DNA of 54,006 nt from a virus (Duplodnaviria > Caudoviricetes). The notes beneath the pieces are model-generated. The model had not been told where the DNA came from and made no database searches. It was given only the letters and a program-made list of their open reading frames with translations. Every line of letters starts with the position of its first letter. Position 1 is the first letter of the stretch. Shown here one piece after another: positions 1 to 54,006 of the stretch. Location of the stretch: the IMG/VR virus record IMGVR_UViG_3300010381_000013, positions 1-54,006 of that record. The stretch is one strand, 5' to 3'. The position numbers and the translations under genes are program-made.

Positions 1-1500
1 TCATTGCTTGAACGAAAGGATACAGACGTCTCCGGACGCCGCAATGACATACCATGGTTCGTTATAAAAAACCTTGATACCTTCTGCAGGAGGAGGAACA
101 ATGTTGTTAGAGAGATGCAAACCATAGTCACGCAACACGTCGGAAGCGAAATAAAGATATCCAACACTCGGCTTTATCAGTTTATATAAAACAGGATACT
201 TTTTGCCGACATTGAAAAACGCTGGGGAATAACCTATTGTATTTTCATAAAATATAGAATGACATTTTGTTTTTTGCTGTACTTTTACCAACTGATAAGC
301 CAACGGGATCAATCTGTTTTTCTCCCAGTGCATTTGAGAAGCCAGAAGATTTCCGTACGTACTGGCAACAATTATCATCTGCAAAGAAGCATATATTGTT
401 ACCGCATGAAATGTTTTTCTGTAAAACCTTTTATTTTTTAGAAGCAACAATGGATCAAGCAGAATAAAGGCGAATGCCACCCCGACAGTAAGAAATGTTC
501 TTGGCGCGTAAACTGGATTGATCAAAAAAAGTTGTATAAAAAAAGGTGCAATGGTAAGAAAAGAAAGCATGATAATAAATGCGATACTCTTGAGCACTCC
601 ATTCACAATATTGTTTTTGAGAAAAATTTTTCTTATAGACACAATGACCATCACGTAAACATTCACAATTAAAACATATTCAAAAATGGACTTATTCCAA
701 TCTGACATCAAGTAGTGATAATATACGCCACTATTTCTAATAAGAATCTGAAGGCGACTCAAGTCACCGCCAGACATTGCGGAATGGCTTTTCCCCCACT
801 GTGAAGTAACAGGGAAAAAGTACTTTATTTCGACAAAATACGTCGCAAGCGCAGCCAAAGCTCCAAGCGCAAGAAGGAATTGACCACGTTTATAAAATCG
901 ACTTTCCTCATCTCCTCTCAGACATACCAACAGACCATAAACAAAAATACAAAGGAACACTCCAAAAGAAGGTTGATATGTATTCAACGCCAAAAGCACT
1001 GCCGCAAATGCTACCCAAAATACAAACTGTATGCTCTCAACTGATCGCAAGACGACAAAAGGCATAACCAGAATAAAAACAGAAATTGCCGTCCACAACG
1101 AACCGAATCTATAGGATAGATTTTCAAGAATATACGGCGACAGACAAACCGGCGTAAAACAAAGAATATGCAAAAAATTTCCGTCTTTCTTAAAGCAATA
1201 CAGAAGCGACAGGCCTGCTAATGACAATACAAATATCGCTGCAACTTGAAGAAAAGGAGAAGAGTCTGTCTGCATTCCAAAAAAATACACCTTTGCCAAT
1301 AGATGTGAAAACAATCTACCGGATTGTTCCCATTCTTCAGTATTATTTAATACAGTTACAACATCATCTCTATACGTATAATTTGCACGCAACACAGCTG
1401 AAAACGCCAACAGGTTAAGAACAAAAAAAAGAATAAAAATGCCTTTTTTTGACATCACCCAGGCAATGAAATCATTCTTCTCACTATACGCCACCGTCAT
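1..1500 (-). CDS. GtrII-like polytopic membrane glycosyltransferase (host side of the tRNA, AT-rich)
   Basis: 499 aa with about 10 hydrophobic segments; early YRDD acidic motif, LENLSYRF and NTYQ motifs as in GtrII-type glucosyltransferases; visibly AT-rich. Confidence 0.65.
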   Translation of the reverse strand: MTVAYSEKNDFIAWVMSKKGIFILFFVLNLLAFSAVLRANYTYRDDVVTVLNNTEEWEQSGRLFSHLLAKVYFFGMQTDSSPFLQVAAIFVLSLAGLSLLYCFKKDGNFLHILCFTPVCLSPYILENLSYRFGSLWTAISVFILVMPFVVLRSVESIQFVFWVAFAAVLLALNTYQPSFGVFLCIFVYGLLVCLRGDEESRFYKRGQFLLALGALAALATYFVEIKYFFPVTSQWGKSHSAMSGGDLSRLQILIRNSGVYYHYLMSDWNKSIFEYVLIVNVYVMVIVSIRKIFLKNNIVNGVLKSIAFIIMLSFLTIAPFFIQLFLINPVYAPRTFLTVGVAFAFILLDPLLLLKNKRFYRKTFHAVTIYASLQMIIVASTYGNLLASQMHWEKNRLIPLAYQLVKVQQKTKCHSIFYENTIGYSPAFFNVGKKYPVLYKLIKPSVGYLYFASDVLRDYGLHLSNNIVPPPAEGIKVFYNEPWYVIAASGDVCILSFKQ

Positions 1501-1827
1501 ACCGCAACACCTTTGTCCAACTATAACTCAGCATATAACAAAAGAAACTACACCGATGTCGACTCTCTTTGCCGCACCGAAATCCATGTGCCCTATCCTT
1601 CAAAGCATGCCCGCTCCAAAGCGCATTTGTCCAGTCGAATCAGCGCCTTTCGCGCGACGGAATCGAAAGGCATGCTTGAAAAGACCGGATACCCACCACA
1701 AAAGCCCGTGTGCACTTTGCCCGACCGGCAATCCTGCCGCCAGCCGCACTTCCGGCATCACGACCCGGTCTTGATTATTGTGTCCTTGGCCCTGATCGCG
1801 TAAGAGATTTTGCCCGCGTTGGCCCGT

Positions 1828-1912
1828 GCGAGAGTGGCGGAATCGGGAGACGCACCAGACTTAGGATCTGGCGCCGCAAGGCATAGGGGTTCGAACCCCC
1901 TCTCTCGCACCA
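1828..1912 (+). tRNA. tRNA-Leu (anticodon TAG), likely prophage integration target
   Basis: GCGAGAG/CTCTCGC acceptor stem, CCAGA-CTTAGGA-TCTGG anticodon arm, long variable arm, GGTTCGAACCC T-arm, encoded CCA end. Confidence 0.96.
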
Positions 1913-1947
1913 TAGCTGATTTCATTGTTTTTTCTTGTGATTATATC

Positions 1948-2086
1948 AATGTCACCCGCCGGGGAGACTATGTTCCTCGGCTGATTGATCCCCCACTAGT
2001 CCCCCACTCTGTGGACGGGACGTCCCCCCGCGCCCCCCATCGAGAATGCGCGCCGCGTAGACGCTACCATCCTGCGGAGTCCCCCG
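1948..2086. repeat. Cluster of GTC(C/T/A)CCC motifs, candidate integrase arm-type sites next to the att core
   Basis: TGTCACCC, inverted GGGGAGACTA (1961-1970), TAGTCCCCC, CGTCCCCCC and AGTCCCCC within 140 bp just inside the tRNA. Confidence 0.4.
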
Positions 2087-2236
2087 TCTGCTATCGCGGG
2101 TCCTTCCCAAGTCTCGGATGTCAGGGGTCCTTAACGCCCCGGCACGCGGCAACCTGGGATGGAAAAAATCCCGTGGAAAAATGGAATTTTCTCGCGTGTG
2201 TCATTCCTCGGCTGACGCGTAACACGGTGTGTCGCC

Positions 2237-3958
2237 ATGGGCGATAAAGACCCGTCGCTCACCGATCCCGCCGCCATCCGCGAACAGGTTCGAGCGGCCG
2301 TGTCCGTCGAGGCGTCCTATCGTCCGGTCGACCCCGAGCCATCGGACGTCGCTCCCGACGAGACAGAGATCGCTCCGGGCATCACCGTCTCCGATGTCGA
2401 GGATGCGTTTCGCTGGAAGAACGTCGGTGACGCAGCCATCGCCATCAAGCTCCTGCGTGGCAAGATTTGCTACGACGCCGTGGCGGACAAGCCCTACCGT
2501 TTCAACTGCACGCACTGGCTGCGCGACAAAAACGCCAATTGGCGCAAGGCCTTGTTCGGTGTCGCCGATATCTACGCCATCCGGGCCAGGCATTATCTGG
2601 AGCAGGCCAAAACCGTCGAGGAAGAGTGCAATGCCGCGCCGAAGGACGAGCAAAAGTCGCTCAAGCCGTTGGTGAAAAAGGCCCAAAAGATCGCCGAAGC
2701 CTGGATCAAGCGCGTCAATTCTTGCCGCGACACGACCTACGTCCGAAAAATTTGGGAAGCCGCCACCTCCGGGGATGGCTCCCTGTCCATCTCCGGCGAC
2801 GAGTGGAACCAGCGTTTGACGCTCCTGCCCTGCAAGAACTGTGTGGTCGATCTGGAAAAGGGCAAACCCATCGACACGGACCCGTTCCAGTATTTCAACA
2901 AGGCGGCCATCGCGCCGTTCGTCGACCTTCACGCCGAAGCGCCATTTTTCATGGACACCATCTCCAAGGCGCTGTGCCGCGATAAGCAACTCATCGACTA
3001 CTTTGACTACATGGTCGGGTTCGCGGCCACCGGCCTGCAAACGAAGGACTTTTTTTGCGCCTACGGTCCCAAGGGCGACAACGCCAAGTCGGTCGTTTTC
3101 GAGTGGCTGCGCAAGGTGCTGGGGGACTTCGCCGGCACGATCAAGGTCGAGACAATCCTCGACGAGAAGTTCATGCGCTCGGCCGACGGGCCGTCGCCGT
3201 CCATGCTCAAGCTGCGCGGCCTGCGCATGGCCGTGACCTCGGAAGCGGACAAGAAGCACCAGTTCGCCATGGCCAAGATCAAGTCCATCTGCTCCGGTGG
3301 CGACCGCCTCGAGGCGCGCGGCATCAACGCCGTGGACATCATCGAGTTCAACCCCGAGCTCACGCTCATCATGCACAGCAACCACATCCCCAAGGCCTCG
3401 GGCAACGACGACGCTTTTTACAAGCGCATCAAAGTCATTCCCTTCCGGGCCAAGTTCATCGCCGAGAAGGACGGCCCCGAGGACCCGGAGCACCACATCT
3501 ACCACGCCAAGTCCCGGTCCCGCGTCGTCGACCCGACGCTGACCAGGGAGATGCCCGGCATCATGGCCTACATCGTGCGTTGCGCCGTCAAGGCGCTCAA
3601 GGCCGGCGACATGCCGCCGGCTCCTCCGGCCGTGCTCATCGAAACGGACCAGTACCGCACCGACCAGGACCTTGTCGGCCAGTTCCTGCGCGAATGCACG
3701 GACCCTGATTCCAACAACCAGGAGCAGATGAAGGACATCTACTTTGCCTTCCGCAAGTGGTGCGCCGAGGAGCAGATGATGCCGGCCAAAGCCATCTGGT
3801 CCCAAAACGCCTTGGGCAAGGATCTGAAGCAGCGCAACGAACTGGAACGCATCCCGAGCAACGTGACCTATTACAAAGGGTTACGCATCAAGTCACAGTG
3901 GCGGAAGCAGGAAGGCGACATCAATGACCAGGAGGCGCATGACCTCGGGTTCCTCTAG
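2237..3958 (+). CDS. P4-family/D5-like SF3 helicase (D5_N + ATPase + C-terminal winged helix)
   Basis: LPCKNCVVDL D5_N motif; GPKGDNAKS Walker A variant; AVTSE Walker B; GGDRLEAR; SNHIP; YKRIKVIPF. Confidence 0.88.
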   Translation: MGDKDPSLTDPAAIREQVRAAVSVEASYRPVDPEPSDVAPDETEIAPGITVSDVEDAFRWKNVGDAAIAIKLLRGKICYDAVADKPYRFNCTHWLRDKNANWRKALFGVADIYAIRARHYLEQAKTVEEECNAAPKDEQKSLKPLVKKAQKIAEAWIKRVNSCRDTTYVRKIWEAATSGDGSLSISGDEWNQRLTLLPCKNCVVDLEKGKPIDTDPFQYFNKAAIAPFVDLHAEAPFFMDTISKALCRDKQLIDYFDYMVGFAATGLQTKDFFCAYGPKGDNAKSVVFEWLRKVLGDFAGTIKVETILDEKFMRSADGPSPSMLKLRGLRMAVTSEADKKHQFAMAKIKSICSGGDRLEARGINAVDIIEFNPELTLIMHSNHIPKASGNDDAFYKRIKVIPFRAKFIAEKDGPEDPEHHIYHAKSRSRVVDPTLTREMPGIMAYIVRCAVKALKAGDMPPAPPAVLIETDQYRTDQDLVGQFLRECTDPDSNNQEQMKDIYFAFRKWCAEEQMMPAKAIWSQNALGKDLKQRNELERIPSNVTYYKGLRIKSQWRKQEGDINDQEAHDLGFL

Positions 3959-4255
3959 GCCTTTTTAGCCCTTTTTAGACCTTCGACGAGCAAAGGGCTA
4001 AAGCAGAATTCTTAATAAAAACAAACAACTTACTATTATAAAATAGCATCTATTTAGGCCTTTAGGCCTTTTAAGGCGCAAGCGCATGGGAAAGTTTTTT
4101 TGAGGGTGGGGGTGGAAAAAGCATTTTCTCCATGGGGAGGATACGGGTGAAAAAGGTCTAGAAGGCCTAAATGAGCTCATAACTGTATAAAAAAATTAAA
4201 TATTTTATCCTGAAAAGGGCTAATTGCAAAGTCTGGAAAGGCCTAAAAAGGGCTA
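3956..4255. promoter_or_regulatory. Candidate phage replication origin: AT-rich region with TAGNCCTT(TT) iterons in both orientations
   Basis: Forward copies at 3956, 3966, 3976, 4055, 4063; inverted copies at about 3992, 4151, 4161, 4213, 4237, 4246; directly downstream of the helicase. Confidence 0.7.
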
Positions 4256-4269
4256 ATGGAGAGGATTTG

Positions 4270-5052
4270 ATGAACGCGATGCAACCTTTCTTTTTCGATG
4301 GCCGGCAAGTCCGGGTTGTCTTGGGTGAGAAGGGTGAACCCTGGTTTGTGGCCAAAGATGTTTGTGGGGTCCTCGGGTTTGAGAACCATAAGGATGCAGC
4401 CCGCCGCCTTGATGAAGACGAAAGGGGGGTAGCCACTACCGACCCCCTGTCCCGTGGAGGTTCGCAGCAGGTTACCACTGTATCCGAATCCGGTCTTTAC
4501 GCCCTGATCTTCACCAGCCGCAAACCGGAAGCGAAAGCCTTCAGGAGATGGGTGACCGGCACCGTGTTACCGGCTGTCCGGCGAACGGGTCGGTTCGAGA
4601 TGCCGCGCCCGGACATGCCCCCGTTGCCCGCCTCTTTGCGCCGTTTGCCTCCTGCCGTGCGTCGCACCATCCTGCACGGTGCGATCCAGGCCGCCAATCT
4701 CGGCAACCTTGGGTCCACGGACGTTTACTTTCACTATGGCCGGATGGCTGAGCTTCTTGCCGCTGGGACGGCCGACCGGGCACATGCGGGCGAGGCCTAT
4801 ATGGCCGTCTGGGCTGATGAACAATTCCGGGCCTGGGCTGGGCGATGCCTGCGATATAATCCCGGATACCGTATCCAGGCAAAGAGCTTGTGGCGTTCAT
4901 TTTGCCAATGGTCCGAGTCGGAAAGTATCGGCACGCGGCCTTCCTGGCATATGTTCGGACGTTGGCTTCGGGCTCGTTACGACCATCATGATTCCAATAA
5001 AACCTATTATTTCAACATAGAAGCCATCCCGTTGAGGGCTCAGGCGGAATAG
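4270..5052 (+). CDS. BRO-N domain protein (antirepressor-like) with C-terminal D5-type winged-helix-like domain
   Basis: GEPWFVAKDVCGVLG, VSESGLYALIFTSRKPEAKAFRRWV; GGAGAGG RBS. Confidence 0.85.
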   Translation: MNAMQPFFFDGRQVRVVLGEKGEPWFVAKDVCGVLGFENHKDAARRLDEDERGVATTDPLSRGGSQQVTTVSESGLYALIFTSRKPEAKAFRRWVTGTVLPAVRRTGRFEMPRPDMPPLPASLRRLPPAVRRTILHGAIQAANLGNLGSTDVYFHYGRMAELLAAGTADRAHAGEAYMAVWADEQFRAWAGRCLRYNPGYRIQAKSLWRSFCQWSESESIGTRPSWHMFGRWLRARYDHHDSNKTYYFNIEAIPLRAQAE

Positions 5053-5089
5053 ACGGAAACGCGAAGCCAATCGAAAAGGAGACGGTTTC

Positions 5090-6721
5090 ATGGGTGTGGC
5101 GCTCGAATGGTTCAGTGAAGACGACCGTCGGAGCATCGCCAAAACGCTGTTGACGTCGGTGGACGAACGCAACGGCAAGGTCTGGGCGGCCTGCCCGTTC
5201 CATGCCGAGCAATCCGTCGGCGGCGCGTTCCGCTACGACCCGGAAAAGGATCGCGGCACCTGCTACTCGTGCCGCGCTTCCGAGGACCTTGTCGGCATTT
5301 TCTGCGCCGTCTCCGGTTTCCCCCAGAACGCCCCCGAGGGATTTCAGGCTTTCCGGGACAGGTTCGCCCCCGGCCGGGAACTGCATCATGAGAACCGCCC
5401 CGTGCCCTCGGACTCGGAATCAAAACCGGCCCCGCGCGTCTGGACGCCGAGCGCCGTGGACCTCCCGGATGCCTTGTGGTCCAAAAAAGCCGACGCATTC
5501 GTGCGCCAGTGCGCCGAACGTTTGATGTCCAGTCCGTCCCGTCTCGACCAGCTCGCCGCATGGGGCATCGACCGGGACACGGCCGCCAAGTGCCGGATGG
5601 GCTGGAACGACAAGGACCGATACCCGCTTCGCACGTCCTGGGGGCTTCCCTTCGAGCGCAACAAGCGCGGCAAGGAAAAACCGCTCTGGCTCCCCGAAGG
5701 GCTGGTGCTCCCTTTCTACGCCGAGGGCCGCGCCGCGCGCCTCAAGATCCGGCGTCCGCATCCCGAGCGTGGCCCGGAAGCCTGCCGCAAGATCAAGTAT
5801 TACAAGGTCCCCGGCGGCTGCGAACGCATGTTCGTCTACGGCCGGGCCACCTGCCGGGCCTGGGTCGTGGTCGAAGCCGAACGCGACGCGGCCATGATCT
5901 GGGGCAAGGTCCGCGACCTCGGCGTTGGCGCCATCGGCACCGGATCGGCTTCCAATCGCCCCGACGCCGCGACAGATGCCATCCTGACCCGGGCCGACAT
6001 CATCCTGGTCGCCCTTGATTTCGACCATGCCGGCGCGGCAGCCTGGGACTGGCGGCTGTTCGTGCCGAAAAAACCCGATGACCAGCCACGTCCGGCCTGG
6101 TGCTGGTCCGAGGCCTACCCGCTGGCCGTGCGCTGGCCGGCCCCACCCGAAGCCGGCAAGGACGTCGGCGACGCGGTAGGGCCCGGCCTCGACGTCCGGG
6201 CCTGGGTGGTGGCCGGACTTCCCCAGCACGTGCGCCAAAGCATTTGCGACGCTTCGCGCCGTCGCCTGCGGCAAGCCGTTGCCGATGCCCGTGACCAGGC
6301 CGCCTCCGAGCCGGTCCCCGAGCAGACCGTGGCCGGGGAGCCGCTTCCCGTGGCCACGTCGGAACCATTTCCCGACATTCCTGGTCTGGATTTCCGCGAC
6401 CCGGACCTTGCCGACCTGTGGAATCTGCTGCCGCCTGATTACCCCGGGAAACGCGCCTACTTTAGCCTTTTAGGCATGTTTTCTCTTTATCCGGCACGGG
6501 GGGGGCGCGTGAGAAATAGGGGTGACGGGCCGGAGTTGGACGGCGTGGCGTTGTGGATCGACGAGTCGTGGCGACGTTCGAACCCCGACCTCGCGCGACA
6601 AATTTCGAAGTTGTTTTGGGGGGAGGCGTGGTCGTGCTGGCGGGATTGGAGCTGGAACGACGCCCCGGTCGAAATCAGAGACGAAGAGAGAAAGGTACGC
6701 GCCTGCGGCGCGGCGAAATAA
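5090..6721 (+). CDS. DnaG-like phage primase (CHC2 zinc finger + TOPRIM)
   Basis: CPFH...CYSC zinc finger; VVVEAERDA and ALDFDHAG (DxD) TOPRIM motifs. Confidence 0.82.
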   Translation: MGVALEWFSEDDRRSIAKTLLTSVDERNGKVWAACPFHAEQSVGGAFRYDPEKDRGTCYSCRASEDLVGIFCAVSGFPQNAPEGFQAFRDRFAPGRELHHENRPVPSDSESKPAPRVWTPSAVDLPDALWSKKADAFVRQCAERLMSSPSRLDQLAAWGIDRDTAAKCRMGWNDKDRYPLRTSWGLPFERNKRGKEKPLWLPEGLVLPFYAEGRAARLKIRRPHPERGPEACRKIKYYKVPGGCERMFVYGRATCRAWVVVEAERDAAMIWGKVRDLGVGAIGTGSASNRPDAATDAILTRADIILVALDFDHAGAAAWDWRLFVPKKPDDQPRPAWCWSEAYPLAVRWPAPPEAGKDVGDAVGPGLDVRAWVVAGLPQHVRQSICDASRRRLRQAVADARDQAASEPVPEQTVAGEPLPVATSEPFPDIPGLDFRDPDLADLWNLLPPDYPGKRAYFSLLGMFSLYPARGGRVRNRGDGPELDGVALWIDESWRRSNPDLARQISKLFWGEAWSCWRDWSWNDAPVEIRDEERKVRACGAAK

Positions 6722-6737
6722 AGGAGGCAAGAGCATC

Positions 6738-7478
6738 ATGAGCACCGAAAAGACAGAAACGGAATCCCTGGATTCCTTGGCCAGGGAACTTTTCGGCGAC
6801 GCCGCCACCTTTCGCGTGGCGGACCCGGCCACGATCCGGCTGCGCAAGGAGAACGCCCGGTACTTCAAGAAGGACGTGTTCAAGCAGCTCGTGGACAACG
6901 TCAAATCCGACGGCATGTTGTCGTCCATGCCGCTGTGCTACGAGCCGGAGCCGGGAGTGCTCGAGGTTCTGTCCGGCAACCATCGGGTCAAGGCCGCGGT
7001 TGCCGCCGGCATCCCGCGTGTGCTGGTCATGGTGCTACTCGGCGAGTTGAGCGAATCCCGTCTCACCTCAATCCAGTTGTCCCACAACGCTCTGGTCGGC
7101 CTGGATGACCCGCAAGTCCTGGCCTCGCTGTGGTCGAAAATCCGGGAAACCCAGGACAGGCTGTACGCCGGCCTTTCGAGCGACGCCCTTGGCGAGATGG
7201 AAAAGGTCAAGCTGGTTACCTTCTCGACGCCGAGCCTGGCGACACGCACCATGACCTTCGCCTTCGTGGACACGGACGCCGCCCGTGTGGCCGAAGTCCT
7301 TGACGCCCTCGCGGCGCTGCCGAAATCGGCCACGGTCCACGCCGCGCCCATGGAGATGTTCGACACGTTTTTCGCCTCGCTGCAACAGGCCAAAATCAAG
7401 GCGGACGTCAAAAACTCGGCCTTGGCCTTGTCCCGCCTCATCGAATTCGCGGCCAGGGCCATGGAGGATGCGGCATGA
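6738..7478 (+). CDS. ParB/Srx N-terminal domain protein
   Basis: KENAR...QLVDNVKSDG...EVLSGNHRVKAA ParB motif; AAGGAGG RBS before the ATG at 6738. Confidence 0.8.
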   Translation: MSTEKTETESLDSLARELFGDAATFRVADPATIRLRKENARYFKKDVFKQLVDNVKSDGMLSSMPLCYEPEPGVLEVLSGNHRVKAAVAAGIPRVLVMVLLGELSESRLTSIQLSHNALVGLDDPQVLASLWSKIRETQDRLYAGLSSDALGEMEKVKLVTFSTPSLATRTMTFAFVDTDAARVAEVLDALAALPKSATVHAAPMEMFDTFFASLQQAKIKADVKNSALALSRLIEFAARAMEDAA

Positions 7479-8824
7479 GCTTCATTGGTGCTGTCGCCTC
7501 CCCTGTGAGACAGGTCCTGGCCGGCTATGCCCGCGATGTAGAAGCGCCCGTGCGCATCATCGGTGCTGGCAATTTCACGGTTCCGTCCGCACTTCGGGCT
7601 GGCGGATACGCCGGGGAAATCCACGCCTGCGACGTAACGCTTTATTCCTGCGCCCTTGGGGCCTACCTCGCCGGCTGGCCGCTCAAGGCGCGGGAGCGCG
7701 ACGATTGCCCGGACCAGCTCCGGGGATTCCTGCGTCCGGATTCTCCCATGGACCTTGCGGCTTCCGTGGCCTTGCTCCTCGACCTGCGGCAGGTCTGGAA
7801 AGCCCACAATCCCTATCAACTGGCTATCCTCGGGCATTACCGCCAGCGCTGGGACATCCTCCTGTCCGGGGTGCGGCAGCGTTTGGCCGCGTTTCGCGAA
7901 CAGGTTTCGACCGTAGTCTTCGAGGCCCGGGACGGCTTCGCCGTCCTGGAGGAAGCTCCTCGGGAAAGCACGGTGTTCGCCTTCCCGCCCACCTACAAAC
8001 GCGGCTACGAAAGTCTGGAAAAGCTCCTGACGGCCGCCGTTTCCTGGGACCGCCCCGACTATCGGGAAATGACGGACAAGACCCTGGAGCTCTACGAAAG
8101 CATTGCCCGCTTCGACGGCTATTTCGTGGTGCTGGAAAAGGACCTCCCCGAGGTCCGGGCCATCCTGGGCCAGCCGGTGGCGGTACTCCCCCGTGGGCGG
8201 GGCAAGACCACGACCATCCTGGCGAAAAAGGCGTCCCGCAAGGTCGTGGTTCGCCACGTCATCAAATCGGCCGACATCGGTCCCGTCTGGCCTTCGGACG
8301 AAAAGATTCCCGCCGACGCGCGCCTGACCCTCGGCGTCCTGTCTCCGCGCCAGACGATCCGCTTCAACGAGCTCTTCCTTTCCAGCCGCATCGACTATTT
8401 CGAGGGCGGCGTGGCCCTGTCCCTGGTGTTCCTCGTCAACGGCCGGGCCATCGGCAAGGCCGATTTCTGCAAGTCCAGCCAGCAATGGAAGCTCCCCGGC
8501 CCCGGAGCCATGATCTACCTCATGTCCGATCTGGCCGTCCCCAGCGCGGAACCGCGCCTGGCCAAGCTGGTTTTGCTGTCCATCCTCTCCAGGGAGGTCC
8601 GGGAGTTGGTCGACCGGAAGTTGCTCGAGCGGCACAGCTTCGTCGGCACGACCGCCTTCGCCAAAAAGCCGGTGTCCATGAAGTACCGGGGCGTTTTCAA
8701 GCTCCATTCCAGGAAGGAGAAGGAAGACGGCTTCGCCCTCAACTATCTGGGGACCTTCGCCGCCCACGACCTCGCCGGGGCGCTGGGTTTGTGGCGGAAA
8801 AAATACGCCAACGCCGCGAAATAA
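7475..8824 (+). CDS. Putative DNA adenine methyltransferase-like protein with a second, possibly GNAT/Mom-like, C-terminal domain
   Basis: IIGAGNFT motif-I-like segment, ACD at the end of strand 2, FAFPPTY resembling DPPY motif IV; translationally coupled to parB. Confidence 0.55.
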   Translation: MSFIGAVASPVRQVLAGYARDVEAPVRIIGAGNFTVPSALRAGGYAGEIHACDVTLYSCALGAYLAGWPLKARERDDCPDQLRGFLRPDSPMDLAASVALLLDLRQVWKAHNPYQLAILGHYRQRWDILLSGVRQRLAAFREQVSTVVFEARDGFAVLEEAPRESTVFAFPPTYKRGYESLEKLLTAAVSWDRPDYREMTDKTLELYESIARFDGYFVVLEKDLPEVRAILGQPVAVLPRGRGKTTTILAKKASRKVVVRHVIKSADIGPVWPSDEKIPADARLTLGVLSPRQTIRFNELFLSSRIDYFEGGVALSLVFLVNGRAIGKADFCKSSQQWKLPGPGAMIYLMSDLAVPSAEPRLAKLVLLSILSREVRELVDRKLLERHSFVGTTAFAKKPVSMKYRGVFKLHSRKEKEDGFALNYLGTFAAHDLAGALGLWRKKYANAAK

Positions 8825-8912
8825 TGGGTTTTATTGTTTACAACTCGACGAAAAATGTTAGTCTTTTCGCATGGTTACCAACAAACAACGCCAAAACGAA
8901 GGAGAAGACACC

Positions 8913-9311
8913 ATGTGGGAAGGCGCGGCAATCATCGATGCGTACACAAGGGCCCAGGCAATCGAAGACGGTGTGCTGGTGGACATGACGCAAGGCGAGC
9001 TTGGAGCGGCGGCCAGGGAAGCAGGGTTTCAGTTCCCTATCGCCATGACCGAAACGGCATTCGCCAAGTACGTGGCCTTGACCCCGGCGGCCGTCCGGGC
9101 CGGGAACGACATCAATGGCCGCTGGTGGGACATCCTGTGGATGCTCAAGCGGGAGATCAAGACGGCCAGGGGCGGGACCTCGGAGCTGCTGTTCCACTTC
9201 CATTGCGTGGTGGACCGGGTCCGACCGACGCCGAGCGTGCTCAAGTCCGTCTGCGGCCCCGGCGATCATGGTGAGCCGGTCATCACCATCATGCTCCCCG
9301 AGGAGGATTAA
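8913..9311 (+). CDS. Conserved phage/plasmid protein (DUF6573-like)
   Basis: YTRAQAIEDGVLVD N-terminus, GRWWDILWM, GPGDHGEPVITIMLPEED C-terminus; AAGGAG RBS. Confidence 0.7.
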   Translation: MWEGAAIIDAYTRAQAIEDGVLVDMTQGELGAAAREAGFQFPIAMTETAFAKYVALTPAAVRAGNDINGRWWDILWMLKREIKTARGGTSELLFHFHCVVDRVRPTPSVLKSVCGPGDHGEPVITIMLPEED

Positions 9312-9313
9312 CC

Positions 9314-9574
9314 ATGGAAGTGCAAATCCCGAAGGATCTCATCGCGGATTGCGCGGCCGTGGCCAAGGAGTGGGGTGTCCGCGACATGCCCGGCCTGGAG
9401 TCAAGGATGGGAGATATTCTCCAGGAAGCGGTGAAAAGAAGGGCGCGGTTCATCCAAGAGGTCATCGATGCGACGCCCAAGGGAAAGTTGATTCTGAAAG
9501 CTGCGGCAAGGAGTGTTTGGGTGGGCTGCAAGACCCGTGAAGCAATGTATTTCGGCCCCGCCCATTCAGCATAA
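9314..9574 (+). CDS. Hypothetical protein
   Basis: 86-aa ORF with GAGGAGG RBS, follows the previous gene. Confidence 0.6.
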   Translation: MEVQIPKDLIADCAAVAKEWGVRDMPGLESRMGDILQEAVKRRARFIQEVIDATPKGKLILKAAARSVWVGCKTREAMYFGPAHSA

Positions 9575-9596
9575 AAAAGGGCCCCTTTCGGGGCCC
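9573..9596. terminator. Intrinsic terminator-like hairpin (U-tract on the minus strand)
   Basis: AAAAAA-GGGCCCC-TTTC-GGGGCCC. Confidence 0.55.
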
Positions 9597-9677
9597 ATGA
9601 AACATGGAGGGCTAGCCTCCCGGATGTGAGAACCCGAGGCTAGCCTCTCCCCAAACCAAACGCAAGGGAGAAACGAG

Positions 9678-10022
9678 ATGATCACCGTGTCCTACTTCGC
9701 CAGCAAGGCCCCCTCCGATCGGAAAATCTGTATCGCCAAGGGGCGTCCGCGCTATTTCAAGGGGCTTTCCTTCAAGGACTTCGCCCCGCTCTTCCCCCAC
9801 GACCTCAACAACTGGAAAACCCGCTACCGCCGGGAGCTGGAAGCCCGGTATCCCGACGCGGGGGCGCTTCAGGTCGCCCTGGGGCGCATCGAGGAGCGCG
9901 TCCCGAACCCCATCCTGTGTTGTTACGAGGCGGACCCGTCCGAATGCCATCGGACCATTTTGGCCCAATTTATCGCGGAGCGCCTGGGGCTTGTCGTCCC
10001 CGAGTGGGCTCCCGGCATGTAG
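9678..10022 (+). CDS. DUF488-like protein
   Basis: ILCCYEADPSECHRTILAQ C-terminal motif. Confidence 0.7.
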   Translation: MITVSYFASKAPSDRKICIAKGRPRYFKGLSFKDFAPLFPHDLNNWKTRYRRELEARYPDAGALQVALGRIEERVPNPILCCYEADPSECHRTILAQFIAERLGLVVPEWAPGM

Positions 10023-10031
10023 GAGCCGCGC

Positions 10032-10796
10032 ATGGACAATGCGGAACTTGTCGACGTCCTGACCCAGACCGAACGCAATTCCCTGGCCATCCTGACCCAG
10101 GCGGTCAACGATTGTCAGGCCGATGTCCTGGCCCACAAGCCCGGGGCTGGTGCGCGGCTCATCAAGGCCACGGAAACCCTTGAGAAGTTCAAGGTCAGGT
10201 TCGCGTCGTCCGCAATGTCCGATGCGCCCCTCGAAATCATCGGCAAAATCCCGGCGGTGGAGAAGTACCTGGCCACCGCCGGCTGGCGGATTGGCAAGTC
10301 GAAGCTCTACCAGGACAAGCGCAAGGGGCTGTTGCGGCTTCAACCGGACGGGACGGTTTCCAAGGCCGATGCCGACGCCTACGCGGAGGAGTATCTTCGA
10401 CCGTCGGACGCTACTCCGGACGCGGAGCCGGATGAGGTTTTGATGATGCGCCGCGACCTGCTCAAGGCGGAGCTCGACGTCAAGCAACAGATTGCCGAGC
10501 GGCACAAGATGCGGCTCGAAAAAGAGCGCGGGGACCTCGTCTCGCGCGCCGAATTCGACGCCATGCTCGTTGCTGCCGTCTCCGTGCTGCGTTCCAGTAT
10601 GCGCCAGTGGTTTTACGTCAAGATGGCCGAACTGGTGGAACTCGTGCATGGCGACCCCACCAAGATCGAGGAAGGCATCCACTTTTTCATGAACGAGAGC
10701 AACTTGTTCTTCAACGGTTTTTCCCGGGTCCGGCTGTTCGACGTCCAGGACGATGATTTGGATGATCCGGAGGAAGGGGAGGCGGCCTTTTCATGA
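10032..10796 (+). CDS. Terminase small subunit (Nu1-like)
   Basis: HTH-like middle part, coiled coil ending ERGDLVSRAEF; overlaps the large subunit start. Confidence 0.7.
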   Translation: MDNAELVDVLTQTERNSLAILTQAVNDCQADVLAHKPGAGARLIKATETLEKFKVRFASSAMSDAPLEIIGKIPAVEKYLATAGWRIGKSKLYQDKRKGLLRLQPDGTVSKADADAYAEEYLRPSDATPDAEPDEVLMMRRDLLKAELDVKQQIAERHKMRLEKERGDLVSRAEFDAMLVAAVSVLRSSMRQWFYVKMAELVELVHGDPTKIEEGIHFFMNESNLFFNGFSRVRLFDVQDDDLDDPEEGEAAFS

Positions 10797-12808
10797 GCGC
10801 CGCGCCCTGCCTCGTCACGCCTCCGGCGCAGTCCGACAAGGTCGAGGTCGTTGAGGTCGACCGCGCCCTTGTCCATGCTCTCGGCTTGCCTGTCCCGGAA
10901 CTGGACCAGGACAGGAAGAACTTCTTCCTGCGGTTTTCCTTCTCGTCCACAGTGCGCGCCGCCTTTCGGGCTCCGGTCGGCATGCGCCCGGCGGCCTGGG
11001 CGGAAAAGTATTTCATCGTCACCGAGGGGTCGCGCCCCGGTCCCTGGCGCAATGAAAACGCGCCCTACCTCGCCGGCATCATGGACGCCTGGTCCGAGCC
11101 CTACGTGCGCGACGTCACGTTCATGGCCCCGCCCCAGGTCGGCAAGTCCAAGATCGGCGAAATCCTCGTCGGCTACATTGCCGACCGCGACCCGAGCCTG
11201 ACGCAGTACGTGGTGCCGGACGAAACGTCCGCTGCCGAACTGGTGGACGAGCGCCTGCGGCCCATGTTCGAGGAAAGTCAGCGGCTGTCCAAGCTCCTGA
11301 CCGGCGCGCCCAAGGACCTGACCGCCAAGCGGTTCAAACTGCGCACCATGCGCGTCATGCTGGTCTGGGCCGGGTCCGTTTCCCGCCTTGCGGCCAAGGC
11401 GGCCAAGTACCAAATCCGCGACGAGGTCGACAAATACCCGGAAGCTCCATCAAAAAAGGAGACCAGCACCGAGGCGCTGCTCGACAAGCGGCAGCGCACC
11501 TTCCGTTGGGACCGCAAGATCTACCGCGACTCCTCCCCGACCAAGGAATCCGGCCCGATTTTTCTGGCCTTCAGCGCGGCGTCGGCACGTTTTTATTTCC
11601 ACGTGCGCTGTCCCCTCTGCGGTCACATGCAGCGCATGTACTTTACCGATCCCGACGGCCGCCAGTGCGTGTGCTGGCCCAAGGAAGAGACGGAAGCGGA
11701 CCGGATCGAGGACGGCCTCCTGGCCTGGTATGAATGTTCCCGTTGCGCCGGCCATTGGGACGACGCCAAGCGCGACCGGGCGGTTTCACGCGGCGAGTGG
11801 CGCGAGGAAAAGACCGGTATGGAGCTGTTCGCCTACCTCCGGCTCCACAAGCCACGCCGCATCGCCTTCCACATTTCCGCGCTCTACTCGATGTTCGTCA
11901 GCCTGTCCGAAACGGCTGCCGCGTTCCTGCGCTCCAAGGGGAACAAGCTGGCTCTGCGCGACTTCTGCAACGGCTACCTCGCCGAGCCCTGGAAGGATTA
12001 TGCCGTGGAGCGCAAGGAACAGGCCATCCTAGCCCTGCGCGACGACAGGCCGCGCGGTCTGGTCCCGGGCGGCGGCGTTGTGTCGTGCCTGCTGGCCAGC
12101 GTGGACACCCAGAAGGACCACTTTATCTACCGCATCCGCGCCTTCGGCTGGGGCGGCGATTCCACGACCTGGGGTGTCCGCGAGGGCCGCGTGGAAACCT
12201 TCGAGGAAGTGGAGCGCGTGCTCTGGCAGGATGAGTACAAGGACCCGGACGGGAAGTCCTACCCGGTACGTCTCACGATCATGGACTCCCAGGGCACCCG
12301 CACCGCCGAGGTCTACGAGTTTTGCCGCAAGCACGTGGGCAAGATCTTCGCCTTCAAGGGTGAGCAGCAGATGTCCGTGCCCCACACCTTCACGGTCATC
12401 GACCACTTCCCCAACTCGCCGCGCAAGATCCCTGGCGGCTTGAAGCTCCTGCGCGGCCACGTCACCTACTTCAAGAGCATGCTTGCCGGGAAATTGTCGA
12501 TCAACCCGGCCGATCCCGGTGCGTTCCTGCTCCACGCCGAAACCACGGAAGACTACGCCCGCCAGATGTGCGCCGAATACTACGACGACGCGGACGGGGT
12601 ATGGCTGTGCCCGGACCACAAGGCCAACCACTTTTGGGACTGCGAGGTCTATTGCCTCATCGCCGCCGACCTGCTCGGCGTGCGCCACTGGAAGAAACCG
12701 GAGGACACGCCGGCCGCGTCGGTCGTGCGCCATGCACCGTCAACGTCGCGCGGCGGCCGCTCGGGCTCTCGTCCGGTCCCATCCGCCATAGCCAGAAGGA
12801 GAGGATAG
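10793..12808 (+). CDS. Terminase large subunit, lambda GpA family
   Basis: PGPW...PY; APPQVGKS Walker A; RDEVDKY Walker B; SSPT; CPLCG zinc ribbon; SVDTQ and NHFWDC nuclease motifs. Confidence 0.95.
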   Translation: MSAAPCLVTPPAQSDKVEVVEVDRALVHALGLPVPELDQDRKNFFLRFSFSSTVRAAFRAPVGMRPAAWAEKYFIVTEGSRPGPWRNENAPYLAGIMDAWSEPYVRDVTFMAPPQVGKSKIGEILVGYIADRDPSLTQYVVPDETSAAELVDERLRPMFEESQRLSKLLTGAPKDLTAKRFKLRTMRVMLVWAGSVSRLAAKAAKYQIRDEVDKYPEAPSKKETSTEALLDKRQRTFRWDRKIYRDSSPTKESGPIFLAFSAASARFYFHVRCPLCGHMQRMYFTDPDGRQCVCWPKEETEADRIEDGLLAWYECSRCAGHWDDAKRDRAVSRGEWREEKTGMELFAYLRLHKPRRIAFHISALYSMFVSLSETAAAFLRSKGNKLALRDFCNGYLAEPWKDYAVERKEQAILALRDDRPRGLVPGGGVVSCLLASVDTQKDHFIYRIRAFGWGGDSTTWGVREGRVETFEEVERVLWQDEYKDPDGKSYPVRLTIMDSQGTRTAEVYEFCRKHVGKIFAFKGEQQMSVPHTFTVIDHFPNSPRKIPGGLKLLRGHVTYFKSMLAGKLSINPADPGAFLLHAETTEDYARQMCAEYYDDADGVWLCPDHKANHFWDCEVYCLIAADLLGVRHWKKPEDTPAASVVRHAPSTSRGGRSGSRPVPSAIARRRG

Positions 12809-12810
12809 CT

Positions 12811-13017
12811 ATGCCGAACGATAGCCTGCTCAATGTCGAACAAGTCCGTGTACTCCTCGGCGGCGAAAGTAAGCCCGTGTCCAAGATGTGGGCCTATAAG
12901 CTCATCAAGGAGGGGAAGCTCAAGGCCATCCGCTATGGCACCGTCAAGGGTATCCGGGTCTACCGCTCGTCCGTGGAACGCTATCTTCGGGATCGCGGTC
13001 GGGATATGTCCTCGTGA
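12811..13017 (+). CDS. Small excisionase-type HTH DNA-binding protein
   Basis: LLNVEQVRVLLG...AYKLIKEGKLKAIR...RVYRSSVERYL; AGGAGAGG RBS. Confidence 0.75.
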   Translation: MPNDSLLNVEQVRVLLGGESKPVSKMWAYKLIKEGKLKAIRYGTVKGIRVYRSSVERYLRDRGRDMSS

Positions 13018-13143
13018 GCCTCCCCTACCCCGAAGATGGTGCCGGCGTTGGACGGGGGTACACGATAGGGCCGCGCGGGATGGATGTTTTTTTGCTAGCA
13101 TTTATTGCTTGCATTGATAGCAAAAAATGCTATCTTTATTCTT

Positions 13144-13413
13144 ATGAATAGCGCGCACAAAAAGACCTTGGCCGCCGTGTTTGCCCGGCAGACCCCGAGG
13201 AATTTGGAGTGGGCCAGGATCGAGGCATTGCTGGCCGCGTGTGGGTGCGATATTTTTGAGGGGCGAGGATCGCGGGTGACGTTTTCCAAGGGACCGCATT
13301 CCCTGGACGCGCATCGGCCGCATCCCGGAAAAGAGGCCAAGCCCTACCAAGTGCGCGATGCCAGGGCGTTTCTTGAAAAGATCGGGATAGCCCCTGAAGA
13401 GGAGGGAATATGA
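13144..13413 (+). CDS. hicA: HicA-family mRNA interferase toxin
   Basis: EGRGSRV and HRPHPGKEAKPYQV motifs. Confidence 0.9.
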   Translation: MNSAHKKTLAAVFARQTPRNLEWARIEALLAACGCDIFEGRGSRVTFSKGPHSLDAHRPHPGKEAKPYQVRDARAFLEKIGIAPEEEGI

Positions 13414-13742
13414 CCCCTATGACGTACAAGGGCTACGCGGCCCGGATCGAATACAGCGACGAAGACGAATGCTTTGTCGGACACATCGCCGGGATAAGCG
13501 ACATTGTCGGGTTTCATGGCGATTCCGTGGAAGAAATCCGCGCCGCTTTTCATGAGGCTGTTGATCATTATCTGGAGGCTTGCGCGGCCAGAAACGTGCC
13601 GCCCAACAAGCCCTATTCCGGCAAGATCATGGTTCGCGTCAGCCCGGAGCTGCATGCCCGCGTGGCCATGATTGCCTCGGCAAGAGGCGTGAGTCTCAAC
13701 GCCCTGGCAACGGAAGCCCTGGAGCATACCGCGCAGGGCTAG
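13410..13742 (+). CDS. hicB: HicB-family antitoxin
   Basis: MTYKGYAARIEYSDED, FHEAVDHYL, KPYSGKIMVRVSPELH RHH domain; overlaps the hicA stop. Confidence 0.92.
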   Translation: MTPMTYKGYAARIEYSDEDECFVGHIAGISDIVGFHGDSVEEIRAAFHEAVDHYLEACAARNVPPNKPYSGKIMVRVSPELHARVAMIASARGVSLNALATEALEHTAQG

Positions 13743-13758
13743 CCACAAGAAAGCGAAA

Positions 13759-13806
13759 CCAACGGGGTCGGCGGAAGTCGGCCCCGTTGGGCATCTTCGT
13801 TTTTTT
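13759..13806 (+). terminator. Hairpin after hicB, probable terminator
   Basis: CCAACGGGGTCGGC-GGAA-GTCGGCCCCGTTGG, with a T-run about 10 nt downstream. Confidence 0.5.
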
Positions 13807-13912
13807 CCCTCTGCCCCCCCACCTCCATCGAGGCGCCCCTGTCATCCCCCGCGTCAAGCGCCTTATCTGAGATTTTTCACCCGCAATCTCACTGTGCTGA
13901 AGCGTTTAGGCG

Positions 13913-13985
13913 CAACGTCTCACAATCGTTGAGAATCAACGTCTCGCACCCTTAAAAAAACCGTTTGCCACGTTCGTGACGTTCG
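13913..13985 (+). promoter_or_regulatory. Direct-repeat operator-like motifs upstream of the head operon
   Basis: CAACGTCTC(A/G)CA at 13913 and 13937; ACGTTCG at 13970 and 13979. Confidence 0.4.
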
Positions 13986-14029
13986 CATGGTAAACTGACA
14001 TGCCCCCATGATTGCCCTACGGGGCAAGC

Positions 14030-14281
14030 ATGCCGAATCTCTTCTCCCTGTACGACGACGCCGAGCTGGAAACGCTCATCAGCCAGATCAAGGCCGCCAT
14101 CCCCAAGGTCCTGGCCGGCCAGCGCGTGAAGGTCGACGATACCGAGTACGACTACAACAGCCTCGACGCCCTTGAGTCCTTCGGGACAGGGTTGGCCAGG
14201 GAGAAGGCGGCGCGTTCGGGGACCTCTTCCCGCGTCACGGTTTTGCGCCCCCGTCGTCCTGACGCCTGGAGGCGCTGGTAG
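14030..14281 (+). CDS. gpW-like head-tail joining protein
   Basis: Small ORF between terminase and portal; helix-hairpin-helix pattern IKAAIPKVLAGQRVKVDDTEYDY. Confidence 0.65.
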   Translation: MPNLFSLYDDAELETLISQIKAAIPKVLAGQRVKVDDTEYDYNSLDALESFGTGLAREKAARSGTSSRVTVLRPRRPDAWRRW

Positions 14282-15966
14282 TGGCCGCCCCCGCGCTGGT
14301 CGACCGCTTCGGTCGTCCCTTGGCGGCTCCGGCTTCCGGCCGGGTTGGCGGCGTGTCCCGGGTTGCCGGCGGCCATCGCGGCACCCTGGCCGGCTGGTGG
14401 CCGCGCCGCAACACCGACGAATCCGCCTCTCGGGAGCGCGACGTCATCGCCCGCCGCGCCGAAGACCTCGCCGCCAACGACGCTCATGCCGCCGGCCTCA
14501 TCGGCGGCCTGGCCACGAACGTGGTCGGCACGGGCATCAAGCCGCAATCCCAGGTCGAAGCCGCTGCCTTGGACCTCACCGATGAAGACGCCGTTTCCGA
14601 GCTGCGCGACCAGATCGAGGCGGCGTTTTCCCTTTGGGCCATGCGCGCCGACGCCGGGGGCCGCATGACTTTCGACATGCTCCAGGCCCTCAATATCCGC
14701 ACCACGCTCATTCAGGGCGAGTTCTGCAACCTGTGCGTCAACATGGCCGACGTGGGCGGCGGCCTTCCCCCAGGGCGTCATTTTTCCATGGCCCTGCAAT
14801 CCATCTCGCCGCAGCGCATCCAAAGTCCGTTCGGCCAGTGGTATTCCCCGGATGTTCATGACGGCGTCAAGCTCGGCGCTTTCGGCGAACCGACCGGCTA
14901 CTGGATTGCCCAGCCGGACATGACCGGCAACATTCCGTTCGGGCAGGCGCTCAACGCCCGCTACTATCCGGCCAATATCGCCCACCGCCCGGTGGTGCTT
15001 CACGCCTTTCCCCAGACGGACCCCGAACAGTTCCGAGGCCGTTCGATCCTGGCCCCGGCCATGAAGTTCTTCCGCGACCTCAACGACTGCCTCGACTACG
15101 AGCTGGTCGGCCAGCTCGTCGCCGCCGCCTTCCCGATCGCCATCACCTCGGACATGTCGGGCCTGCTGCAGGGATTTGGAACCGAGTTCAAGGACCAGGT
15201 GCGATTCCGCAGGGATGATGAGCGCGTCGCCGACGTGCAGCCGGGTTCCGTGCTTGAGCTCTACCAGGGCGAGGACGTCAAACCCCTGGAAAGCAAGCGT
15301 CCGGGTAACAATTTCGACCCCTTCGTCACGCGCATCCTGCGCGCCGCCGGCGCGGCGGCCGGTATCCCCTACGAAGTGGTGGTCAAGGATTTTTCCAAGA
15401 CCAACTATTCGTCGGCCCGGGCCGCACTCCTCGAGGCCCAGCGCGTGTTCCGCTGCTACCAGCAATGGCTGATCGTTTCCTTTTGCCAGCGTGTCTGGCG
15501 GGCTGTCGTCGAGGAGGCTTTCGTGCGGGGCATGGTCAAGATCCCGCAGGGCGCGCCGGATTTCTACGACGCCATGGACGCCTACCTGGCCGTTTCCTGG
15601 ATTCCGCCGCGTCCCGGCCATGTGGACCCGACCAAGGAAATCGATGCCGAAATCGCGGCGAAGGAAGCCGGCGTCACCACGGACGCGGAAATCATTTCCG
15701 CCCGTGGAGGCGACTGGGAAGCAGTCTACCGACAGCGTGCCCGGGAAAAGAAACTGCGGCAAAAGCTCGGGCTGGATGAACCTTCCTCTACCCGATCCAC
15801 GCTCCCCACGCCGAAGCAGGTCCAGGAACAAGACGAAGCGCTTGCTGTCGAAGACCAGGGCACCCAGCCGGAAGGAGCCAACCGTGGAGGCGATATTTTC
15901 GCCCATATTGCACAACTCCAAGCCGTATGCGCTGCTCCGGCGCAGCATTGCGAGGCGAGGACATGA
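14281..15966 (+). CDS. Portal protein, lambda gpB family
   Basis: RAEDLAAND, NVVGTGIKP, EQFRGRS, DFSKTNYSSARAALLE, VDPTKE motifs. Confidence 0.95.
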   Translation: MAAPALVDRFGRPLAAPASGRVGGVSRVAGGHRGTLAGWWPRRNTDESASRERDVIARRAEDLAANDAHAAGLIGGLATNVVGTGIKPQSQVEAAALDLTDEDAVSELRDQIEAAFSLWAMRADAGGRMTFDMLQALNIRTTLIQGEFCNLCVNMADVGGGLPPGRHFSMALQSISPQRIQSPFGQWYSPDVHDGVKLGAFGEPTGYWIAQPDMTGNIPFGQALNARYYPANIAHRPVVLHAFPQTDPEQFRGRSILAPAMKFFRDLNDCLDYELVGQLVAAAFPIAITSDMSGLLQGFGTEFKDQVRFRRDDERVADVQPGSVLELYQGEDVKPLESKRPGNNFDPFVTRILRAAGAAAGIPYEVVVKDFSKTNYSSARAALLEAQRVFRCYQQWLIVSFCQRVWRAVVEEAFVRGMVKIPQGAPDFYDAMDAYLAVSWIPPRPGHVDPTKEIDAEIAAKEAGVTTDAEIISARGGDWEAVYRQRAREKKLRQKLGLDEPSSTRSTLPTPKQVQEQDEALAVEDQGTQPEGANRGGDIFAHIAQLQAVCAAPAQHCEART

Positions 15967-17243
15967 CCATTTCGAGCGAACATCCGGCCCCGCGCGTGCT
16001 TTCGGCCATTATGGCCGAGCCCTGGGCCATCCTGCCCGGCTCCCTGGAACTGATTTTGGAAATCGCGGCCCGGCGCGGTGACCCGGAGGCCCTGGCCGTC
16101 AAGCGCGGTACGGCCCTGGAAGGTTCGCGCACCGTCGAGATGCGCGGCAACGTGGCCGTCATCCCGGTCATGGGTCCCATATTCCCCCGGGCCAGCATGT
16201 TCGAGTCCATCTCGCAAGCCGCCGTGTCCGTGGAGACCCTGGCCAGGGACCTGCAAGCGGCCCTGGACGATCCCGCCGTCGCGTCCATCGTACTCAACAT
16301 CGACAGCCCCGGCGGCCAGGTTTCAGGCATCCACGAGTTCGCGTCCCGGTTGTTCTCCGCCAAGTCCTCCAAGCCCATCGTCGCCTACATCCAGGGCACG
16401 GGCGCGTCGGCCGCCTACTGGATCGCCTCGGCCACGTCCAAGATTTTCGCCGACGCCGCCGCTGTTGTCGGCAGTATCGGCATCGTGGCGACGCTGCCCA
16501 AAAACGACGGGAAAACGCTCTCCATCGTCTCCAGCCGCGCCCCGAAAAAGCGCGTCGACCCCGACACGGAAGACGGCCGGGCCGAGGTCGTCCGCACACT
16601 GGACGATCTCCATGCCGTGTTCGTGGGTGACGTGGCTTCCTTTCGAGGCGTCACGGCGGAGCATGTCGAGCAGAATTTCGGCCAGGGCGGCGTCATGGTC
16701 GGCGCGCGGGCCGTCGCCGCCGGCCTGGCCGACGCCCTGGGCAGTCTCGAAGGCGTCATCGCGGAATTGTCCGCGCCCCGGCCCCTCGCCGGAAACCTCA
16801 ATGCGGAGGAGACAATCATGCCCGACGCGAACAAGCCGGATGCCGGCGGGGGACCGACCGCCGCGAACCAGTCTCCGGCCAATCCCGCCACGAACCCCAC
16901 GGCCGATGACGTGCTGGCCATGGTCACGGCCATGCACGGCCCGGAAGCGGCCCACGCCATCACCGCCGCCCTGGCCGAAGCCGCCGCCTTGAACGTGGGA
17001 CCCAAGGCCTACGCGGCCCTTTTCGCCAAGTTCGGCGTGAAACAGCCCGAGGCCAAAGCGCCCACGAAACCCGAACAGCCCGCCGTTCCGGCTCCGCTGG
17101 CCGTGCTCCAGGCTGCTTTGGCCACCCCGTCCGCCCCGGGTAGCGTCGCTCCGGCCAGCGAGGCGGCGGACGAACGCATCCGCAACGCCGGCATCGCCGG
17201 GGCCAACGCCCGCAGCGGCTACCGCGCCAAGGGAGGCAAGTAA
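15963..17243 (+). CDS. S49-family prohead protease (lambda gpC-like) with C-terminal scaffold region
   Basis: LNIDSPGG, ASAAYWIASA, VGSIGIV motifs. Confidence 0.92.
   Translation: MTISSEHPAPRVLSAIMAEPWAILPGSLELILEIAARRGDPEALAVKRGTALEGSRTVEMRGNVAVIPVMGPIFPRASMFESISQAAVSVETLARDLQAALDDPAVASIVLNIDSPGGQVSGIHEFASRLFSAKSSKPIVAYIQGTGASAAYWIASATSKIFADAAAVVGSIGIVATLPKNDGKTLSIVSSRAPKKRVDPDTEDGRAEVVRTLDDLHAVFVGDVASFRGVTAEHVEQNFGQGGVMVGARAVAAGLADALGSLEGVIAELSAPRPLAGNLNAEETIMPDANKPDAGGGPTAANQSPANPATNPTADDVLAMVTAMHGPEAAHAITAALAEAAALNVGPKAYAALFAKFGVKQPEAKAPTKPEQPAVPAPLAVLQAALATPSAPGSVAPASEAADERIRNAGIAGANARSGYRAKGGK
16818..17243 (+). CDS. Nested in-frame scaffolding protein (Nu3-like)
   Basis: GGAGGAG RBS before an in-frame ATG at 16818; Ala/Pro-rich product; same arrangement as lambda C/Nu3. 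Confidence 0.65.
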   Translation: MPDANKPDAGGGPTAANQSPANPATNPTADDVLAMVTAMHGPEAAHAITAALAEAAALNVGPKAYAALFAKFGVKQPEAKAPTKPEQPAVPAPLAVLQAALATPSAPGSVAPASEAADERIRNAGIAGANARSGYRAKGGK

Positions 17244-17246
17244 CCC

Positions 17247-17621
17247 ATGAGCACCGAACTTTACGAAACCCTCGGCATCTTTTCGCCGGACAACCTGATT
17301 GCCGGCGACGCCAAGATCGTGACCGCCGCCGGCACCATCGCCTCCGGGGCCGGCGTGCTGGTGCGGGGCACCGTGCTCGGCAAGATCACCGCCAGCGGCA
17401 AATACCTGAAGGCCATCGGCACGGCCGAGGACGGCAGCCAGACCCCGGACGCGATCCTGGCCGAGGACGTGGACGCCACCAGCGCGGATGCGCTGTCCGT
17501 GGTCTACCTGTCCGGCCAGTTCGCCGAATCGGCCCTGACCCTGGACGCGTCCCTGACCCTGGACGGCATCCAGGACGGCCTGCGCGGCAAGAACATCTAC
17601 CTCACCAAGACCGGGAGCTGA
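17247..17621 (+). CDS. Head decoration protein (gpD-like)
   Basis: GTVLGKITASGKY, AILAEDVDA, YLSGQF; lies between protease and capsid genes. Confidence 0.88.
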   Translation: MSTELYETLGIFSPDNLIAGDAKIVTAAGTIASGAGVLVRGTVLGKITASGKYLKAIGTAEDGSQTPDAILAEDVDATSADALSVVYLSGQFAESALTLDASLTLDGIQDGLRGKNIYLTKTGS

Positions 17622-17624
17622 ACC

Positions 17625-18641
17625 ATGAGTTACGACATTTTCGACTACCGCGAGATGATGGGACTCCTGGAAAAATCCTTCCCGCCCCGCGTGTTCCTGC
17701 TCGACACCTTTTTCCCTTCCGTGAAGACGCACGAGACCGAGCATATCGACCTTGACATCAAGAGGCGTGGGCGCCGGTTGGCCGCCTTCGTTTCGGCCAC
17801 CAAGGAAGGCAAGGTCGTGGACCGCTCCGGCTACGAGGCCAAGAGCTTCCGGCCTCCGTACATCAAGGAGAAAAAGGTCACCACGGCCGAGGACGTGCTC
17901 AAACGCCAGCCCGGCGAACTCATCTATGCCACGCCGCTTTCCCCCGAGGAGCGGGCCAACCGCAAACTGGGCGAGGACCTGTCCGATTTGCGCGAGCGCC
18001 AGTTGCGCCGCATCTGCTGGATGGCCGCCCAACTCCTCTTGTCCGGAAAGGTGGTCTGTCAGGGCGACGGCATCGACGTGACCGTGGATTTCGGCATGAG
18101 CTCCGACCACGTCATCACCCTGGGCGCGGAAGACAAGTGGTCCGTGGCCACCTCCGATCCCGTCGGCGATCTCATCGACTGGAAGATGATCGTTTCCCAG
18201 GATTCCGGCCTGGTTCCGGACGTGGCCATCCTGGGCACGGACGTGGCCAAGGCCATCCGCAAAAATTCCCTGGTCATGGAGCAGCTCAACAACCGCCGGG
18301 TGGAGCTCGGCCAGATCAATCCCCAGGACCTTCCCAACGGCGTGACCTACATCGGCAACCTGGAAAGCGTCGACCTCTACAGCTTCGACGACTGGTACGA
18401 GGACGACGAGGGCGATCTTCAGCCCATGGTCCCCTCGGGCAAGGTCATCCTGGGGTCGAGCAAGGCCGAGAACTTCATGCACTACGGCGCCATCAAGGAC
18501 CTTGGTTGCATGGCGGTCACGGATTTTTTTCCGAAGTCCTGGGTCGAAAACGATCCTTCGGCCCGGTTCGTCATGCTCCAGTCCGCGCCCATCCCGGGCA
18601 TGCACGACATCGACGCCTTCGCGGTCGTCGACGCCGTTTAG
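17625..18641 (+). CDS. Major capsid protein, lambda gpE family
   Basis: FLLDTFFP, LAAFVS, FRPPYIKEK, VDFG, MLQSAPIP motifs. Confidence 0.93.
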   Translation: MSYDIFDYREMMGLLEKSFPPRVFLLDTFFPSVKTHETEHIDLDIKRRGRRLAAFVSATKEGKVVDRSGYEAKSFRPPYIKEKKVTTAEDVLKRQPGELIYATPLSPEERANRKLGEDLSDLRERQLRRICWMAAQLLLSGKVVCQGDGIDVTVDFGMSSDHVITLGAEDKWSVATSDPVGDLIDWKMIVSQDSGLVPDVAILGTDVAKAIRKNSLVMEQLNNRRVELGQINPQDLPNGVTYIGNLESVDLYSFDDWYEDDEGDLQPMVPSGKVILGSSKAENFMHYGAIKDLGCMAVTDFFPKSWVENDPSARFVMLQSAPIPGMHDIDAFAVVDAV

Positions 18642-18649
18642 GAGGTCCC

Positions 18650-18904
18650 ATGAAGCTCGAACTGCTCCACGCGGTCAAGCACCAGGGCGTGCTGTGTCGC
18701 ACCGGCGAAGTGATCGAAGTCGCGGACGAAAAAGCCGCCGCCGAACTCATCGACAAGGGCGCGGCCGAACAGGTCTTCGACGTGGCCGCTTCCGCGTCCG
18801 GCGACACCGATCCCAAGACGTCCACCGGCGACACCGATCCCAAGACGCCGACCGACGACGGCGCCAATGCCGGCCCCGGAAAGTCCGCCAAGGCCAAGTC
18901 CTGA
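18650..18904 (+). CDS. Small post-capsid head accessory protein with a tandem GDTDPKT repeat
   Basis: AGGAGG RBS; GEVIEV...AAELIDKGAAE; 23-bp repeat at 18798 and 18825. Confidence 0.65.
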   Translation: MKLELLHAVKHQGVLCRTGEVIEVADEKAAAELIDKGAAEQVFDVAASASGDTDPKTSTGDTDPKTPTDDGANAGPGKSAKAKS

Positions 18905-18969
18905 CCGTCCCCCAAACCGCCCGGGTGGCGCTGCCACGCTGCCCGGGCACAAAGTAAGGAGCCCCTGCC

Positions 18970-19269
18970 GTGACGTTCACGCCTCTCGAAACCCTTTTGC
19001 TGGCCGCATCGGTGACCGTGGTGACGGGACTCGTGGTGCATCTGCTCACCAAACGCAATTACGTCAGCCATGCGGTGTGTGAGGAGAGGCGCGTGCATGT
19101 CTGTTCGACGCTCAAGGCCGTGCAGGACGATCACGCCGAACTGCGCCAGGACATCAAGGACCGCACCAACATTCTTTTCCGCATGGTGCGGGCACTGATC
19201 GCCCACGACAAGGACATGCCCGACGGCATCAAGGCCGAGATCCTGAACGAAACCCCGGGAGGGAAATGA
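18970..19269 (+). CDS. Single-TM coiled-coil protein at the start of the lysis module
   Basis: N-terminal TM segment then coiled coil; AAGGAG RBS before GTG. Confidence 0.6.
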   Translation: MTFTPLETLLLAASVTVVTGLVVHLLTKRNYVSHAVCEERRVHVCSTLKAVQDDHAELRQDIKDRTNILFRMVRALIAHDKDMPDGIKAEILNETPGGK

Positions 19270-19270
19270 C

Positions 19271-19812
19271 ATGCCCGAAAACAATACCCATCGCCCGAAA
19301 ACGGACAGCCCCTCGTCACCCCGGCCGCGCCGGAAAGCGCCACAGGTATTTCGGAACGTCTGGACGCCCTTGCCGGCAAGTTCGAGGCGTTCCTCGAAGC
19401 GCAGGTTTCGCCCACCTTGGGGCCGGTCGCCGGCTCGGGAAGCGGCGAGGCCACCTCGCCTTCCCTGGTCTCCCGGCTCACGCCGCGCATGCTGGGGTGC
19501 CTGTTCCTGGCCGGCGTCCTGGTGGCCGGGCTGGCCATCCTGTCCCCGCAGCAGCTCCCCGTGGCCGCCTACAAGCTGTCCCTGATCGCCGTCGCCGGCT
19601 ACTTCAGCTACTGGCTGGACCGCTGGTGTTTCCCTTACGCCCGCCCGGACAGCTTTCTGACCAGCGCCGACTGGCGCGCGGAAAAGGGCCCCGCCCCCGA
19701 CCGGGCCAACCATCCCGTCGCCCCGGGCTGCGAGATCATCTACGCGGCGGCCATGCTGCGCCGGGCGTGCATCATCATGGGCGGCATGCTGGCCATGGGG
19801 CTGGGACTGTAA
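19271..19812 (+). CDS. Putative 2/3-TM holin; apparent 1-nt frameshift near 19287-19289 (intact frame runs 19288-19812)
   Basis: PQQLPVAAYKLSL...YWLDRWCFPYARP...AAAMLRRA motif; the ATG at 19271 is one base out of frame with the holin body. Confidence 0.7.
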
Positions 19813-20543
19813 TGACTGCGTTGCGGGGAGCTGGCGCGTTTTGCGTGGCCGCCTGTCTGGCCGTCTTTGCCGCCTGGCTGGTGGCCGGCTGCCAGCGGGC
19901 CGAACAGCCCGCGCCCGTGGCCGCGCATGCGGTTCCCCAGGCCTCCGAGGCCGTTCCCGCATCCACGGCCGTGGCCGCTCCCGGCGTGCCGCAGCGCGCC
20001 ATGCGCTACCGCTCCGAGCTGATCCGCAACGCCCGCGTCGCCTGGGGCCTTTCCGCTCCGGTCGCCACCTTCGCGGCCCAGGTGCACCAGGAATCGGGCT
20101 GGCGCGCGGACGCGAAATCCCCGGTCGGCGCGGCCGGCATGGCCCAGTTCATGCCGGCTACCGGCCGGTGGATCGCCGGCTTGTTCCCGGAGCTGGCCGC
20201 CAATGAGCCCTACAATCCGTCCTGGGCGCTGCGGGCGCTGGTCACCTACGACAAATGGCTCTGGGACAGGGTTTCCGGCCGCGACGCCTGCCAGCGCATG
20301 GCCATGGCCCTGTCCGCCTACAACGGGGGCCTGGGCTGGGTGCAGCGCGACAAATCCCTGACCGGGCAACAGGGCGGCGACGCCTTGGTCTGGTTCGGCC
20401 AGGTGGAGACGCGCAACGCCGGCCGGTCCGCCGCCGCCTTCCGCGAGAACCGCGGCTATCCGCGCCGCATTCTGGGCAGGCTCGAACCGCTCTACATCCG
20501 GTCCGGCTTCGGCCAGGGGGTGCGCTGTGTCTGCGCTCAATAA
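19812..20543 (+). CDS. SLT-domain lytic transglycosylase (endolysin) with N-terminal signal/lipobox
   Basis: AAQVHQESGW catalytic Glu, GMAQFMPAT, SAYNGGLG, ENRGYP; LVAGC lipobox. Confidence 0.9.
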   Translation: MTALRGAGAFCVAACLAVFAAWLVAGCQRAEQPAPVAAHAVPQASEAVPASTAVAAPGVPQRAMRYRSELIRNARVAWGLSAPVATFAAQVHQESGWRADAKSPVGAAGMAQFMPATGRWIAGLFPELAANEPYNPSWALRALVTYDKWLWDRVSGRDACQRMAMALSAYNGGLGWVQRDKSLTGQQGGDALVWFGQVETRNAGRSAAAFRENRGYPRRILGRLEPLYIRSGFGQGVRCVCAQ

Positions 20544-21132
20544 ACTCTGCATCGGTCTGCTCGGCCTCGGCATCGTCAGCGCCCTGGCCTTCGGCGCGGG
20601 CTATTCCCTCGGCTTCGAGCGGGCGGACAACGCGCGCCGGGCCGAAGTGGCCGCGCTCAATGCCCAGGCCGCGACCTGGAAGGCCGAGCAGGCCCAGGCC
20701 CTGGCCGAAGCCGAACGCAAGGCCCGGGAAGCCCTCGAGGACGCCCAAGGCAAAGTCAACGCGTTGGCCTCCCGGCTCGAGGCGGCGCGCCGCCAAAGCG
20801 CGGCCAGGGCCACGGACATCACCAGGAGGATCAAGCATGCAACGGCTGGTCTGGATTGCGTTTTCGGCCCTGATTTTGTGCGGCTGTACAATGAGGCCAT
20901 CGGCGCCGCTACCGATCGTTCCGGTGGTGGTGTCGTGTCCCAAACCGCAAATTCCGCCGCAGCTCCTGGAACGCCCGGAGCCGCCCCGGCCCCTGACTCC
21001 CGACTACGACCGGGCCGCGCCGTGACCCCGGCCGACATCCTGGCCAACATCCGTGATTTCGGCGCGCGCTCCCAGGCCATGGAAGCGCAACTCAACGCTC
21101 TCATCGACCTGACCGAACAGGGGCGGCAGTGA
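20527..21132 (+). CDS. Inner-membrane spanin (Rz-like)
   Basis: N-terminal TM segment, long Ala-rich coiled coil, follows the endolysin. Confidence 0.78.
   Translation: MSALNKLCIGLLGLGIVSALAFGAGYSLGFERADNARRAEVAALNAQAATWKAEQAQALAEAERKAREALEDAQGKVNALASRLEAARRQSAARATDITRRIKHATAGLDCVFGPDFVRLYNEAIGAATDRSGGGVVSQTANSAAAPGTPGAAPAPDSRLRPGRAVTPADILANIRDFGARSQAMEAQLNALIDLTEQGRQ
20837..21025 (+). CDS. Outer-membrane spanin lipoprotein (Rz1-like) embedded in the +1 frame of Rz
   Basis: AGGAGG RBS; MQRLVWIAFSALILCGC lipobox; Pro-rich mature part. Confidence 0.75.
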   Translation: MQRLVWIAFSALILCGCTMRPSAPLPIVPVVVSCPKPQIPPQLLERPEPPRPLTPDYDRAAP

Positions 21133-21278
21133 TGCGCCGCCTGCTGCAACATCTCCTTAACGACGGGCATCTCTACTGCCGTTTGTGCGACCTGGGATTG
21201 CCGGTCGCAACGGCCAAACGCTGGGCGAAGTCCATCTCAAAATGGATACGTCCCGCGCTCTACGGGAAAAGGAGCTGA
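21132..21278 (+). CDS. 48-aa hypothetical protein (below the ORF-track cutoff)
   Basis: MRRLLQHLLNDGHLYCRLCDLG...; ATG overlaps the Rz stop and the ORF fills the gap to the next gene. Confidence 0.55.
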   Translation: MRRLLQHLLNDGHLYCRLCDLGLPVATAKRWAKSISKWIRPALYGKRS

Positions 21279-21282
21279 CGCC

Positions 21283-21504
21283 ATGCCGAATATTGCCGAC
21301 CAGGCCCAGGAAGCCGAACAAGCTCACCGACTCGACGCCCTGTCGCGCCGCGACGTGGCCGACGACGCCGGGCAGGTCCGTGAAAACGGCGTGGTCGTCT
21401 GTTGTGACTGCGGCGAGCCGATCCCCGGCGCGCGGCTGCGCTTCCTGCCGACGGCGGCTCGGTGCGTGGAGTGCCAGGAAAAGGCGGAGGGCAAGGCATG
21501 GTGA
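21283..21504 (+). CDS. TraR/DksA C4 zinc-finger protein
   Basis: ADQAQE N-terminus; CCDCGEPIPGARLRFLPTAARCVECQ. Confidence 0.88.
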   Translation: MPNIADQAQEAEQAHRLDALSRRDVADDAGQVRENGVVVCCDCGEPIPGARLRFLPTAARCVECQEKAEGKAW

Positions 21505-21851
21505 CCATGCGTGAACAGTTCGCGGCCGACATCCTGGCCGCGCTTCCCGACATGCCCGGTTTCCAGCCGGCCGAATACCGCCCCAAGACCGGCGACCCGG
21601 TGGCCACCTACGCCATGGTGACCGACGCGGCGCTGGAAAACGACGGCCGCGTGCACGGCGAGTATGCCACCATCCGCGTGCCCATGGTCCAGGTCCCGGC
21701 CCCGTCGGCGGATGACTGCATCGTCATCGACGGCGAGGTCTGGGAATTTCGCGTCAACCAGGGCGCGAAACTGCGCCGGGAACGGCGATTTCCGTTCTGG
21801 ATTCTCCAGTGCCGCTTGAAGGGTTCCGTCGGCGTCGGGGGGCGGTCGTGA
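21498..21851 (+). CDS. Head-tail joining protein (FII-like)
   Basis: Size, position and DDCIVIDGEVWEF beta pattern. Confidence 0.55.
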   Translation: MVTMREQFAADILAALPDMPGFQPAEYRPKTGDPVATYAMVTDAALENDGRVHGEYATIRVPMVQVPAPSADDCIVIDGEVWEFRVNQGAKLRRERRFPFWILQCRLKGSVGVGGRS

Positions 21852-22546
21852 GCAAGGCCTTCCTGCTCCAGGAGTCCAAGGGCTTCAAGGGCGGTCTGGG
21901 CTTCGCCTTCGCCTTGTCCGAGTCCCCCTACCTCGCGGACATCCTGTCCAGTTCCGATCCGGCGGTGCGGCGCGTGGCGCTCAAGGCGCTCAAGTCCACG
22001 GGCTGGATGGTCCAGCAGAATTGGCGCTTGTGGTTCAACGCGCCGGGCTGGGTCTCCAACTCGCCCTTAACCAAAGCCCTCGGCGGCAAGAGGGCCGGGC
22101 TCAAGTTCCTGCGCCAGTTCGTGCGCTACAAGGCTTTTGCCGACCAGATGGCCGTTGCCATCGGTTTCGGCAAGGGCCGCAGCCGGACCAAGAAGCTTTC
22201 CGACGGCTACACCGGCTTCGGCATCACCGGTTTGGTGGCCGATAGCCTGCTCGGGGCCGATCCTGTCGTCTCTTACATCGCGTCCAAGGCCGAATACGGT
22301 TGGCACGGCCAGGTGACGGACAAGATGCGTCGTTTCGTGGCGTCCAAGACGCGCGCCCGATCCAAGGCCGCCAAGCCCAAGGTCGGCCGCAACTACTATG
22401 CCTTGTCCAAAAGCAAGGCCTTCATCGACGTGCCGAAGCGCCCGGTGGCCGCGCCCTATTTCGCGCGCATCACGCCGAAGATTCCGGCCTATTTCCTCAT
22501 CAAGTTCAACAAAAACTGGCGTGAGCTCATGGGAGAAACGTCATGA
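21848..22546 (+). CDS. Basic tail-completion/neck protein
   Basis: Lys/Arg-rich, C-terminal VPKRPVAAP motif; neck position. Confidence 0.55.
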   Translation: MSKAFLLQESKGFKGGLGFAFALSESPYLADILSSSDPAVRRVALKALKSTGWMVQQNWRLWFNAPGWVSNSPLTKALGGKRAGLKFLRQFVRYKAFADQMAVAIGFGKGRSRTKKLSDGYTGFGITGLVADSLLGADPVVSYIASKAEYGWHGQVTDKMRRFVASKTRARSKAAKPKVGRNYYALSKSKAFIDVPKRPVAAPYFARITPKIPAYFLIKFNKNWRELMGETS

Positions 22547-22959
22547 CCACATCGCAACTCATGGCGGAACTGCGGTCGCGGCTTTCCCGAATTGCGACCA
22601 TCGACACCTTTTGCCGGGACAATTTTGGCAAGGGGCTCACCGTGTTGCGTCGGTACGACGACAACAATCCCCCCAAGCCGTCGGAGTGCCCGTGGGTATT
22701 CCTGGAGCTCTTGGGCGACCAGAAAAGCAATAAAACGCAGGTCGTTGTCCGCACGGTCTTTATGGTGTGCTCGGTGTGGCGCGATCCAGACGGCGACGTG
22801 GATGACGGCGAGGACCGTGCTTCCGATCTACGGGAATTAGCGGAAAAGGCGCTCATGGCCCCGGGCCTGGGCAAGGTGGAAACCGGCGACGACGTTTTCG
22901 GCAATGCCGAGGACGGCTGTTTCGATAGCGCGACCACCATCACCATCACCAACAAATAA
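22543..22959 (+). CDS. Putative tail terminator
   Basis: 138-aa ORF immediately before the tail tube gene. Confidence 0.5.
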   Translation: MTTSQLMAELRSRLSRIATIDTFCRDNFGKGLTVLRRYDDNNPPKPSECPWVFLELLGDQKSNKTQVVVRTVFMVCSVWRDPDGDVDDGEDRASDLRELAEKALMAPGLGKVETGDDVFGNAEDGCFDSATTITITNK

Positions 22960-22970
22960 CGGAGGCAGAC

Positions 22971-23702
22971 ATGGCAGGTATCCTCGGGGCGGGCGACCTC
23001 TATTTCGATCGCCAGGACGACAACGGCAACAGCACGGGGCTGCTGCATATCGGCAACACCACGTCGTTTATGATCACCGAGTCCTCGACGCTCAAGGAGC
23101 GGACGAGCAAGATGAAGAAAACCTACGGCCAGACCCTGGATTCCGTGGCCATCCACGGCGCGCCCAAGGTTTCGTTCACCCTCAACGACCTGATCCGCTC
23201 GAACCTGGCCCTCATCCACATGGGCGACGACGCCGACGCGACGCAGGCGCTCGCGGCCGAGGCGACCAAGATCTTTGCCCCGGAAGCGGTCAAGGCCGGT
23301 GTCTTTTACGAACTGGGCGCGGCCGGCGTTTCCCTCACCAGCGTCAAGGACGCCTCGAACGCCGATTTCACCACCTATGAAATGGACGAGGACGGCGGCC
23401 TGTTCAAGTTCACCGAGGCCCCGGCCGAGGCCGTCACCGTCACCTATTCCGTCCCGGCGATGTCCGGCTACACCATCACCGGCTCCACCCGCTCCACCAT
23501 CAAGGGCCGGCTGCTTTTCATCGGCAAGAACCTCGCGGACCAGACCAACATGCGCGTGGATTGCAAGGAATCGCAGCTCACGCCCAAGAACGGCCTGGAT
23601 TACCTGTCCGACGACTTCGCCGATGCCCAGTACGAAGGCACGCTCAACACGCCGTCCGGCGAAACCTCCCCGTACAGCGTTCGTATGCTGTCCGCCGCCT
23701 AA
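22971..23702 (+). CDS. Major tail tube protein
   Basis: LGAGDLYF, IGNTTSF, GRLLFIGKN, LSDDFA motifs; GGAGG RBS. Confidence 0.8.
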   Translation: MAGILGAGDLYFDRQDDNGNSTGLLHIGNTTSFMITESSTLKERTSKMKKTYGQTLDSVAIHGAPKVSFTLNDLIRSNLALIHMGDDADATQALAAEATKIFAPEAVKAGVFYELGAAGVSLTSVKDASNADFTTYEMDEDGGLFKFTEAPAEAVTVTYSVPAMSGYTITGSTRSTIKGRLLFIGKNLADQTNMRVDCKESQLTPKNGLDYLSDDFADAQYEGTLNTPSGETSPYSVRMLSAA

Positions 23703-23714
23703 CCGGAGCACCCC

Positions 23715-24080
23715 ATGCGCAAATCCGATTCCCTTGTGATTGATGACGGCCCCAAGAAAAAAACGGTGACCGTCCTGGAAATGACCGTGGCCGACATGCT
23801 CGCCGCCCCGTCCGTCCTGGGGCTGGTGTGCACCGGCAATATCGAAGTGCTGGTGCTGTCCCTGGCCATGGGGCAGGCCGGCGAGGAAGGCCGGAACCTC
23901 CTGCCGAAAATCAGCGACCTGGGCGAATCCATTGCGGAGGTCGGCGGCTCGTCCCTGCTGATCATCCTGCGCAAGTGGTCCGAGGTGAACACGGATTTTT
24001 TCGGCAGTCTCCGGACGCTGTGGGAAAGCGTCAACGCCGCGCCTCCGGCCGGGGAAAGCCCCAAGGAGCAGGCCGCCTAG
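23715..24080 (+). CDS. Tail assembly chaperone (gpG-like)
   Basis: VTVLEMTVAD start, EVNTDFF motif; lies between tube and tape measure genes. Confidence 0.72.
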   Translation: MRKSDSLVIDDGPKKKTVTVLEMTVADMLAAPSVLGLVCTGNIEVLVLSLAMGQAGEEGRNLLPKISDLGESIAEVGGSSLLIILRKWSEVNTDFFGSLRTLWESVNAAPPAGESPKEQAA

Positions 24081-24325
24081 GTTCGCTCGATATCCTGGCC
24101 CGGGCCGTGGACCGCCTTGTGCGGCGCGGACACGGCCCGGCGGTGTACGGCTACGGATTGTCCTGGTTTATGCGCTGTCTGCGGGCAGCGGACGCGGCTG
24201 ATTTCGAGGCGCGAAAGGACAAGCTCCTGGAGCGGGCCGGCCGCGCGGTGGATATGCGGCTGGCCATGGGCAAGGCGGAAACCTTCAAGGATCACGTGAA
24301 CGATTTACTGCGGGAGGTGGACTAG
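23996..24325 (+). CDS. gpT-like extension reached by a -1 programmed frameshift at T TTT TTC (23996-24002)
   Basis: In-phase X XXY YYZ heptamer; the -1 frame is open to 24325 and abuts the tape measure ATG; LVRRGH...YGLSWF. Confidence 0.65.
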   Translation, partial: FFRQSPDAVGKRQRRASGRGKPQGAGRLGSLDILARAVDRLVRRGHGPAVYGYGLSWFMRCLRAADAADFEARKDKLLERAGRAVDMRLAMGKAETFKDHVNDLLREVD

Positions 24326-27300
24326 ATGGCGGGCGGTTCCCTGGACATCCTGATTCAGGCCAAGGACGAGGCGTCAGCGGTCCTGGGTTCCATCCAGTCG
24401 CGGATTTCCGGCCTGGGGAGCCAGGGAGCTTCCTCCTTTTCCAAAATTGATTCCGCCGCGTCCGCCGTCACCACGCGCCTCAACGGGCTCTACGCCGCCG
24501 CCATCGCCGTTTCTACGGCCTTGACAGCCGGCAAGTTCGTCCAGGTCCCGGCGCAGTTCGAGAGCCTTTCCAAACAACTCGAGACGGTCACCAAGTCGTC
24601 CAAAACCGCCCAGGAAGGCATGGCCTGGGTGCAGGACTTTGCCCAGCGCACGCCCTACGAACTGTCCCAGGTCACGGACGCCTTCGTCAAACTGACCTCC
24701 TACGGTTTCGACCCCAAGAAGCTCCTGGAGCCCATCGGCAACGCCGCTTCCGGCATGCAAAAGGAGCTGGACCAGGCTGTGGAGGCCTTTGCCGACGCTA
24801 CGCGCGGCGAGTACGAGCGCCTGAAAGAGTTTGGCATCAACGCGTCCACGGTCGGCAACCAGGTCACGTTTTCCTGGATGGAAAACGGCCAGCAGATGGA
24901 GAAGACCGTCACCAAGAGCGCCGAGAAGATCAGCGAGGCGCTGACCGGCATTTGGACCGACATGTTTGCCGGCGGCATGGAAAGCCAGATGACGACCTTC
25001 TCCGGCCGTCTTTCCAACCTCATGGACACTGTTACGCGCTCCATCCAGCAGTTCATGGGGGCCGGGCTGTTTGATTCGATCAAGGCCAAGCTGGCCGAGC
25101 TCACGGATGCGCTTACCGAATTGGAGCGTTCAGGGAAACTTGAAGAATGGGGCCGCATCGCCGCCGAGCAGGTCAATAAACTTTGGGAAGTGCTGAAATC
25201 CGCTGTGAAAGGCGTTGTTGATTTCGTCGATCATTGGGGAAAGTTGCTTCTTGCCATCGCTGGTTATGCTGCCATCAGAAAGGCAACAGTGGAGATAACC
25301 GCTCTGGTTAATGCACTTTTGAAAATGCGGCTTGGCTGGGTTGGACTTGTTCTTGTCGCAAAAGATGTAATTGATCCCCTCACAGACATCATCGCCAAGG
25401 TTAACGCTCTTTATAATCCATTGTCTGGTGCCAATAAACTCCTAAAAGATGCGGCATATTACCAAAAGAGGGCGACAGAGCAGAACAAGATTGCCGTGGA
25501 CATGCTCAACGAACTGATTGCCTCGCAAGGGCAGTCCGTTTCGAGCATGGAGGAGTTCCGCAAGAAGGTGCAGGCCGGCACCATCGTTTTGAAGGATAAC
25601 GCCGGGCAGGTCGGTTTGACCGCCGATCAGTACAAAGCCCTGTCCAAGGAGATCAAGGACGCCGGCACGGCCGGTTACGCCTACCTGTCCCAGGTGGCCG
25701 ACCGCTACGACATGGCCGGCAAGGAAGCCAAGGCCCTGGCCACCACCGAAGGCGCGGCGGCCTCCGCCGGGCTGGCCGCGCAAAAGGACAAATACGAAGC
25801 CGTGCTTGCCGTGGCGCAGTCCGTGTCCGCCGCGCAAATCAAGCTGGTGGACCAGTCCGCCGCCAACGAAACGCAAAAGGCGGCGCTCCGCAAACAGGTC
25901 GAACAAGACCTCATGAAGGCCAAGAAGGACGCCCTCAACGATTGGCTGTCGGCGCTCAAATCCGGCCTGGACGAAGCCCTGGCCCAGGAAAAGCGCTACG
26001 CCGAGGAGTCCCGCGAGGCCGGCAAGACCACGGAGGAAAAGCTCCGGGACCTCAAGCGCCAGACCATGTCGCAGTCCGAAGCCTACTACGACGAGCTCAA
26101 GGCGGCGGCGGAAAAGCTGGCCCAGGCCGAGCAGGAAGCGGCCAAGGGCACGGCCGAGGGCTACGACAACGCCATGAAGCTGGCCAAGGAGGCCCAAAAC
26201 GCCTACGCGGCCTCGGCCAGCAGCGGCAAGGACGTGGTCGGGCAGGCCCAGGCCGTGCAAAACGCCATGCAAGGCGTGGCCGATTCCGGTCAGGTCTGGA
26301 AGGACGCGGCAGACAAGGGCAAGGAAGCCTGGGCCGAGGCGGCCAAGTCCATGAAGGACCAGATTGCCGAGGTCAAGGCCGAGCTGGCCGACATGCAGAA
26401 GTCGCCACTCTCGCTCAAGGTGGACGTGGACACCGAGGCCGTGGACAAGGCGCTGGATGCGCTCAACGGCAAAAAGACCGAGTCCGAGCACACCGTTGAA
26501 CCGGATACAACGGCGGCGCAAAAAGCCATCGCCGAGCTAGAAAAGGATACGTACAGCACCCATTACGTCTACGAAAAGAAGGTCGAAGCCTACGCCTCCG
26601 GCGGCCCGGCGCGCAGCGTCCCGGCCATGGTCATGCCCGGCGAGGTCGTCATCGACAAGGATGCGGCCAGGGAAAACGCGCCGCTGCTCCACGCCATCAA
26701 TTCCATGCGGCTGGCCCGCGAGGCCGTGGCCCATTTCGCGGGAGGCGGCGGCGTGTTCCGGCCGTTTCGGCGCGGGCTGGTGCCCGGCGTCGGCGACGAG
26801 GATTCCGAGCCGGTCATGCTGGATGAGGGCGCGTTCGTGGTGCGCAAGGCGGCCGTGGCCAAGTACGGCCGGGGCGTGCTGGACGCCATCCAGTCCGGCC
26901 GGCTGGCCGGCGCTCAGGCCTTTGCCTCGGGCGGCTTCGTCTGGCCCGAGTGGATGCGCAAGATCCAGGCGGCCACGGCGTCGGCTCCGTCCCCCTCCCC
27001 TGCTCACAAGCCGCCCACGCCGCTTTCCGTGGCCGTGACCGTGCCGGCGGCCTTTCGCGGCGCGACCACGCCCCTTGCCCCGAGACCCGGCATGTCCGCC
27101 CATGGCGCGGCGGCGGTCTCGCGCCTGGACGGCATCCGCCACGCGGCATCAATCCGTTTCGCCTCGGGCGGCTCCCTGGACGAGCAGCTTGCCGACATCG
27201 CCCTGGAGCGCAAGCGCACCCAGGAGGATTACGACGAGGCGGTGTCCGACGCCAAGGGCGACCATGACGACCAGCTCGCCGACCTGCTGACCCAGGAACA

Positions 27301-28558
27301 AGCGGACCTGGACGACATTGCCCAGACACTGGCCGACACCCTGGCCGATCTGAAAGCCGCCTGGGAGGAAGCCCAGGCGGCCTACCAGGAGGCCGTGACC
27401 GAAGCCCAGGCGGACAGCGACGAGGCCGTGGCCTCGGCGACCGATGATTACCAGGACGCCGTGGACGACGCCCGGGCCGAGTACGAGGAGCAGAAGCAGG
27501 AACTTCAGGACGCCGTGAACGAGGCCTATGCCGCCTGGCAGGAGAAGAAGAAGGAAGACAAGATCGAGCACGGCTACACCAAGACCACCATCGGCGCGAA
27601 CACCATGGGCGGCAAGCCCACGACATCGTATTGGGTGTCCGACAAGGACGCCCTGGCCGATTGGGAAGACGAGGTGGAGGAACTGAAGCAGACCTACCTG
27701 GACGCGCTGCGGGAGCAAAACGCCCTGGGTGGGTTTCAGATGCCGACCGATGCCGTGACCACGCTGACCGAGGCCAAGGCCGAGGCCAAGACCGCGCTCA
27801 ATGAGGCCTTAGGCGAAGCCCAGGCCGAGCTTGGCGATGCGCAAAACACCTTTACCGGCGGCACGGACGAGGCCAAGGCGACCGCCGCCGAGGACACGCA
27901 AACGACCAGGGGGCAAGCCGATTCCGACAAGGCCGACCTGGACGCCGATCTGGCCGACACCCTGGCCGACCTGAAAAAGGATTTCGACCGGGCCATGGAG
28001 GATCTGGATATCGAGGAGGCCCGGGCCCGGGCCGATGCCGACGAGGAAAAAGGCTACTCCGTTTCCGGGTTCTCGCAGTGGCTGTCCTCGGGCGGCCCGG
28101 TGGCCGTGCTGGACCGCATCCGCAAATACGCGGCCGGCGGTTGGGCGGCGCTGACGGACAAGCTGCCGCATTTCGCGGCCGGCGGCGAATTGCCCATGCT
28201 TCCCGGAGCAGTGGCCGGCCAGGACAGTGTGCTGTTCAAAGGCACTCCCGGCGAGGGCATTGTGAATCTCCAGGCCATGCGCACGATCCTGTCCAAGCGG
28301 GCGCTGGACGCCCTCAATAGTCTGGACCTCGAGGGGTTCCTCGGCGCGCTGCCGGGCTATGCTTCCGGCGGCGTTGTTTCCGGCGGTTCGATCGCTGCCG
28401 CTGCCGCCGCCGTCCCGGACGGCGCTTCCTCCGGCTCCGGCTACACGGCCACCCTCAACCTGTCCCTCGGCGGCCGGACCTTCGAGACCCGCGCCACCGA
28501 CGCCACGGCCATGGCGTTGGCCCGGCAGTTGCGGCGTTTGGGGGGGAGCATGAAATGA
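24326..28558 (+). CDS. Tail tape measure protein
   Basis: 1410 aa, Ala-rich and helical; FAQRTPYELSQV tape-measure domain; repeated (F/Y)AxGG motifs in the C-terminal half. Confidence 0.92.
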   Translation: MAGGSLDILIQAKDEASAVLGSIQSRISGLGSQGASSFSKIDSAASAVTTRLNGLYAAAIAVSTALTAGKFVQVPAQFESLSKQLETVTKSSKTAQEGMAWVQDFAQRTPYELSQVTDAFVKLTSYGFDPKKLLEPIGNAASGMQKELDQAVEAFADATRGEYERLKEFGINASTVGNQVTFSWMENGQQMEKTVTKSAEKISEALTGIWTDMFAGGMESQMTTFSGRLSNLMDTVTRSIQQFMGAGLFDSIKAKLAELTDALTELERSGKLEEWGRIAAEQVNKLWEVLKSAVKGVVDFVDHWGKLLLAIAGYAAIRKATVEITALVNALLKMRLGWVGLVLVAKDVIDPLTDIIAKVNALYNPLSGANKLLKDAAYYQKRATEQNKIAVDMLNELIASQGQSVSSMEEFRKKVQAGTIVLKDNAGQVGLTADQYKALSKEIKDAGTAGYAYLSQVADRYDMAGKEAKALATTEGAAASAGLAAQKDKYEAVLAVAQSVSAAQIKLVDQSAANETQKAALRKQVEQDLMKAKKDALNDWLSALKSGLDEALAQEKRYAEESREAGKTTEEKLRDLKRQTMSQSEAYYDELKAAAEKLAQAEQEAAKGTAEGYDNAMKLAKEAQNAYAASASSGKDVVGQAQAVQNAMQGVADSGQVWKDAADKGKEAWAEAAKSMKDQIAEVKAELADMQKSPLSLKVDVDTEAVDKALDALNGKKTESEHTVEPDTTAAQKAIAELEKDTYSTHYVYEKKVEAYASGGPARSVPAMVMPGEVVIDKDAARENAPLLHAINSMRLAREAVAHFAGGGGVFRPFRRGLVPGVGDEDSEPVMLDEGAFVVRKAAVAKYGRGVLDAIQSGRLAGAQAFASGGFVWPEWMRKIQAATASAPSPSPAHKPPTPLSVAVTVPAAFRGATTPLAPRPGMSAHGAAAVSRLDGIRHAASIRFASGGSLDEQLADIALERKRTQEDYDEAVSDAKGDHDDQLADLLTQEQADLDDIAQTLADTLADLKAAWEEAQAAYQEAVTEAQADSDEAVASATDDYQDAVDDARAEYEEQKQELQDAVNEAYAAWQEKKKEDKIEHGYTKTTIGANTMGGKPTTSYWVSDKDALADWEDEVEELKQTYLDALREQNALGGFQMPTDAVTTLTEAKAEAKTALNEALGEAQAELGDAQNTFTGGTDEAKATAAEDTQTTRGQADSDKADLDADLADTLADLKKDFDRAMEDLDIEEARARADADEEKGYSVSGFSQWLSSGGPVAVLDRIRKYAAGGWAALTDKLPHFAAGGELPMLPGAVAGQDSVLFKGTPGEGIVNLQAMRTILSKRALDALNSLDLEGFLGALPGYASGGVVSGGSIAAAAAAVPDGASSGSGYTATLNLSLGGRTFETRATDATAMALARQLRRLGGSMK

Positions 28559-28938
28559 GCATCACCCTGGACACGCTGCCCCTGCCGGACGACTGCCTGT
28601 GGCAAAACGAGTTCGACGCGTTGCCCGTGGCCGTGGCCACGGCGCGGACCCTGTCCGGCCGGCTGGTCGTGTCCGAGACGGCCCTTGCCGCCGGACGCCC
28701 CATCAACCTCGGCGGCGACGACGCCTGGATTGCCCGGTCCGATCTGCTCACGCTTCACGGCTGGGCGTCCACCCCCGGCTGGTCCGGCACGCTGACGCTC
28801 CATGACGGCCGCGCGTTTTCGGTCCGGTTCCGCACCCAGGAGGAAAAGACCCTCGAAACGGCACAGGTGCGTGACACGGCCGATCCGGACGGCGAGGACC
28901 TTTACCAGCTCGTGACGCTGCGCTTGGAGACCTGCTGA
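28555..28938 (+). CDS. Distal tail protein-like
   Basis: LPDDCLWQNEF, RTLSGRLVV, GRPINL; directly follows the tape measure gene. Confidence 0.65.
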   Translation: MSITLDTLPLPDDCLWQNEFDALPVAVATARTLSGRLVVSETALAAGRPINLGGDDAWIARSDLLTLHGWASTPGWSGTLTLHDGRAFSVRFRTQEEKTLETAQVRDTADPDGEDLYQLVTLRLETC

Positions 28939-29810
28939 TGGGCGCGGCCAAACAAACCATGCTGGTGAATGTCGGCAAGGACACGGACTGCCCGACGTCG
29001 CTCCTGGAGTTCCCGCAGCAGGACGTGGACCCGGGCGAGGCCGTGACCATCCGCGTCTGGGCTCCCGATCCGGCGCTTTTGACCGGCCTGCGTCTGGACG
29101 CCGGTCTGACGTCCCTTGGCCCGGGCACGCCCAACGTCTGGCCCGGCCAGACCACGTGCAAGTATTTCGATTTCGAGGGCGATGGCGACGCCCAGCAGTT
29201 CGACTATCCCGTCACCGGCATCTCGCGCGTCATAGCCTTTTCGCCGCTTTACGGCCTGTCCGATGCCGGCGTGCTGACGACGCTTGCTCCGGCTGGGGCG
29301 GACATCACCGGGCTTTTCCACCGACGGGGCTATGCCTGCCTGGTCCCGGCCGCCGGCCTGCCGGGGCTCTACGGCACGGTGCACGTGGTGGGCGTGCGCG
29401 CGCCCTATTGCCGCGAATTTTTCTGGACCGCGCCGGCCGATCCGCGCGGCGCGCAATGGTTCTTTCTCTGGGAAGACGGCGAACTCACGCACCGCTTTTC
29501 CCTGACGCTCTCCGAGGACCCGGATGACACGTCCGTTTGCTACACCGACGTCAAGATCCGGGTCATCGACCGCCGCACCGCCGGGGCCGTGCTCGGCGCG
29601 TCCGTTGTCCTGAACGGCGTCAACGTCGGCCAGACCGACCAGCGCTACGGCTTCGTCAAGGTGTTCCGCCACCTCTCCGGCACGTTCCCCATCGTGGTGA
29701 CCAAGGCCGGCTACACGGCGTCGAATGCCGATTCCTACACCGACAACGACAGCATCACCATTGCGCCGGCCGGCGGCGAGGTGCGCGTCAAAATCGGGGG
29801 CTACGCGTGA
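28938..29810 (+). CDS. Tail tip protein with a C-terminal beta-sandwich/PEGA-like segment
   Basis: Coupled ORF; GASVVLNGVNVGQTD...VTKAGY; N-terminus paralogous to the next gene. Confidence 0.55.
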   Translation: MGAAKQTMLVNVGKDTDCPTSLLEFPQQDVDPGEAVTIRVWAPDPALLTGLRLDAGLTSLGPGTPNVWPGQTTCKYFDFEGDGDAQQFDYPVTGISRVIAFSPLYGLSDAGVLTTLAPAGADITGLFHRRGYACLVPAAGLPGLYGTVHVVGVRAPYCREFFWTAPADPRGAQWFFLWEDGELTHRFSLTLSEDPDDTSVCYTDVKIRVIDRRTAGAVLGASVVLNGVNVGQTDQRYGFVKVFRHLSGTFPIVVTKAGYTASNADSYTDNDSITIAPAGGEVRVKIGGYA

Positions 29811-30874
29811 GTTCCGTGCAAACCATGCTGGTCCCGTTCTCGTCGTCCGGCCAGGAAAACGGCGGCGTCAAGATCGAGGTGCCGACGCAGTCCGTGGACC
29901 CGGGCGAGCCGGTCCGCATGTATCTCTGGGGCGCGTCCGCCGACGCCCTGGCCGGCTACACCCTGACCCAGGGCGCGGACGGGCTCGGCTCGGGCACGCT
30001 GCGCCAGTTCCCAGGCCAGACCGAGGCAAGCCTTTTCGACCTGGACGGCACGGGCGGTCTGAAATCCTTTGACTGGCCGGTCGTGCGGCTCCTGACCGTG
30101 GTGGCGTTGGGTCACTGCTTCGTCGTGGGCGGCAACGACGTGAGCGTGGTGGCCCTGCCCGGCGAGGACGTGACGCGGTTTTTCCGGCTCTCGGGCAACA
30201 CCCTGGCCCCGGCCGTGGGCGCGCCCAGGCTGGTCGGTTCGGTCCTGGCCACGGCCGCGCGCTCGCCCTGGTGCCGCGAATGGCGCTGGACCGCCCCGGC
30301 CAAACCGTCGGCCGGGTTCCCGGCCGGCACCTGCACCGACGACGAGGACGACCGCGACGACACGGCCTACTGGTTTTTCCTGCTGCGCTGGGAGGTGTTG
30401 GCGGAAGAGTTTTCCATGAGCCTGTCCGTCAACGATTCCTATGTCGTGGATACGGGCGGCTCGGACGATAGCGGCGACGATGATTTCGACTATGGGACGG
30501 TCTGGGCGCAGCTTTCCTGGAACACCCTGGACGACCTGGATCTCTGGGTCGTCGATCCCTGCGAAAACCGCATCTGGTACGGCAGGATGGAACAGACCTG
30601 CGACGGCAAAACCGGGACCCTCGATATCGACGCCAACGCCGCCATGAATTCGAACAGCACGGAAACGCCTGTCGAACGCATCGCCTTCGAGAATCCCAAG
30701 CGCGGCACCTACGTGGTCATCGTTTCCTTCTACCTGTCCCACATCCAGGGGAAGACCGTGGATTTTTCATTGCTCATCCAGACGGGGAAAGGGCTCGTCT
30801 CCCTGTCTGATTCGATCCAGTTCGTCGAGGGGCGCGACAAGGATTACAAGACCATGCTCACGTTTACCTATTGA
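29807..30874 (+). CDS. Tail tip protein with a C-terminal YfaP/DUF2135-like domain
   Basis: GTG overlaps the previous stop; QLSWNTLDDLDLWVVDP...IWY...GTLDIDAN...VERI...GTYVVIVSFY. Confidence 0.6.
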   Translation: MSSVQTMLVPFSSSGQENGGVKIEVPTQSVDPGEPVRMYLWGASADALAGYTLTQGADGLGSGTLRQFPGQTEASLFDLDGTGGLKSFDWPVVRLLTVVALGHCFVVGGNDVSVVALPGEDVTRFFRLSGNTLAPAVGAPRLVGSVLATAARSPWCREWRWTAPAKPSAGFPAGTCTDDEDDRDDTAYWFFLLRWEVLAEEFSMSLSVNDSYVVDTGGSDDSGDDDFDYGTVWAQLSWNTLDDLDLWVVDPCENRIWYGRMEQTCDGKTGTLDIDANAAMNSNSTETPVERIAFENPKRGTYVVIVSFYLSHIQGKTVDFSLLIQTGKGLVSLSDSIQFVEGRDKDYKTMLTFTY

Positions 30875-30882
30875 GGTGCAAC

Positions 30883-31875
30883 ATGCTGCTTTCCTCCGAA
30901 ATCATCATCCGCAAAAGCGCCACCGTCACCGACACCGCGTCGAACGGCGGTCGCATGAGCAAGAACGCCGTCACGTCCGGCGCGAACCGCAATTTCCTGC
31001 GCGACTGGACCCTGGCCGAGGCGCAAAACGGCGGCACGATGCTGCGCAAGTTTTTCCTGCACGCGGCCAATGCCGATAACCTGACCTATGCCCAGGCCGG
31101 CATCCATCTGCTCACGCCCTCGGCGGCGGACGAGCGGGTGGCGCTTTTCGCCGGCACGGCCACGGACACCCAGGCCGGGCTGTCGGCCAGCCCGACGACC
31201 TACGGCGCGGGTACGTTGCAGGCGGCCGTGACCGCCGGAGCCACGGCCTTTGCCGTGGTGCTCAAGGACACGGGGCTCGCCTATTTCCACAACGGCGACA
31301 CGGTGTGCCTCTATCAGCCCGGCGCGGCGTCGGACGGCAGCGAGGACGTCTACGAGTACCATGACGGCGTCACCGTCTCCCAGGACGCCGGCGTGGCCAC
31401 CATCACCCTGGCCGACGGCGACATGGTGGCCTCCGATTACGCCGCCGGCGACGGTTGTTCCTCGGTGCTGCAATTCGGCGACATCGCCCCGGCCGTGGCC
31501 CTTACGGCAATGACATCGGCCGCCGGCATCGTGGACGTGGCCGGCATCACGCCGGACGCCATTGCCGGCATCGACCACACGGTCACGATCACCTTCACCT
31601 CGCCCACGGCGTTCTCGGCCGTCTCGGACGTGCTCGGCGCGCTCGGCGCCGGGACCACCGGCAACGATTTCGCGCCGACCAACGCGGATTTCACCCGCCC
31701 CTATTGCACCATCGCGGCCAGCGCCTGGAGCGGCACCTTCGCGGCCGGGGACATCGTGACGTTCGACCAGACGGCGGCCGCCGCCGCGTTCTGGATGCGG
31801 TCCGTGCTGCCGACCGGGGCCTCGCCCTTTGCCGGCGAGGCCTTCAGCCTGCGCGCCATCGGCGGCAGCAACTAG
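30883..31875 (+). CDS. Tail structural protein
   Basis: SNGGRMS...LRKFF N-terminus; Ala/Thr/Gly-rich; tail operon position. Confidence 0.6.
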   Translation: MLLSSEIIIRKSATVTDTASNGGRMSKNAVTSGANRNFLRDWTLAEAQNGGTMLRKFFLHAANADNLTYAQAGIHLLTPSAADERVALFAGTATDTQAGLSASPTTYGAGTLQAAVTAGATAFAVVLKDTGLAYFHNGDTVCLYQPGAASDGSEDVYEYHDGVTVSQDAGVATITLADGDMVASDYAAGDGCSSVLQFGDIAPAVALTAMTSAAGIVDVAGITPDAIAGIDHTVTITFTSPTAFSAVSDVLGALGAGTTGNDFAPTNADFTRPYCTIAASAWSGTFAAGDIVTFDQTAAAAAFWMRSVLPTGASPFAGEAFSLRAIGGSN

Positions 31876-31887
31876 GGGGATGCGGAC

Positions 31888-32328
31888 ATGAACAGCACGT
31901 CGCAACTGTACAACCACGTGGGTGAGCTTCTCGGCCTGGGGGCGCTCGCCTGGGGCGCGGACACGCTCAAACTGGCGTTGCTCGGCTCCGGGTATGTGTT
32001 CGATGCGGAGCATACGGCCTTTGCCGATATCGCGGCCTACGAAGTTTCGGGCGAGGGCTACGCCGCCGGCGGCCTTGCCCTTTCCGGGGCGACCGTCATT
32101 CGCTCCTCGGCGGTCACGGCTCTGGACGCGGCCGATCTGACCATATCCGGCATAACCGCCACCTTCCGCTTTGGCGTGGTGTATGTGGAGGGAGCGAAAA
32201 ACGGCGTGGTCAATCCGCTTGTCAAGCACATCCTGTTCGACGACACCCCGGCGGACATCGCCTTGGCCGGGGACGCCCTCCCCATCGCCTGGGGCCCAGG
32301 CGGGCTGGCCCGGCTGACGGTGGGGTGA
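31888..32328 (+). CDS. Tail structural protein
   Basis: DTLKLALL, EVSGEGYAAGG, LDAAD motifs common in siphovirus minor tail proteins. Confidence 0.65.
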   Translation: MNSTSQLYNHVGELLGLGALAWGADTLKLALLGSGYVFDAEHTAFADIAAYEVSGEGYAAGGLALSGATVIRSSAVTALDAADLTISGITATFRFGVVYVEGAKNGVVNPLVKHILFDDTPADIALAGDALPIAWGPGGLARLTVG

Positions 32329-32334
32329 CCGGCC

Positions 32335-34341
32335 ATGGCGTCCGGCGTCTTTTACCCCGCAGCGTCCACGGATACCGGCTATTGGTTCATCAACGGCGGC
32401 TGGTTCCAGCCCTCCGGCTATAACGGCCGGACAGCCGCTGCGGGCAACTACAACGGCAACAGCGAAGGTGCCTGGGCGCGTTTCCAGAATGTCGCCATTC
32501 CCCCGGGGGCGACGATCACGTCCGCGTTCCTGCGGCTCACCTCCAACAACAGCGCCGCAACCTCGTCGACGGTTTCCCTGGCCGTTCGCGCCGAACTGGC
32601 GGATTCCCCCCCCGCGCCGACATCGATCACCGACGCCAACAGCCGTATAAAATCCGACGGCGTGAGCTGGTTTCCCGGCGACTGGACGGCACAGGCCTAC
32701 GACTCCCCGGATATCGCTTCCGCCATCCAGGAGGTCGTGGACAGGGCGGGATGGGAGGCGGGAAACGCCCTACAGATCTTTGTGCTGGATAGCGGAAGCT
32801 CTTTCGGCGCCGAGCGTGCGTTTTACTGCTTTGGCAACGGCACGGGATATCCCGAGCTGCACGTCACCTGGGCGGAAGGGGTCGAAATCCCGACCGACGA
32901 TATTGCCGTGGCCGCCCCTTCCCCGTCCGTCAGGCACATCGTCATCCCGACAAACACGCTCACGGTTTCGTCCCCGCCGGTTTCGATCGGCGACATCCGC
33001 CTTGATTTCATTGTGCGTCATCTGATCCCGGTCGGCCGGGATTTGATGGCACGCCATCTGGCCCCGGGCGTGCTGGCCGATTTCGCGGCAGCGCACAGCG
33101 TGGCCGGCTGGGTGTGGCGCGGCTTCACGGCCGCCCATGCCGTGCCCGCCCTGGTGGCCCGGGCCTTTCGCGCGCGCCATGCCGTGCTCGATATCAACCC
33201 GGCCAGCCGCCAATGGACGTCGCGCCACGGCATCCCGGCCGATACCGCCATTTTCCGGCCGGCATCCTGGTCGGCCGTGTTCGACGACGACGGGTCCCTC
33301 CTGGACCTCTCCGGCGCGACCATCACCGGGGACCGTGAATCCTACGCCTGGAGTGTGGACCTGACCTTGCCCGACGCCGAAGCCTGGGCCGACTGCACGC
33401 CCGGCCGCCGGCTGACGTTGACCGTTTCGGGCATGCCCTTCGCCCTGGTCCTCGAGGGCCGGACCCGGGACCGCGCGGCGACCAGCGCCGAATGGACGGC
33501 CACGGCCCGCACCGTCTCGTGCCTGCTGGGCGAGCCCTACGCCGACAGTCTCACGCAATCCTGGCCGGAAATCACCGCCAGCCAGGCCGCCGCCGAACTG
33601 GCCGCCCTGGCCGGGCTCCCCTGCGCCTGGGAGGTCTGCGACTGGATCTTGCCGGCCGGCAGGCTGACGGCGGACGCCGAAACGCCGGCTGCGGTGCTGT
33701 CCCGTTTGGCCCAAAGCTGCGGCGGCATGCTGCAACCGGCCCCGGCCGGGGGGGTGAGGGTCGTCTACCGCTACCCGGTCGGCGTCACCGAATATGCATC
33801 GGCCACGCCCCGGGCCAGCCTCACCGCGGCCGATGCCGTGCTGACCCTTTCCGAAACCTACAGCGCCCAGCCCGGGTACGACGCGGTCACTGTGGCGGAT
33901 AACCGCGCGGCGTCCGATGCGTATTTGACGTGGGAGCTGGACAGCGACCGCAACGCCGGCCGCGACACGTTCCCCCCGGGCGAGCCCTGCTACCTGCGCG
34001 TGTACCATGAGGTGGACTATGCCGTGCGCGCCACCTCCGGCACCCTGGAGCGGATTGCCGTGGACGAAGAGGAAAGCCTGACCGAGACGGTCGGTTTCGA
34101 CGACGAGGACGCGGCCGATTTGAACAAACTGGTGGCGGCCGTGGACGCGGTCGTCTGGTGGGGGGCGGACCTGGGCGCGGTTGTTCCCAACGGTGGCGGA
34201 AGCGTGCTGCTGTCCGGCGGCGCGGGCTTTTCCGTGGCCGAAATCACCTACCGCACCCGGTACGACGTCTGGAAGCTGATGCCGGCGGCGCTCGGCGAGG
34301 CGTTCCCGGTCATGCTCGAACTGGCGGAGGCGGACACATGA
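32335..34341 (+). CDS. Tail protein: N-terminal putative carbohydrate-binding beta domain plus hub-like C-terminal region
   Basis: ARFQNVAIPPGATITSAFLRLT...SPDIASAIQEVVDRAGW...PELHVTW; C-terminal WEVCDWILPAG...LAQSCGG. Confidence 0.6.
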   Translation: MASGVFYPAASTDTGYWFINGGWFQPSGYNGRTAAAGNYNGNSEGAWARFQNVAIPPGATITSAFLRLTSNNSAATSSTVSLAVRAELADSPPAPTSITDANSRIKSDGVSWFPGDWTAQAYDSPDIASAIQEVVDRAGWEAGNALQIFVLDSGSSFGAERAFYCFGNGTGYPELHVTWAEGVEIPTDDIAVAAPSPSVRHIVIPTNTLTVSSPPVSIGDIRLDFIVRHLIPVGRDLMARHLAPGVLADFAAAHSVAGWVWRGFTAAHAVPALVARAFRARHAVLDINPASRQWTSRHGIPADTAIFRPASWSAVFDDDGSLLDLSGATITGDRESYAWSVDLTLPDAEAWADCTPGRRLTLTVSGMPFALVLEGRTRDRAATSAEWTATARTVSCLLGEPYADSLTQSWPEITASQAAAELAALAGLPCAWEVCDWILPAGRLTADAETPAAVLSRLAQSCGGMLQPAPAGGVRVVYRYPVGVTEYASATPRASLTAADAVLTLSETYSAQPGYDAVTVADNRAASDAYLTWELDSDRNAGRDTFPPGEPCYLRVYHEVDYAVRATSGTLERIAVDEEESLTETVGFDDEDAADLNKLVAAVDAVVWWGADLGAVVPNGGGSVLLSGGAGFSVAEITYRTRYDVWKLMPAALGEAFPVMLELAEADT

Positions 34342-34667
34342 GACTGACGGTTTTACGCGGCAACGGGGCATCCCCCGCGCCCGACGAGCTCACGGCGGAT
34401 CTGGCCTGTTCCGAGGCCCCGGCCACCCAGGCCGGGCGCAATTACCTGGACGAGTACGGCCAGGACGCGGCCGAGGTCGACGTGGCCTGCATGCCCGAGG
34501 CGGCCGTGGGCGTGCTCCTGCCCGGCGAACTGGTGGAGATCGACGACGGCCCGGCGGCGGAAACCTGGCGGGCCACGGTGACCGGCATCGAAATCGCCCT
34601 GGTCGTGGCCGATTCCGGCGCGGCGACGCTGACCCAAACCCTGACCGTGGAGCGGCCCCTTGAGTAA
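34338..34667 (+). CDS. Small tail protein
   Basis: Coupled ATG with GGAGG RBS; LLPGELVEI motif. Confidence 0.55.
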   Translation: MRLTVLRGNGASPAPDELTADLACSEAPATQAGRNYLDEYGQDAAEVDVACMPEAAVGVLLPGELVEIDDGPAAETWRATVTGIEIALVVADSGAATLTQTLTVERPLE

Positions 34668-34932
34668 CGCCCTGGCCCAACTGCGCCGCGTGGTCGCGCC
34701 GGCCCCACGTCGCCGCGCCGCCACCATCGCCCGCATCCTGGCCGGCGGCCGGGTGGAGCTGGCCGTGACGGCCGACACGTCCGGCGCGACTGCCACGGCC
34801 GGAGCGACCGCCGCCCGACCGGTGGTCTACTGCGGCGTGACCGTATCGGTCGGCGACCGGGTCCTTGTCGAGGGCGACCAGGTGGTCAGCCGGCTGGCCC
34901 GGGAGGCGGAGAGGACGGTAAGGATCAGGTGA
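34660..34932 (+). CDS. Small OB-fold-like tail protein, last gene of the late operon
   Basis: VSVGDRVLVEGDQVV motif; overlaps the previous gene. Confidence 0.6.
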   Translation: MSNALAQLRRVVAPAPRRRAATIARILAGGRVELAVTADTSGATATAGATAARPVVYCGVTVSVGDRVLVEGDQVVSRLAREAERTVRIR

Positions 34933-34933
34933 G

Positions 34934-35893
34934 CGCTGGAGTTGACCCCGTTTTCCCTTCTGCTACGCTCTTCTCAATTTGACCCTGCAATACGCACGTG
35001 TTGCGACTTGACCCCGTTTTCCCTTCTGCTACGCTAGACTTTTCCCGCACCCGTGTGCTCTTCACGTTGCGACTTGACCCCGTTTTCCCTTCTGCTACGC
35101 TGGCCTCGTCCCGTGACGATCACCTGATCACGTTGCGACTTGACCCCGTTTTCCCTTCTGCTACGCTCTTGGCGATGAGCTGCATGACGTCGCCGAGGTT
35201 GCGACTTGACTCCGTTTTCCCTTCTGCTACGCTTCGTCCCATCTCTCTCGGACGCGAGAATTAGTTGCGACTTGACCCCGTTTTCCCTTCTGCTACGCTA
35301 GCACATCACAAGCGTCTTTGCAGCCTTCTGTTGCGACTTGACCCCGTTTTCCCTTCTGCTATGCTGGACGCCGGCACCGCCACGGCAGGGGACGAGTTGC
35401 GACTTGACCCCGTTTTCCCTTCTGCTACGCTGCCACGAGAATTCCCCCAGAACCACGTCCAGTTGCGACTTGACCCCGTTTTCCCTTCTGCTACGCTTCG
35501 CCTCCTCTAGTGTTGGCCCAGGGGGTGCGTTGCGACTTGACCCCGTTTTCCCTTCTGCTACGCTCGAGTTTGATAGGCCCGTCGCTGTGGGGAGTTGCGA
35601 CTTGACCCCGTTTTCCCTTCTGCTACGCTCAAACCAGAAGAGTTTAAAACAGTAAAGGCGTTGCGACTTGACCCCGTTTTCCCTTCTGCTACGCTGAACT
35701 CGTCTTACGAGTCGACCTGGGCGGCGTTGCGACTTGACCCCGTTTTCCCTTCTGCTACGCTGGCGTTATGGACAGGCAGCAGCCTGCTTATGTTGCGACT
35801 TGACCCCGTTTTCCCTTCTGCTACGCTCAGACGCACCAACGGCAGGTAGAGCCATGAGTTGCGACTTGACCCCGTTTTCCCTTCTGCTACGCC
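34934..35893 (+). CRISPR. Type II-C CRISPR array: 15 repeats of 36 bp (GTTGCGACTTGACCCCGTTTTCCCTTCTGCTACGCT) and 14 spacers of 29-31 bp
   Basis: Repeats start at 34934 (5'-degenerate), 35000, 35066, 35132, 35198, 35264, 35330, 35396, 35462, 35529, 35594, 35660, 35726, 35792, 35858; + orientation inferred from tracrRNA complementarity and the TGnTAnnnT box. Confidence 0.98.
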
Positions 35894-38800
35894 CCACGTC
35901 GCAAGTAAGTCACTTCTCCGGTTGGGCTGACGTACAAAGGTTTCGCCTGGCATTTGCGAAGCGCTTCCGGGCTCGATTTAAAAATATACGTGAATTCTTT
36001 CGCCTTATATCGTTTATCAGTATTTGCTTCAAAATGCTCTGCAAGAGCGATTTGTTTGGCGGAGAGCTTGACGATGTAGGCGATTATCGCTTTTTCATCC
36101 TGCACGATCTCGATCATATCACCCTTGAAAAGCTTTGTAATCAATTGTCCCGTCGCGGGCGGCGTCTTGGTCTCCGGATTATTGGCGTCGAATGTCGATA
36201 AAATTTCACCAGACCAGGTCGCATCTTCCTGGAGATAGATCGGGTAATAGGCGTTGGCGTCGCCTTTGAATCCTTTGTACGCATAGCCTTGTGCATTGCG
36301 AATGGGAATGATGTCCCATGTTTCAACAAGGCGGATGCGCCGAATGCCTTTCGCTTGGAAAAACTGCTGCGCCTTTTGCTTAAACATTTTATCCGGAAGA
36401 TCATTGAGGGAATCGGTCAATCTTGCGGCCGCCTTACTTTCGGAAAGTCCTTCGCACTCCTGAACAAGAGCCAGGCATTCCGCAAAGGGCCTGCCGCTGC
36501 AGGCGGCAAGGAGACGGGCCCTGATTCCGCGTCCTTTGATCTTGACCAGGTCCCCTGGCTTTGAAAGCGAATCCGCCGAAACACGGTGCTGCGTGTTGTT
36601 CATGGCCTTTGGCGTGGGGTTAACGATGCCATAGGCCGTAGCGTTGTGCAGACGACCCCCAAGTCCGTGGTCGGCGCGATGTGAAACGACGATCCGGTCA
36701 TGGGCGGCAAGGGCTTCTTCGCGAAAGCCGGGCCAGGGTTGCTCAAAATCCGCGAGAAACCGTTCCAAGCCGTTGGCGACCTCCCGCGCGTTGTGGTCCG
36801 CCGCTTTCTTGAGCAGGCTGCGGTCACAAACCCCGATCAGGGCAGCGTCGAGAGCGTGATGGCGGTGATCGTTACGATTTTTCTTCGGGAACCCCCAGGC
36901 GTGGGCCAGTAGGCGCGTCAACCGGCCGGGAGTCACCCAGATTTTGCGTTTGTCGCAAACGCAGGTCAGGTATTCGCCGGCAATGCGCGCAATGTATTGG
37001 GTGTCGACCAATTGTCTGTCCAAAAAATCCGCTTCGCGTTCCAGCCGCTCCATGGCATCGGGCGCGAACCTCCAGCGCTTGTTTTCCGGCAGGCGCGAGG
37101 CGCATTCCGCGATGCCTTCCCAGGAGTAGCCGTCTCGTGAATCGCCGAAGGCCTCATGGGGCGCGCGATTGAGCTTGTAGCGGTTGGCCCGTCGCAGGCA
37201 GACGGTTTTGTTGGCGGGGCTGTCGTCAAGACTACGGCTGAAGGGAAGAATATGGTCGATTTCCACGGCATCGGAAAGCAACATCGACACGCCGATGACT
37301 TCCCCCGTGTACGGGCAGCGTCGGGCCGCAGCATCATGGCCCAGGTCTTCCCACAGGCGGAGCCGCAGCATGGCATCGGCCGTGGGCTTGGCGCCGCATT
37401 CCTCAAGCTGCGCACGGCGCCTGTCGTTGGCGTCTTTGGCCTCCTTTTGCCTTTTACGGATTTTCTGCATCGCGGCCGGGCCGTTTTTCAGATCGCGGGC
37501 GACCTCCACGATGATTTGGGCCGGCTTGCCGTGGTCCTTGATCAATGCGTTGACGACCTTGCGCAACTGGTTGAGGGCGATATGGACAGTCGGATTGGGT
37601 ATGCGCCCCAGACGAACCTCTTGCGGGTCGGAATGCTTTCCTGAGCCGGGCTTGAGACATCGCGGCAGGGCGACACCGTAATAAGGCAGTCGATCAAAAA
37701 CTTCACCGGTCGAGAGGTCGGAATGGGATTTGAAGCCGGCGCGGGCAACCGCATCGCTGTAAGGAATCACATCCTTTTCGAGTTGTTCGCACAAGGCGGC
37801 CAGGGTCTCCCGGCAAAAACGGGCGTAGCCCCTCGGCAAGGCGGCCTGGGCCACGGCGGCCGCCTTGCTTGGGTCGAGGCTGCAATCCGAGACAAGCGCG
37901 GCAACAAGTTCTTCCTCGTCTTCCGCCATGAGGAGATGGTCCACAATCTCTTCACGAAGCTCGCGGGGCAAACATGCCCAGGCTTTGCCGAAATATTTTT
38001 TCCCGGAAAGGATCTTTGCCGTGGCATCGCCCTTGATTCCGTCCTTGGTGTCCGTGTCCAGGTTGAAGGCCACGCTTGGCGGGAGCTTCAGTTTGGCCCG
38101 AATGGCGTCGAAGCCCAGGTCCTTGCCGGTCTCGAGGATGGCGAGCAGGCTATCGCGCTCCTCCACAGTGAGCGGCCGCTCGGTAAGGTTGCCGGTATCG
38201 AGGACGCGCAGATGATTGAGGTCCTGAAGTATGCGGAAACGCTGGGCCACAGGTAGGGCGCGAGGCGCGCGCGGATAACGGGGCATCAGGGTGCACAGCC
38301 CAGGAGTGACAGGTTTGAGGGGGCGCTGAAAGAAAATGATGTCCCGGAGCCCTCCTCGCCCTTCGACGATTCGAGCAAGTTGGGGATGAAAGGGTGACTG
38401 CGCGGCGATGATCGCGTCAAATTCGGCTTCGGCCAGGGAGCGTTGCGGATAGAACGCATAATCAACCCCAGCGCCTTTCTTCACCGGACGGAAGCGGACC
38501 GGTCGGCCGGACTGACGGCAGTTGTGCAGGTATTCGCCAAGCGTCCGCATTCCGGACTGCTTCAGGCTGGCCGTCAACCTGGTGATGGCGGCTTTTATCT
38601 TTCCCGACTCCTGATCGTTGTCCGTCTTGCGGTTGCTTTTAAAGCCGCGTCGCTGGTTGAGATGGAACAACGCGCGACCGAGTTCAAATGGCTCCAGCCG
38701 GGAATCCAGGGCCTTCGCGCGCAGCCCGTAGGGATCAAGCGCCGCAAGTTGTTTCCGCTCACGCTCGTTGGAGGGCATGAACCCGTTCTGTATCAGAGCC

Positions 38801-39042
38801 TCAAGCAGCTCCTTGCGCCTTTTGAGAAACCGGTCTCGGCGTTTCCGCGCCTGTTTGGCCAACCGCCTGTCCTCGGCCAGGGATGTGCCGCTTTTGGCGT
38901 CACGCCCATCCGAAAAGATGCGAACCCCCATGCCCAGGATACCCTCGGGAGTGCCTTCCGGAAGCAATTTGAGCATGCACCAGCCGATGGAATTTGTGCC
39001 GAGATCCAGGGAAAGACGGTATGGGATTTGTTCGCTGGGCAC
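35887..39042 (-). CDS. cas9: Compact type II-C Cas9 (1051 aa) with intact catalytic motifs
   Basis: RuvC-I LSLDLGTNSIGW; Arg-rich bridge helix; RRGFKSNRK; RuvC-II IIVEVARDL; HNH EIDHILP...NK...N; RuvC-III HHALDA; AGGAGG RBS before GTG. Confidence 0.98.
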   Translation of the reverse strand: MPSEQIPYRLSLDLGTNSIGWCMLKLLPEGTPEGILGMGVRIFSDGRDAKSGTSLAEDRRLAKQARKRRDRFLKRRKELLEALIQNGFMPSNERERKQLAALDPYGLRAKALDSRLEPFELGRALFHLNQRRGFKSNRKTDNDQESGKIKAAITRLTASLKQSGMRTLGEYLHNCRQSGRPVRFRPVKKGAGVDYAFYPQRSLAEAEFDAIIAAQSPFHPQLARIVEGRGGLRDIIFFQRPLKPVTPGLCTLMPRYPRAPRALPVAQRFRILQDLNHLRVLDTGNLTERPLTVEERDSLLAILETGKDLGFDAIRAKLKLPPSVAFNLDTDTKDGIKGDATAKILSGKKYFGKAWACLPRELREEIVDHLLMAEDEEELVAALVSDCSLDPSKAAAVAQAALPRGYARFCRETLAALCEQLEKDVIPYSDAVARAGFKSHSDLSTGEVFDRLPYYGVALPRCLKPGSGKHSDPQEVRLGRIPNPTVHIALNQLRKVVNALIKDHGKPAQIIVEVARDLKNGPAAMQKIRKRQKEAKDANDRRRAQLEECGAKPTADAMLRLRLWEDLGHDAAARRCPYTGEVIGVSMLLSDAVEIDHILPFSRSLDDSPANKTVCLRRANRYKLNRAPHEAFGDSRDGYSWEGIAECASRLPENKRWRFAPDAMERLEREADFLDRQLVDTQYIARIAGEYLTCVCDKRKIWVTPGRLTRLLAHAWGFPKKNRNDHRHHALDAALIGVCDRSLLKKAADHNAREVANGLERFLADFEQPWPGFREEALAAHDRIVVSHRADHGLGGRLHNATAYGIVNPTPKAMNNTQHRVSADSLSKPGDLVKIKGRGIRARLLAACSGRPFAECLALVQECEGLSESKAAARLTDSLNDLPDKMFKQKAQQFFQAKGIRRIRLVETWDIIPIRNAQGYAYKGFKGDANAYYPIYLQEDATWSGEILSTFDANNPETKTPPATGQLITKLFKGDMIEIVQDEKAIIAYIVKLSAKQIALAEHFEANTDKRYKAKEFTYIFKSSPEALRKCQAKPLYVSPTGEVTYLRRGA

Positions 39043-39071
39043 TTGACGTCCTCCTGTTTGTTTGGCAATCT
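39043..39071 (+). promoter_or_regulatory. Candidate sigma70 promoter for tracrRNA, overlapping the cas9 RBS
   Basis: TTGACG-17 nt-CAATCT with a TG extension. Confidence 0.5.
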
Positions 39072-39077
39072 CGCTTT

Positions 39078-39168
39078 ACCCTTTGTAGCAGAAGGGAAAA
39101 CGGGGTCTTCAGTAAGTCGTTAACAAGCTGAAGAGCACCAGCAAGGCGGGCTGCGGCCCGCCTTTTTT
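39078..39168 (+). ncRNA. tracrRNA
   Basis: 23-nt perfect anti-repeat GTAGCAGAAGGGAAAACGGGGTC (39085-39107), bulge, AAGTCGTTAAC lower stem, nexus region, then GGCGGGC-TGCG-GCCCGCC-TTTTTT terminator (39145-39168); 5' end approximate. Confidence 0.92.
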
Positions 39169-39171
39169 ATT

Positions 39172-39215
39172 GGCGAAGTCGCAACGTTCATTGCTGTCAG
39201 AAGTGCTGCGTGCAA
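39172..39215 (-). ncRNA. Candidate scaRNA/crRNA-like mini-guide (isolated 5' repeat fragment)
   Basis: Minus strand reads ...CTTCTGACAGCAATGAAC-GTTGCGACTT-CGCC; the 10-mer at 39176-39185 equals repeat nt 1-10. Confidence 0.35.
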
Positions 39216-39282
39216 TTTGTGTGTTCAAAAAGCCCAACATGTCACATCCTATGAGACGTCAGCACATCACTCTCTTCCACGG

Positions 39283-39312
39283 TTCACATAGAATTTCCAA
39301 GACAGGTATAAT
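39283..39312 (+). promoter_or_regulatory. Candidate sigma70 promoter for the HNH-HIT gene
   Basis: TTCACA-18 nt-TATAAT. Confidence 0.5.
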
Positions 39313-39448
39313 AGAACAGTAGTCCTGTACATCAAGTTTTTCAAGAGAGTGGTCAATAAATTGCATTTTGACTCGCCAGCCACTACCCGGGTACCAGGAT
39401 GGCCAGGCCGCAGCCGAGGGGATGAACTTCCAACAGTGGGCATATCCG

Positions 39449-40423
39449 ATGCGATTCGACGAATTGGTGGATTTTCTCGAGCACAGGATGACGATGCAGC
39501 ATATTTACCAGCCGCTGCTGATTCGTTCGCTTGTGGATGCCGGGGGCTCGGCGACCATCCGGCAACTGGCGCTGGCCTTCCTGGGGCAGGATGAGAGCCA
39601 GATTGTTTTTTATGAGCGGAAGATCAAGGAGATGCCGCTCAAGGTGCTGCGGCGGCACGGGGTGGTGGCGTCGCACGGCGAACTGGTGGAGCTGACGGCG
39701 GGGCGGCTTTCCTTTGAGGAGAAGACCCAGATCCGCATGCTTTGTGACCGGAAGCTCCAGGAGTACATGCTCAAGCGGGGCCTGGGGATCTGGGAATATC
39801 GGATGCTGGAGACCGAGCCCGTGCCCGGGAGCCTGCGCAATCGCGTGCTGGCGGAATCCGGCGGCCGGTGCGCGCTGTGCGGGGCCACGAACAAGGACCG
39901 CCCTCTGGACGTGGACCACATCAAGCCCCGGTCCAAGGGCGGCAAGAACGAATACGCCAACCTGCAGGTCCTCTGCTCCCGCTGCAACAGGGCCAAGGGG
40001 AACAAGGAGGACACGGACTATCGGCCGCTGGTGGCGGAGGATGCGGTTCCTGGTTGTCCGTTCTGCTATGAGGCCATCGAGAGCCGGATCGTGGAGGCGT
40101 ATGATTCCGTGGTGGCCATTCCGGACGGCTTTCCGGTGACCGCAGGACACCTGCTTGTCATCACGAAGCGCCATACGCCGGACTGGTTTTCCATGTCCCA
40201 GGCGGAGCGCAACGACGCCGACAGTCTGCTGCGGATACTCAAGAACCAGCTAAGCGAGGACGACCGCAGTATCACCGGCTTCAATATCGGCATGAACGCC
40301 GGCGCATCCGCCGGGCAGACTGTGTTTCATGTTCATATCCATCTTATCCCGAGACGGGACGGGGATACGGAGAATCCACGCGGTGGGGTGAGAGGGGTGA
40401 TTCCTGGGAAGATGAGTTATTAG
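39449..40423 (+). CDS. HNH endonuclease-HIT hydrolase fusion (start may lie upstream at 39422 or 39368)
   Basis: CALCG...DVDHIKP...NLQVLCSRCNRAK HNH; CPFC, FPVTAGHLLVI, AGQTVFHVHIHLIPR HIT. Confidence 0.9.
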   Translation: MRFDELVDFLEHRMTMQHIYQPLLIRSLVDAGGSATIRQLALAFLGQDESQIVFYERKIKEMPLKVLRRHGVVASHGELVELTAGRLSFEEKTQIRMLCDRKLQEYMLKRGLGIWEYRMLETEPVPGSLRNRVLAESGGRCALCGATNKDRPLDVDHIKPRSKGGKNEYANLQVLCSRCNRAKGNKEDTDYRPLVAEDAVPGCPFCYEAIESRIVEAYDSVVAIPDGFPVTAGHLLVITKRHTPDWFSMSQAERNDADSLLRILKNQLSEDDRSITGFNIGMNAGASAGQTVFHVHIHLIPRRDGDTENPRGGVRGVIPGKMSY

Positions 40424-40519
40424 GATGAGGTGCTCATAATCAGCAACATACTTTCAGAGGATGTGGCTGATAAACAACCTGCGTTGGCCTGTCAGGCGCA
40501 AGTCGAAAGTGGGGAGGGC

Positions 40520-40565
40520 GACAGCTTGCTGCGGATATTAAAAAACCGGCTAAGCGAGGACGACC
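40520..40565 (+). pseudogene. Relic of a second HIT-domain gene
   Basis: 40/46 nt identical to 40220-40265; differences mostly synonymous (DSLLRILKNRLSEDD vs DSLLRILKNQLSEDD). Confidence 0.6.
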
Positions 40566-40599
40566 ACATCACGTCAAGCGGCTTAACGCCACAGCATAT

Positions 40600-41286
40600 C
40601 TACGAAGCGGACCGCAATACTGCCAAGAACTGCCATTGCTTGTGCAACAACGTGCGCAACACGGGGATGTGATTGTACAGGTCGATGCCGACCTTCAATT
40701 CGCACGTAATCAAGCCGAGGCCGGAGACCAGTTGTTTGAACTGATCCTTACGGAAGTATTTCTTCGGCAGGGATATTCCGTAACTCCAGTTGCCGACGGA
40801 ATCCATGATCCAAAGCCACCTGCGCGACCACCATGAATACTCGAAATGATCCTTGACGATGACGAACCTGCTGGTTCTGGCGGCTTCAGCAAGCAACAGC
40901 GGGGCATTTTCCGCCGCATGATGCAGTACGTCGGAGAAGACAACGACGTCGAATTCACGGTTAGCGAAGGGAAAGGTCTTGCCGTCGAATGTACAATACT
41001 TCTCCCAGCGTTTTTGGCCTTTCAGGTGCGCGGGAAGGTCGTACACATCCATGCACACCCATAGCGTTTGGGGCAACGCCTCCCCCAACATTTCGGCGAG
41101 CCTCATGTCTCCGCAGCCCACGTCCAGGCAGCGGAGCATTTTCCCCGAGGGAACATGCCGATCGATGGCCTTCGCTATCAAGTTGGAAAGGATGGAAAGT
41201 CGGTTGCGATGTGAAACCGATTGATGCACGGCGATCATGAGGTCGCCGATTTGTTTTGCCTTTTTACCTGCCAAAGGCGAACTCAT
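40600..41286 (-). CDS. Class I SAM-dependent methyltransferase (glycan/small-molecule type)
   Basis: LDVGCGD motif I; FDVVVFSDVLHH; GGAGG RBS. Confidence 0.88.
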   Translation of the reverse strand: MSSPLAGKKAKQIGDLMIAVHQSVSHRNRLSILSNLIAKAIDRHVPSGKMLRCLDVGCGDMRLAEMLGEALPQTLWVCMDVYDLPAHLKGQKRWEKYCTFDGKTFPFANREFDVVVFSDVLHHAAENAPLLLAEAARTSRFVIVKDHFEYSWWSRRWLWIMDSVGNWSYGISLPKKYFRKDQFKQLVSGLGLITCELKVGIDLYNHIPVLRTLLHKQWQFLAVLRSAS

Positions 41287-41489
41287 GGAGCCTCCGGTCT
41301 ATGCATTCAATATAGGGCGTGAGGCCGTCTTTTCACAATGGCCAGACAGCATGGCTATACGGCTTCGCCGTCGGTCGGGCCGGGCATCCGGTGGCTTCCA
41401 GCCGCAAGGGATACCTGCGTCGCACGGTTATTCCGGCGCTAGGCCTCACCAGGGTAAAGATAAGAGGCGACCTATCTCGCGATGCACCA

Positions 41490-42674
41490 TCACGGCTGTT
41501 GTTTTTTTGAAGGTATTTCGAGGATCGATCCTATGAATCCAATAGGAATGAGTTGCAATGAAAAGGTGAGCAAAAAAGATGAAAAGAGAAATAAACGGAT
41601 ATGGAATATGCTTGTAATGTCTCCAAAGTTGTGTCTTTGCCAATACAAGTAGACATATACCATGGCACACAGGCTCGCTATGATAAGAACTGAGGCAATA
41701 ACAATAATTTTTTCAAGCGAGATTAGTCTGAAAAATTTCATCGACTTATTGTCAAGAGGCAGAAAACCACGCTCTGCAGAAAATTTTCGAATGACGGTAA
41801 ATAGTAAAACGGATTGAAGTCCACCCATTGTTAATATACAACCAACAACAAAAGTATTATTATCTAGTCTGACAGCACCGATTTCAAGGGGGCCACCAAT
41901 AAGTAAAATAACAACAATAAGTCCTATTGTAGTAAAAAATAATCCAGGTATGAGAAACAACCATTGCGGGCTATACATAAGTAAAAAACGCAAGTGTCTC
42001 CACCCGTCTGTCCATGTTTTCAAGTGCGGTGGTCGAGTTCGGCCGTCTACGGAGAGAGTTGTTGGAACTTCTCGAATGTTTAAATTTTCCAATGCCGCAC
42101 GGACAATCATTTCGCTTGCAAATTCCATCCCTGTTGTGTTTAATGATAGTCTTTTTATCGCGCTTGTTTTAAACCCTCGCAGACCGCAATGAAAATCACC
42201 ACATGGAGATCCAAACAATACCTTACCAATAAAGCTAAGGACTGGATTGCCAAGATATCTGTGGCTAAGGGGCATGGCACCCTGTTCGATACATCCTAAA
42301 AATCTGTTACCAATAACAAGCTCAGCACCATTTCGAAGTTCTTGTACAAATAAATCAAGATTGCTAAAGTCGTAGCTATCATCAGCATCACCCATGATGA
42401 TAAAATGACCATGCGCAGCTTCGATCCCTTTTAACAGTGCGGAACCATAGCCCCTTTGGGGCTCTGAAATGATTCGAGCGCCATGTGTAGTTGCAATTTG
42501 GAGCGAACCGTCAGTACTTCCATTGTCCGCTATAAGTATTTCTCCTTGTATTCCTGTCCTGTTTAAAAAATTGAACGCCTTGTCAATACAGATTGCCAAA
42601 GTCTCTGCTTCATTGAGGCACGGCATTAATATTGTAAGTTCGATGTCCGTATTTTCGTCAGAGCGAAAAGTCAT
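41490..42674 (-). CDS. GT2 polyprenol-phosphate glycosyltransferase (GtrB/DPM-like) with C-terminal TM segments
   Basis: ILMPCLNE, IADNGSTDGS, GYG, MGDADDSY (DxD), DFHCGLRG, MEFASEM. Confidence 0.9.
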   Translation of the reverse strand: MTFRSDENTDIELTILMPCLNEAETLAICIDKAFNFLNRTGIQGEILIADNGSTDGSLQIATTHGARIISEPQRGYGSALLKGIEAAHGHFIIMGDADDSYDFSNLDLFVQELRNGAELVIGNRFLGCIEQGAMPLSHRYLGNPVLSFIGKVLFGSPCGDFHCGLRGFKTSAIKRLSLNTTGMEFASEMIVRAALENLNIREVPTTLSVDGRTRPPHLKTWTDGWRHLRFLLMYSPQWLFLIPGLFFTTIGLIVVILLIGGPLEIGAVRLDNNTFVVGCILTMGGLQSVLLFTVIRKFSAERGFLPLDNKSMKFFRLISLEKIIVIASVLIIASLCAMVYVYLYWQRHNFGDITSIFHIRLFLFSSFLLTFSLQLIPIGFIGSILEIPSKKQQP

Positions 42675-42699
42675 TTCCTACACCCTAAGCTCCTGTCGA

Positions 42700-44358
42700 T
42701 CAATTTGCTAGAGAACCCTTTCCATAGCATTTGAGTTCTAACTTTGGGGCATCAGGAGATAAAACCCATATATATCTGTCAAAAAAGTAGTGGGTCAATG
42801 CGCCGTTTTTTTGCTTGTCAAGGTATCTTGCCCAAACTATTTTTGAATCATCAATATCTGCTCCATTGTAAACCCATTCAGCATGAGGCGAGTGCCTTTG
42901 CGAATATTTTACAAGAACAAGATGTTTCCCAGGAATCTTTGATAATGACTCAGAAAGAATAACACGCATTTTTTGCCATGGTATAAATTTTTTATTAAAT
43001 TCCATCTGATAGTTAAAATCGAGCGCTGCAAAAAAAATGAGAGAAATGACGATTGCCCTTGTAATAGTTTTTCCAGAAAGGAAATTCAGCAGGTTTATTT
43101 CATAGAGATGTGACATAAGACTAACGATAATAATATATATAAGGCCTGTGGCTGGTGCGGCATAATGGTTTTGTTGGTAGGTGCAGACCATGAGCCCGGC
43201 CCCAAAAAAAAGAAAAATGAGGAGGCATGCTTGCAAAGGCGGTTCTCTCAAAATTCTGCGGAAGATTATAAACGGAATAAGCAAGACAAATCCAAAATAA
43301 AAATTACTATATTTAATGGTTTTATCTGAAATTGAAGCTATAAACCCTGTAATCGTCTGTTCCTTAAGATACTCTGAATATGTAATTTTAAAAAGTTTAA
43401 GCATTTCAGAGTTATACAATTGTGGTTGTCGAACAAACTTTTCAAATACAAAATTTGGAACTCCATCATGCTGCCTAGCGTATTCAATATAAGGCAATTC
43501 AAAGTAGTTATTTGTTATTGCCTTGTTGTAGATAAGCATGGATGAAGCTGTAGCAATTAAAACAACAAAAAGTGGAGTAAAAAATTTTAATAGTATATTA
43601 TGCCATGTTTCTTCACTTTTTATTAATAAAATGCATACTAAGGTGAGTAGCGGTAAGATTATTAGCACCCCTTCATAGGGTCTACTGCAAGCTAAAATTG
43701 CGATTCCAGCTCCCAAAATAATCGAATGCCGTATTGTAATATTCGAAATAAGCCGTCTCGCCGCGCCAAAAATGAGCGCGCCGCCAAAGGCGGCAACGGC
43801 ACCGCCCCAGTAGCTTTGGCTCCAATAGGCATCCTTGGAAATCATAACCTGGAGAAACGCAATGTAAGCGCCACAAACAGCCCATCCTGGCCCCACCCAG
43901 GCCTGGAGCATCCAGCAAATACCAGCGCACGCCGCTGCAACGCTAAGCCACACGCCGATGATAGGAGTGTTGTCGATAATTTTTCCCAGAGCTAAGACGA
44001 CTCCTTGGGCAGGGGGGTATTTGCTAGCGTATGTGGGATGTTGCAGGACATGAAACGTATCGAAGTTGACCGAACAAGGATGTGAAGGATTGGCCAATCG
44101 CCCTTTGCTAAATGTATCTGCCTGAAGTAGATAGCTATATTCATCATGAATTTTGGGAACTGGTATTCCCATAACCATTGCATATAAACCACAAAATAAA
44201 AAAGTAGTAAAAAAAACGGTGACTATTGCCAACTTTTTGTGCTTAGAAAATTGCGATAGAACAAGCTCAATACGGGAGAATGCTGGAAATGTTATCGAGC
44301 GAGTTACGGTCAAGAGAATCAAGACAACGAAGAATACAAGCATTTGTTGAAAAAACAT
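42700..44358 (-). CDS. Polytopic membrane protein, probable GT-C-fold glycosyltransferase
   Basis: HDEYSY acidic motif after the first TMs, SKYPP, SRPYEG; many TM segments; AT-rich; upstream of the GT2 gene. Confidence 0.65.
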   Translation of the reverse strand: MFFQQMLVFFVVLILLTVTRSITFPAFSRIELVLSQFSKHKKLAIVTVFFTTFLFCGLYAMVMGIPVPKIHDEYSYLLQADTFSKGRLANPSHPCSVNFDTFHVLQHPTYASKYPPAQGVVLALGKIIDNTPIIGVWLSVAAACAGICWMLQAWVGPGWAVCGAYIAFLQVMISKDAYWSQSYWGGAVAAFGGALIFGAARRLISNITIRHSIILGAGIAILACSRPYEGVLIILPLLTLVCILLIKSEETWHNILLKFFTPLFVVLIATASSMLIYNKAITNNYFELPYIEYARQHDGVPNFVFEKFVRQPQLYNSEMLKLFKITYSEYLKEQTITGFIASISDKTIKYSNFYFGFVLLIPFIIFRRILREPPLQACLLIFLFFGAGLMVCTYQQNHYAAPATGLIYIIIVSLMSHLYEINLLNFLSGKTITRAIVISLIFFAALDFNYQMEFNKKFIPWQKMRVILSESLSKIPGKHLVLVKYSQRHSPHAEWVYNGADIDDSKIVWARYLDKQKNGALTHYFFDRYIWVLSPDAPKLELKCYGKGSLAN

Positions 44359-44552
44359 ATGATATTAATGGAAGACGGTAAGATAAAGATTGGGAAGGCT
44401 ATTGATATTCGCTCTCTTGCCCCGAACCCCAGCTTCTTCACCTTCCGGGCTGGGATGCGCTTGTGTCCATGACCAGCTCAGCCTGGATACTCCCGTCTGT
44501 GAGTATTTTTCCCGTTGGCACATGAGACTGCCTCAACATCCCCTCACTCTGC

Positions 44553-45623
44553 CTAGGCGTTGGCCGGCGCTTCGTAGCTCTTGAATGTCTCCATGATCCG
44601 CTCCGCGTACTTGAAGATGTCGTTCAGGCTTTCCAGGGGAACACGCTCTTCTTTTTTGGCGGCATCGAACAGGCCGAGGTATTTCGTTGAACCGTTCAAG
44701 TGGAGGCGGCAGAGCGGCTTGCGATTCGTGTCGTCCAGCAGGACGCCCATGTAGCCTTGTGTATCACGCGCCGCGATGCGGGCGGGATCGCAGCATTCCC
44801 GGAGGATCGCCTTGACGGTCAGATAGCCTTCGATTTCTTCCTGCGTCGTTTCGATCTTCGACTTGGCTGGCTGCTCCAGCACCGCCTCTGTGGGAGGCGC
44901 GGCAGCCGGGGTGGTCACGGTCATCGCGCCCTTCAGGCGTTCGTTGATGCGCTCATCGATGAGCTTGGCGAACGCGCGTTTGATGATCGGGGTGAACTGC
45001 TCCTTGACGGCGGCGGTCATGCGACCCGTATAGACCCGGCCAATGAAAAAGCGGGCGAAATCCTCGGATGGCGTTTCGAGCTCACTGGCCAACAGTTTCT
45101 TGGCTTCCCGCGTGTATTTGAGTTCCATGGCACAGGACAGCGTTTGATCCAGGTCAAACTGTGTCTTGGTCATCTTCTTGAGTTCGGGGACAAGGGACAG
45201 GTCGAGGTCTTCCAGGTCGACGATCATGAACGGCCTGCTGTCCATCTTGTTGGGTTCATCCAGGTCGGTGAAGAAATGGTAGCGCGCGCCGTCTGTAAGC
45301 AGCGCCACGCGGCAGGCGGTCACGGCGAAATAGCGATAGAGCTGGCCCGATGCTTCGGACAGGTCGGCCCCGTATTGTTTGACTTCGACGATGAAGATCG
45401 GCTTTTCGTTCAGGCAGATGGCGTAATCGACTTTCTCGCCTTTCTTGATGCCGTGGTCGGCGGTAAACTCCGGGACCACTTCCTTCGGGTTGAACACATC
45501 ATAGCCGAGCGTCTGCAAAAACGGCATGACGAGGGCAGTCTTGGTCGCTTCCTCGTTGGCGAGATGATCTTTGAGCTTGGCAGTGCGATTCGCAAGTTCC
45601 TGGATTTGGTCAATGAAGTCCAC
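44553..45623 (-). CDS. HsdR-N-like PD-(D/E)xK endonuclease, stand-alone prophage type
   Basis: NEEATKTALVMPF..LGYDVFNP.EV.PEF, EKVDYAI, IVEVK, LLTDG; AAGGAG RBS before GTG. Confidence 0.85.
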   Translation of the reverse strand: MDFIDQIQELANRTAKLKDHLANEEATKTALVMPFLQTLGYDVFNPKEVVPEFTADHGIKKGEKVDYAICLNEKPIFIVEVKQYGADLSEASGQLYRYFAVTACRVALLTDGARYHFFTDLDEPNKMDSRPFMIVDLEDLDLSLVPELKKMTKTQFDLDQTLSCAMELKYTREAKKLLASELETPSEDFARFFIGRVYTGRMTAAVKEQFTPIIKRAFAKLIDERINERLKGAMTVTTPAAAPPTEAVLEQPAKSKIETTQEEIEGYLTVKAILRECCDPARIAARDTQGYMGVLLDDTNRKPLCRLHLNGSTKYLGLFDAAKKEERVPLESLNDIFKYAERIMETFKSYEAPANA

Positions 45624-45691
45624 GCCATTCTCCTTGCTAAATAGATACATCCACTCGTTTAATGGAAAAGTATAAATTACACAATTTCTGC

Positions 45692-45970
45692 TCAGTTATT
45701 ATCCATGTCCAGCGTCCGATAATCACCTAACGTGTTGTCATAGACATTCACTTCAACCCCTGCCCCTGAACCCTGGATGCTGTCAACCGTCACATCGTGG
45801 TAATTCCCCGTGTTGTAGTCGTAAATCTCAATATCCATTCCTGGACGGACCAGATTGCCTTTCTCTATCTCGACATAGCCTCCACTGTTGTAATCAAATC
45901 CGTCCCAGGCCAAAGCTGGAGATGCAGTCACTAGGATGCACAACATGATCATAGCCAGAGAATATCGCAT
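45692..45970 (-). CDS. Small secreted protein (DUF5334-like)
   Basis: Signal peptide ending ALA; WDGFDY...VEIEKGNLVRPG...EIYDY. Confidence 0.65.
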   Translation of the reverse strand: MRYSLAMIMLCILVTASPALAWDGFDYNSGGYVEIEKGNLVRPGMDIEIYDYNTGNYHDVTVDSIQGSGAGVEVNVYDNTLGDYRTLDMDNN

Positions 45971-46164
45971 GGCCTCTCCCCACATTTTCCCATCAGTTAA
46001 ATTAAATCTACGAACATCGTCCTTTCTCCCTGTCCTTTTATTAGTCCTATGCTGATTACTCTTCATGACGACGGCATTAAAGCGTCAGTGATACGTTTCT
46101 TAGGTGTTCTGGAGACGTTTGTAGTCTTGCATCTCGCTTCTCAGTAGCTCTAAATTTTTATATA

Positions 46165-46629
46165 TTACGGGTGTTCAGCTATCCCTTTTGCCCGAGCTTC
46201 ATCCGCCAATTCGTCAACCATCCCATTGGTTGTAATAAATTGCTCAAAAGACCAACCGCCTGTAGCAGAGTTCGAACGGTTGTATAAGTCAACAGCGACA
46301 TCAAGGAGCGATGATTGGCTGTAATAGTTTAAGTTCTCGCTACGATAACGGGTGATGTTGATCACGGTTTTCGGGGTATATCCATCGCGTTCAATCCTAA
46401 GGATGGATTCGTATTTCGTTTTATTGGCGCGATCTGCAAATATTCTTCGGCACAACCGCATAGCGGCATAAACTGCCATATCCGAATTTAGGTTTTTTGT
46501 TTTCTTAACAATACAGTCGTCAATGGAGTTATAGGCTTCAAGTGTGCCGCTGTTGTTGTATGCAAAATAGGATAAATATAATATGAAACATATTACGATG
46601 AATGCAGCAATTCCTGCTAAAGTTTTCAT
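46165..46629 (-). CDS. Membrane-anchored hypothetical protein
   Basis: N-terminal TM segment, 154 aa, AT-rich. Confidence 0.6.
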   Translation of the reverse strand: MKTLAGIAAFIVICFILYLSYFAYNNSGTLEAYNSIDDCIVKKTKNLNSDMAVYAAMRLCRRIFADRANKTKYESILRIERDGYTPKTVINITRYRSENLNYYSQSSLLDVAVDLYNRSNSATGGWSFEQFITTNGMVDELADEARAKGIAEHP

Positions 46630-46700
46630 TGTAAAATGCTATTTGGTGCCGTTGTGTTAGTGCTTATTTATGGCAATTGATGCCTAGATAAACTGTTCTT

Positions 46701-47162
46701 TTATGCCGCAATAGAAAATATGACCATGCAAGCAAGGGAAATGATGACTGACAAAAAAACAAGACCTGCGATTCCTTTTGTTGGCATTTTGGGTACTTTT
46801 GACTCAATTTCTCTTTTGCTAAACCGAGGGGGAAGAGAAAGCATGTTTTCAGTTTTATGTATAAACGCTTTAAGAGTAAGAGCCTCGCTTTGGTCGGTCC
46901 TCCATGTTCCAAGCCAAATGCAAAACAGTATATAGTAAAATGAAGAGGCTAAGGATAGAAATGAAAGGAGAGCGTGTGGATGTGTTCTGAAATATTCAAT
47001 TTCGTGTGTAAGTATATTCCCAAAGAAAACAGTAAGACATACTAGTATCTTTGTAAAAATGTCATGGTGTTTTAGTAGGACATTGTTTGTTTCGGCTAGC
47101 TGCTTATTCTGAATTTTATAATGCTCAACAAGGATGTTGTTGTTTTTTTTGTTCTTGTGCAT
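46701..47162 (-). CDS. Three-TM membrane protein
   Basis: Hydrophobic segments; AT-rich; downstream of the repressor. Confidence 0.55.
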   Translation of the reverse strand: MHKNKKNNNILVEHYKIQNKQLAETNNVLLKHHDIFTKILVCLTVFFGNILTHEIEYFRTHPHALLSFLSLASSFYYILFCIWLGTWRTDQSEALTLKAFIHKTENMLSLPPRFSKREIESKVPKMPTKGIAGLVFLSVIISLACMVIFSIAA

Positions 47163-47316
47163 CAGCTGGTGTCCCTGTCTTTTGTTGGGTAAGAATGCTT
47201 AGCTCAAAAAGAACATCCCCAAAAACTTCCCAAACTTCGCCTTTTCTTCCTGTATCTTCGTCACGTCCTCTTAGACCACTCTTGCTTCAGAGCTCCTTGC
47301 TTAATGAATAGTCCCT

Positions 47317-47808
47317 TTAGATGTCTTTCCCGAAGTCAGACCCGGGTTCATGGATGTTATTATATCCAGGAGCGGCCGGAGGTTCGGCCGTCGCGTAGGT
47401 ACTTTTCGGGGCGCGGGTCTTGCCCATGGCGATGGCTTCGATGCCATCGATGATCCGTTCGGGCGCCGCGCCCAACTCCTGCATGGTCCGCTTATAGGTC
47501 AGCATCTCCCGTTGGGCGGGCGTCAACTTCTCGTTGAGTTCTTCCAATGGGATGGCCGGCGTTTCAGCCTGCCCCTGGTCACCGAGCATTTCCCCTTCGC
47601 CAGTCAAAAGCCAATGTCCGTTGATGTGAAACGCACGTACCCAGCCAGCAAGGCATGTAGCCCCTGGTTCGCGGATAGCGGCCAAGTAGCCGCTTAGTGA
47701 TTGCGCCGTAACACCGCCGGCCTGGGCGAAAAGCTTTTTCTCAACCTTCAAGCTTTGGATAACAAGCTTAATCCTATCGGATAGCTCAATTAATTCTGGG
47801 CGTTGCAT
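47317..47808 (-). CDS. CI-like XRE HTH repressor without an evident S24 peptidase domain
   Basis: DRIKLV...FAQAGGVTAQSLSGY...REPG...INGHWLLTGEGEM; divergent from cro; start uncertain (47808 or 47871). Confidence 0.8.
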   Translation of the reverse strand: MQRPELIELSDRIKLVIQSLKVEKKLFAQAGGVTAQSLSGYLAAIREPGATCLAGWVRAFHINGHWLLTGEGEMLGDQGQAETPAIPLEELNEKLTPAQREMLTYKRTMQELGAAPERIIDGIEAIAMGKTRAPKSTYATAEPPAAPGYNNIHEPGSDFGKDI

Positions 47809-48017
47809 TGTTGGCGATGTTTTTTTTGCGCTATAATTCGCATTTTTAATTGACGACTTCACTATTTTCACCTAAAACAACAATTGAGCGAATTAAGACG
47901 CATCCCAATTACCAAGGACACGGCCGAGGGCAGAGGTCGCACCAAAAATTTCGTCCTGAAGGACGGATTCGGCGGTCGGACCCTGCATAATCAGTCATCC
48001 TACCAAGAGGTTATTCG
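47809..48017. promoter_or_regulatory. Lysis/lysogeny switch region
   Basis: AT-rich; TTGACG(47850)-17 nt-TAAAAC; inverted TAATTCGC/GCGAATTA flanking the promoter. Confidence 0.55.
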
Positions 48018-48317
48018 ATGAACGATTTTAGCGAACAAATACGCAACAAAGCGAGCGGGCGTCAAGTGCGCCTGAAAGTTTTCCTTTTGGAAAACGGTAT
48101 CGAAGTGAAGGGGTTGGCAGAAAAACGCGGCATCTCCCGGGGTGCGATGGGCGACGTGCTTTCCGGCCGGAGGCCAAAACGTGAACATATCGAATGGCTT
48201 GTAACGCAGGGCATCCCGGCGGAGCTGCTGCCGCTCCCGGCCGTGCCGAAAAAGCGCGGCCCCAAACCGAAACAGCCGACACTCATCTCCCCTGTCCCCG
48301 ACGCGGAGGCAGCATGA
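48018..48317 (+). CDS. Cro-like HTH protein
   Basis: VKGLAEKRGISRGAMGDVLSGRR HTH; divergent from cI. Confidence 0.78.
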   Translation: MNDFSEQIRNKASGRQVRLKVFLLENGIEVKGLAEKRGISRGAMGDVLSGRRPKREHIEWLVTQGIPAELLPLPAVPKKRGPKPKQPTLISPVPDAEAA

Positions 48318-48549
48318 CCAGCGCGCCCGCACGCCATGGCGTGAACCGGCCGCAGGCAGGGTCCGTCTCCCGGCACTCCTTTCGGGCGCGACGGCAATTC
48401 TTGATCCAGCCGGCAGGAGAAAACCGGCCGGTCAGGGTGCACACCCATTCCTCGCAATCGGCGCATCGCGGCTCCCGGGCTGGCTGTTCCATGCCGCCAC
48501 GCTGCCAGGAAAATTCCCGGCCCTCCACGAGATAGAAAGGGGCGAATCT

Positions 48550-49002
48550 ATGGCACGCAAATTCGATTCCCTGGTCGAGGTGCTTCACGAAGACGTCCTT
48601 GACGCGCCCTCCGGACTGACGCCGGGCGAAATCGGGGAGGAGCTTGGTTTCTCCCGCTACAACACGTTCATGAACCAGATTTCGCAGCAGGACGGTTTCA
48701 AGCTCGACGCCAACATGGTGTTGCCGTTGATGCGCAAGACCGGGTCGAAACGGCCGCTGCACTATCTCGCGGCGCGCATGGGTTGCGTGGTCATCGACCG
48801 GCCGCACGCGGCGGCGGGGACGGACACCCTGGCCCGGCAGGCCATCAAGGCCGTGGAAGAGGTCGGGGACGTCATGCGGGTTTTCCTCGAGACGTCCGGC
48901 GACGGGGACATCAGCGCCCAGGACAAGCGCGACGTGCACAAGGAAATCTACGAAGCCGTGCAAGCCTTGATCGCTTTCGACAAGGCCCTGGAGATCGCCT
49001 GA
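48550..49002 (+). CDS. Phage regulatory CII-like protein
   Basis: N-terminal HTH, PLHYLAARMG, EVGDV...DGDISAQDK motif. Confidence 0.75.
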   Translation: MARKFDSLVEVLHEDVLDAPSGLTPGEIGEELGFSRYNTFMNQISQQDGFKLDANMVLPLMRKTGSKRPLHYLAARMGCVVIDRPHAAAGTDTLARQAIKAVEEVGDVMRVFLETSGDGDISAQDKRDVHKEIYEAVQALIAFDKALEIA

Positions 49003-49004
49003 CC

Positions 49005-49736
49005 ATGGCCGCCCTATCGACATCCCGCCAGGGAGTGGCCGCCTCCGGGTCGCGCGAACTTCCTCCGCGCGCGGCATCGGCCGTTGGCCGGGAAGCGCTT
49101 TCCTTCCCGGCCTCTGGCGAGGCGTCGACCCGAAACGGCGTCCCGGCGGACGCGTTCCCCCTCCGCGCGTTTGGCCCGGCACGGCCGACAAATCCCCCGT
49201 CGGCCGTGCCAGCCCCGCCGTTGCAGGCCCTTCGCATCCACGACATGCGCCAGTCCGGCGGCGCGCGGCGTATGTCGCTTTTCGACCTGCCCGAGCCCGA
49301 TCCGCGCCAGGGGCACAAGCTCACGCTCACGGTCAAACAGTGGCGCGTCTTCCTGGACCCGGACAACTGGCCCAGGCCGCGTCTGGCCGTGCTCAACCTG
49401 TTCGAGGAGTACGGCCGGTTCGTGGGCCGCCCGGCCTGCGAGGTGGTTCCGGCGACCGGTCAGGGCTGGTTCGGCCCCGGCCAGGAGCCTTGGCACCGGG
49501 CCATGGCGGAGGTCCTGGCCTTCGCCCGGGAGCACACGGGCATCGACTACCGCTACCCGGGCGACGGCATGATCTACGACACGACCGCCTACTACGACGA
49601 GGATCGGCCGTTTCTCGATTTCCCGGACGAACCGCTGTTCATGAGCCATCAGGATTTCCCGGAGCACCTGGCCCACATGCGATGGGACAGGACGTTCCGA
49701 TTGCCCGAGCGGTTTCGGAAGGGAGCGGCGGCATGA
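49005..49736 (+). CDS. Hypothetical early protein (true start may be 49272)
   Basis: Coding-like from MSLFDLPE onward; stop overlaps the next ATG. Confidence 0.5.
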   Translation: MAALSTSRQGVAASGSRELPPRAASAVGREALSFPASGEASTRNGVPADAFPLRAFGPARPTNPPSAVPAPPLQALRIHDMRQSGGARRMSLFDLPEPDPRQGHKLTLTVKQWRVFLDPDNWPRPRLAVLNLFEEYGRFVGRPACEVVPATGQGWFGPGQEPWHRAMAEVLAFAREHTGIDYRYPGDGMIYDTTAYYDEDRPFLDFPDEPLFMSHQDFPEHLAHMRWDRTFRLPERFRKGAAA

Positions 49737-49942
49737 GCGTTTCCGGCCGCGATCCGCTGCCCGGCGTGCTGCCCTACGCGCCCGGGGACCGGGTGGGGAT
49801 GCCCCAGCGGTGGCGCTCCGGTCGCTGCGCCACCTGGATCATGGCCATCGTCTGGACGGGCGAAGAGTGGGCGGCGCGCTGCGCCGGCGAACGCAAACCG
49901 GTGCCGCTCGCGCTGATCGAGCGGCGTGGAGGCGGGAAATGA
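49733..49942 (+). CDS. Hypothetical protein
   Basis: ATGA coupling at both ends. Confidence 0.5.
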   Translation: MSVSGRDPLPGVLPYAPGDRVGMPQRWRSGRCATWIMAIVWTGEEWAARCAGERKPVPLALIERRGGGK

Positions 49943-50397
49943 GCGTTTACGAATGCCCCTACTGCGAAGCGGAGTTGTCTCCGGAAGACCTAGCGCTCCT
50001 GACGACGAAGAAACTCATTGATTACAGCCAGGATGATTTCACCTTCGAGTCGGAAACGACCTGCCCGCGATGTCGGAGGCCCCTCCTGATTGTCGGCACG
50101 GTTTACGGCGAAACGGAATTGAAGCCGGCCAGGACCGTCATGGTGGACGGCGAAGAGGTCCCGGACATGGAATACGACATGGCCGACGTCATGCGCCACT
50201 TCGCCAAGCGTCCGGACCAGCTTCGCGTCGCACCCAACGAGATCACTTGCGAAGTTTGCCGCCGTCCGGGCGACACGAATTGTCGCACCGCGGCGGACTA
50301 CATCAAGGCCGGCTGGCGCGTGGTGGCCGAATACCCGGGCGTGCGCGCCACGTGCCCGGCCTGTCGCGGAGGCGTCCATGCACAACACGCTGCTTGA
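49939..50397 (+). CDS. Multi-CxxC zinc-ribbon protein
   Basis: CPYC, CPRC, CEVC, CPAC. Confidence 0.6.
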   Translation: MSVYECPYCEAELSPEDLALLTTKKLIDYSQDDFTFESETTCPRCRRPLLIVGTVYGETELKPARTVMVDGEEVPDMEYDMADVMRHFAKRPDQLRVAPNEITCEVCRRPGDTNCRTAADYIKAGWRVVAEYPGVRATCPACRGGVHAQHAA

Positions 50398-50632
50398 CCG
50401 CAAATTTTCCGAGGCCGAGACGGCCGTGGCCGATCTGGCGGCCGATCCGTTTCTGACCAGGCCACAGAGGCAGGCTCTTCGCGGGGCGCTCGGCACCATC
50501 CAGGGCGTGGCCCTCGTGCGGCGCCATGCCCTGCTGCGGATGATCCCCGGCGGGCTGGCCCCCGTAGCGGATTTCCGTGAACGCCAGCTCCCGGCCGGCG
50601 ACCGGGATGGAGGGTGCGACGATGCCGCCTAG
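50378..50632 (+). CDS. Hypothetical protein
   Basis: GGAGG RBS, 84 aa. Confidence 0.5.
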   Translation: MHNTLLDRKFSEAETAVADLAADPFLTRPQRQALRGALGTIQGVALVRRHALLRMIPGGLAPVADFRERQLPAGDRDGGCDDAA

Positions 50633-50796
50633 CCCTCGGAAAATGAAGCTCCTCGGATACCGCAAAGTGTTTTCCCGCACCCAACCAGCCCCGGCTTCGG
50701 TGCTATCTATGGTCTTCTGCATCACCTGGACTGGAGAGCCTCTGTCTATGGCCGAAGGCCACGCCGCGCAACCGGACGAACACCGGGAGGGCGATC

Positions 50797-50952
50797 ATGC
50801 AGCCTGACGCCCTCGCCCTGGTCATTCTCTGGGTTATCTGGGCGCTGGCCGTGCTGGCCATCGGCGTGGCGCTCTGGGTGGGCCGGCATGAGCGCGTCGT
50901 CGGCCGCCGTATCGACATCGCCCCGGAAACCGCCGCCCGGTTCGAGCGGTAG
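50797..50952 (+). CDS. 51-aa single-TM protein
   Basis: GGAGG RBS; MQPDALALVILWVIWALAVLAIGVALW. Confidence 0.5.
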   Translation: MQPDALALVILWVIWALAVLAIGVALWVGRHERVVGRRIDIAPETAARFER

Positions 50953-50961
50953 GAGAAGACC

Positions 50962-51228
50962 ATGGTCGGCATACTCGCATCGTGTGTGGATTTGATCGAG
51001 ATCCCGGAGGAAGGGCCCGACATGGAAGGAATACGCGCCCTCAAGCTCCACCAGGACGCGGCCGAGGCCATGGCCGACGCCGCCCAGGCGGAAACCCGGC
51101 TGCGGCATCTGCTCGGCCATCACGCCCTGGTGCTGCATCCCGACGCCCAGAAAGCTGCCCGCGACTGCCTGGACGCCCTGGACCGCCTGGACACCCTCGG
51201 CCGCAAAGCCCGGGAATTGGGGGTGTAG
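50962..51228 (+). CDS. Hypothetical protein
   Basis: AGGAG RBS, 88 aa, helical. Confidence 0.55.
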   Translation: MVGILASCVDLIEIPEEGPDMEGIRALKLHQDAAEAMADAAQAETRLRHLLGHHALVLHPDAQKAARDCLDALDRLDTLGRKARELGV

Positions 51229-51230
51229 CC

Positions 51231-52400
51231 ATGTGCGCCGCGCCCCTCTCCATCCTCCGCGACGACCTTCTGGCCGCGCTCACCAGGGCGGCGTCCGCCG
51301 TGGCGGCCAAGAAAGACCCCGTCAGCGGCAGCGTCTGGTGCGACGCTACATCCAGCCCGCACGGGCTGGTCACCATCACGGCCACGGACGGCACCCTGGA
51401 CGTCCACTGCCGGCTGACGGCCGCCCCCGGGTTCGATCCGTTCCAATGCGGCCTCCCGGCCAAGAAATCCCTGGATCTGGTGTCGCGGCTCCCGTCGGCC
51501 CCGATCACCCTTTCCCCGGACCCGGACGCCGGCATGCTGCGGCTGCGCTGCGGCCGGACCCGGGCCAGCCTGCCCATGGCCGACTGGCGCTATGCGCCGA
51601 CGCTGGAGCCGCTGCCGGCGACAACCCATCCTCTTGATCCGGCGCCGCTGGCCGCCGCCATTGCCGCCGCCGCGCCCTCTGCCGGAGACAGCGAGGAAGG
51701 CCTCGATCAGGTGCGTTTCACGCCCTTTGGCGACCCCGGCATGCTCCGGGTCGAGGCGCTCGACGGCCACCAGTTCGTGCGCGTGGACGTCGCGCCCCAG
51801 GGCGGCCGGCAAGGTTGGTGGCAGACCGTGCCCGACGCCTTCGGCGTGGAAGCGCGCCGCATGGCCACCGGCGCAAAATGGCTCGAAACGGCCCGGGCCA
51901 TGGCCGTCTCCGACAAGCGCCTGTTTTTCACCGACGCCGTGGGCTGGTGGAGCCTGCCCGTGCGGCGCGGCATCTGGGTCGATACGGACCGGCTCATGGC
52001 CAAGGTCGAGGACGTCTACGCTGTGGATATCCGCGCCCAGGCTTTTGCCGAGGCGGCCGAACGGCTGGCCATCTACCTGCCCGAGGGCTCGAAGAATATG
52101 TGCCTGACCATCGGCCAGGGAGACGCGTCCCTCTGCCTGCCGGCCGTGCGCGGTTTCGAGCCCTTGGAGTCACTGGCAAGGGCTGTTCCGCAAACCCTTC
52201 GGGTGGTCATCCCGGGCGTGGAGTTCGGGCGGTTCCTGCGCCGCGCGCCGTCCGAATCGGTCCGGCTTTGCTGCGGCGGGCCGCTCCATCCCATTGGCGT
52301 TTTCCCGCTCCATGGCGACCAGTTCCAGGAAGGCTGGGCCGGCATCTTCATCGGCTGCGAGGACGACGTCGCGGCCTACACCAGCGAGGAAGCGGCATGA
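51231..52400 (+). CDS. Divergent DNA polymerase III beta-clamp (DnaN)-like protein
   Basis: About 390 aa; LSILRDDLLAALTRA, ITATDG, LPAKKSLDLVSRLP and EALDGHQF parallel DnaN motifs. Confidence 0.7.
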   Translation: MCAAPLSILRDDLLAALTRAASAVAAKKDPVSGSVWCDATSSPHGLVTITATDGTLDVHCRLTAAPGFDPFQCGLPAKKSLDLVSRLPSAPITLSPDPDAGMLRLRCGRTRASLPMADWRYAPTLEPLPATTHPLDPAPLAAAIAAAAPSAGDSEEGLDQVRFTPFGDPGMLRVEALDGHQFVRVDVAPQGGRQGWWQTVPDAFGVEARRMATGAKWLETARAMAVSDKRLFFTDAVGWWSLPVRRGIWVDTDRLMAKVEDVYAVDIRAQAFAEAAERLAIYLPEGSKNMCLTIGQGDASLCLPAVRGFEPLESLARAVPQTLRVVIPGVEFGRFLRRAPSESVRLCCGGPLHPIGVFPLHGDQFQEGWAGIFIGCEDDVAAYTSEEAA

Positions 52401-52594
52401 AGGCCGTCGCTCAGGCCCGGGCCGACCGCCGCTACGTCAAGCAAACGTGGAAGCGTTGCGCCAAGTGTGTCTATTTCCATGCGCTCAATAGCCGGGGGCA
52501 CAACGTCTGCTCCCTGGACGGCGCGCCAACGCCAAAGACAGCCTGTTGCAAAGAGTTCACCCCGACAGGAGCCCCAAATGCAAAAGCCTCGTGA
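52397..52594 (+). CDS. Small Cys-rich protein
   Basis: CAKC...C...CC; ATGA coupling. Confidence 0.5.
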   Translation: MKAVAQARADRRYVKQTWKRCAKCVYFHALNSRGHNVCSLDGAPTPKTACCKEFTPTGAPNAKAS

Positions 52595-52943
52595 ACTGAC
52601 CCAGGAAGAACGTGATTGGATCGAAGACTGGTTGCCGCGCCTGCCCATGCGCGTGGCCAGGGAAGCCGTCTACGAGGTTTTGGCCGGACTCATCAAGCCG
52701 GCTACCCTGCGCCATGCCGATTGCATGGGGTTCGGCCCGGCTATCCGCTACAAGGTTGGGAAAAAGGTTGTCTACGAGACGCGCATCCTGCTCGAGTGGA
52801 TTGTCCGTAAGGATGGCCTCACGCGTCTGATGGATCTGGAAGGGATGGCGTCGGCCGACAAAGAACGGCCACGTCCTCGCGGAGCCAGGAAGGACGCAGA
52901 TGCGCATACCGCTGCGTCATTGCGGGGGTCTTGTGCCGCATGA
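52578..52943 (+). CDS. Putative excisionase/recombination directionality factor
   Basis: AREAVYEVLAGLIKPATLRHAD..GFGP....VGKKVVY....LLEW winged-helix pattern; convergent with int. Confidence 0.65.
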   Translation: MQKPRELTQEERDWIEDWLPRLPMRVAREAVYEVLAGLIKPATLRHADCMGFGPAIRYKVGKKVVYETRILLEWIVRKDGLTRLMDLEGMASADKERPRPRGARKDADAHTAASLRGSCAA

Positions 52944-54006
52944 GCTTTTGGATGCGATACAGGTCCACGTCGGCCAGGGCCAGCCAGGAGGCAAACGTAT
53001 GTCGCAGACTGTGAAACGTCAGCCGATGCTGTCGGTCCTCGTCGCCCCTGTTCAGGCCGATGGACCAGGCCAGCCACGTGAACTGCTTGGAAAGCGCCTT
53101 GTTTCGCTGATCGGTGGGCACGAACACTTTACCGGCCCTCGAGCCGGCAAGGCGGCGGCGCAACATTCCCGAAACCTCGTCGTTGAGCGGGACCTTGCCG
53201 CCGGGCTTGCCGTCATCCTCCCGGACCGTCAGATACCCGTGGGGAAGATCCACGTCCTGGGCATCAAGACGGTATATCTCACCAAGCCGAAGCCCGGTGT
53301 GCACGGACAGGATAACCGCGTCATGAAGGTCCGGGCATTGCGCCTCACACGTGGCGTCAAGCAGACGGTCATACTCCTCTCGGGTGAGGAACCGCTCGCA
53401 GGCATTGTCCAGCCGTGGCATCTTCACCGAGCTCACGGGATTGCGCTTCTCGAACAGGCCTCGAGTCGCAAAGACGTTCAGGGCTTTGCGCAAAAGCGCA
53501 AGGATCTGTTTGACCGTGGACCGGCTCAAGGATTCAAGCAGCCGGTCCCGGTAGGCCTCGACGGACGCCACGGTGATGGCATCAAGAGGCAGGCCCCCGA
53601 ACTCCTTATACAGGTAGTTGTGCAGTCGGATTTCTTCCATCCAGGCGGATTTCTTTTCCTGTCTGGCCCACGGCACATAGTAGGCCTCGCAAAGTTCCTC
53701 GAACGTCCTGGACTTGCCAGCCTGTTCTTTGGCAACAGCTTCGTGTTCGCGCCGGGCCTGGCGCTTGGCGGCCAGGGTTGCCGGGCCTTCGCCGATGGTG
53801 TTCGCGCGCTCGAGCTGCGCCCGCATGTCGGCGGCCTTCTTCGGCGTCCATCCTTCGGATTGCCAGCCAAGCCCCTCCTCGACGCGGCGTCCGTCCCTGT
53901 AGTATCGAAGGGCGTAGTAGCGATCGGGTCGGCCCTGATGCAGCCTCGTGGGATGCTCCCGGTAACGCACGCCGGGGTGCGGCGTTTTCAGCCATTGGCA
54001 TGCCAT
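52819..54006 (-). CDS. int: Tyrosine integrase
   Basis: TGLRLGE (R), FHSLRHT (HxxR), LMRHK (H), TQRYAH (Y); N-terminal arm-binding-like domain. Confidence 0.95.
   Translation of the reverse strand: MACQWLKTPHPGVRYREHPTRLHQGRPDRYYALRYYRDGRRVEEGLGWQSEGWTPKKAADMRAQLERANTIGEGPATLAAKRQARREHEAVAKEQAGKSRTFEELCEAYYVPWARQEKKSAWMEEIRLHNYLYKEFGGLPLDAITVASVEAYRDRLLESLSRSTVKQILALLRKALNVFATRGLFEKRNPVSSVKMPRLDNACERFLTREEYDRLLDATCEAQCPDLHDAVILSVHTGLRLGEIYRLDAQDVDLPHGYLTVREDDGKPGGKVPLNDEVSGMLRRRLAGSRAGKVFVPTDQRNKALSKQFTWLAWSIGLNRGDEDRQHRLTFHSLRHTFASWLALADVDLYRIQKLMRHKTPAMTQRYAHLRPSWLREDVAVLCRPTPSLPDPSDA

Follow-up and report, generated by a model that had tools for sequence, protein, structure and literature searches.

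The locus studied here raises the question of why a temperate phage carries a cas9 gene, a CRISPR array and a tracrRNA without cas1 and cas2, and what the phage might use them for. The window, that is, the whole stretch of DNA analysed, was a 54,006-base IMG/VR record of the class provirus with a CheckV completeness of 98%.

Anatomy of the CRISPR-Cas9 locus

The CRISPR array (34934–35893, plus strand) was delimited by repeat search, TRF and extraction of the copies, and consisted of 15 copies of a 36-nt repeat separated by 14 spacers, which agrees with the 14-spacer array of the initial annotation. The repeat search returned 15 copies at 65–67 nt spacing over this interval, and TRF gave a period of 66 with 13.5 copies. 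The 36-nt consensus was matched exactly by 11 of the 15 repeats, and three others (35198, 35330 and 35858), two of which are internal, deviated at a single base. The tail-gene-proximal copy (34934–34969, plus strand) was a degenerate trailer repeat with six mismatches within its first eight bases. It begins 1 nt past the TGA (34930–34932) of a 90-aa ORF (34660–34932, plus strand), the last of the tail operon, which stops at the array. All 14 spacers were different; 12 measured 30 nt, and the other two 31 and 29 nt.

At the other end, the cas9-proximal repeat (35858–35893, plus strand) had its last base changed from T to C and contained the cas9 stop codon TAG (minus strand, 35887–35889). Because the last repeat overlaps the stop codon, the array and cas9 are fused. 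An array lying next to cas9 had been described, and both elements were indeed present, but their relationship is closer than adjacency.

The cas9 gene (35887–39042, minus strand, GTG start) encodes a 1051-aa protein in which the RuvC and HNH motifs are present. The TIGR01865 model (cas_Csn1) matched residues 8–1043 over its full profile (1–1070 of 1070) at E 1.4e-181, with a score of 606 bits (cut-off, 100). PADLOC Cas9 models matched at E 1e-93, and the Pfam domains HNH_4, RuvC_III and Cas9_a were detected. The RuvC and HNH motifs lined up with a solved Cas9 chain, and D13, E513, H597, N620, H729 and D732 were invariant across a six-sequence alignment that included this Cas9. Following the Cas9 literature, we take D13, E513, H729 and D732 (RuvC) and H597 and N620 (HNH) to be the catalytic positions. 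The full-length model match and the invariant residues confirmed the annotated 1051-aa Cas9 with both sets of residues present, and the protein is predicted to be catalytically intact.

The best PDB sequence matches to Cas9 had E values from 3e-69 to 1e-60. Their chains (1082–1095 aa) are presumably GeoCas9 and Nme Cas9; among the PDB matches they ranked above those of St1, Sa and Sp Cas9. The description as a compact Cas9 needs qualifying: 1051 aa is ordinary in this group, in which the nearest solved chains measure 1055–1095 aa and the relatives 1035–1123 aa.

The tracrRNA (39085–39170, plus strand) diverges from cas9 and comprises an anti-repeat, a linker, a terminator hairpin and a T-run, found where it had been annotated. 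The anti-repeat (approximately 39084–39124) contained one 6-nt and one 1-nt bulge and paired with 34 of the 36 nt of the repeat. The energy of this duplex was -56.5 kcal/mol, compared to -23.6 ± 3.7 kcal/mol for 500 shuffles. The terminator consisted of a 9-bp hairpin (39143–39164) followed by the T-run, and the conservation of the tracrRNA across four loci stopped at this T-run. In the predicted fold, 2 of 22 pairs had compensatory changes; the terminator stem and an upstream hairpin held one such pair each. An Rfam search of the tracrRNA returned no family at the gathering score. Upstream, the region 39043–39078 (plus strand), with TTGACG at 39043–39048, is a possible candidate for the tracrRNA promoter. 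Both of the closest relatives have conserved it, and it lies directly against the start codon of cas9 on the opposite strand; a promoter scan gave no flag on it.

From the strand and terminator of the tracrRNA, the crRNA-sense strand of the array would be the plus strand, on which the tail operon also lies, with cas9 on the other strand. All 15 repeats contained TTGAC(C/T)-N16-TGn-TA(C/T)GC(T/C), an element defined by consensus match only. One example lies at 35338–35365 (plus strand), with TTGACC, 16 nt and TG-n-TA(C/T)GCT, in this copy TATGCT. A sigma-70 promoter scan placed only this TATGCT copy above threshold (1 of 15 repeats), and the standard repeats stayed below. The repeats of relatives ended in TGCTACAAT, TGCTACGAT or similar. 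Promoters embedded in the repeats of II-C systems have been described in both N. meningitidis and C. jejuni (PMC5965381). In our reading, the crRNAs are probably supplied from promoters within the repeats. One RNA-labelled run gave an 18.3-kb contig equal to that of the DNA run, and it looks like DNA carry-over.

Prophage context and loss of the adaptation genes by deletion

Genes for terminase, portal, protease, major head, major tail, tape measure and tail proteins were located to the left of the CRISPR module, and genes for a CI-like repressor, CII and an integrase to its right. A single element thus combines structural, packaging and lysogeny modules, and the CRISPR locus lies between these. 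The late operon closes with tail genes (32335–34932, plus strand) that run up to the array, and ORFs of 668 aa and 169 aa in this late tail region both matched phrog_6079. On the other side are the CI-like repressor (47317–47871, minus strand; 61% identical to an HTH_3/Phage_CI_repr protein of the relative L002), a CII-like regulator (48550–49002, plus strand; Phage_CP76) and a tyrosine integrase (52819–54006, minus strand), the ATG of which is the exact end of the window. The window ends were cut at gene boundaries by the prediction tool. The module occupies an accessory region between the tail genes and this CI/CII/integrase block. The location first given, with the tail genes on one side and the accessory block on the other, was correct. 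A low-GC block at 41–48 kb, beside the module, indicates inserted foreign DNA.

Phage genes on both sides, the IMG/VR and CheckV assignments and a gene order (lysogeny module, cas9, array, tail fibres) that recurs in three other assemblies support the original description of the module as prophage-borne. Within the overall reading given below, and with the same good probability, the carrier is a lambda-like temperate siphovirus and CRISPR-Cas9 is its cargo. The host probably belongs to the Desulfovibrionaceae and is sulfate-reducer-like.

At E ≤ 1, the Pfam models of Cas1 (PF01867) and Cas2 (PF09827) matched nothing in the 54,006-base record, in agreement with the initial annotation. Csn2 (PF09711) and Cas4 (PF01930) likewise gave no match in the record at this threshold. 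The window therefore shares with subtype II-C the lack of csn2 (II-A) and cas4 (II-B), and lacks in this stretch the II-C trait of cas1 and cas2 beside cas9. Since both genes are present in the closest relatives, the window represents a II-C derivative and not a complete II-C locus. The neighbours of this Cas9 in a tree built without labelled II-A, II-B and II-C references all carry cas9-cas1-cas2 only.

The two closest relatives, L002 (Desulfovibrio sp. DV, NZ_MLBG01000121.1) and L003 (MAG OH_SBB_109, JAFABC010000183.1), are prophages at tRNA-Arg with complete type II-C loci. In the Cas9 tree, the window was sister to L002 (100/98), with L003 next (100/100); Cas9 identities were 81% and 76%, respectively. 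The 36-nt repeat was identical in both, the tracrRNA nearly so, and the CRISPR locus occupied the same site with respect to the integrase, CII and CI-like genes. The repeat and tracrRNA were nearly unchanged among relatives while cas9 showed a dS of about 1.3. Differences from the window were the absence of any common spacer, an integrase identity of only 32–34% and about 8 kb of added cargo between the tracrRNA and CI in the window.

Both relatives showed the order tRNA-Arg, int, CII, CI, BRCT protein, cas9, cas1, cas2, leader and array. In L002, 73 nt separate cas2 from the array that comes next. In L003, the array likewise closes with a degenerate repeat on the side distal to the cas genes, and tail-fibre genes come after it. 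In both, cas9 and the array are separated by cas1 (305 aa), cas2 (109 aa) and a leader of 73 nt, whereas the window lacks all three. Among ten genome loci with examined flanks (Cas9 49–81% identical), cas1 and cas2 were beside cas9 in nine and cas2 in the tenth. The IMG/VR contig L001 showed the order CII-like, repressor, ATPase, cas9, array, tail-fibre assembly and J-like fibre; in this second phage lineage cas1-cas2 was lost independently.

The deletion junction was located at 35894–35905. These 12 nt have no clear homologue and lie between the point at which cas9 homology stops (codon ~1046) and the repeat. By alignment, ORFs and Pfam, L002 and L003 continue from this point for about 1.3 kb with the rest of cas9, then cas1 and cas2, and then the leader. 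The Cas9 C-terminus was altered by the deletion and reads ...VTYLRRGA in the window and ...VTYMRIMRHADPGDRRL in L002. The junction recurred in contigs of the sequencing runs X1 and X2, which come from one sample and showed 0 differences; in them cas9 runs straight into the repeat. The same junction was found in a contig of run X3, from another study, with 82 differences in 3538 nt and 0 indels. Among 31 of these differences that were examined, 26 codons were changed, 14 of them synonymously, and there were 0 stops.

Because relatives carry cas1-cas2 at the same position, and the window is about 1.3 kb short with the cas9 stop codon inside the first repeat, the minimal state is a derived deletion. 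The loss of the adaptation genes is thus derived and the junction is real. The label "minimal" was apt as far as the missing cas1 and cas2 are concerned; it does not describe a designed architecture, as the module arose from a complete II-C locus. The complete prophage relatives and the deletion junction, both new here, explain the missing genes.

The dN/dS of cas9 was 0.094 against L002 and 0.104 against L003, and 0.094 between L002 and L003. The cas9 gene is under purifying selection, with a dN/dS of about 0.09 that is not above that of the cas1/cas2-bearing pair.

Possible function and alternative explanations

The 14 spacers gave no protospacer among INPHARED phages, PLSDB plasmids or 83 loci, and did not target the window itself. 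Against 401 genomes of the family of G001 no convincing match was obtained, the best, of 23–28 nt, lying within a tandem repeat of low complexity or in motifs common to coding sequences. A single spacer (1 of 14) searched against IMG/VR and JGI metagenomes gave 0 matches in each. The proposed route of deriving a PAM from spacer matches therefore yielded none in these searches, and there was no direct sign of a target. With 0 of 14 spacers matched to a target in the databases searched, the exclusion of rivals is a role that we infer.

On the observed anatomy, homology, deletion, phage context and purifying selection, we consider it likely that this is a genuine type II-C-derived, interference-only Cas9 module of a temperate phage, with a frozen memory, used against rival mobile elements. 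This module descends from a prophage-borne locus that was still complete (cas9-cas1-cas2-leader-array). The loss of about 1.3 kb took the last ~5 codons of cas9 along with cas1, cas2 and the leader, and joined the cas9 frame to the first repeat. The 14 guides remain without being extendable by the element's own genes, frozen in that sense, and spacer acquisition in cis would be impossible. The crRNAs could be transcribed from the plus strand via the repeat elements (TTGACC-N16-TGn-TACGCT), by read-through of the abutting late operon, or both. They would pair with the tracrRNA and then load Cas9, which would cut DNA of rival phages or plasmids entering the lysogen or co-infecting it.

An unlikely alternative is that the module is a decaying relic, unused since the loss of cas1, cas2 and the leader, with cas9 intact because too little time has passed. 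The missing adaptation genes and leader, the changed C-terminal tail, the single substitutions in 3 of 15 repeats and the lack of a detectable spacer target in the databases searched would fit such a relic. However, cas9 is open across 1051 codons, its dN/dS is not raised, and the tracrRNA and 11 of 15 repeats are unchanged. The X3 variant also argues against it: its substitutions without an indel or an examined stop, on exactly the same junction, indicate that time has elapsed since the deletion while the frame was kept open.

Somewhat less probable again is counter-defence or host manipulation, in which Cas9 would act on satellites, defence islands or resident prophages, or Cas9 with its tracrRNA would capture crRNAs of a host type II system. 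Near-identical repeats occur in arrays of genomes of the G001 family, so host crRNAs could in principle pair with the phage tracrRNA. Precedents are the type I-F system of ICP1 against the PLE satellite and Cas9c with a tracrRNA proposed to sequester host crRNAs (PMC11656645). Against this, the spacers had no convincing match in the 401 family genomes and the window was not self-targeted, the RuvC and HNH residues have been retained, which sets this Cas9 apart from the inactivated Cas9c, and the phage is temperate with an array of its own.

It is very improbable that the module is not phage-borne, as a host chromosomal locus swallowed by the provirus caller between two elements or through chimeric assembly: the window edges were trimmed to gene boundaries, no att sites were visible in the window (its tRNA-Leu region is not repeated elsewhere in it) and foreign DNA was inserted beside the module, but L003 and L001 share the order of lysogeny genes, cas9, array and tail-fibre genes, tRNA-Arg/int is just ~3 kb from cas9 in L002, independent contigs (X1/X2, 18.3 kb; X3, 6.6 kb) extend from the repeat across cas9 to past 39400, and the chromosomal relative L079 has very different neighbours (phosphate transporter, PhoU, kinases).

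Comparison with known CRISPR-Cas systems

The interference module resembles the II-C system of Neisseria meningitidis (Nme1Cas9), which has a Cas9 of ~1050–1080 aa, requires a tracrRNA and has 36-nt repeats ending in a TG-n-TAC..T box. The N. meningitidis system is chromosomal and has cas1-cas2, whereas this one is prophage-borne, without adaptation genes or leader. In N. meningitidis, crRNAs can start at promoters inside repeats (PMC5965381); here there is a consensus match only.

As far as its available text goes, the PGD50 survey covered 741,692 phage genomes and counted 299 CRISPR-Cas systems, with II-C among the commonest subtypes and Cas1/Cas2/Cas4 absent from 5 of 28 phage II-C systems (Front Microbiol 2025, PMC12676247). 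The window fits this class of phage II-C systems without adaptation genes, and the survey might itself include this IMG/VR record. That part of the survey gives counts and not anatomy, and leaves the deletion junction, synteny with complete relatives and tracrRNA undescribed. A Cas9 locus without adaptation genes is therefore a rare but documented phage cargo.

The type I-F system of Vibrio phage ICP1 is also phage-encoded and is used in mobile-element conflict (PMC11656645). ICP1 is lytic and its class 1 system has an adaptation module and a known target, PLE, whereas the window is a temperate phage with a class 2 system from which adaptation is absent. The same source describes phage Cas9c, a Cas9 homologue likewise carried on a phage with its own tracrRNA, as having inactivated RuvC motifs and as a proposed crRNA sponge (PMC11656645). 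In contrast, the Cas9 of the window has D13, E513, H729, D732, H597 and N620 present and a 14-spacer array alongside.

Architecture and prophage setting of the module

The CRISPR array was located at 34934-35893 by a direct-repeat search, which returned 15 copies lying 65-67 nt apart, and Tandem Repeats Finder reported 13.5 copies with a period of 66. Among the 15 repeats extracted by coordinates, 11 matched the 36-nt consensus exactly and three carried a single-base change; the copy closest to the tail genes was mismatched at six of its first eight bases. All 14 spacers were distinct (30 nt in 12, 31 nt in one, and 29 nt in one), and none matched elsewhere in the window, which contained no self-targeting copy in its 54,006 nt.

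The cas9 gene (35887-39042, minus strand) encodes a 1051-aa product that matched the NCBIfam Cas9 equivalog TIGR01865 over its full length (E 1.4e-181), and the Pfam models HNH_4, RuvC_III, and Cas9 helical lobe were also detected. Residues D13, E513, H597, N620, H729, and D732, which we take to be the catalytic positions of Cas9, were invariant in an alignment of six Cas9 sequences, and the motifs holding them aligned with a solved Cas9 chain. A promoter-like site matching 9 of 12 positions lies at 39308-39335 (minus strand), some 265 nt upstream of cas9; transcription of cas9 from this site would cross the tracrRNA gene in antisense.

The tracrRNA lies at 39085-39170 on the plus strand. Its anti-repeat pairs with 34 of the 36 nt of the repeat, with a duplex energy of -56.5 kcal/mol compared to -23.6 ± 3.7 for shuffled sequences (n = 500). 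Downstream of the anti-repeat there is a GC-rich 9-bp hairpin followed by a T-run, and conservation of the region among relatives ends at this T-run. Of the 22 pairs in the predicted fold, 2 had compensatory changes: one lies in the terminator stem, the other in a hairpin upstream. An Rfam search at gathering score returned a tRNA as the only match and no tracrRNA family. Given that the terminator assigns the tracrRNA to the plus strand, the predicted crRNA-sense strand of the array is also plus, which is the strand of the tail operon and opposite to cas9.

The Pfam models for Cas1, Cas2, Csn2, and Cas4 had no match anywhere in the 54,006 bases. IMG/VR classes the window as a provirus, 98 % complete by CheckV, and it is trimmed at gene boundaries so that the stop of a GtrII gene is at base 1 and the integrase ATG at base 54006. 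To the left of the array are genes for a GpA-type terminase, portal, protease, major head protein, major tail protein, and a 1410-aa tape measure protein, and then tail proteins up to 34932. To the right of the tracrRNA come an HNH-HIT fusion gene and a low-GC cargo block, and farther right a CI-like repressor, a CII-like regulator, replication genes, and the integrase. Since phage genes flank it on both sides, the module occupies part of a lambda-like temperate phage's accessory region. The initial annotation had described a prophage-borne array, Cas9, and tracrRNA without adaptation genes. The three components are borne out by the repeat extraction, the TIGR01865 match, the duplex energy, and the terminator, and the absence of adaptation genes by the four Pfam models. 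The prophage location agrees with the flanking phage genes, the provirus record, and the matching gene order in two related loci, L001 and L003, and the earlier interpretation of the module is supported overall.

The 351-aa HNH-HIT fusion gene (39368-40423, plus strand; HNH at residues ~157-216, HIT at 237-331) directly adjoins the tracrRNA and is preceded by a sigma-70-like promoter matching 11 of 12 positions (39283-39312). Its product showed weak PADLOC similarity to PtuB (HNH) and ThsC (HIT). The gene is missing at the corresponding position in L001-L003 and is thus variable cargo, possibly with a defence or anti-defence role. The low-GC block (~41300-47200, minus strand; 40-52 % GC vs 60.6 % for the window) encodes a GT2 glycosyltransferase, a 552-aa protein without a family, an HSDR_N-domain protein, DUF5334, and three small ORFs without a family. 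The block appears to have been inserted later, separating the CRISPR module from the CI-like repressor. PADLOC detected no known defence system besides Cas9 among the cargo genes.

At the left edge of the window, a GtrII-type glucosyltransferase gene (1-1500, minus strand; 36-38 % GC) adjoins a tRNA-Leu with anticodon TAG (1828-1912, plus strand), an arrangement that recalls the O-antigen-modifying genes beside the att sites of serotype-converting phages. In the att search, no 13-mer of the tRNA-Leu region recurred elsewhere in the window. On the plus strand, two ORFs at 32335-34341 and 34158-34667 overlap in different frames and match successive parts of phrog_6079 (positions 285-497 and 519-602 of 605); the pair could represent a tail-fibre gene that is split or frameshifted. 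A HicB antitoxin-family gene (13410-13742, plus strand) and a preceding small ORF (13105-13742 in all) lie between terminase and portal as a possible HicAB pair within the packaging module. Two other plus-strand genes encode a phage DAM-like/GNAT-like fusion protein (7475-8824; PF22555 + PF22559) and, in the early region, a 472-aa protein whose N-terminal domain resembles the DNA polymerase III beta clamp (50982-52400).

Deletion of the adaptation genes and leader

The Cas9 pattern search returned two close relatives in cellular genomes and one IMG/VR contig. The former are L002, a Desulfovibrio sp. DV prophage locus (NZ_MLBG01000121.1; 81 % identity), and L003, from MAG OH_SBB_109 (JAFABC010000183.1; 76 %); the contig is L001 (54 %). 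Starting from host genes, both L002 and L003 have, in this order, tRNA-Arg, integrase, CII, CI-like repressor, BRCT protein, cas9, Cas1 (305 aa), Cas2 (109 aa), a 73-nt leader, and the array, whose repeat is identical to that of the window. In L003, the array is in turn followed by tail-fibre genes.

Alignment of the cas9 3' ends showed that the window and its relatives are homologous to about codon 1046. Past this point the relatives run on into the cas9 tail, cas1, cas2, and the leader, and the window has 12 unrelated bases followed at once by the repeat, so that its cas9 stop codon is a TAG within the first repeat. Relative to L002 and L003, about 1.3 kb is gone. In a maximum-likelihood Cas9 tree of 18 sequences, the window was sister to L002 (support 100/98), with L003 next (100/100). 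The absence of cas1-cas2 in the window is therefore derived, because its nearest neighbours in the tree carry both genes. Among ten genome loci examined with their flanks (Cas9 49-81 % identical), cas1 and cas2 were beside cas9 in nine, and the remaining one had cas2 only under the coverage filter applied. One of the ten, L079, has cas9 among phosphate-transport and kinase genes, a chromosomal setting. No homologues of window phage proteins other than Cas9 were found in loci L076-L083 or L045.

The fused junction is not an artefact of one assembly, since it recurs in several contigs including one from a second study. Logan contigs of runs X1 and X2 pass from cas9 into the terminal repeat with zero differences from the window; both runs come from one sample, possibly the source sample of the window itself. 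A 6.6-kb contig of run X3, from a different study, makes the same passage with an identical junction and differs from the window at 82 of 3538 positions without an indel. The fused architecture thus persisted while cas9 diverged by about 2.3 %. The element was present in metagenomes of sediment, landfill, and sludge. When 31 of these differences, in 26 codons of the C-terminal part, were inspected, 14 of the 26 were synonymous and none created a stop. The dN/dS of cas9 was 0.094 between the window and L002 and 0.104 between the window and L003, compared to 0.094 between the two complete loci; all are rough values because dS (1.3-1.6) is saturated. Against this dS background, the repeat and tracrRNA were almost invariant.

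The IMG/VR contig L001 (IMGVR_UViG_3300031111_000018) has at 4958-9545 a 1089-aa Cas9, a gap of about 200 nt, and an array of 17 repeats. It is flanked by a CII-like gene, a repressor, a phrog_4747 ATPase, and tail-fibre-assembly and J-like genes. Cas1 was not found across the whole 40-kb record, which is itself 47 % complete. In the Cas9 tree, L001 groups with cas1/2-bearing loci at weak support (81/90), outside the strongly supported clade of the window. The absence of Cas1 and this separate position suggest a possible second, independent loss of the adaptation module in a phage.

Guide supply and spacer content

Every repeat of the array contains TTGAC(C/T)-16 nt-TG-n-TA(C/T)GC(T/C), and in a sigma-70 scan of the repeats a single copy passed, the one with TATGCT. 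Related arrays have repeats with ends such as TGCTACAAT and TGCTACGAT. As documented in PMC5965381, in-repeat promoters start crRNAs within the spacer in the II-C systems of N. meningitidis and C. jejuni. By analogy, crRNAs probably arise from the repeat-embedded promoter-like elements of the window, and the leaderless array would still be able to supply guides because its putative promoters lie inside the repeats. A single nucleotide separates the array from the stop codon that closes the final ORF of the tail-gene cluster, and a scan found no terminator-like site between them, so late transcripts could extend into the array. Such read-through from the tail operon would be a further source of crRNAs. 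We infer this expression scheme as a whole. Run X1 is metatranscriptomic by label; its 18.3-kb contig equals that of the DNA run with even flank depth. The RNA-labelled signal is not separable from DNA carry-over, hence it carries no inference on transcription, and the higher summed depth over the array in X1 is confounded by multi-mapping repeats.

Having neither Cas1-Cas2 nor a leader, the element is unable to add spacers with its own genes, which makes its 14 spacers a frozen memory in that respect. It is improbable that the array still exchanges spacers, either through Cas1-Cas2 acting in trans or by repeat-mediated recombination with similar arrays. The trans source would be a II-C system with near-identical repeats in the host or a co-resident prophage, and the phage would then be a parasite of the adaptation machinery of its host. 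One X3 contig, aligning to 34815-35227, has an identical junction between the tail gene and the degenerate trailer repeat (34934-34969) followed by a different spacer, and a second departs from the window sequence at 34914, shortly before the array. These contigs suggest related phages with other array content or without CRISPR cargo at this position. The differing trailer-side spacer is the only hint of turnover, and a single spacer loss in the lineage of the window explains it equally well.

A search with the spacers, which the initial annotation had proposed as a route to targets and a PAM, yielded no credible protospacer in the databases covered, and no PAM was derived. The whole array (960 nt) had no match among INPHARED phages at E <= 10. 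Two weak PLSDB plasmid matches (32 nt, 88-91 %), both on the GC-rich spacer S07, were judged to be chance at E 0.9 and 3. Among 401 genomes of the family of genome G001, 28 had an array match at E <= 0.01; all strong matches were homologous arrays or anti-repeats, and spacer-only matches spanned just 23-28 nt. The sole near-full-length match was between S07 (80 % GC) and a 24-nt tandem repeat in genome G353 (L037, G353:C91, ~1250-1690), at 25/26 and 26/28 bases. This repeat encodes a low-complexity GRGG-type protein, so the match is probably due to chance or low complexity and was discarded as a target. Nothing further matched in the 83 loci searched with the spacers. A 24-nt stretch of one of the 14 spacers had no match in IMG/VR or in JGI metagenomes, and the 300 unique spacers of the relatives' arrays had none above 18 nt in the window. 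From anatomy, selection, and analogy, we infer that the module would exclude rivals.

Comparison with known phage systems

The locus cleanly illustrates how, in nature, a mobile element streamlines a captured CRISPR-Cas system. One temperate-phage lineage carries a complete II-C system, and in its sister a single deletion took exactly the adaptation genes and the leader. After the deletion, cas9, the tracrRNA, and the array were kept under purifying selection, which argues that a prophage profits from interference by itself. The locus is likewise consistent with the view that a leader is dispensable for II-C arrays whose promoters lie in the repeats. In practical terms, it offers a Cas9 of ordinary II-C size together with a fully defined natural crRNA:tracrRNA pair, as predicted, from an under-sampled host group.

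A 2024 review (PMC11656645) describes CRISPR systems as rare in phages <200 kb and a phage Cas9c whose RuvC domain is dead, together with a tracrRNA, as a likely crRNA sponge. In contrast to that Cas9c as described there, the Cas9 of the window retains its motifs intact and comes with an array of its own. A 2025 survey (PMC12676247) counted 299 CRISPR-Cas systems among 741,692 phage genomes, with II-C among the commonest subtypes, and 5 of 28 phage II-C systems were without Cas1, Cas2, and Cas4. Because that survey already counts such loci, the category of phage II-C loci, some without adaptation genes, is already in print. The present analysis contributes the complete sister loci at a matching prophage position and the precise junction of the deletion. 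It also shows that this junction persists in a second study and that another phage lineage possibly lost its adaptation genes independently.

What the first reader, a model, noticed from the sequence alone, without database searches (positions are those of the whole stretch)
35858..35900. Cas9 stop codon lies inside the terminal CRISPR repeat; leader and cas1-cas2 are absent
Seen: the cas9 stop (TAG, minus strand, 35887-35889) and last Ala codon are the CTACGC of the final repeat, whose last base is changed from T to C. In canonical II-C loci cas1, cas2 and the leader sit at this position. Inference: a deletion fused cas9 to the acquisition-end repeat. The array is therefore either frozen or uses cas9 coding sequence as its leader-anchoring site with host Cas1-Cas2 acting in trans.
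Basis: partly seen in the sequence, partly recalled or inferred. Interest (0 to 1): 0.75.

Follow-up and report, generated by a model that had tools for sequence, protein, structure and literature searches.

The report
Phage Cas9 locus stripped of cas1-cas2
A temperate phage of sulfate-reducing bacteria carries a pared-down CRISPR-Cas9 system in which a 1.3-kb deletion removed the spacer-acquisition genes and the leader, so that the cas9 gene now ends inside the first CRISPR repeat.

Summary
The cas9 ORF (35887-39042, minus strand, 1051 aa) takes its last Ala codon and TAG stop from the terminal repeat (35858-35893). That repeat's last base is C instead of T.

The deletion reading is supported.
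- The two closest Cas9 loci (81% and 76% identity, identical repeat) read cas9-cas1-cas2-~90-nt leader-array. The window lacks about 1.3 kb: cas1, cas2, the leader and the first repeat base.
- The join is not an assembly artefact. A contig from a second study (97% identical) starts in the same terminal repeat and runs into cas9.

New here:
- The locus (tracrRNA, cas9, 14 spacers; about 4.4 kb) fills a cargo slot between the tail genes and an HNH-HIT gene of a ~52-kb prophage.
- A sister phage holds a methylase-nuclease-like module of about 4.5 kb in the same slot.
- The two closest complete loci also lie beside prophage genes.
- A Lysobacteraceae chromosome has an independent cas1-cas2-leader deletion that also ends at the repeat.

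Interference parts look intact. The locus cannot acquire spacers by itself. Whether it is frozen or refreshed in trans or by recombination is open: the second-study relative carries different spacers. No targets were found.

The parts
34660..34932 (+). Last ORF of the phage tail module (90 aa). Its TGA stop (34930-34932) lies one base before the array. It marks the left edge of the cargo slot.
   Evidence: ORF. 87% aa identity to sister phage L109, and nucleotide homology to L109 ends at 34927. Weak PHROG match phrog_5076.
34934..34969 (+). Oldest ('extra') repeat. Bases 1-9 are degenerate (CGCTGGAGT for GTTGCGACT). The part from TTGACC to TACGCT is intact.
   Evidence: L012's oldest repeat diverges at the same point, just upstream of TTGACC. 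In a cofold it loses the pairing of bases 1-10 with the tracrRNA. This fits the pattern Feussner 2025 describe for II-C extra repeats.
34934..35893 (+). CRISPR array: 15 repeats of 36 nt and 14 spacers. crRNA sense is the + strand, convergent with cas9.
   Evidence: Orientation follows from the tracrRNA anti-repeat strand.
35858..35893 (+). Terminal, cas9-proximal repeat, which is the acquisition-end repeat in II-C. Its last base is T>C. It supplies cas9's Ala codon and TAG stop.
   Evidence: The same join is seen in X1 and X2 contigs.
35887..39042 (-). cas9 (1051 aa, type II-C size) with RuvC and HNH motifs conserved.
   Evidence: Alignment to solved Cas9 9ar4 shows DxG(T/I)xSIGW, (E/D)xDH...N and HHAxDA conserved.
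39085..39167 (+). tracrRNA, divergent from cas9. It has a 23-nt perfect anti-repeat (39085-39107), a 6-nt bulge, further pairing to repeat bases 1-10, and a terminator hairpin at 39143-39164 followed by a T run.
   Evidence: terminator; cofold. Conserved in L011, L012 and L010, with a compensatory change in the terminator stem. The 5' end is not mapped.
34928..39366 (.). Cargo slot of the phage (4,439 nt), filled here by array + cas9 + tracrRNA.
   Evidence: blastn of sister phage L109: 88% identity up to 34927 and 94.5% from 39367 on, with nothing alike in between. L109 has 4,544 nt of other genes there.
39368..40423 (+). HNH-HIT fusion gene, part of the phage backbone at the right edge of the slot.
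   Evidence: Pfam HIT and HNH. 96% aa identity in L109.

Best explanation
The window is a ~52-kb temperate tailed prophage of a Desulfovibrionaceae-type host. It carries a minimal, interference-only type II-C CRISPR-Cas9 module as cargo between its tail genes and its lysogeny genes.

The module descends from a complete cas9-cas1-cas2-leader-array locus of the kind still present in related prophage-associated loci. One deletion of about 1.3 kb removed four things:
- the non-conserved last ~13 codons of cas9, which overlap cas1 in relatives;
- all of cas1 and cas2;
- the ~90-nt leader with its hairpin;
- the first base of the leader-proximal repeat.

The repeat's own GCG TAG now closes the cas9 frame.

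How it most likely works (inferred):
- Each repeat carries its own promoter-like element (TTGACC, 16 nt, TGcTACGCT). These would drive + strand crRNAs that run towards cas9.
- The crRNAs pair with the conserved tracrRNA and load an apparently catalytically intact Cas9.
- Cas9 then cuts DNA matching the 14 spacers. The likely targets are competing phages or other mobile elements, to the benefit of the prophage and its lysogen.

Without cas1, cas2 and the leader the locus cannot add spacers by itself. Any change in spacer content must come from elsewhere: Cas1-Cas2 supplied in trans, exchange with arrays of identical repeat, or spacer loss.

Shown: the anatomy, the deletion map, the reality of the join, and the phage context. 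Inferred: expression, activity, targets, and loss of acquisition.
For: Deletion map.
- L011 and L012 share the identical 36-nt repeat and have cas9, cas1 (305 aa), cas2 (109 aa), then ~75-90 nt with a hairpin, then the array.
- Homology to the window's cas9 runs to residue 1048.
- In L011 the stretch 11145-12463 (about 1.3 kb) has no counterpart in the window (coordinates read).

Family pattern.
- 10 of 13 distinct loci at 49% Cas9 identity or more are complete.
- 3 of 13 carry other deletions: L010 keeps a cas1 N-terminal remnant (tblastn) and, by eye, a cas2-like C-terminal remnant; L101 lacks cas1 only; L103 has a cas9-cas2 fusion.
- None of the 13 has cas9 abutting the array.

Real join. 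X1 and X2 contigs start inside the terminal repeat and continue into cas9. X2 comes from another study and is 97.3% identical over 4,542 nt.

Phage context.
- Primase, terminase, portal, protease, major head protein, tape measure and tail proteins lie on the left. A CII-like regulator and an integrase lie on the right.
- Sister phage L109 is 87-94% identical on both sides and has a C5-methylase plus a NOV_C-type protein in the slot instead.

Intact interference parts.
- Cas9 motifs are conserved.
- The tracrRNA is conserved across four loci, with covariation in the terminator stem.
- The repeat:anti-repeat duplex is full length with a bulge.

Polarity. II-C systems acquire at the last transcribed repeat, and the oldest repeat is often mutated (PMC12080349 sections 4 and 16). 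The Nme leader carries elements essential for acquisition (PMC12477760, passages).
Against: - No protospacer was found for any of the 14 spacers. Searched: the window itself; 401 family genomes (only 2 candidates scored per genome); the phage collection; IMG/VR for three spacer cores; and all loci held. The proposed role in competition between elements is therefore untested.
- The promoter scan flagged only the one repeat variant with TATGCT. The standard repeat (TACGCT) falls below the tool's threshold. Some relatives' repeats end in C, so the meaning of the T>C change is uncertain.
- There are no RNA data.
- X2 contigs show at least two spacers that are not in the window, one of them directly after the degenerate oldest repeat (tables 5 and 5c). 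A strictly frozen array does not predict this unless spacers were lost differentially.
- The host genome is not available, so cas1-cas2 elsewhere in the cell cannot be excluded.
Confidence: 0.8

Rival explanations
1. The array is still being updated. Cas1-Cas2 from a co-resident complete II-C system with the same repeat (host chromosome or a related prophage such as the L011/L012 type) would insert spacers in trans. Insertion would be at the cas9-proximal repeat, with cas9's 3' end standing in for the leader, or at internal repeats.
For: - Complete systems with the identical repeat exist in related prophage-associated loci.
- Arrays with closely similar repeats occur in several further genomes among 401 of the family searched (28 of 401 had any match to the array query).
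- The X2 relative shares the cas1-cas2-less join but has at least two different spacers.
- Trans acquisition is documented for plasmid type IV-A3 systems (Benz 2024, as cited in PMC11656645; passages read).
- The three bases before the repeat (TGG) also precede the first repeat in L012, L010 and L019.
Against: - The whole leader, including its conserved hairpin, is gone, and the repeat's leader-side base is changed.
- The 9 bases before the repeat match L012's leader at only 4 of 9 positions (read).
- One of the different X2 spacers sits at the oldest end, which acquisition at the cas9 end does not explain.
- It is not shown that the X2 array contigs and the X2 cas9 contig come from one genome.
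Confidence: 0.2
2. Spacer content changes by homologous recombination between the phage array and other arrays of identical repeat (cassette exchange), and by spacer loss. Integrase activity would play no part.
For: - The 36-nt repeat is identical to that of L011 and L012.
- The phage family is mosaic: the tail module of L012 is unrelated while its lysogeny genes are related, and the cargo slot holds different modules.
- The X2 spacer difference at the oldest position fits exchange or loss better than polar acquisition.
Against:
- There is no direct evidence of an exchange event.
Confidence: 0.3
3. The cas9-repeat join is an assembly artefact: a collapse or chimera at a repeat.
For: Repeat arrays are hard to assemble. 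The Logan contigs are broken inside the array (table 8).
Against: - The 31-mer that spans the altered last base and cas9 is unique.
- In X1 it is carried by a contig at the same depth as the rest of the phage.
- In X2, from another study, it is carried by a diverged (97%) contig.
Confidence: 0.02
4. The module acts as counter-defence rather than as a nuclease defence. The phage Cas9, tracrRNA and array would soak up or misdirect the host's II-C components, which use the same repeat. This resembles the RuvC-dead phage Cas9 described in the literature.
For: - The repeat is identical to that of complete systems in the same bacterial family.
- The review PMC11656645 (passages) describes a phage Cas9 with inactivated RuvC thought to sequester crRNAs.
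Against: - The RuvC-I Asp, the HNH Asp-His and Asn, and the RuvC-III His/Asp motifs are all conserved here.
- A 14-spacer array is kept.
Confidence: 0.07

Closest known systems
Canonical type II-C CRISPR-Cas (Neisseria meningitidis, Campylobacter jejuni type)
   Same: - Compact Cas9 (1051 aa) with RuvC and HNH motifs.
- tracrRNA next to cas9.
- 36-nt repeat ending in a TGnTAnnnT-like element. Repeat-embedded promoters are described for II-C in PMC12080349 and PMC12477760.
- Array transcribed towards the cas genes.
- Oldest repeat degenerate in its first bases.
   Different: - No cas1, cas2 or leader.
- cas9's stop lies inside the acquisition-end repeat.
- The locus is phage cargo.
Complete II-C loci next to prophage lysogeny genes in Desulfovibrio sp. 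DV (L011) and a Proteobacteria MAG (L012)
   Same: - Identical repeat, 81% and 76% Cas9 identity, near-identical tracrRNA.
- Neighbours homologous to the window's integrase, CII-like, 110-aa and 184-aa proteins (61% and 51% identity for the last).
   Different: - They keep cas1, cas2 and a ~75-90-nt leader with a hairpin.
- Their modules are about 1.3 kb longer.
- L012's tail-fibre genes are unrelated to the window's.
Virus-encoded CRISPR-Cas systems that lack an adaptation module (jumbo-phage systems; reviewed in PMC11656645)
   Same: A phage-borne effector plus array without cas1-cas2, presumed to serve competition between elements.
   Different: - According to that review such systems are rare in phages under 200 kb. 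This phage is about 52 kb and temperate.
- The system is type II-C with an apparently active Cas9.
- The deletion can be mapped to within a few bases against complete relatives.
IMG/VR contig L010 (54% Cas9 identity)
   Same: A viral contig with tracrRNA, cas9 and a 17-repeat array of a related repeat, without functional cas1-cas2.
   Different: - Separate deletion: a cas1 N-terminal remnant (tblastn residues 2-34), a cas2-like C-terminal remnant (read by eye) and the leader hairpin are kept.
- cas9 has its own stop.
Lysobacteraceae MAG locus L023 (40% Cas9 identity)
   Same: cas1-cas2 and the leader are deleted, and the right end of the deletion lies at the start of the leader-proximal repeat, three bases in.
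   Different: - Chromosomal context: LysR, QueF and hydrolase genes.
- cas9 keeps its own stop.
- 16 codons of cas1 remain, fused to the repeat.

Membership tests
Type II-C CRISPR-Cas | Cas9 effector with RuvC-like and HNH nuclease domains, compact size (~1000-1100 aa) | tested here: met
   Pfam HNH_4, RuvC_III and Cas9_a. 1051 aa. The best PDB matches are Cas9 proteins of 1055-1095 aa, with catalytic motifs aligned.
Type II-C CRISPR-Cas | tracrRNA with an anti-repeat complementary to the CRISPR repeat | tested here: met
   23-nt perfect anti-repeat at 39085-39107 plus a terminator. The duplex extends to repeat bases 1-10. Conserved in three relatives.
Type II-C CRISPR-Cas | Adaptation genes cas1 and cas2 in the operon, without csn2 or cas4 | tested here: not met
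   No PF01867 or PF09827 match in the whole record. The 4.4-kb module holds only cas9. csn2 and cas4 were not searched by family.
Type II-C CRISPR-Cas | Leader next to the cas-proximal (last transcribed) repeat, where spacers enter | tested here: not met
   cas9 coding sequence abuts the repeat. Relatives have a 75-110-nt leader with a hairpin.
Type II-C CRISPR-Cas | Promoters embedded in each repeat | tested here: inconclusive
   TTGACC, 16 nt, TGcTACGCT is present in each repeat by eye. The scan tool flagged only the TATGCT variant at 35338-35365. No transcript data.
Type II-C CRISPR-Cas | Oldest (first transcribed) repeat often mutated in its first ~15 nt | tested here: met
   Bases 1-9 of the repeat at 34934 are degenerate. 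The criterion comes from PMC12080349 section 16.
Phage-encoded CRISPR-Cas cargo | Locus lies inside a virus genome, flanked on both sides by virus genes | tested here: met
   Tail genes on the left; HNH-HIT, CII-like regulator and integrase on the right. A sister phage has the same flanks with different cargo.

The most novel reading that the evidence does not exclude
The adaptation-less phage array is not a fossil. It keeps changing its spacers after losing cas1, cas2 and the leader. The change would come from Cas1-Cas2 of the complete sister systems carried by related prophages, or from cassette exchange between arrays of identical repeat. In addition, the deletions that strip the adaptation module would be made at the leader-repeat junction itself, for example by failed Cas1-Cas2 integration. 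That would explain why two independent lineages (this phage and the Lysobacteraceae locus L023) both end the deletion within three bases of that junction.
Probability: 0.2. Interest if true: 0.8.

Novelty: new variant of a known kind. Interest (0 to 1): 0.55.

Why it matters
- It is a natural, base-mapped example of how a mobile element pares a Cas9 system down to tracrRNA, cas9 and array in 4.4 kb, with complete relatives available for comparison.
- A review (PMC11656645, passages read) calls CRISPR systems rare in phages of ordinary genome size. Here a ~52-kb temperate phage lineage carries either complete or stripped type II-C systems, or a methylase-nuclease-like module, in one cargo slot.
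- The complete/stripped pair, with identical repeats, makes an open question testable: can a leaderless array without cas1-cas2 still gain spacers in trans?
- The trimmed ends fit current ideas on II-C array architecture. The oldest repeat keeps only its promoter-like half. The newest repeat keeps 35 of its 36 bases, including the whole tracrRNA-pairing part.

Tried and rejected
Spacer targets. None was found in any of these searches:
- the window outside the array, up to 6 mismatches;
- 401 genomes of the family of G001 by BLAST. Only 2 candidates were scored per genome. Non-repeat hits were short or low-complexity. The best, spacer 4 at 26 of 30 in a DctP transporter gene, is about what chance gives;
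- the phage collection in distant mode (no match);
- IMG/VR exact cores of spacers 14, 13 and 11 (no match);
- all loci held and sister phages L109 and L110.

Spacers of 28 related arrays do not match the window (26-mers, up to 2 mismatches).

Repeat search in IMG/VR found only L010's contig.

The phylum-wide Cas9 search gave 3 of 401 genomes with a match: G001 itself plus two new ones. I did not analyse those two loci. My plan to collect more adaptation-less loci stopped there.

In one search, X2 shows no cover over 35372-35605. I do not use this as evidence that those spacers are absent.

Codon positions of the 13 listed X2 differences in cas9's 3' end (6 third, 4 first, 3 second position, worked out by hand) are too few to judge selection.

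Microhomology at the deletion: only GC or GCAGA could be shared between the cas1 start region and the repeat start (by eye). This is not decisive.

The AAGTCGCAAC after the tracrRNA terminator is not conserved in relatives, so I dropped the idea that the tracrRNA is a split repeat.

Loci not followed: L084, L088, L091 and L092 (a cas2-like hit directly after cas9, no cas1 hit) and L089 (neither hit in a 1.2-kb flank).

One search used Cas1 and Cas2 queries translated in the wrong frame. Its cas1 and cas2 rows are void and were redone.

Supplementary files of the papers were not opened. The supplement of PMC12080349 may list II-C loci without cas1-cas2.

Recalled and not checked here: Al-Shayeb 2020/2022 on phage CRISPR systems; McGinn and Marraffini 2016 on the leader-anchoring sequence; Zhang 2013 on Neisseria repeat promoters.
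Full report
**What is there**

The window is the whole of one IMG/VR provirus record of 54,006 bases.

From 34934 to 35893 there are 15 copies of a 36-nt repeat at 65-67-nt spacing, with 14 spacers of 29-31 nt. The copy furthest from cas9 (34934-34969) has its first nine bases changed. The copy nearest cas9 (35858-35893) ends in C where the other 14 end in T.

The only long ORF on the other strand is 35887..39042 (1051 aa). It ends GGG GCG TAG. The Ala codon, the stop and the third base of the Gly codon are the last seven bases of the terminal repeat. The protein is a Cas9 (Pfam HNH_4, RuvC_III, Cas9_a). In the alignment to a solved type II-C-size Cas9, the RuvC-I Asp, the HNH Asp-His/Asn and the RuvC-III His/Asp motifs are all conserved. 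That these are the catalytic residues is recalled knowledge.

No Cas1 or Cas2 family match exists anywhere in the record.

**The third component and the direction of the array**

Forty-three bases upstream of cas9, on the + strand, lies a 23-nt perfect complement of repeat bases 11-33 (39085-39107). It is followed by further pairing to repeat bases 1-10 across a 6-nt bulge (cofold). After that comes a 9-bp GC-rich hairpin with a T run.

This tracrRNA is almost invariant in the three nearest loci and shows a compensatory change in the terminator stem.

Because the anti-repeat is on the + strand, crRNAs must be + strand transcripts. The array is therefore read towards cas9, and the cas9-proximal repeat is the last one transcribed.

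Feussner et al. 2025 (PMC12080349; abstract and sections 4 and 16 read) make three relevant statements:
- type II-C systems acquire spacers through the last repeat;
- the first repeat is the oldest, "extra" repeat;
- in 60% of systems that first repeat is mutated, mostly in its first 15 nt.

Passages of PMC12477760 add two points for Neisseria. The leader flanking the array holds elements essential for acquisition. II-C crRNAs also start from promoters inside the repeats.

**Is it a deletion?**

Yes. The nearest Cas9 relatives are L011 (Desulfovibrio sp. DV, 81% identity) and L012 (a MAG, 76%). Both have exactly the same repeat and read cas9, cas1, cas2, then about 75-90 nt containing a hairpin, then the array.

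Homology to the window's cas9 runs to residue 1048. In L011 the next ~1.3 kb (11145-12463, read) has no counterpart in the window. The window has seven bases there instead, and then the repeat from its second base.

Among 13 distinct loci with 49% Cas9 identity or more:
- 10 are complete;
- 3 carry other deletions: L010 keeps a cas1 N-terminal remnant (tblastn), a cas2-like C-terminal remnant (read by eye) and the leader; L101 has lost only cas1; L103 fuses cas9 residue ~430 to cas2 residue ~60;
- none has cas9 touching a repeat.

The more distant loci examined also show cas1 after cas9 wherever the flank is long enough. The exceptions are L023 and a few loci that I did not follow.

**Is the join real?**

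Yes. Public contigs of run X1 (probably the source sample) include an 18,304-nt contig that begins at 35866 inside the terminal repeat. It runs through cas9 without a difference, at the same depth (261) as the tail genes.

Run X2, from another study, has a 6,591-nt contig that begins at 35863 and matches 35863-40404 with 121 differences. The first listed difference is at 35909.

The join, including the altered base, is therefore older than about 2.7% sequence divergence.

**Context**

The locus is phage cargo.
- To its left lie primase, large terminase, portal, protease, major head protein, tape measure and tail proteins, all on the + strand. The last tail-module ORF stops one base before the array.
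- To its right lie an HNH-HIT gene, a low-GC block with methyltransferase and glycosyltransferase genes, a CII-like regulator and an integrase.

A sister phage in IMG/VR (L109) is 87-88% identical in DNA up to window 34927 and 94.5% identical from 39367 on. Between these points it has 4,544 nt of unrelated genes: a C5 cytosine methylase, a NOV_C-type protein and two unknown proteins. The window has 4,439 nt of array, cas9 and tracrRNA in the same place. The CRISPR module thus fills a swappable cargo slot. With cas1, cas2 and the leader it would be about 1.3 kb longer.

The two "complete" relatives are not plain chromosomal loci. Both are preceded by homologues of the window's integrase, CII-like, 110-aa and 184-aa (HTH) proteins. 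L012 is also followed by a DUF4376 protein and a 547-aa ORF that I take to be tail-fibre genes. This looks like a lineage of temperate phages that carry type II-C systems, complete in some members and stripped in this one.

**How it probably works**

- Both ends of the array are trimmed. The oldest repeat has lost the part that pairs with the tracrRNA but keeps TTGACC, 16 nt, TGcTACGCT (also true of L012's oldest repeat). The terminal repeat keeps the whole tracrRNA-pairing part and differs only in its last base.
- I read TTGACC/TGcTACGCT as the repeat-embedded promoter known from II-C systems. The scan tool supports this only for the one variant repeat with TATGCT, so this step is inference.
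- The T>C change removes the last T of that -10-like element in the one repeat whose transcript would run antisense into cas9. It may equally be a by-product of the breakpoint.
- With an apparently intact Cas9 and tracrRNA, the locus should work as an interference-only system. It cannot acquire spacers by itself.

**Frozen or not?**

This is unresolved. X2 contigs show a different 30-nt spacer directly after the degenerate oldest repeat, and a second spacer absent from the window (tables 5 and 5c).

That speaks against a simply frozen array. It is equally explained by trans acquisition, by exchange with arrays of identical repeat, or by differential loss from a longer ancestor. The X2 array contigs are also not proven to belong to the X2 cas9 contig. 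No spacer is shared with any array I hold.

**A second case**

In the Lysobacteraceae MAG locus L023 (40% Cas9 identity; chromosomal neighbours), cas9 is followed by the first 16 codons of cas1. These match the Cas1 start of its relative L019. They are fused to a repeat that lacks its first three bases.

Two of the five adaptation-gene deletions seen here therefore end within three bases of the leader-repeat junction. The sample is too small to claim a mechanism. It suggests that the junction cut by Cas1-Cas2 may be a preferred breakpoint.

**Novelty**

Virus-borne CRISPR-Cas without adaptation genes is known. It is described mainly for jumbo phages and is called rare in phages under 200 kb (PMC11656645, passages).

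A full-text search for Desulfovibrio + prophage + type II-C + Cas9 found no paper. Two other searches listed no paper whose title or abstract describes a cas9 stop inside a repeat, but I did not open most of them.

I rate this a new variant of a known kind.

Noticed in passing
window 34928-39366 versus L109 11000-15543: The slot between the last tail ORF and the HNH-HIT gene is a cargo hotspot. The sister phage L109 carries a C5 cytosine methylase (512 aa), a NOV_C/TmtA-C-like protein (372 aa) and two unknown ORFs there instead of CRISPR-Cas9.
   Followed up: partly
window 39174-39183: AAGTCGCAAC, the reverse complement of repeat bases 1-10, lies just after the tracrRNA terminator. It is not conserved in L011, L012 or L010, so it is probably chance or specific to this lineage.
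   Followed up: partly
L023 11228-11280: Lysobacteraceae MAG: the first 16 codons of cas1 are fused to a CRISPR repeat lacking its first 3 nt. cas2 and the leader are gone. The context is chromosomal (LysR, QueF).
   Followed up: partly
L103 (G035:C195) and L101 (G103:C133): Other decay forms of the same II-C family. In L103, cas9 truncated at about residue 430 is fused to the cas2 C-terminus, followed by a lone degenerate repeat. In L101, cas1 alone is missing and cas2, leader and array are kept.
   Followed up: no
window 40214-40268 and 40514-40568: A 55-nt direct repeat (84% identity) lies around the 3' end of the HNH-HIT gene. The X1 contig shows a 'goes back 282' joint there.
   Followed up: no
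window 1-1912 and 41000-48000: Low-GC blocks (38-52% GC against about 65% elsewhere). They hold a GtrC-like O-antigen conversion gene, tRNA-Leu (1828-1912), a GT2 glycosyltransferase, a methyltransferase and an HsdR_N-like protein. These are probably morons or host flank. The prophage ends were not mapped.
   Followed up: no
window 33500-34900 versus 35900-40400 in run X2: Summed contig depth in X2 is about 100-130 over the tail genes but about 38 over cas9. More phages in that sample may share the tail module than the Cas9 cargo. Depth of contigs is a weak measure.
   Followed up: no
L097 (G006:C7), after cas2: The leader and array region of this locus reads as a run of N (withheld or masked), so its leader could not be compared.
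   Followed up: no
leaders of L108, L107, L102, L101, L010, L019: Every leader I could read has a strong hairpin ending 5-12 nt before the first repeat, although the sequences differ. It may terminate both the cas operon and the crRNA read-through. The window has lost it.
   Followed up: no
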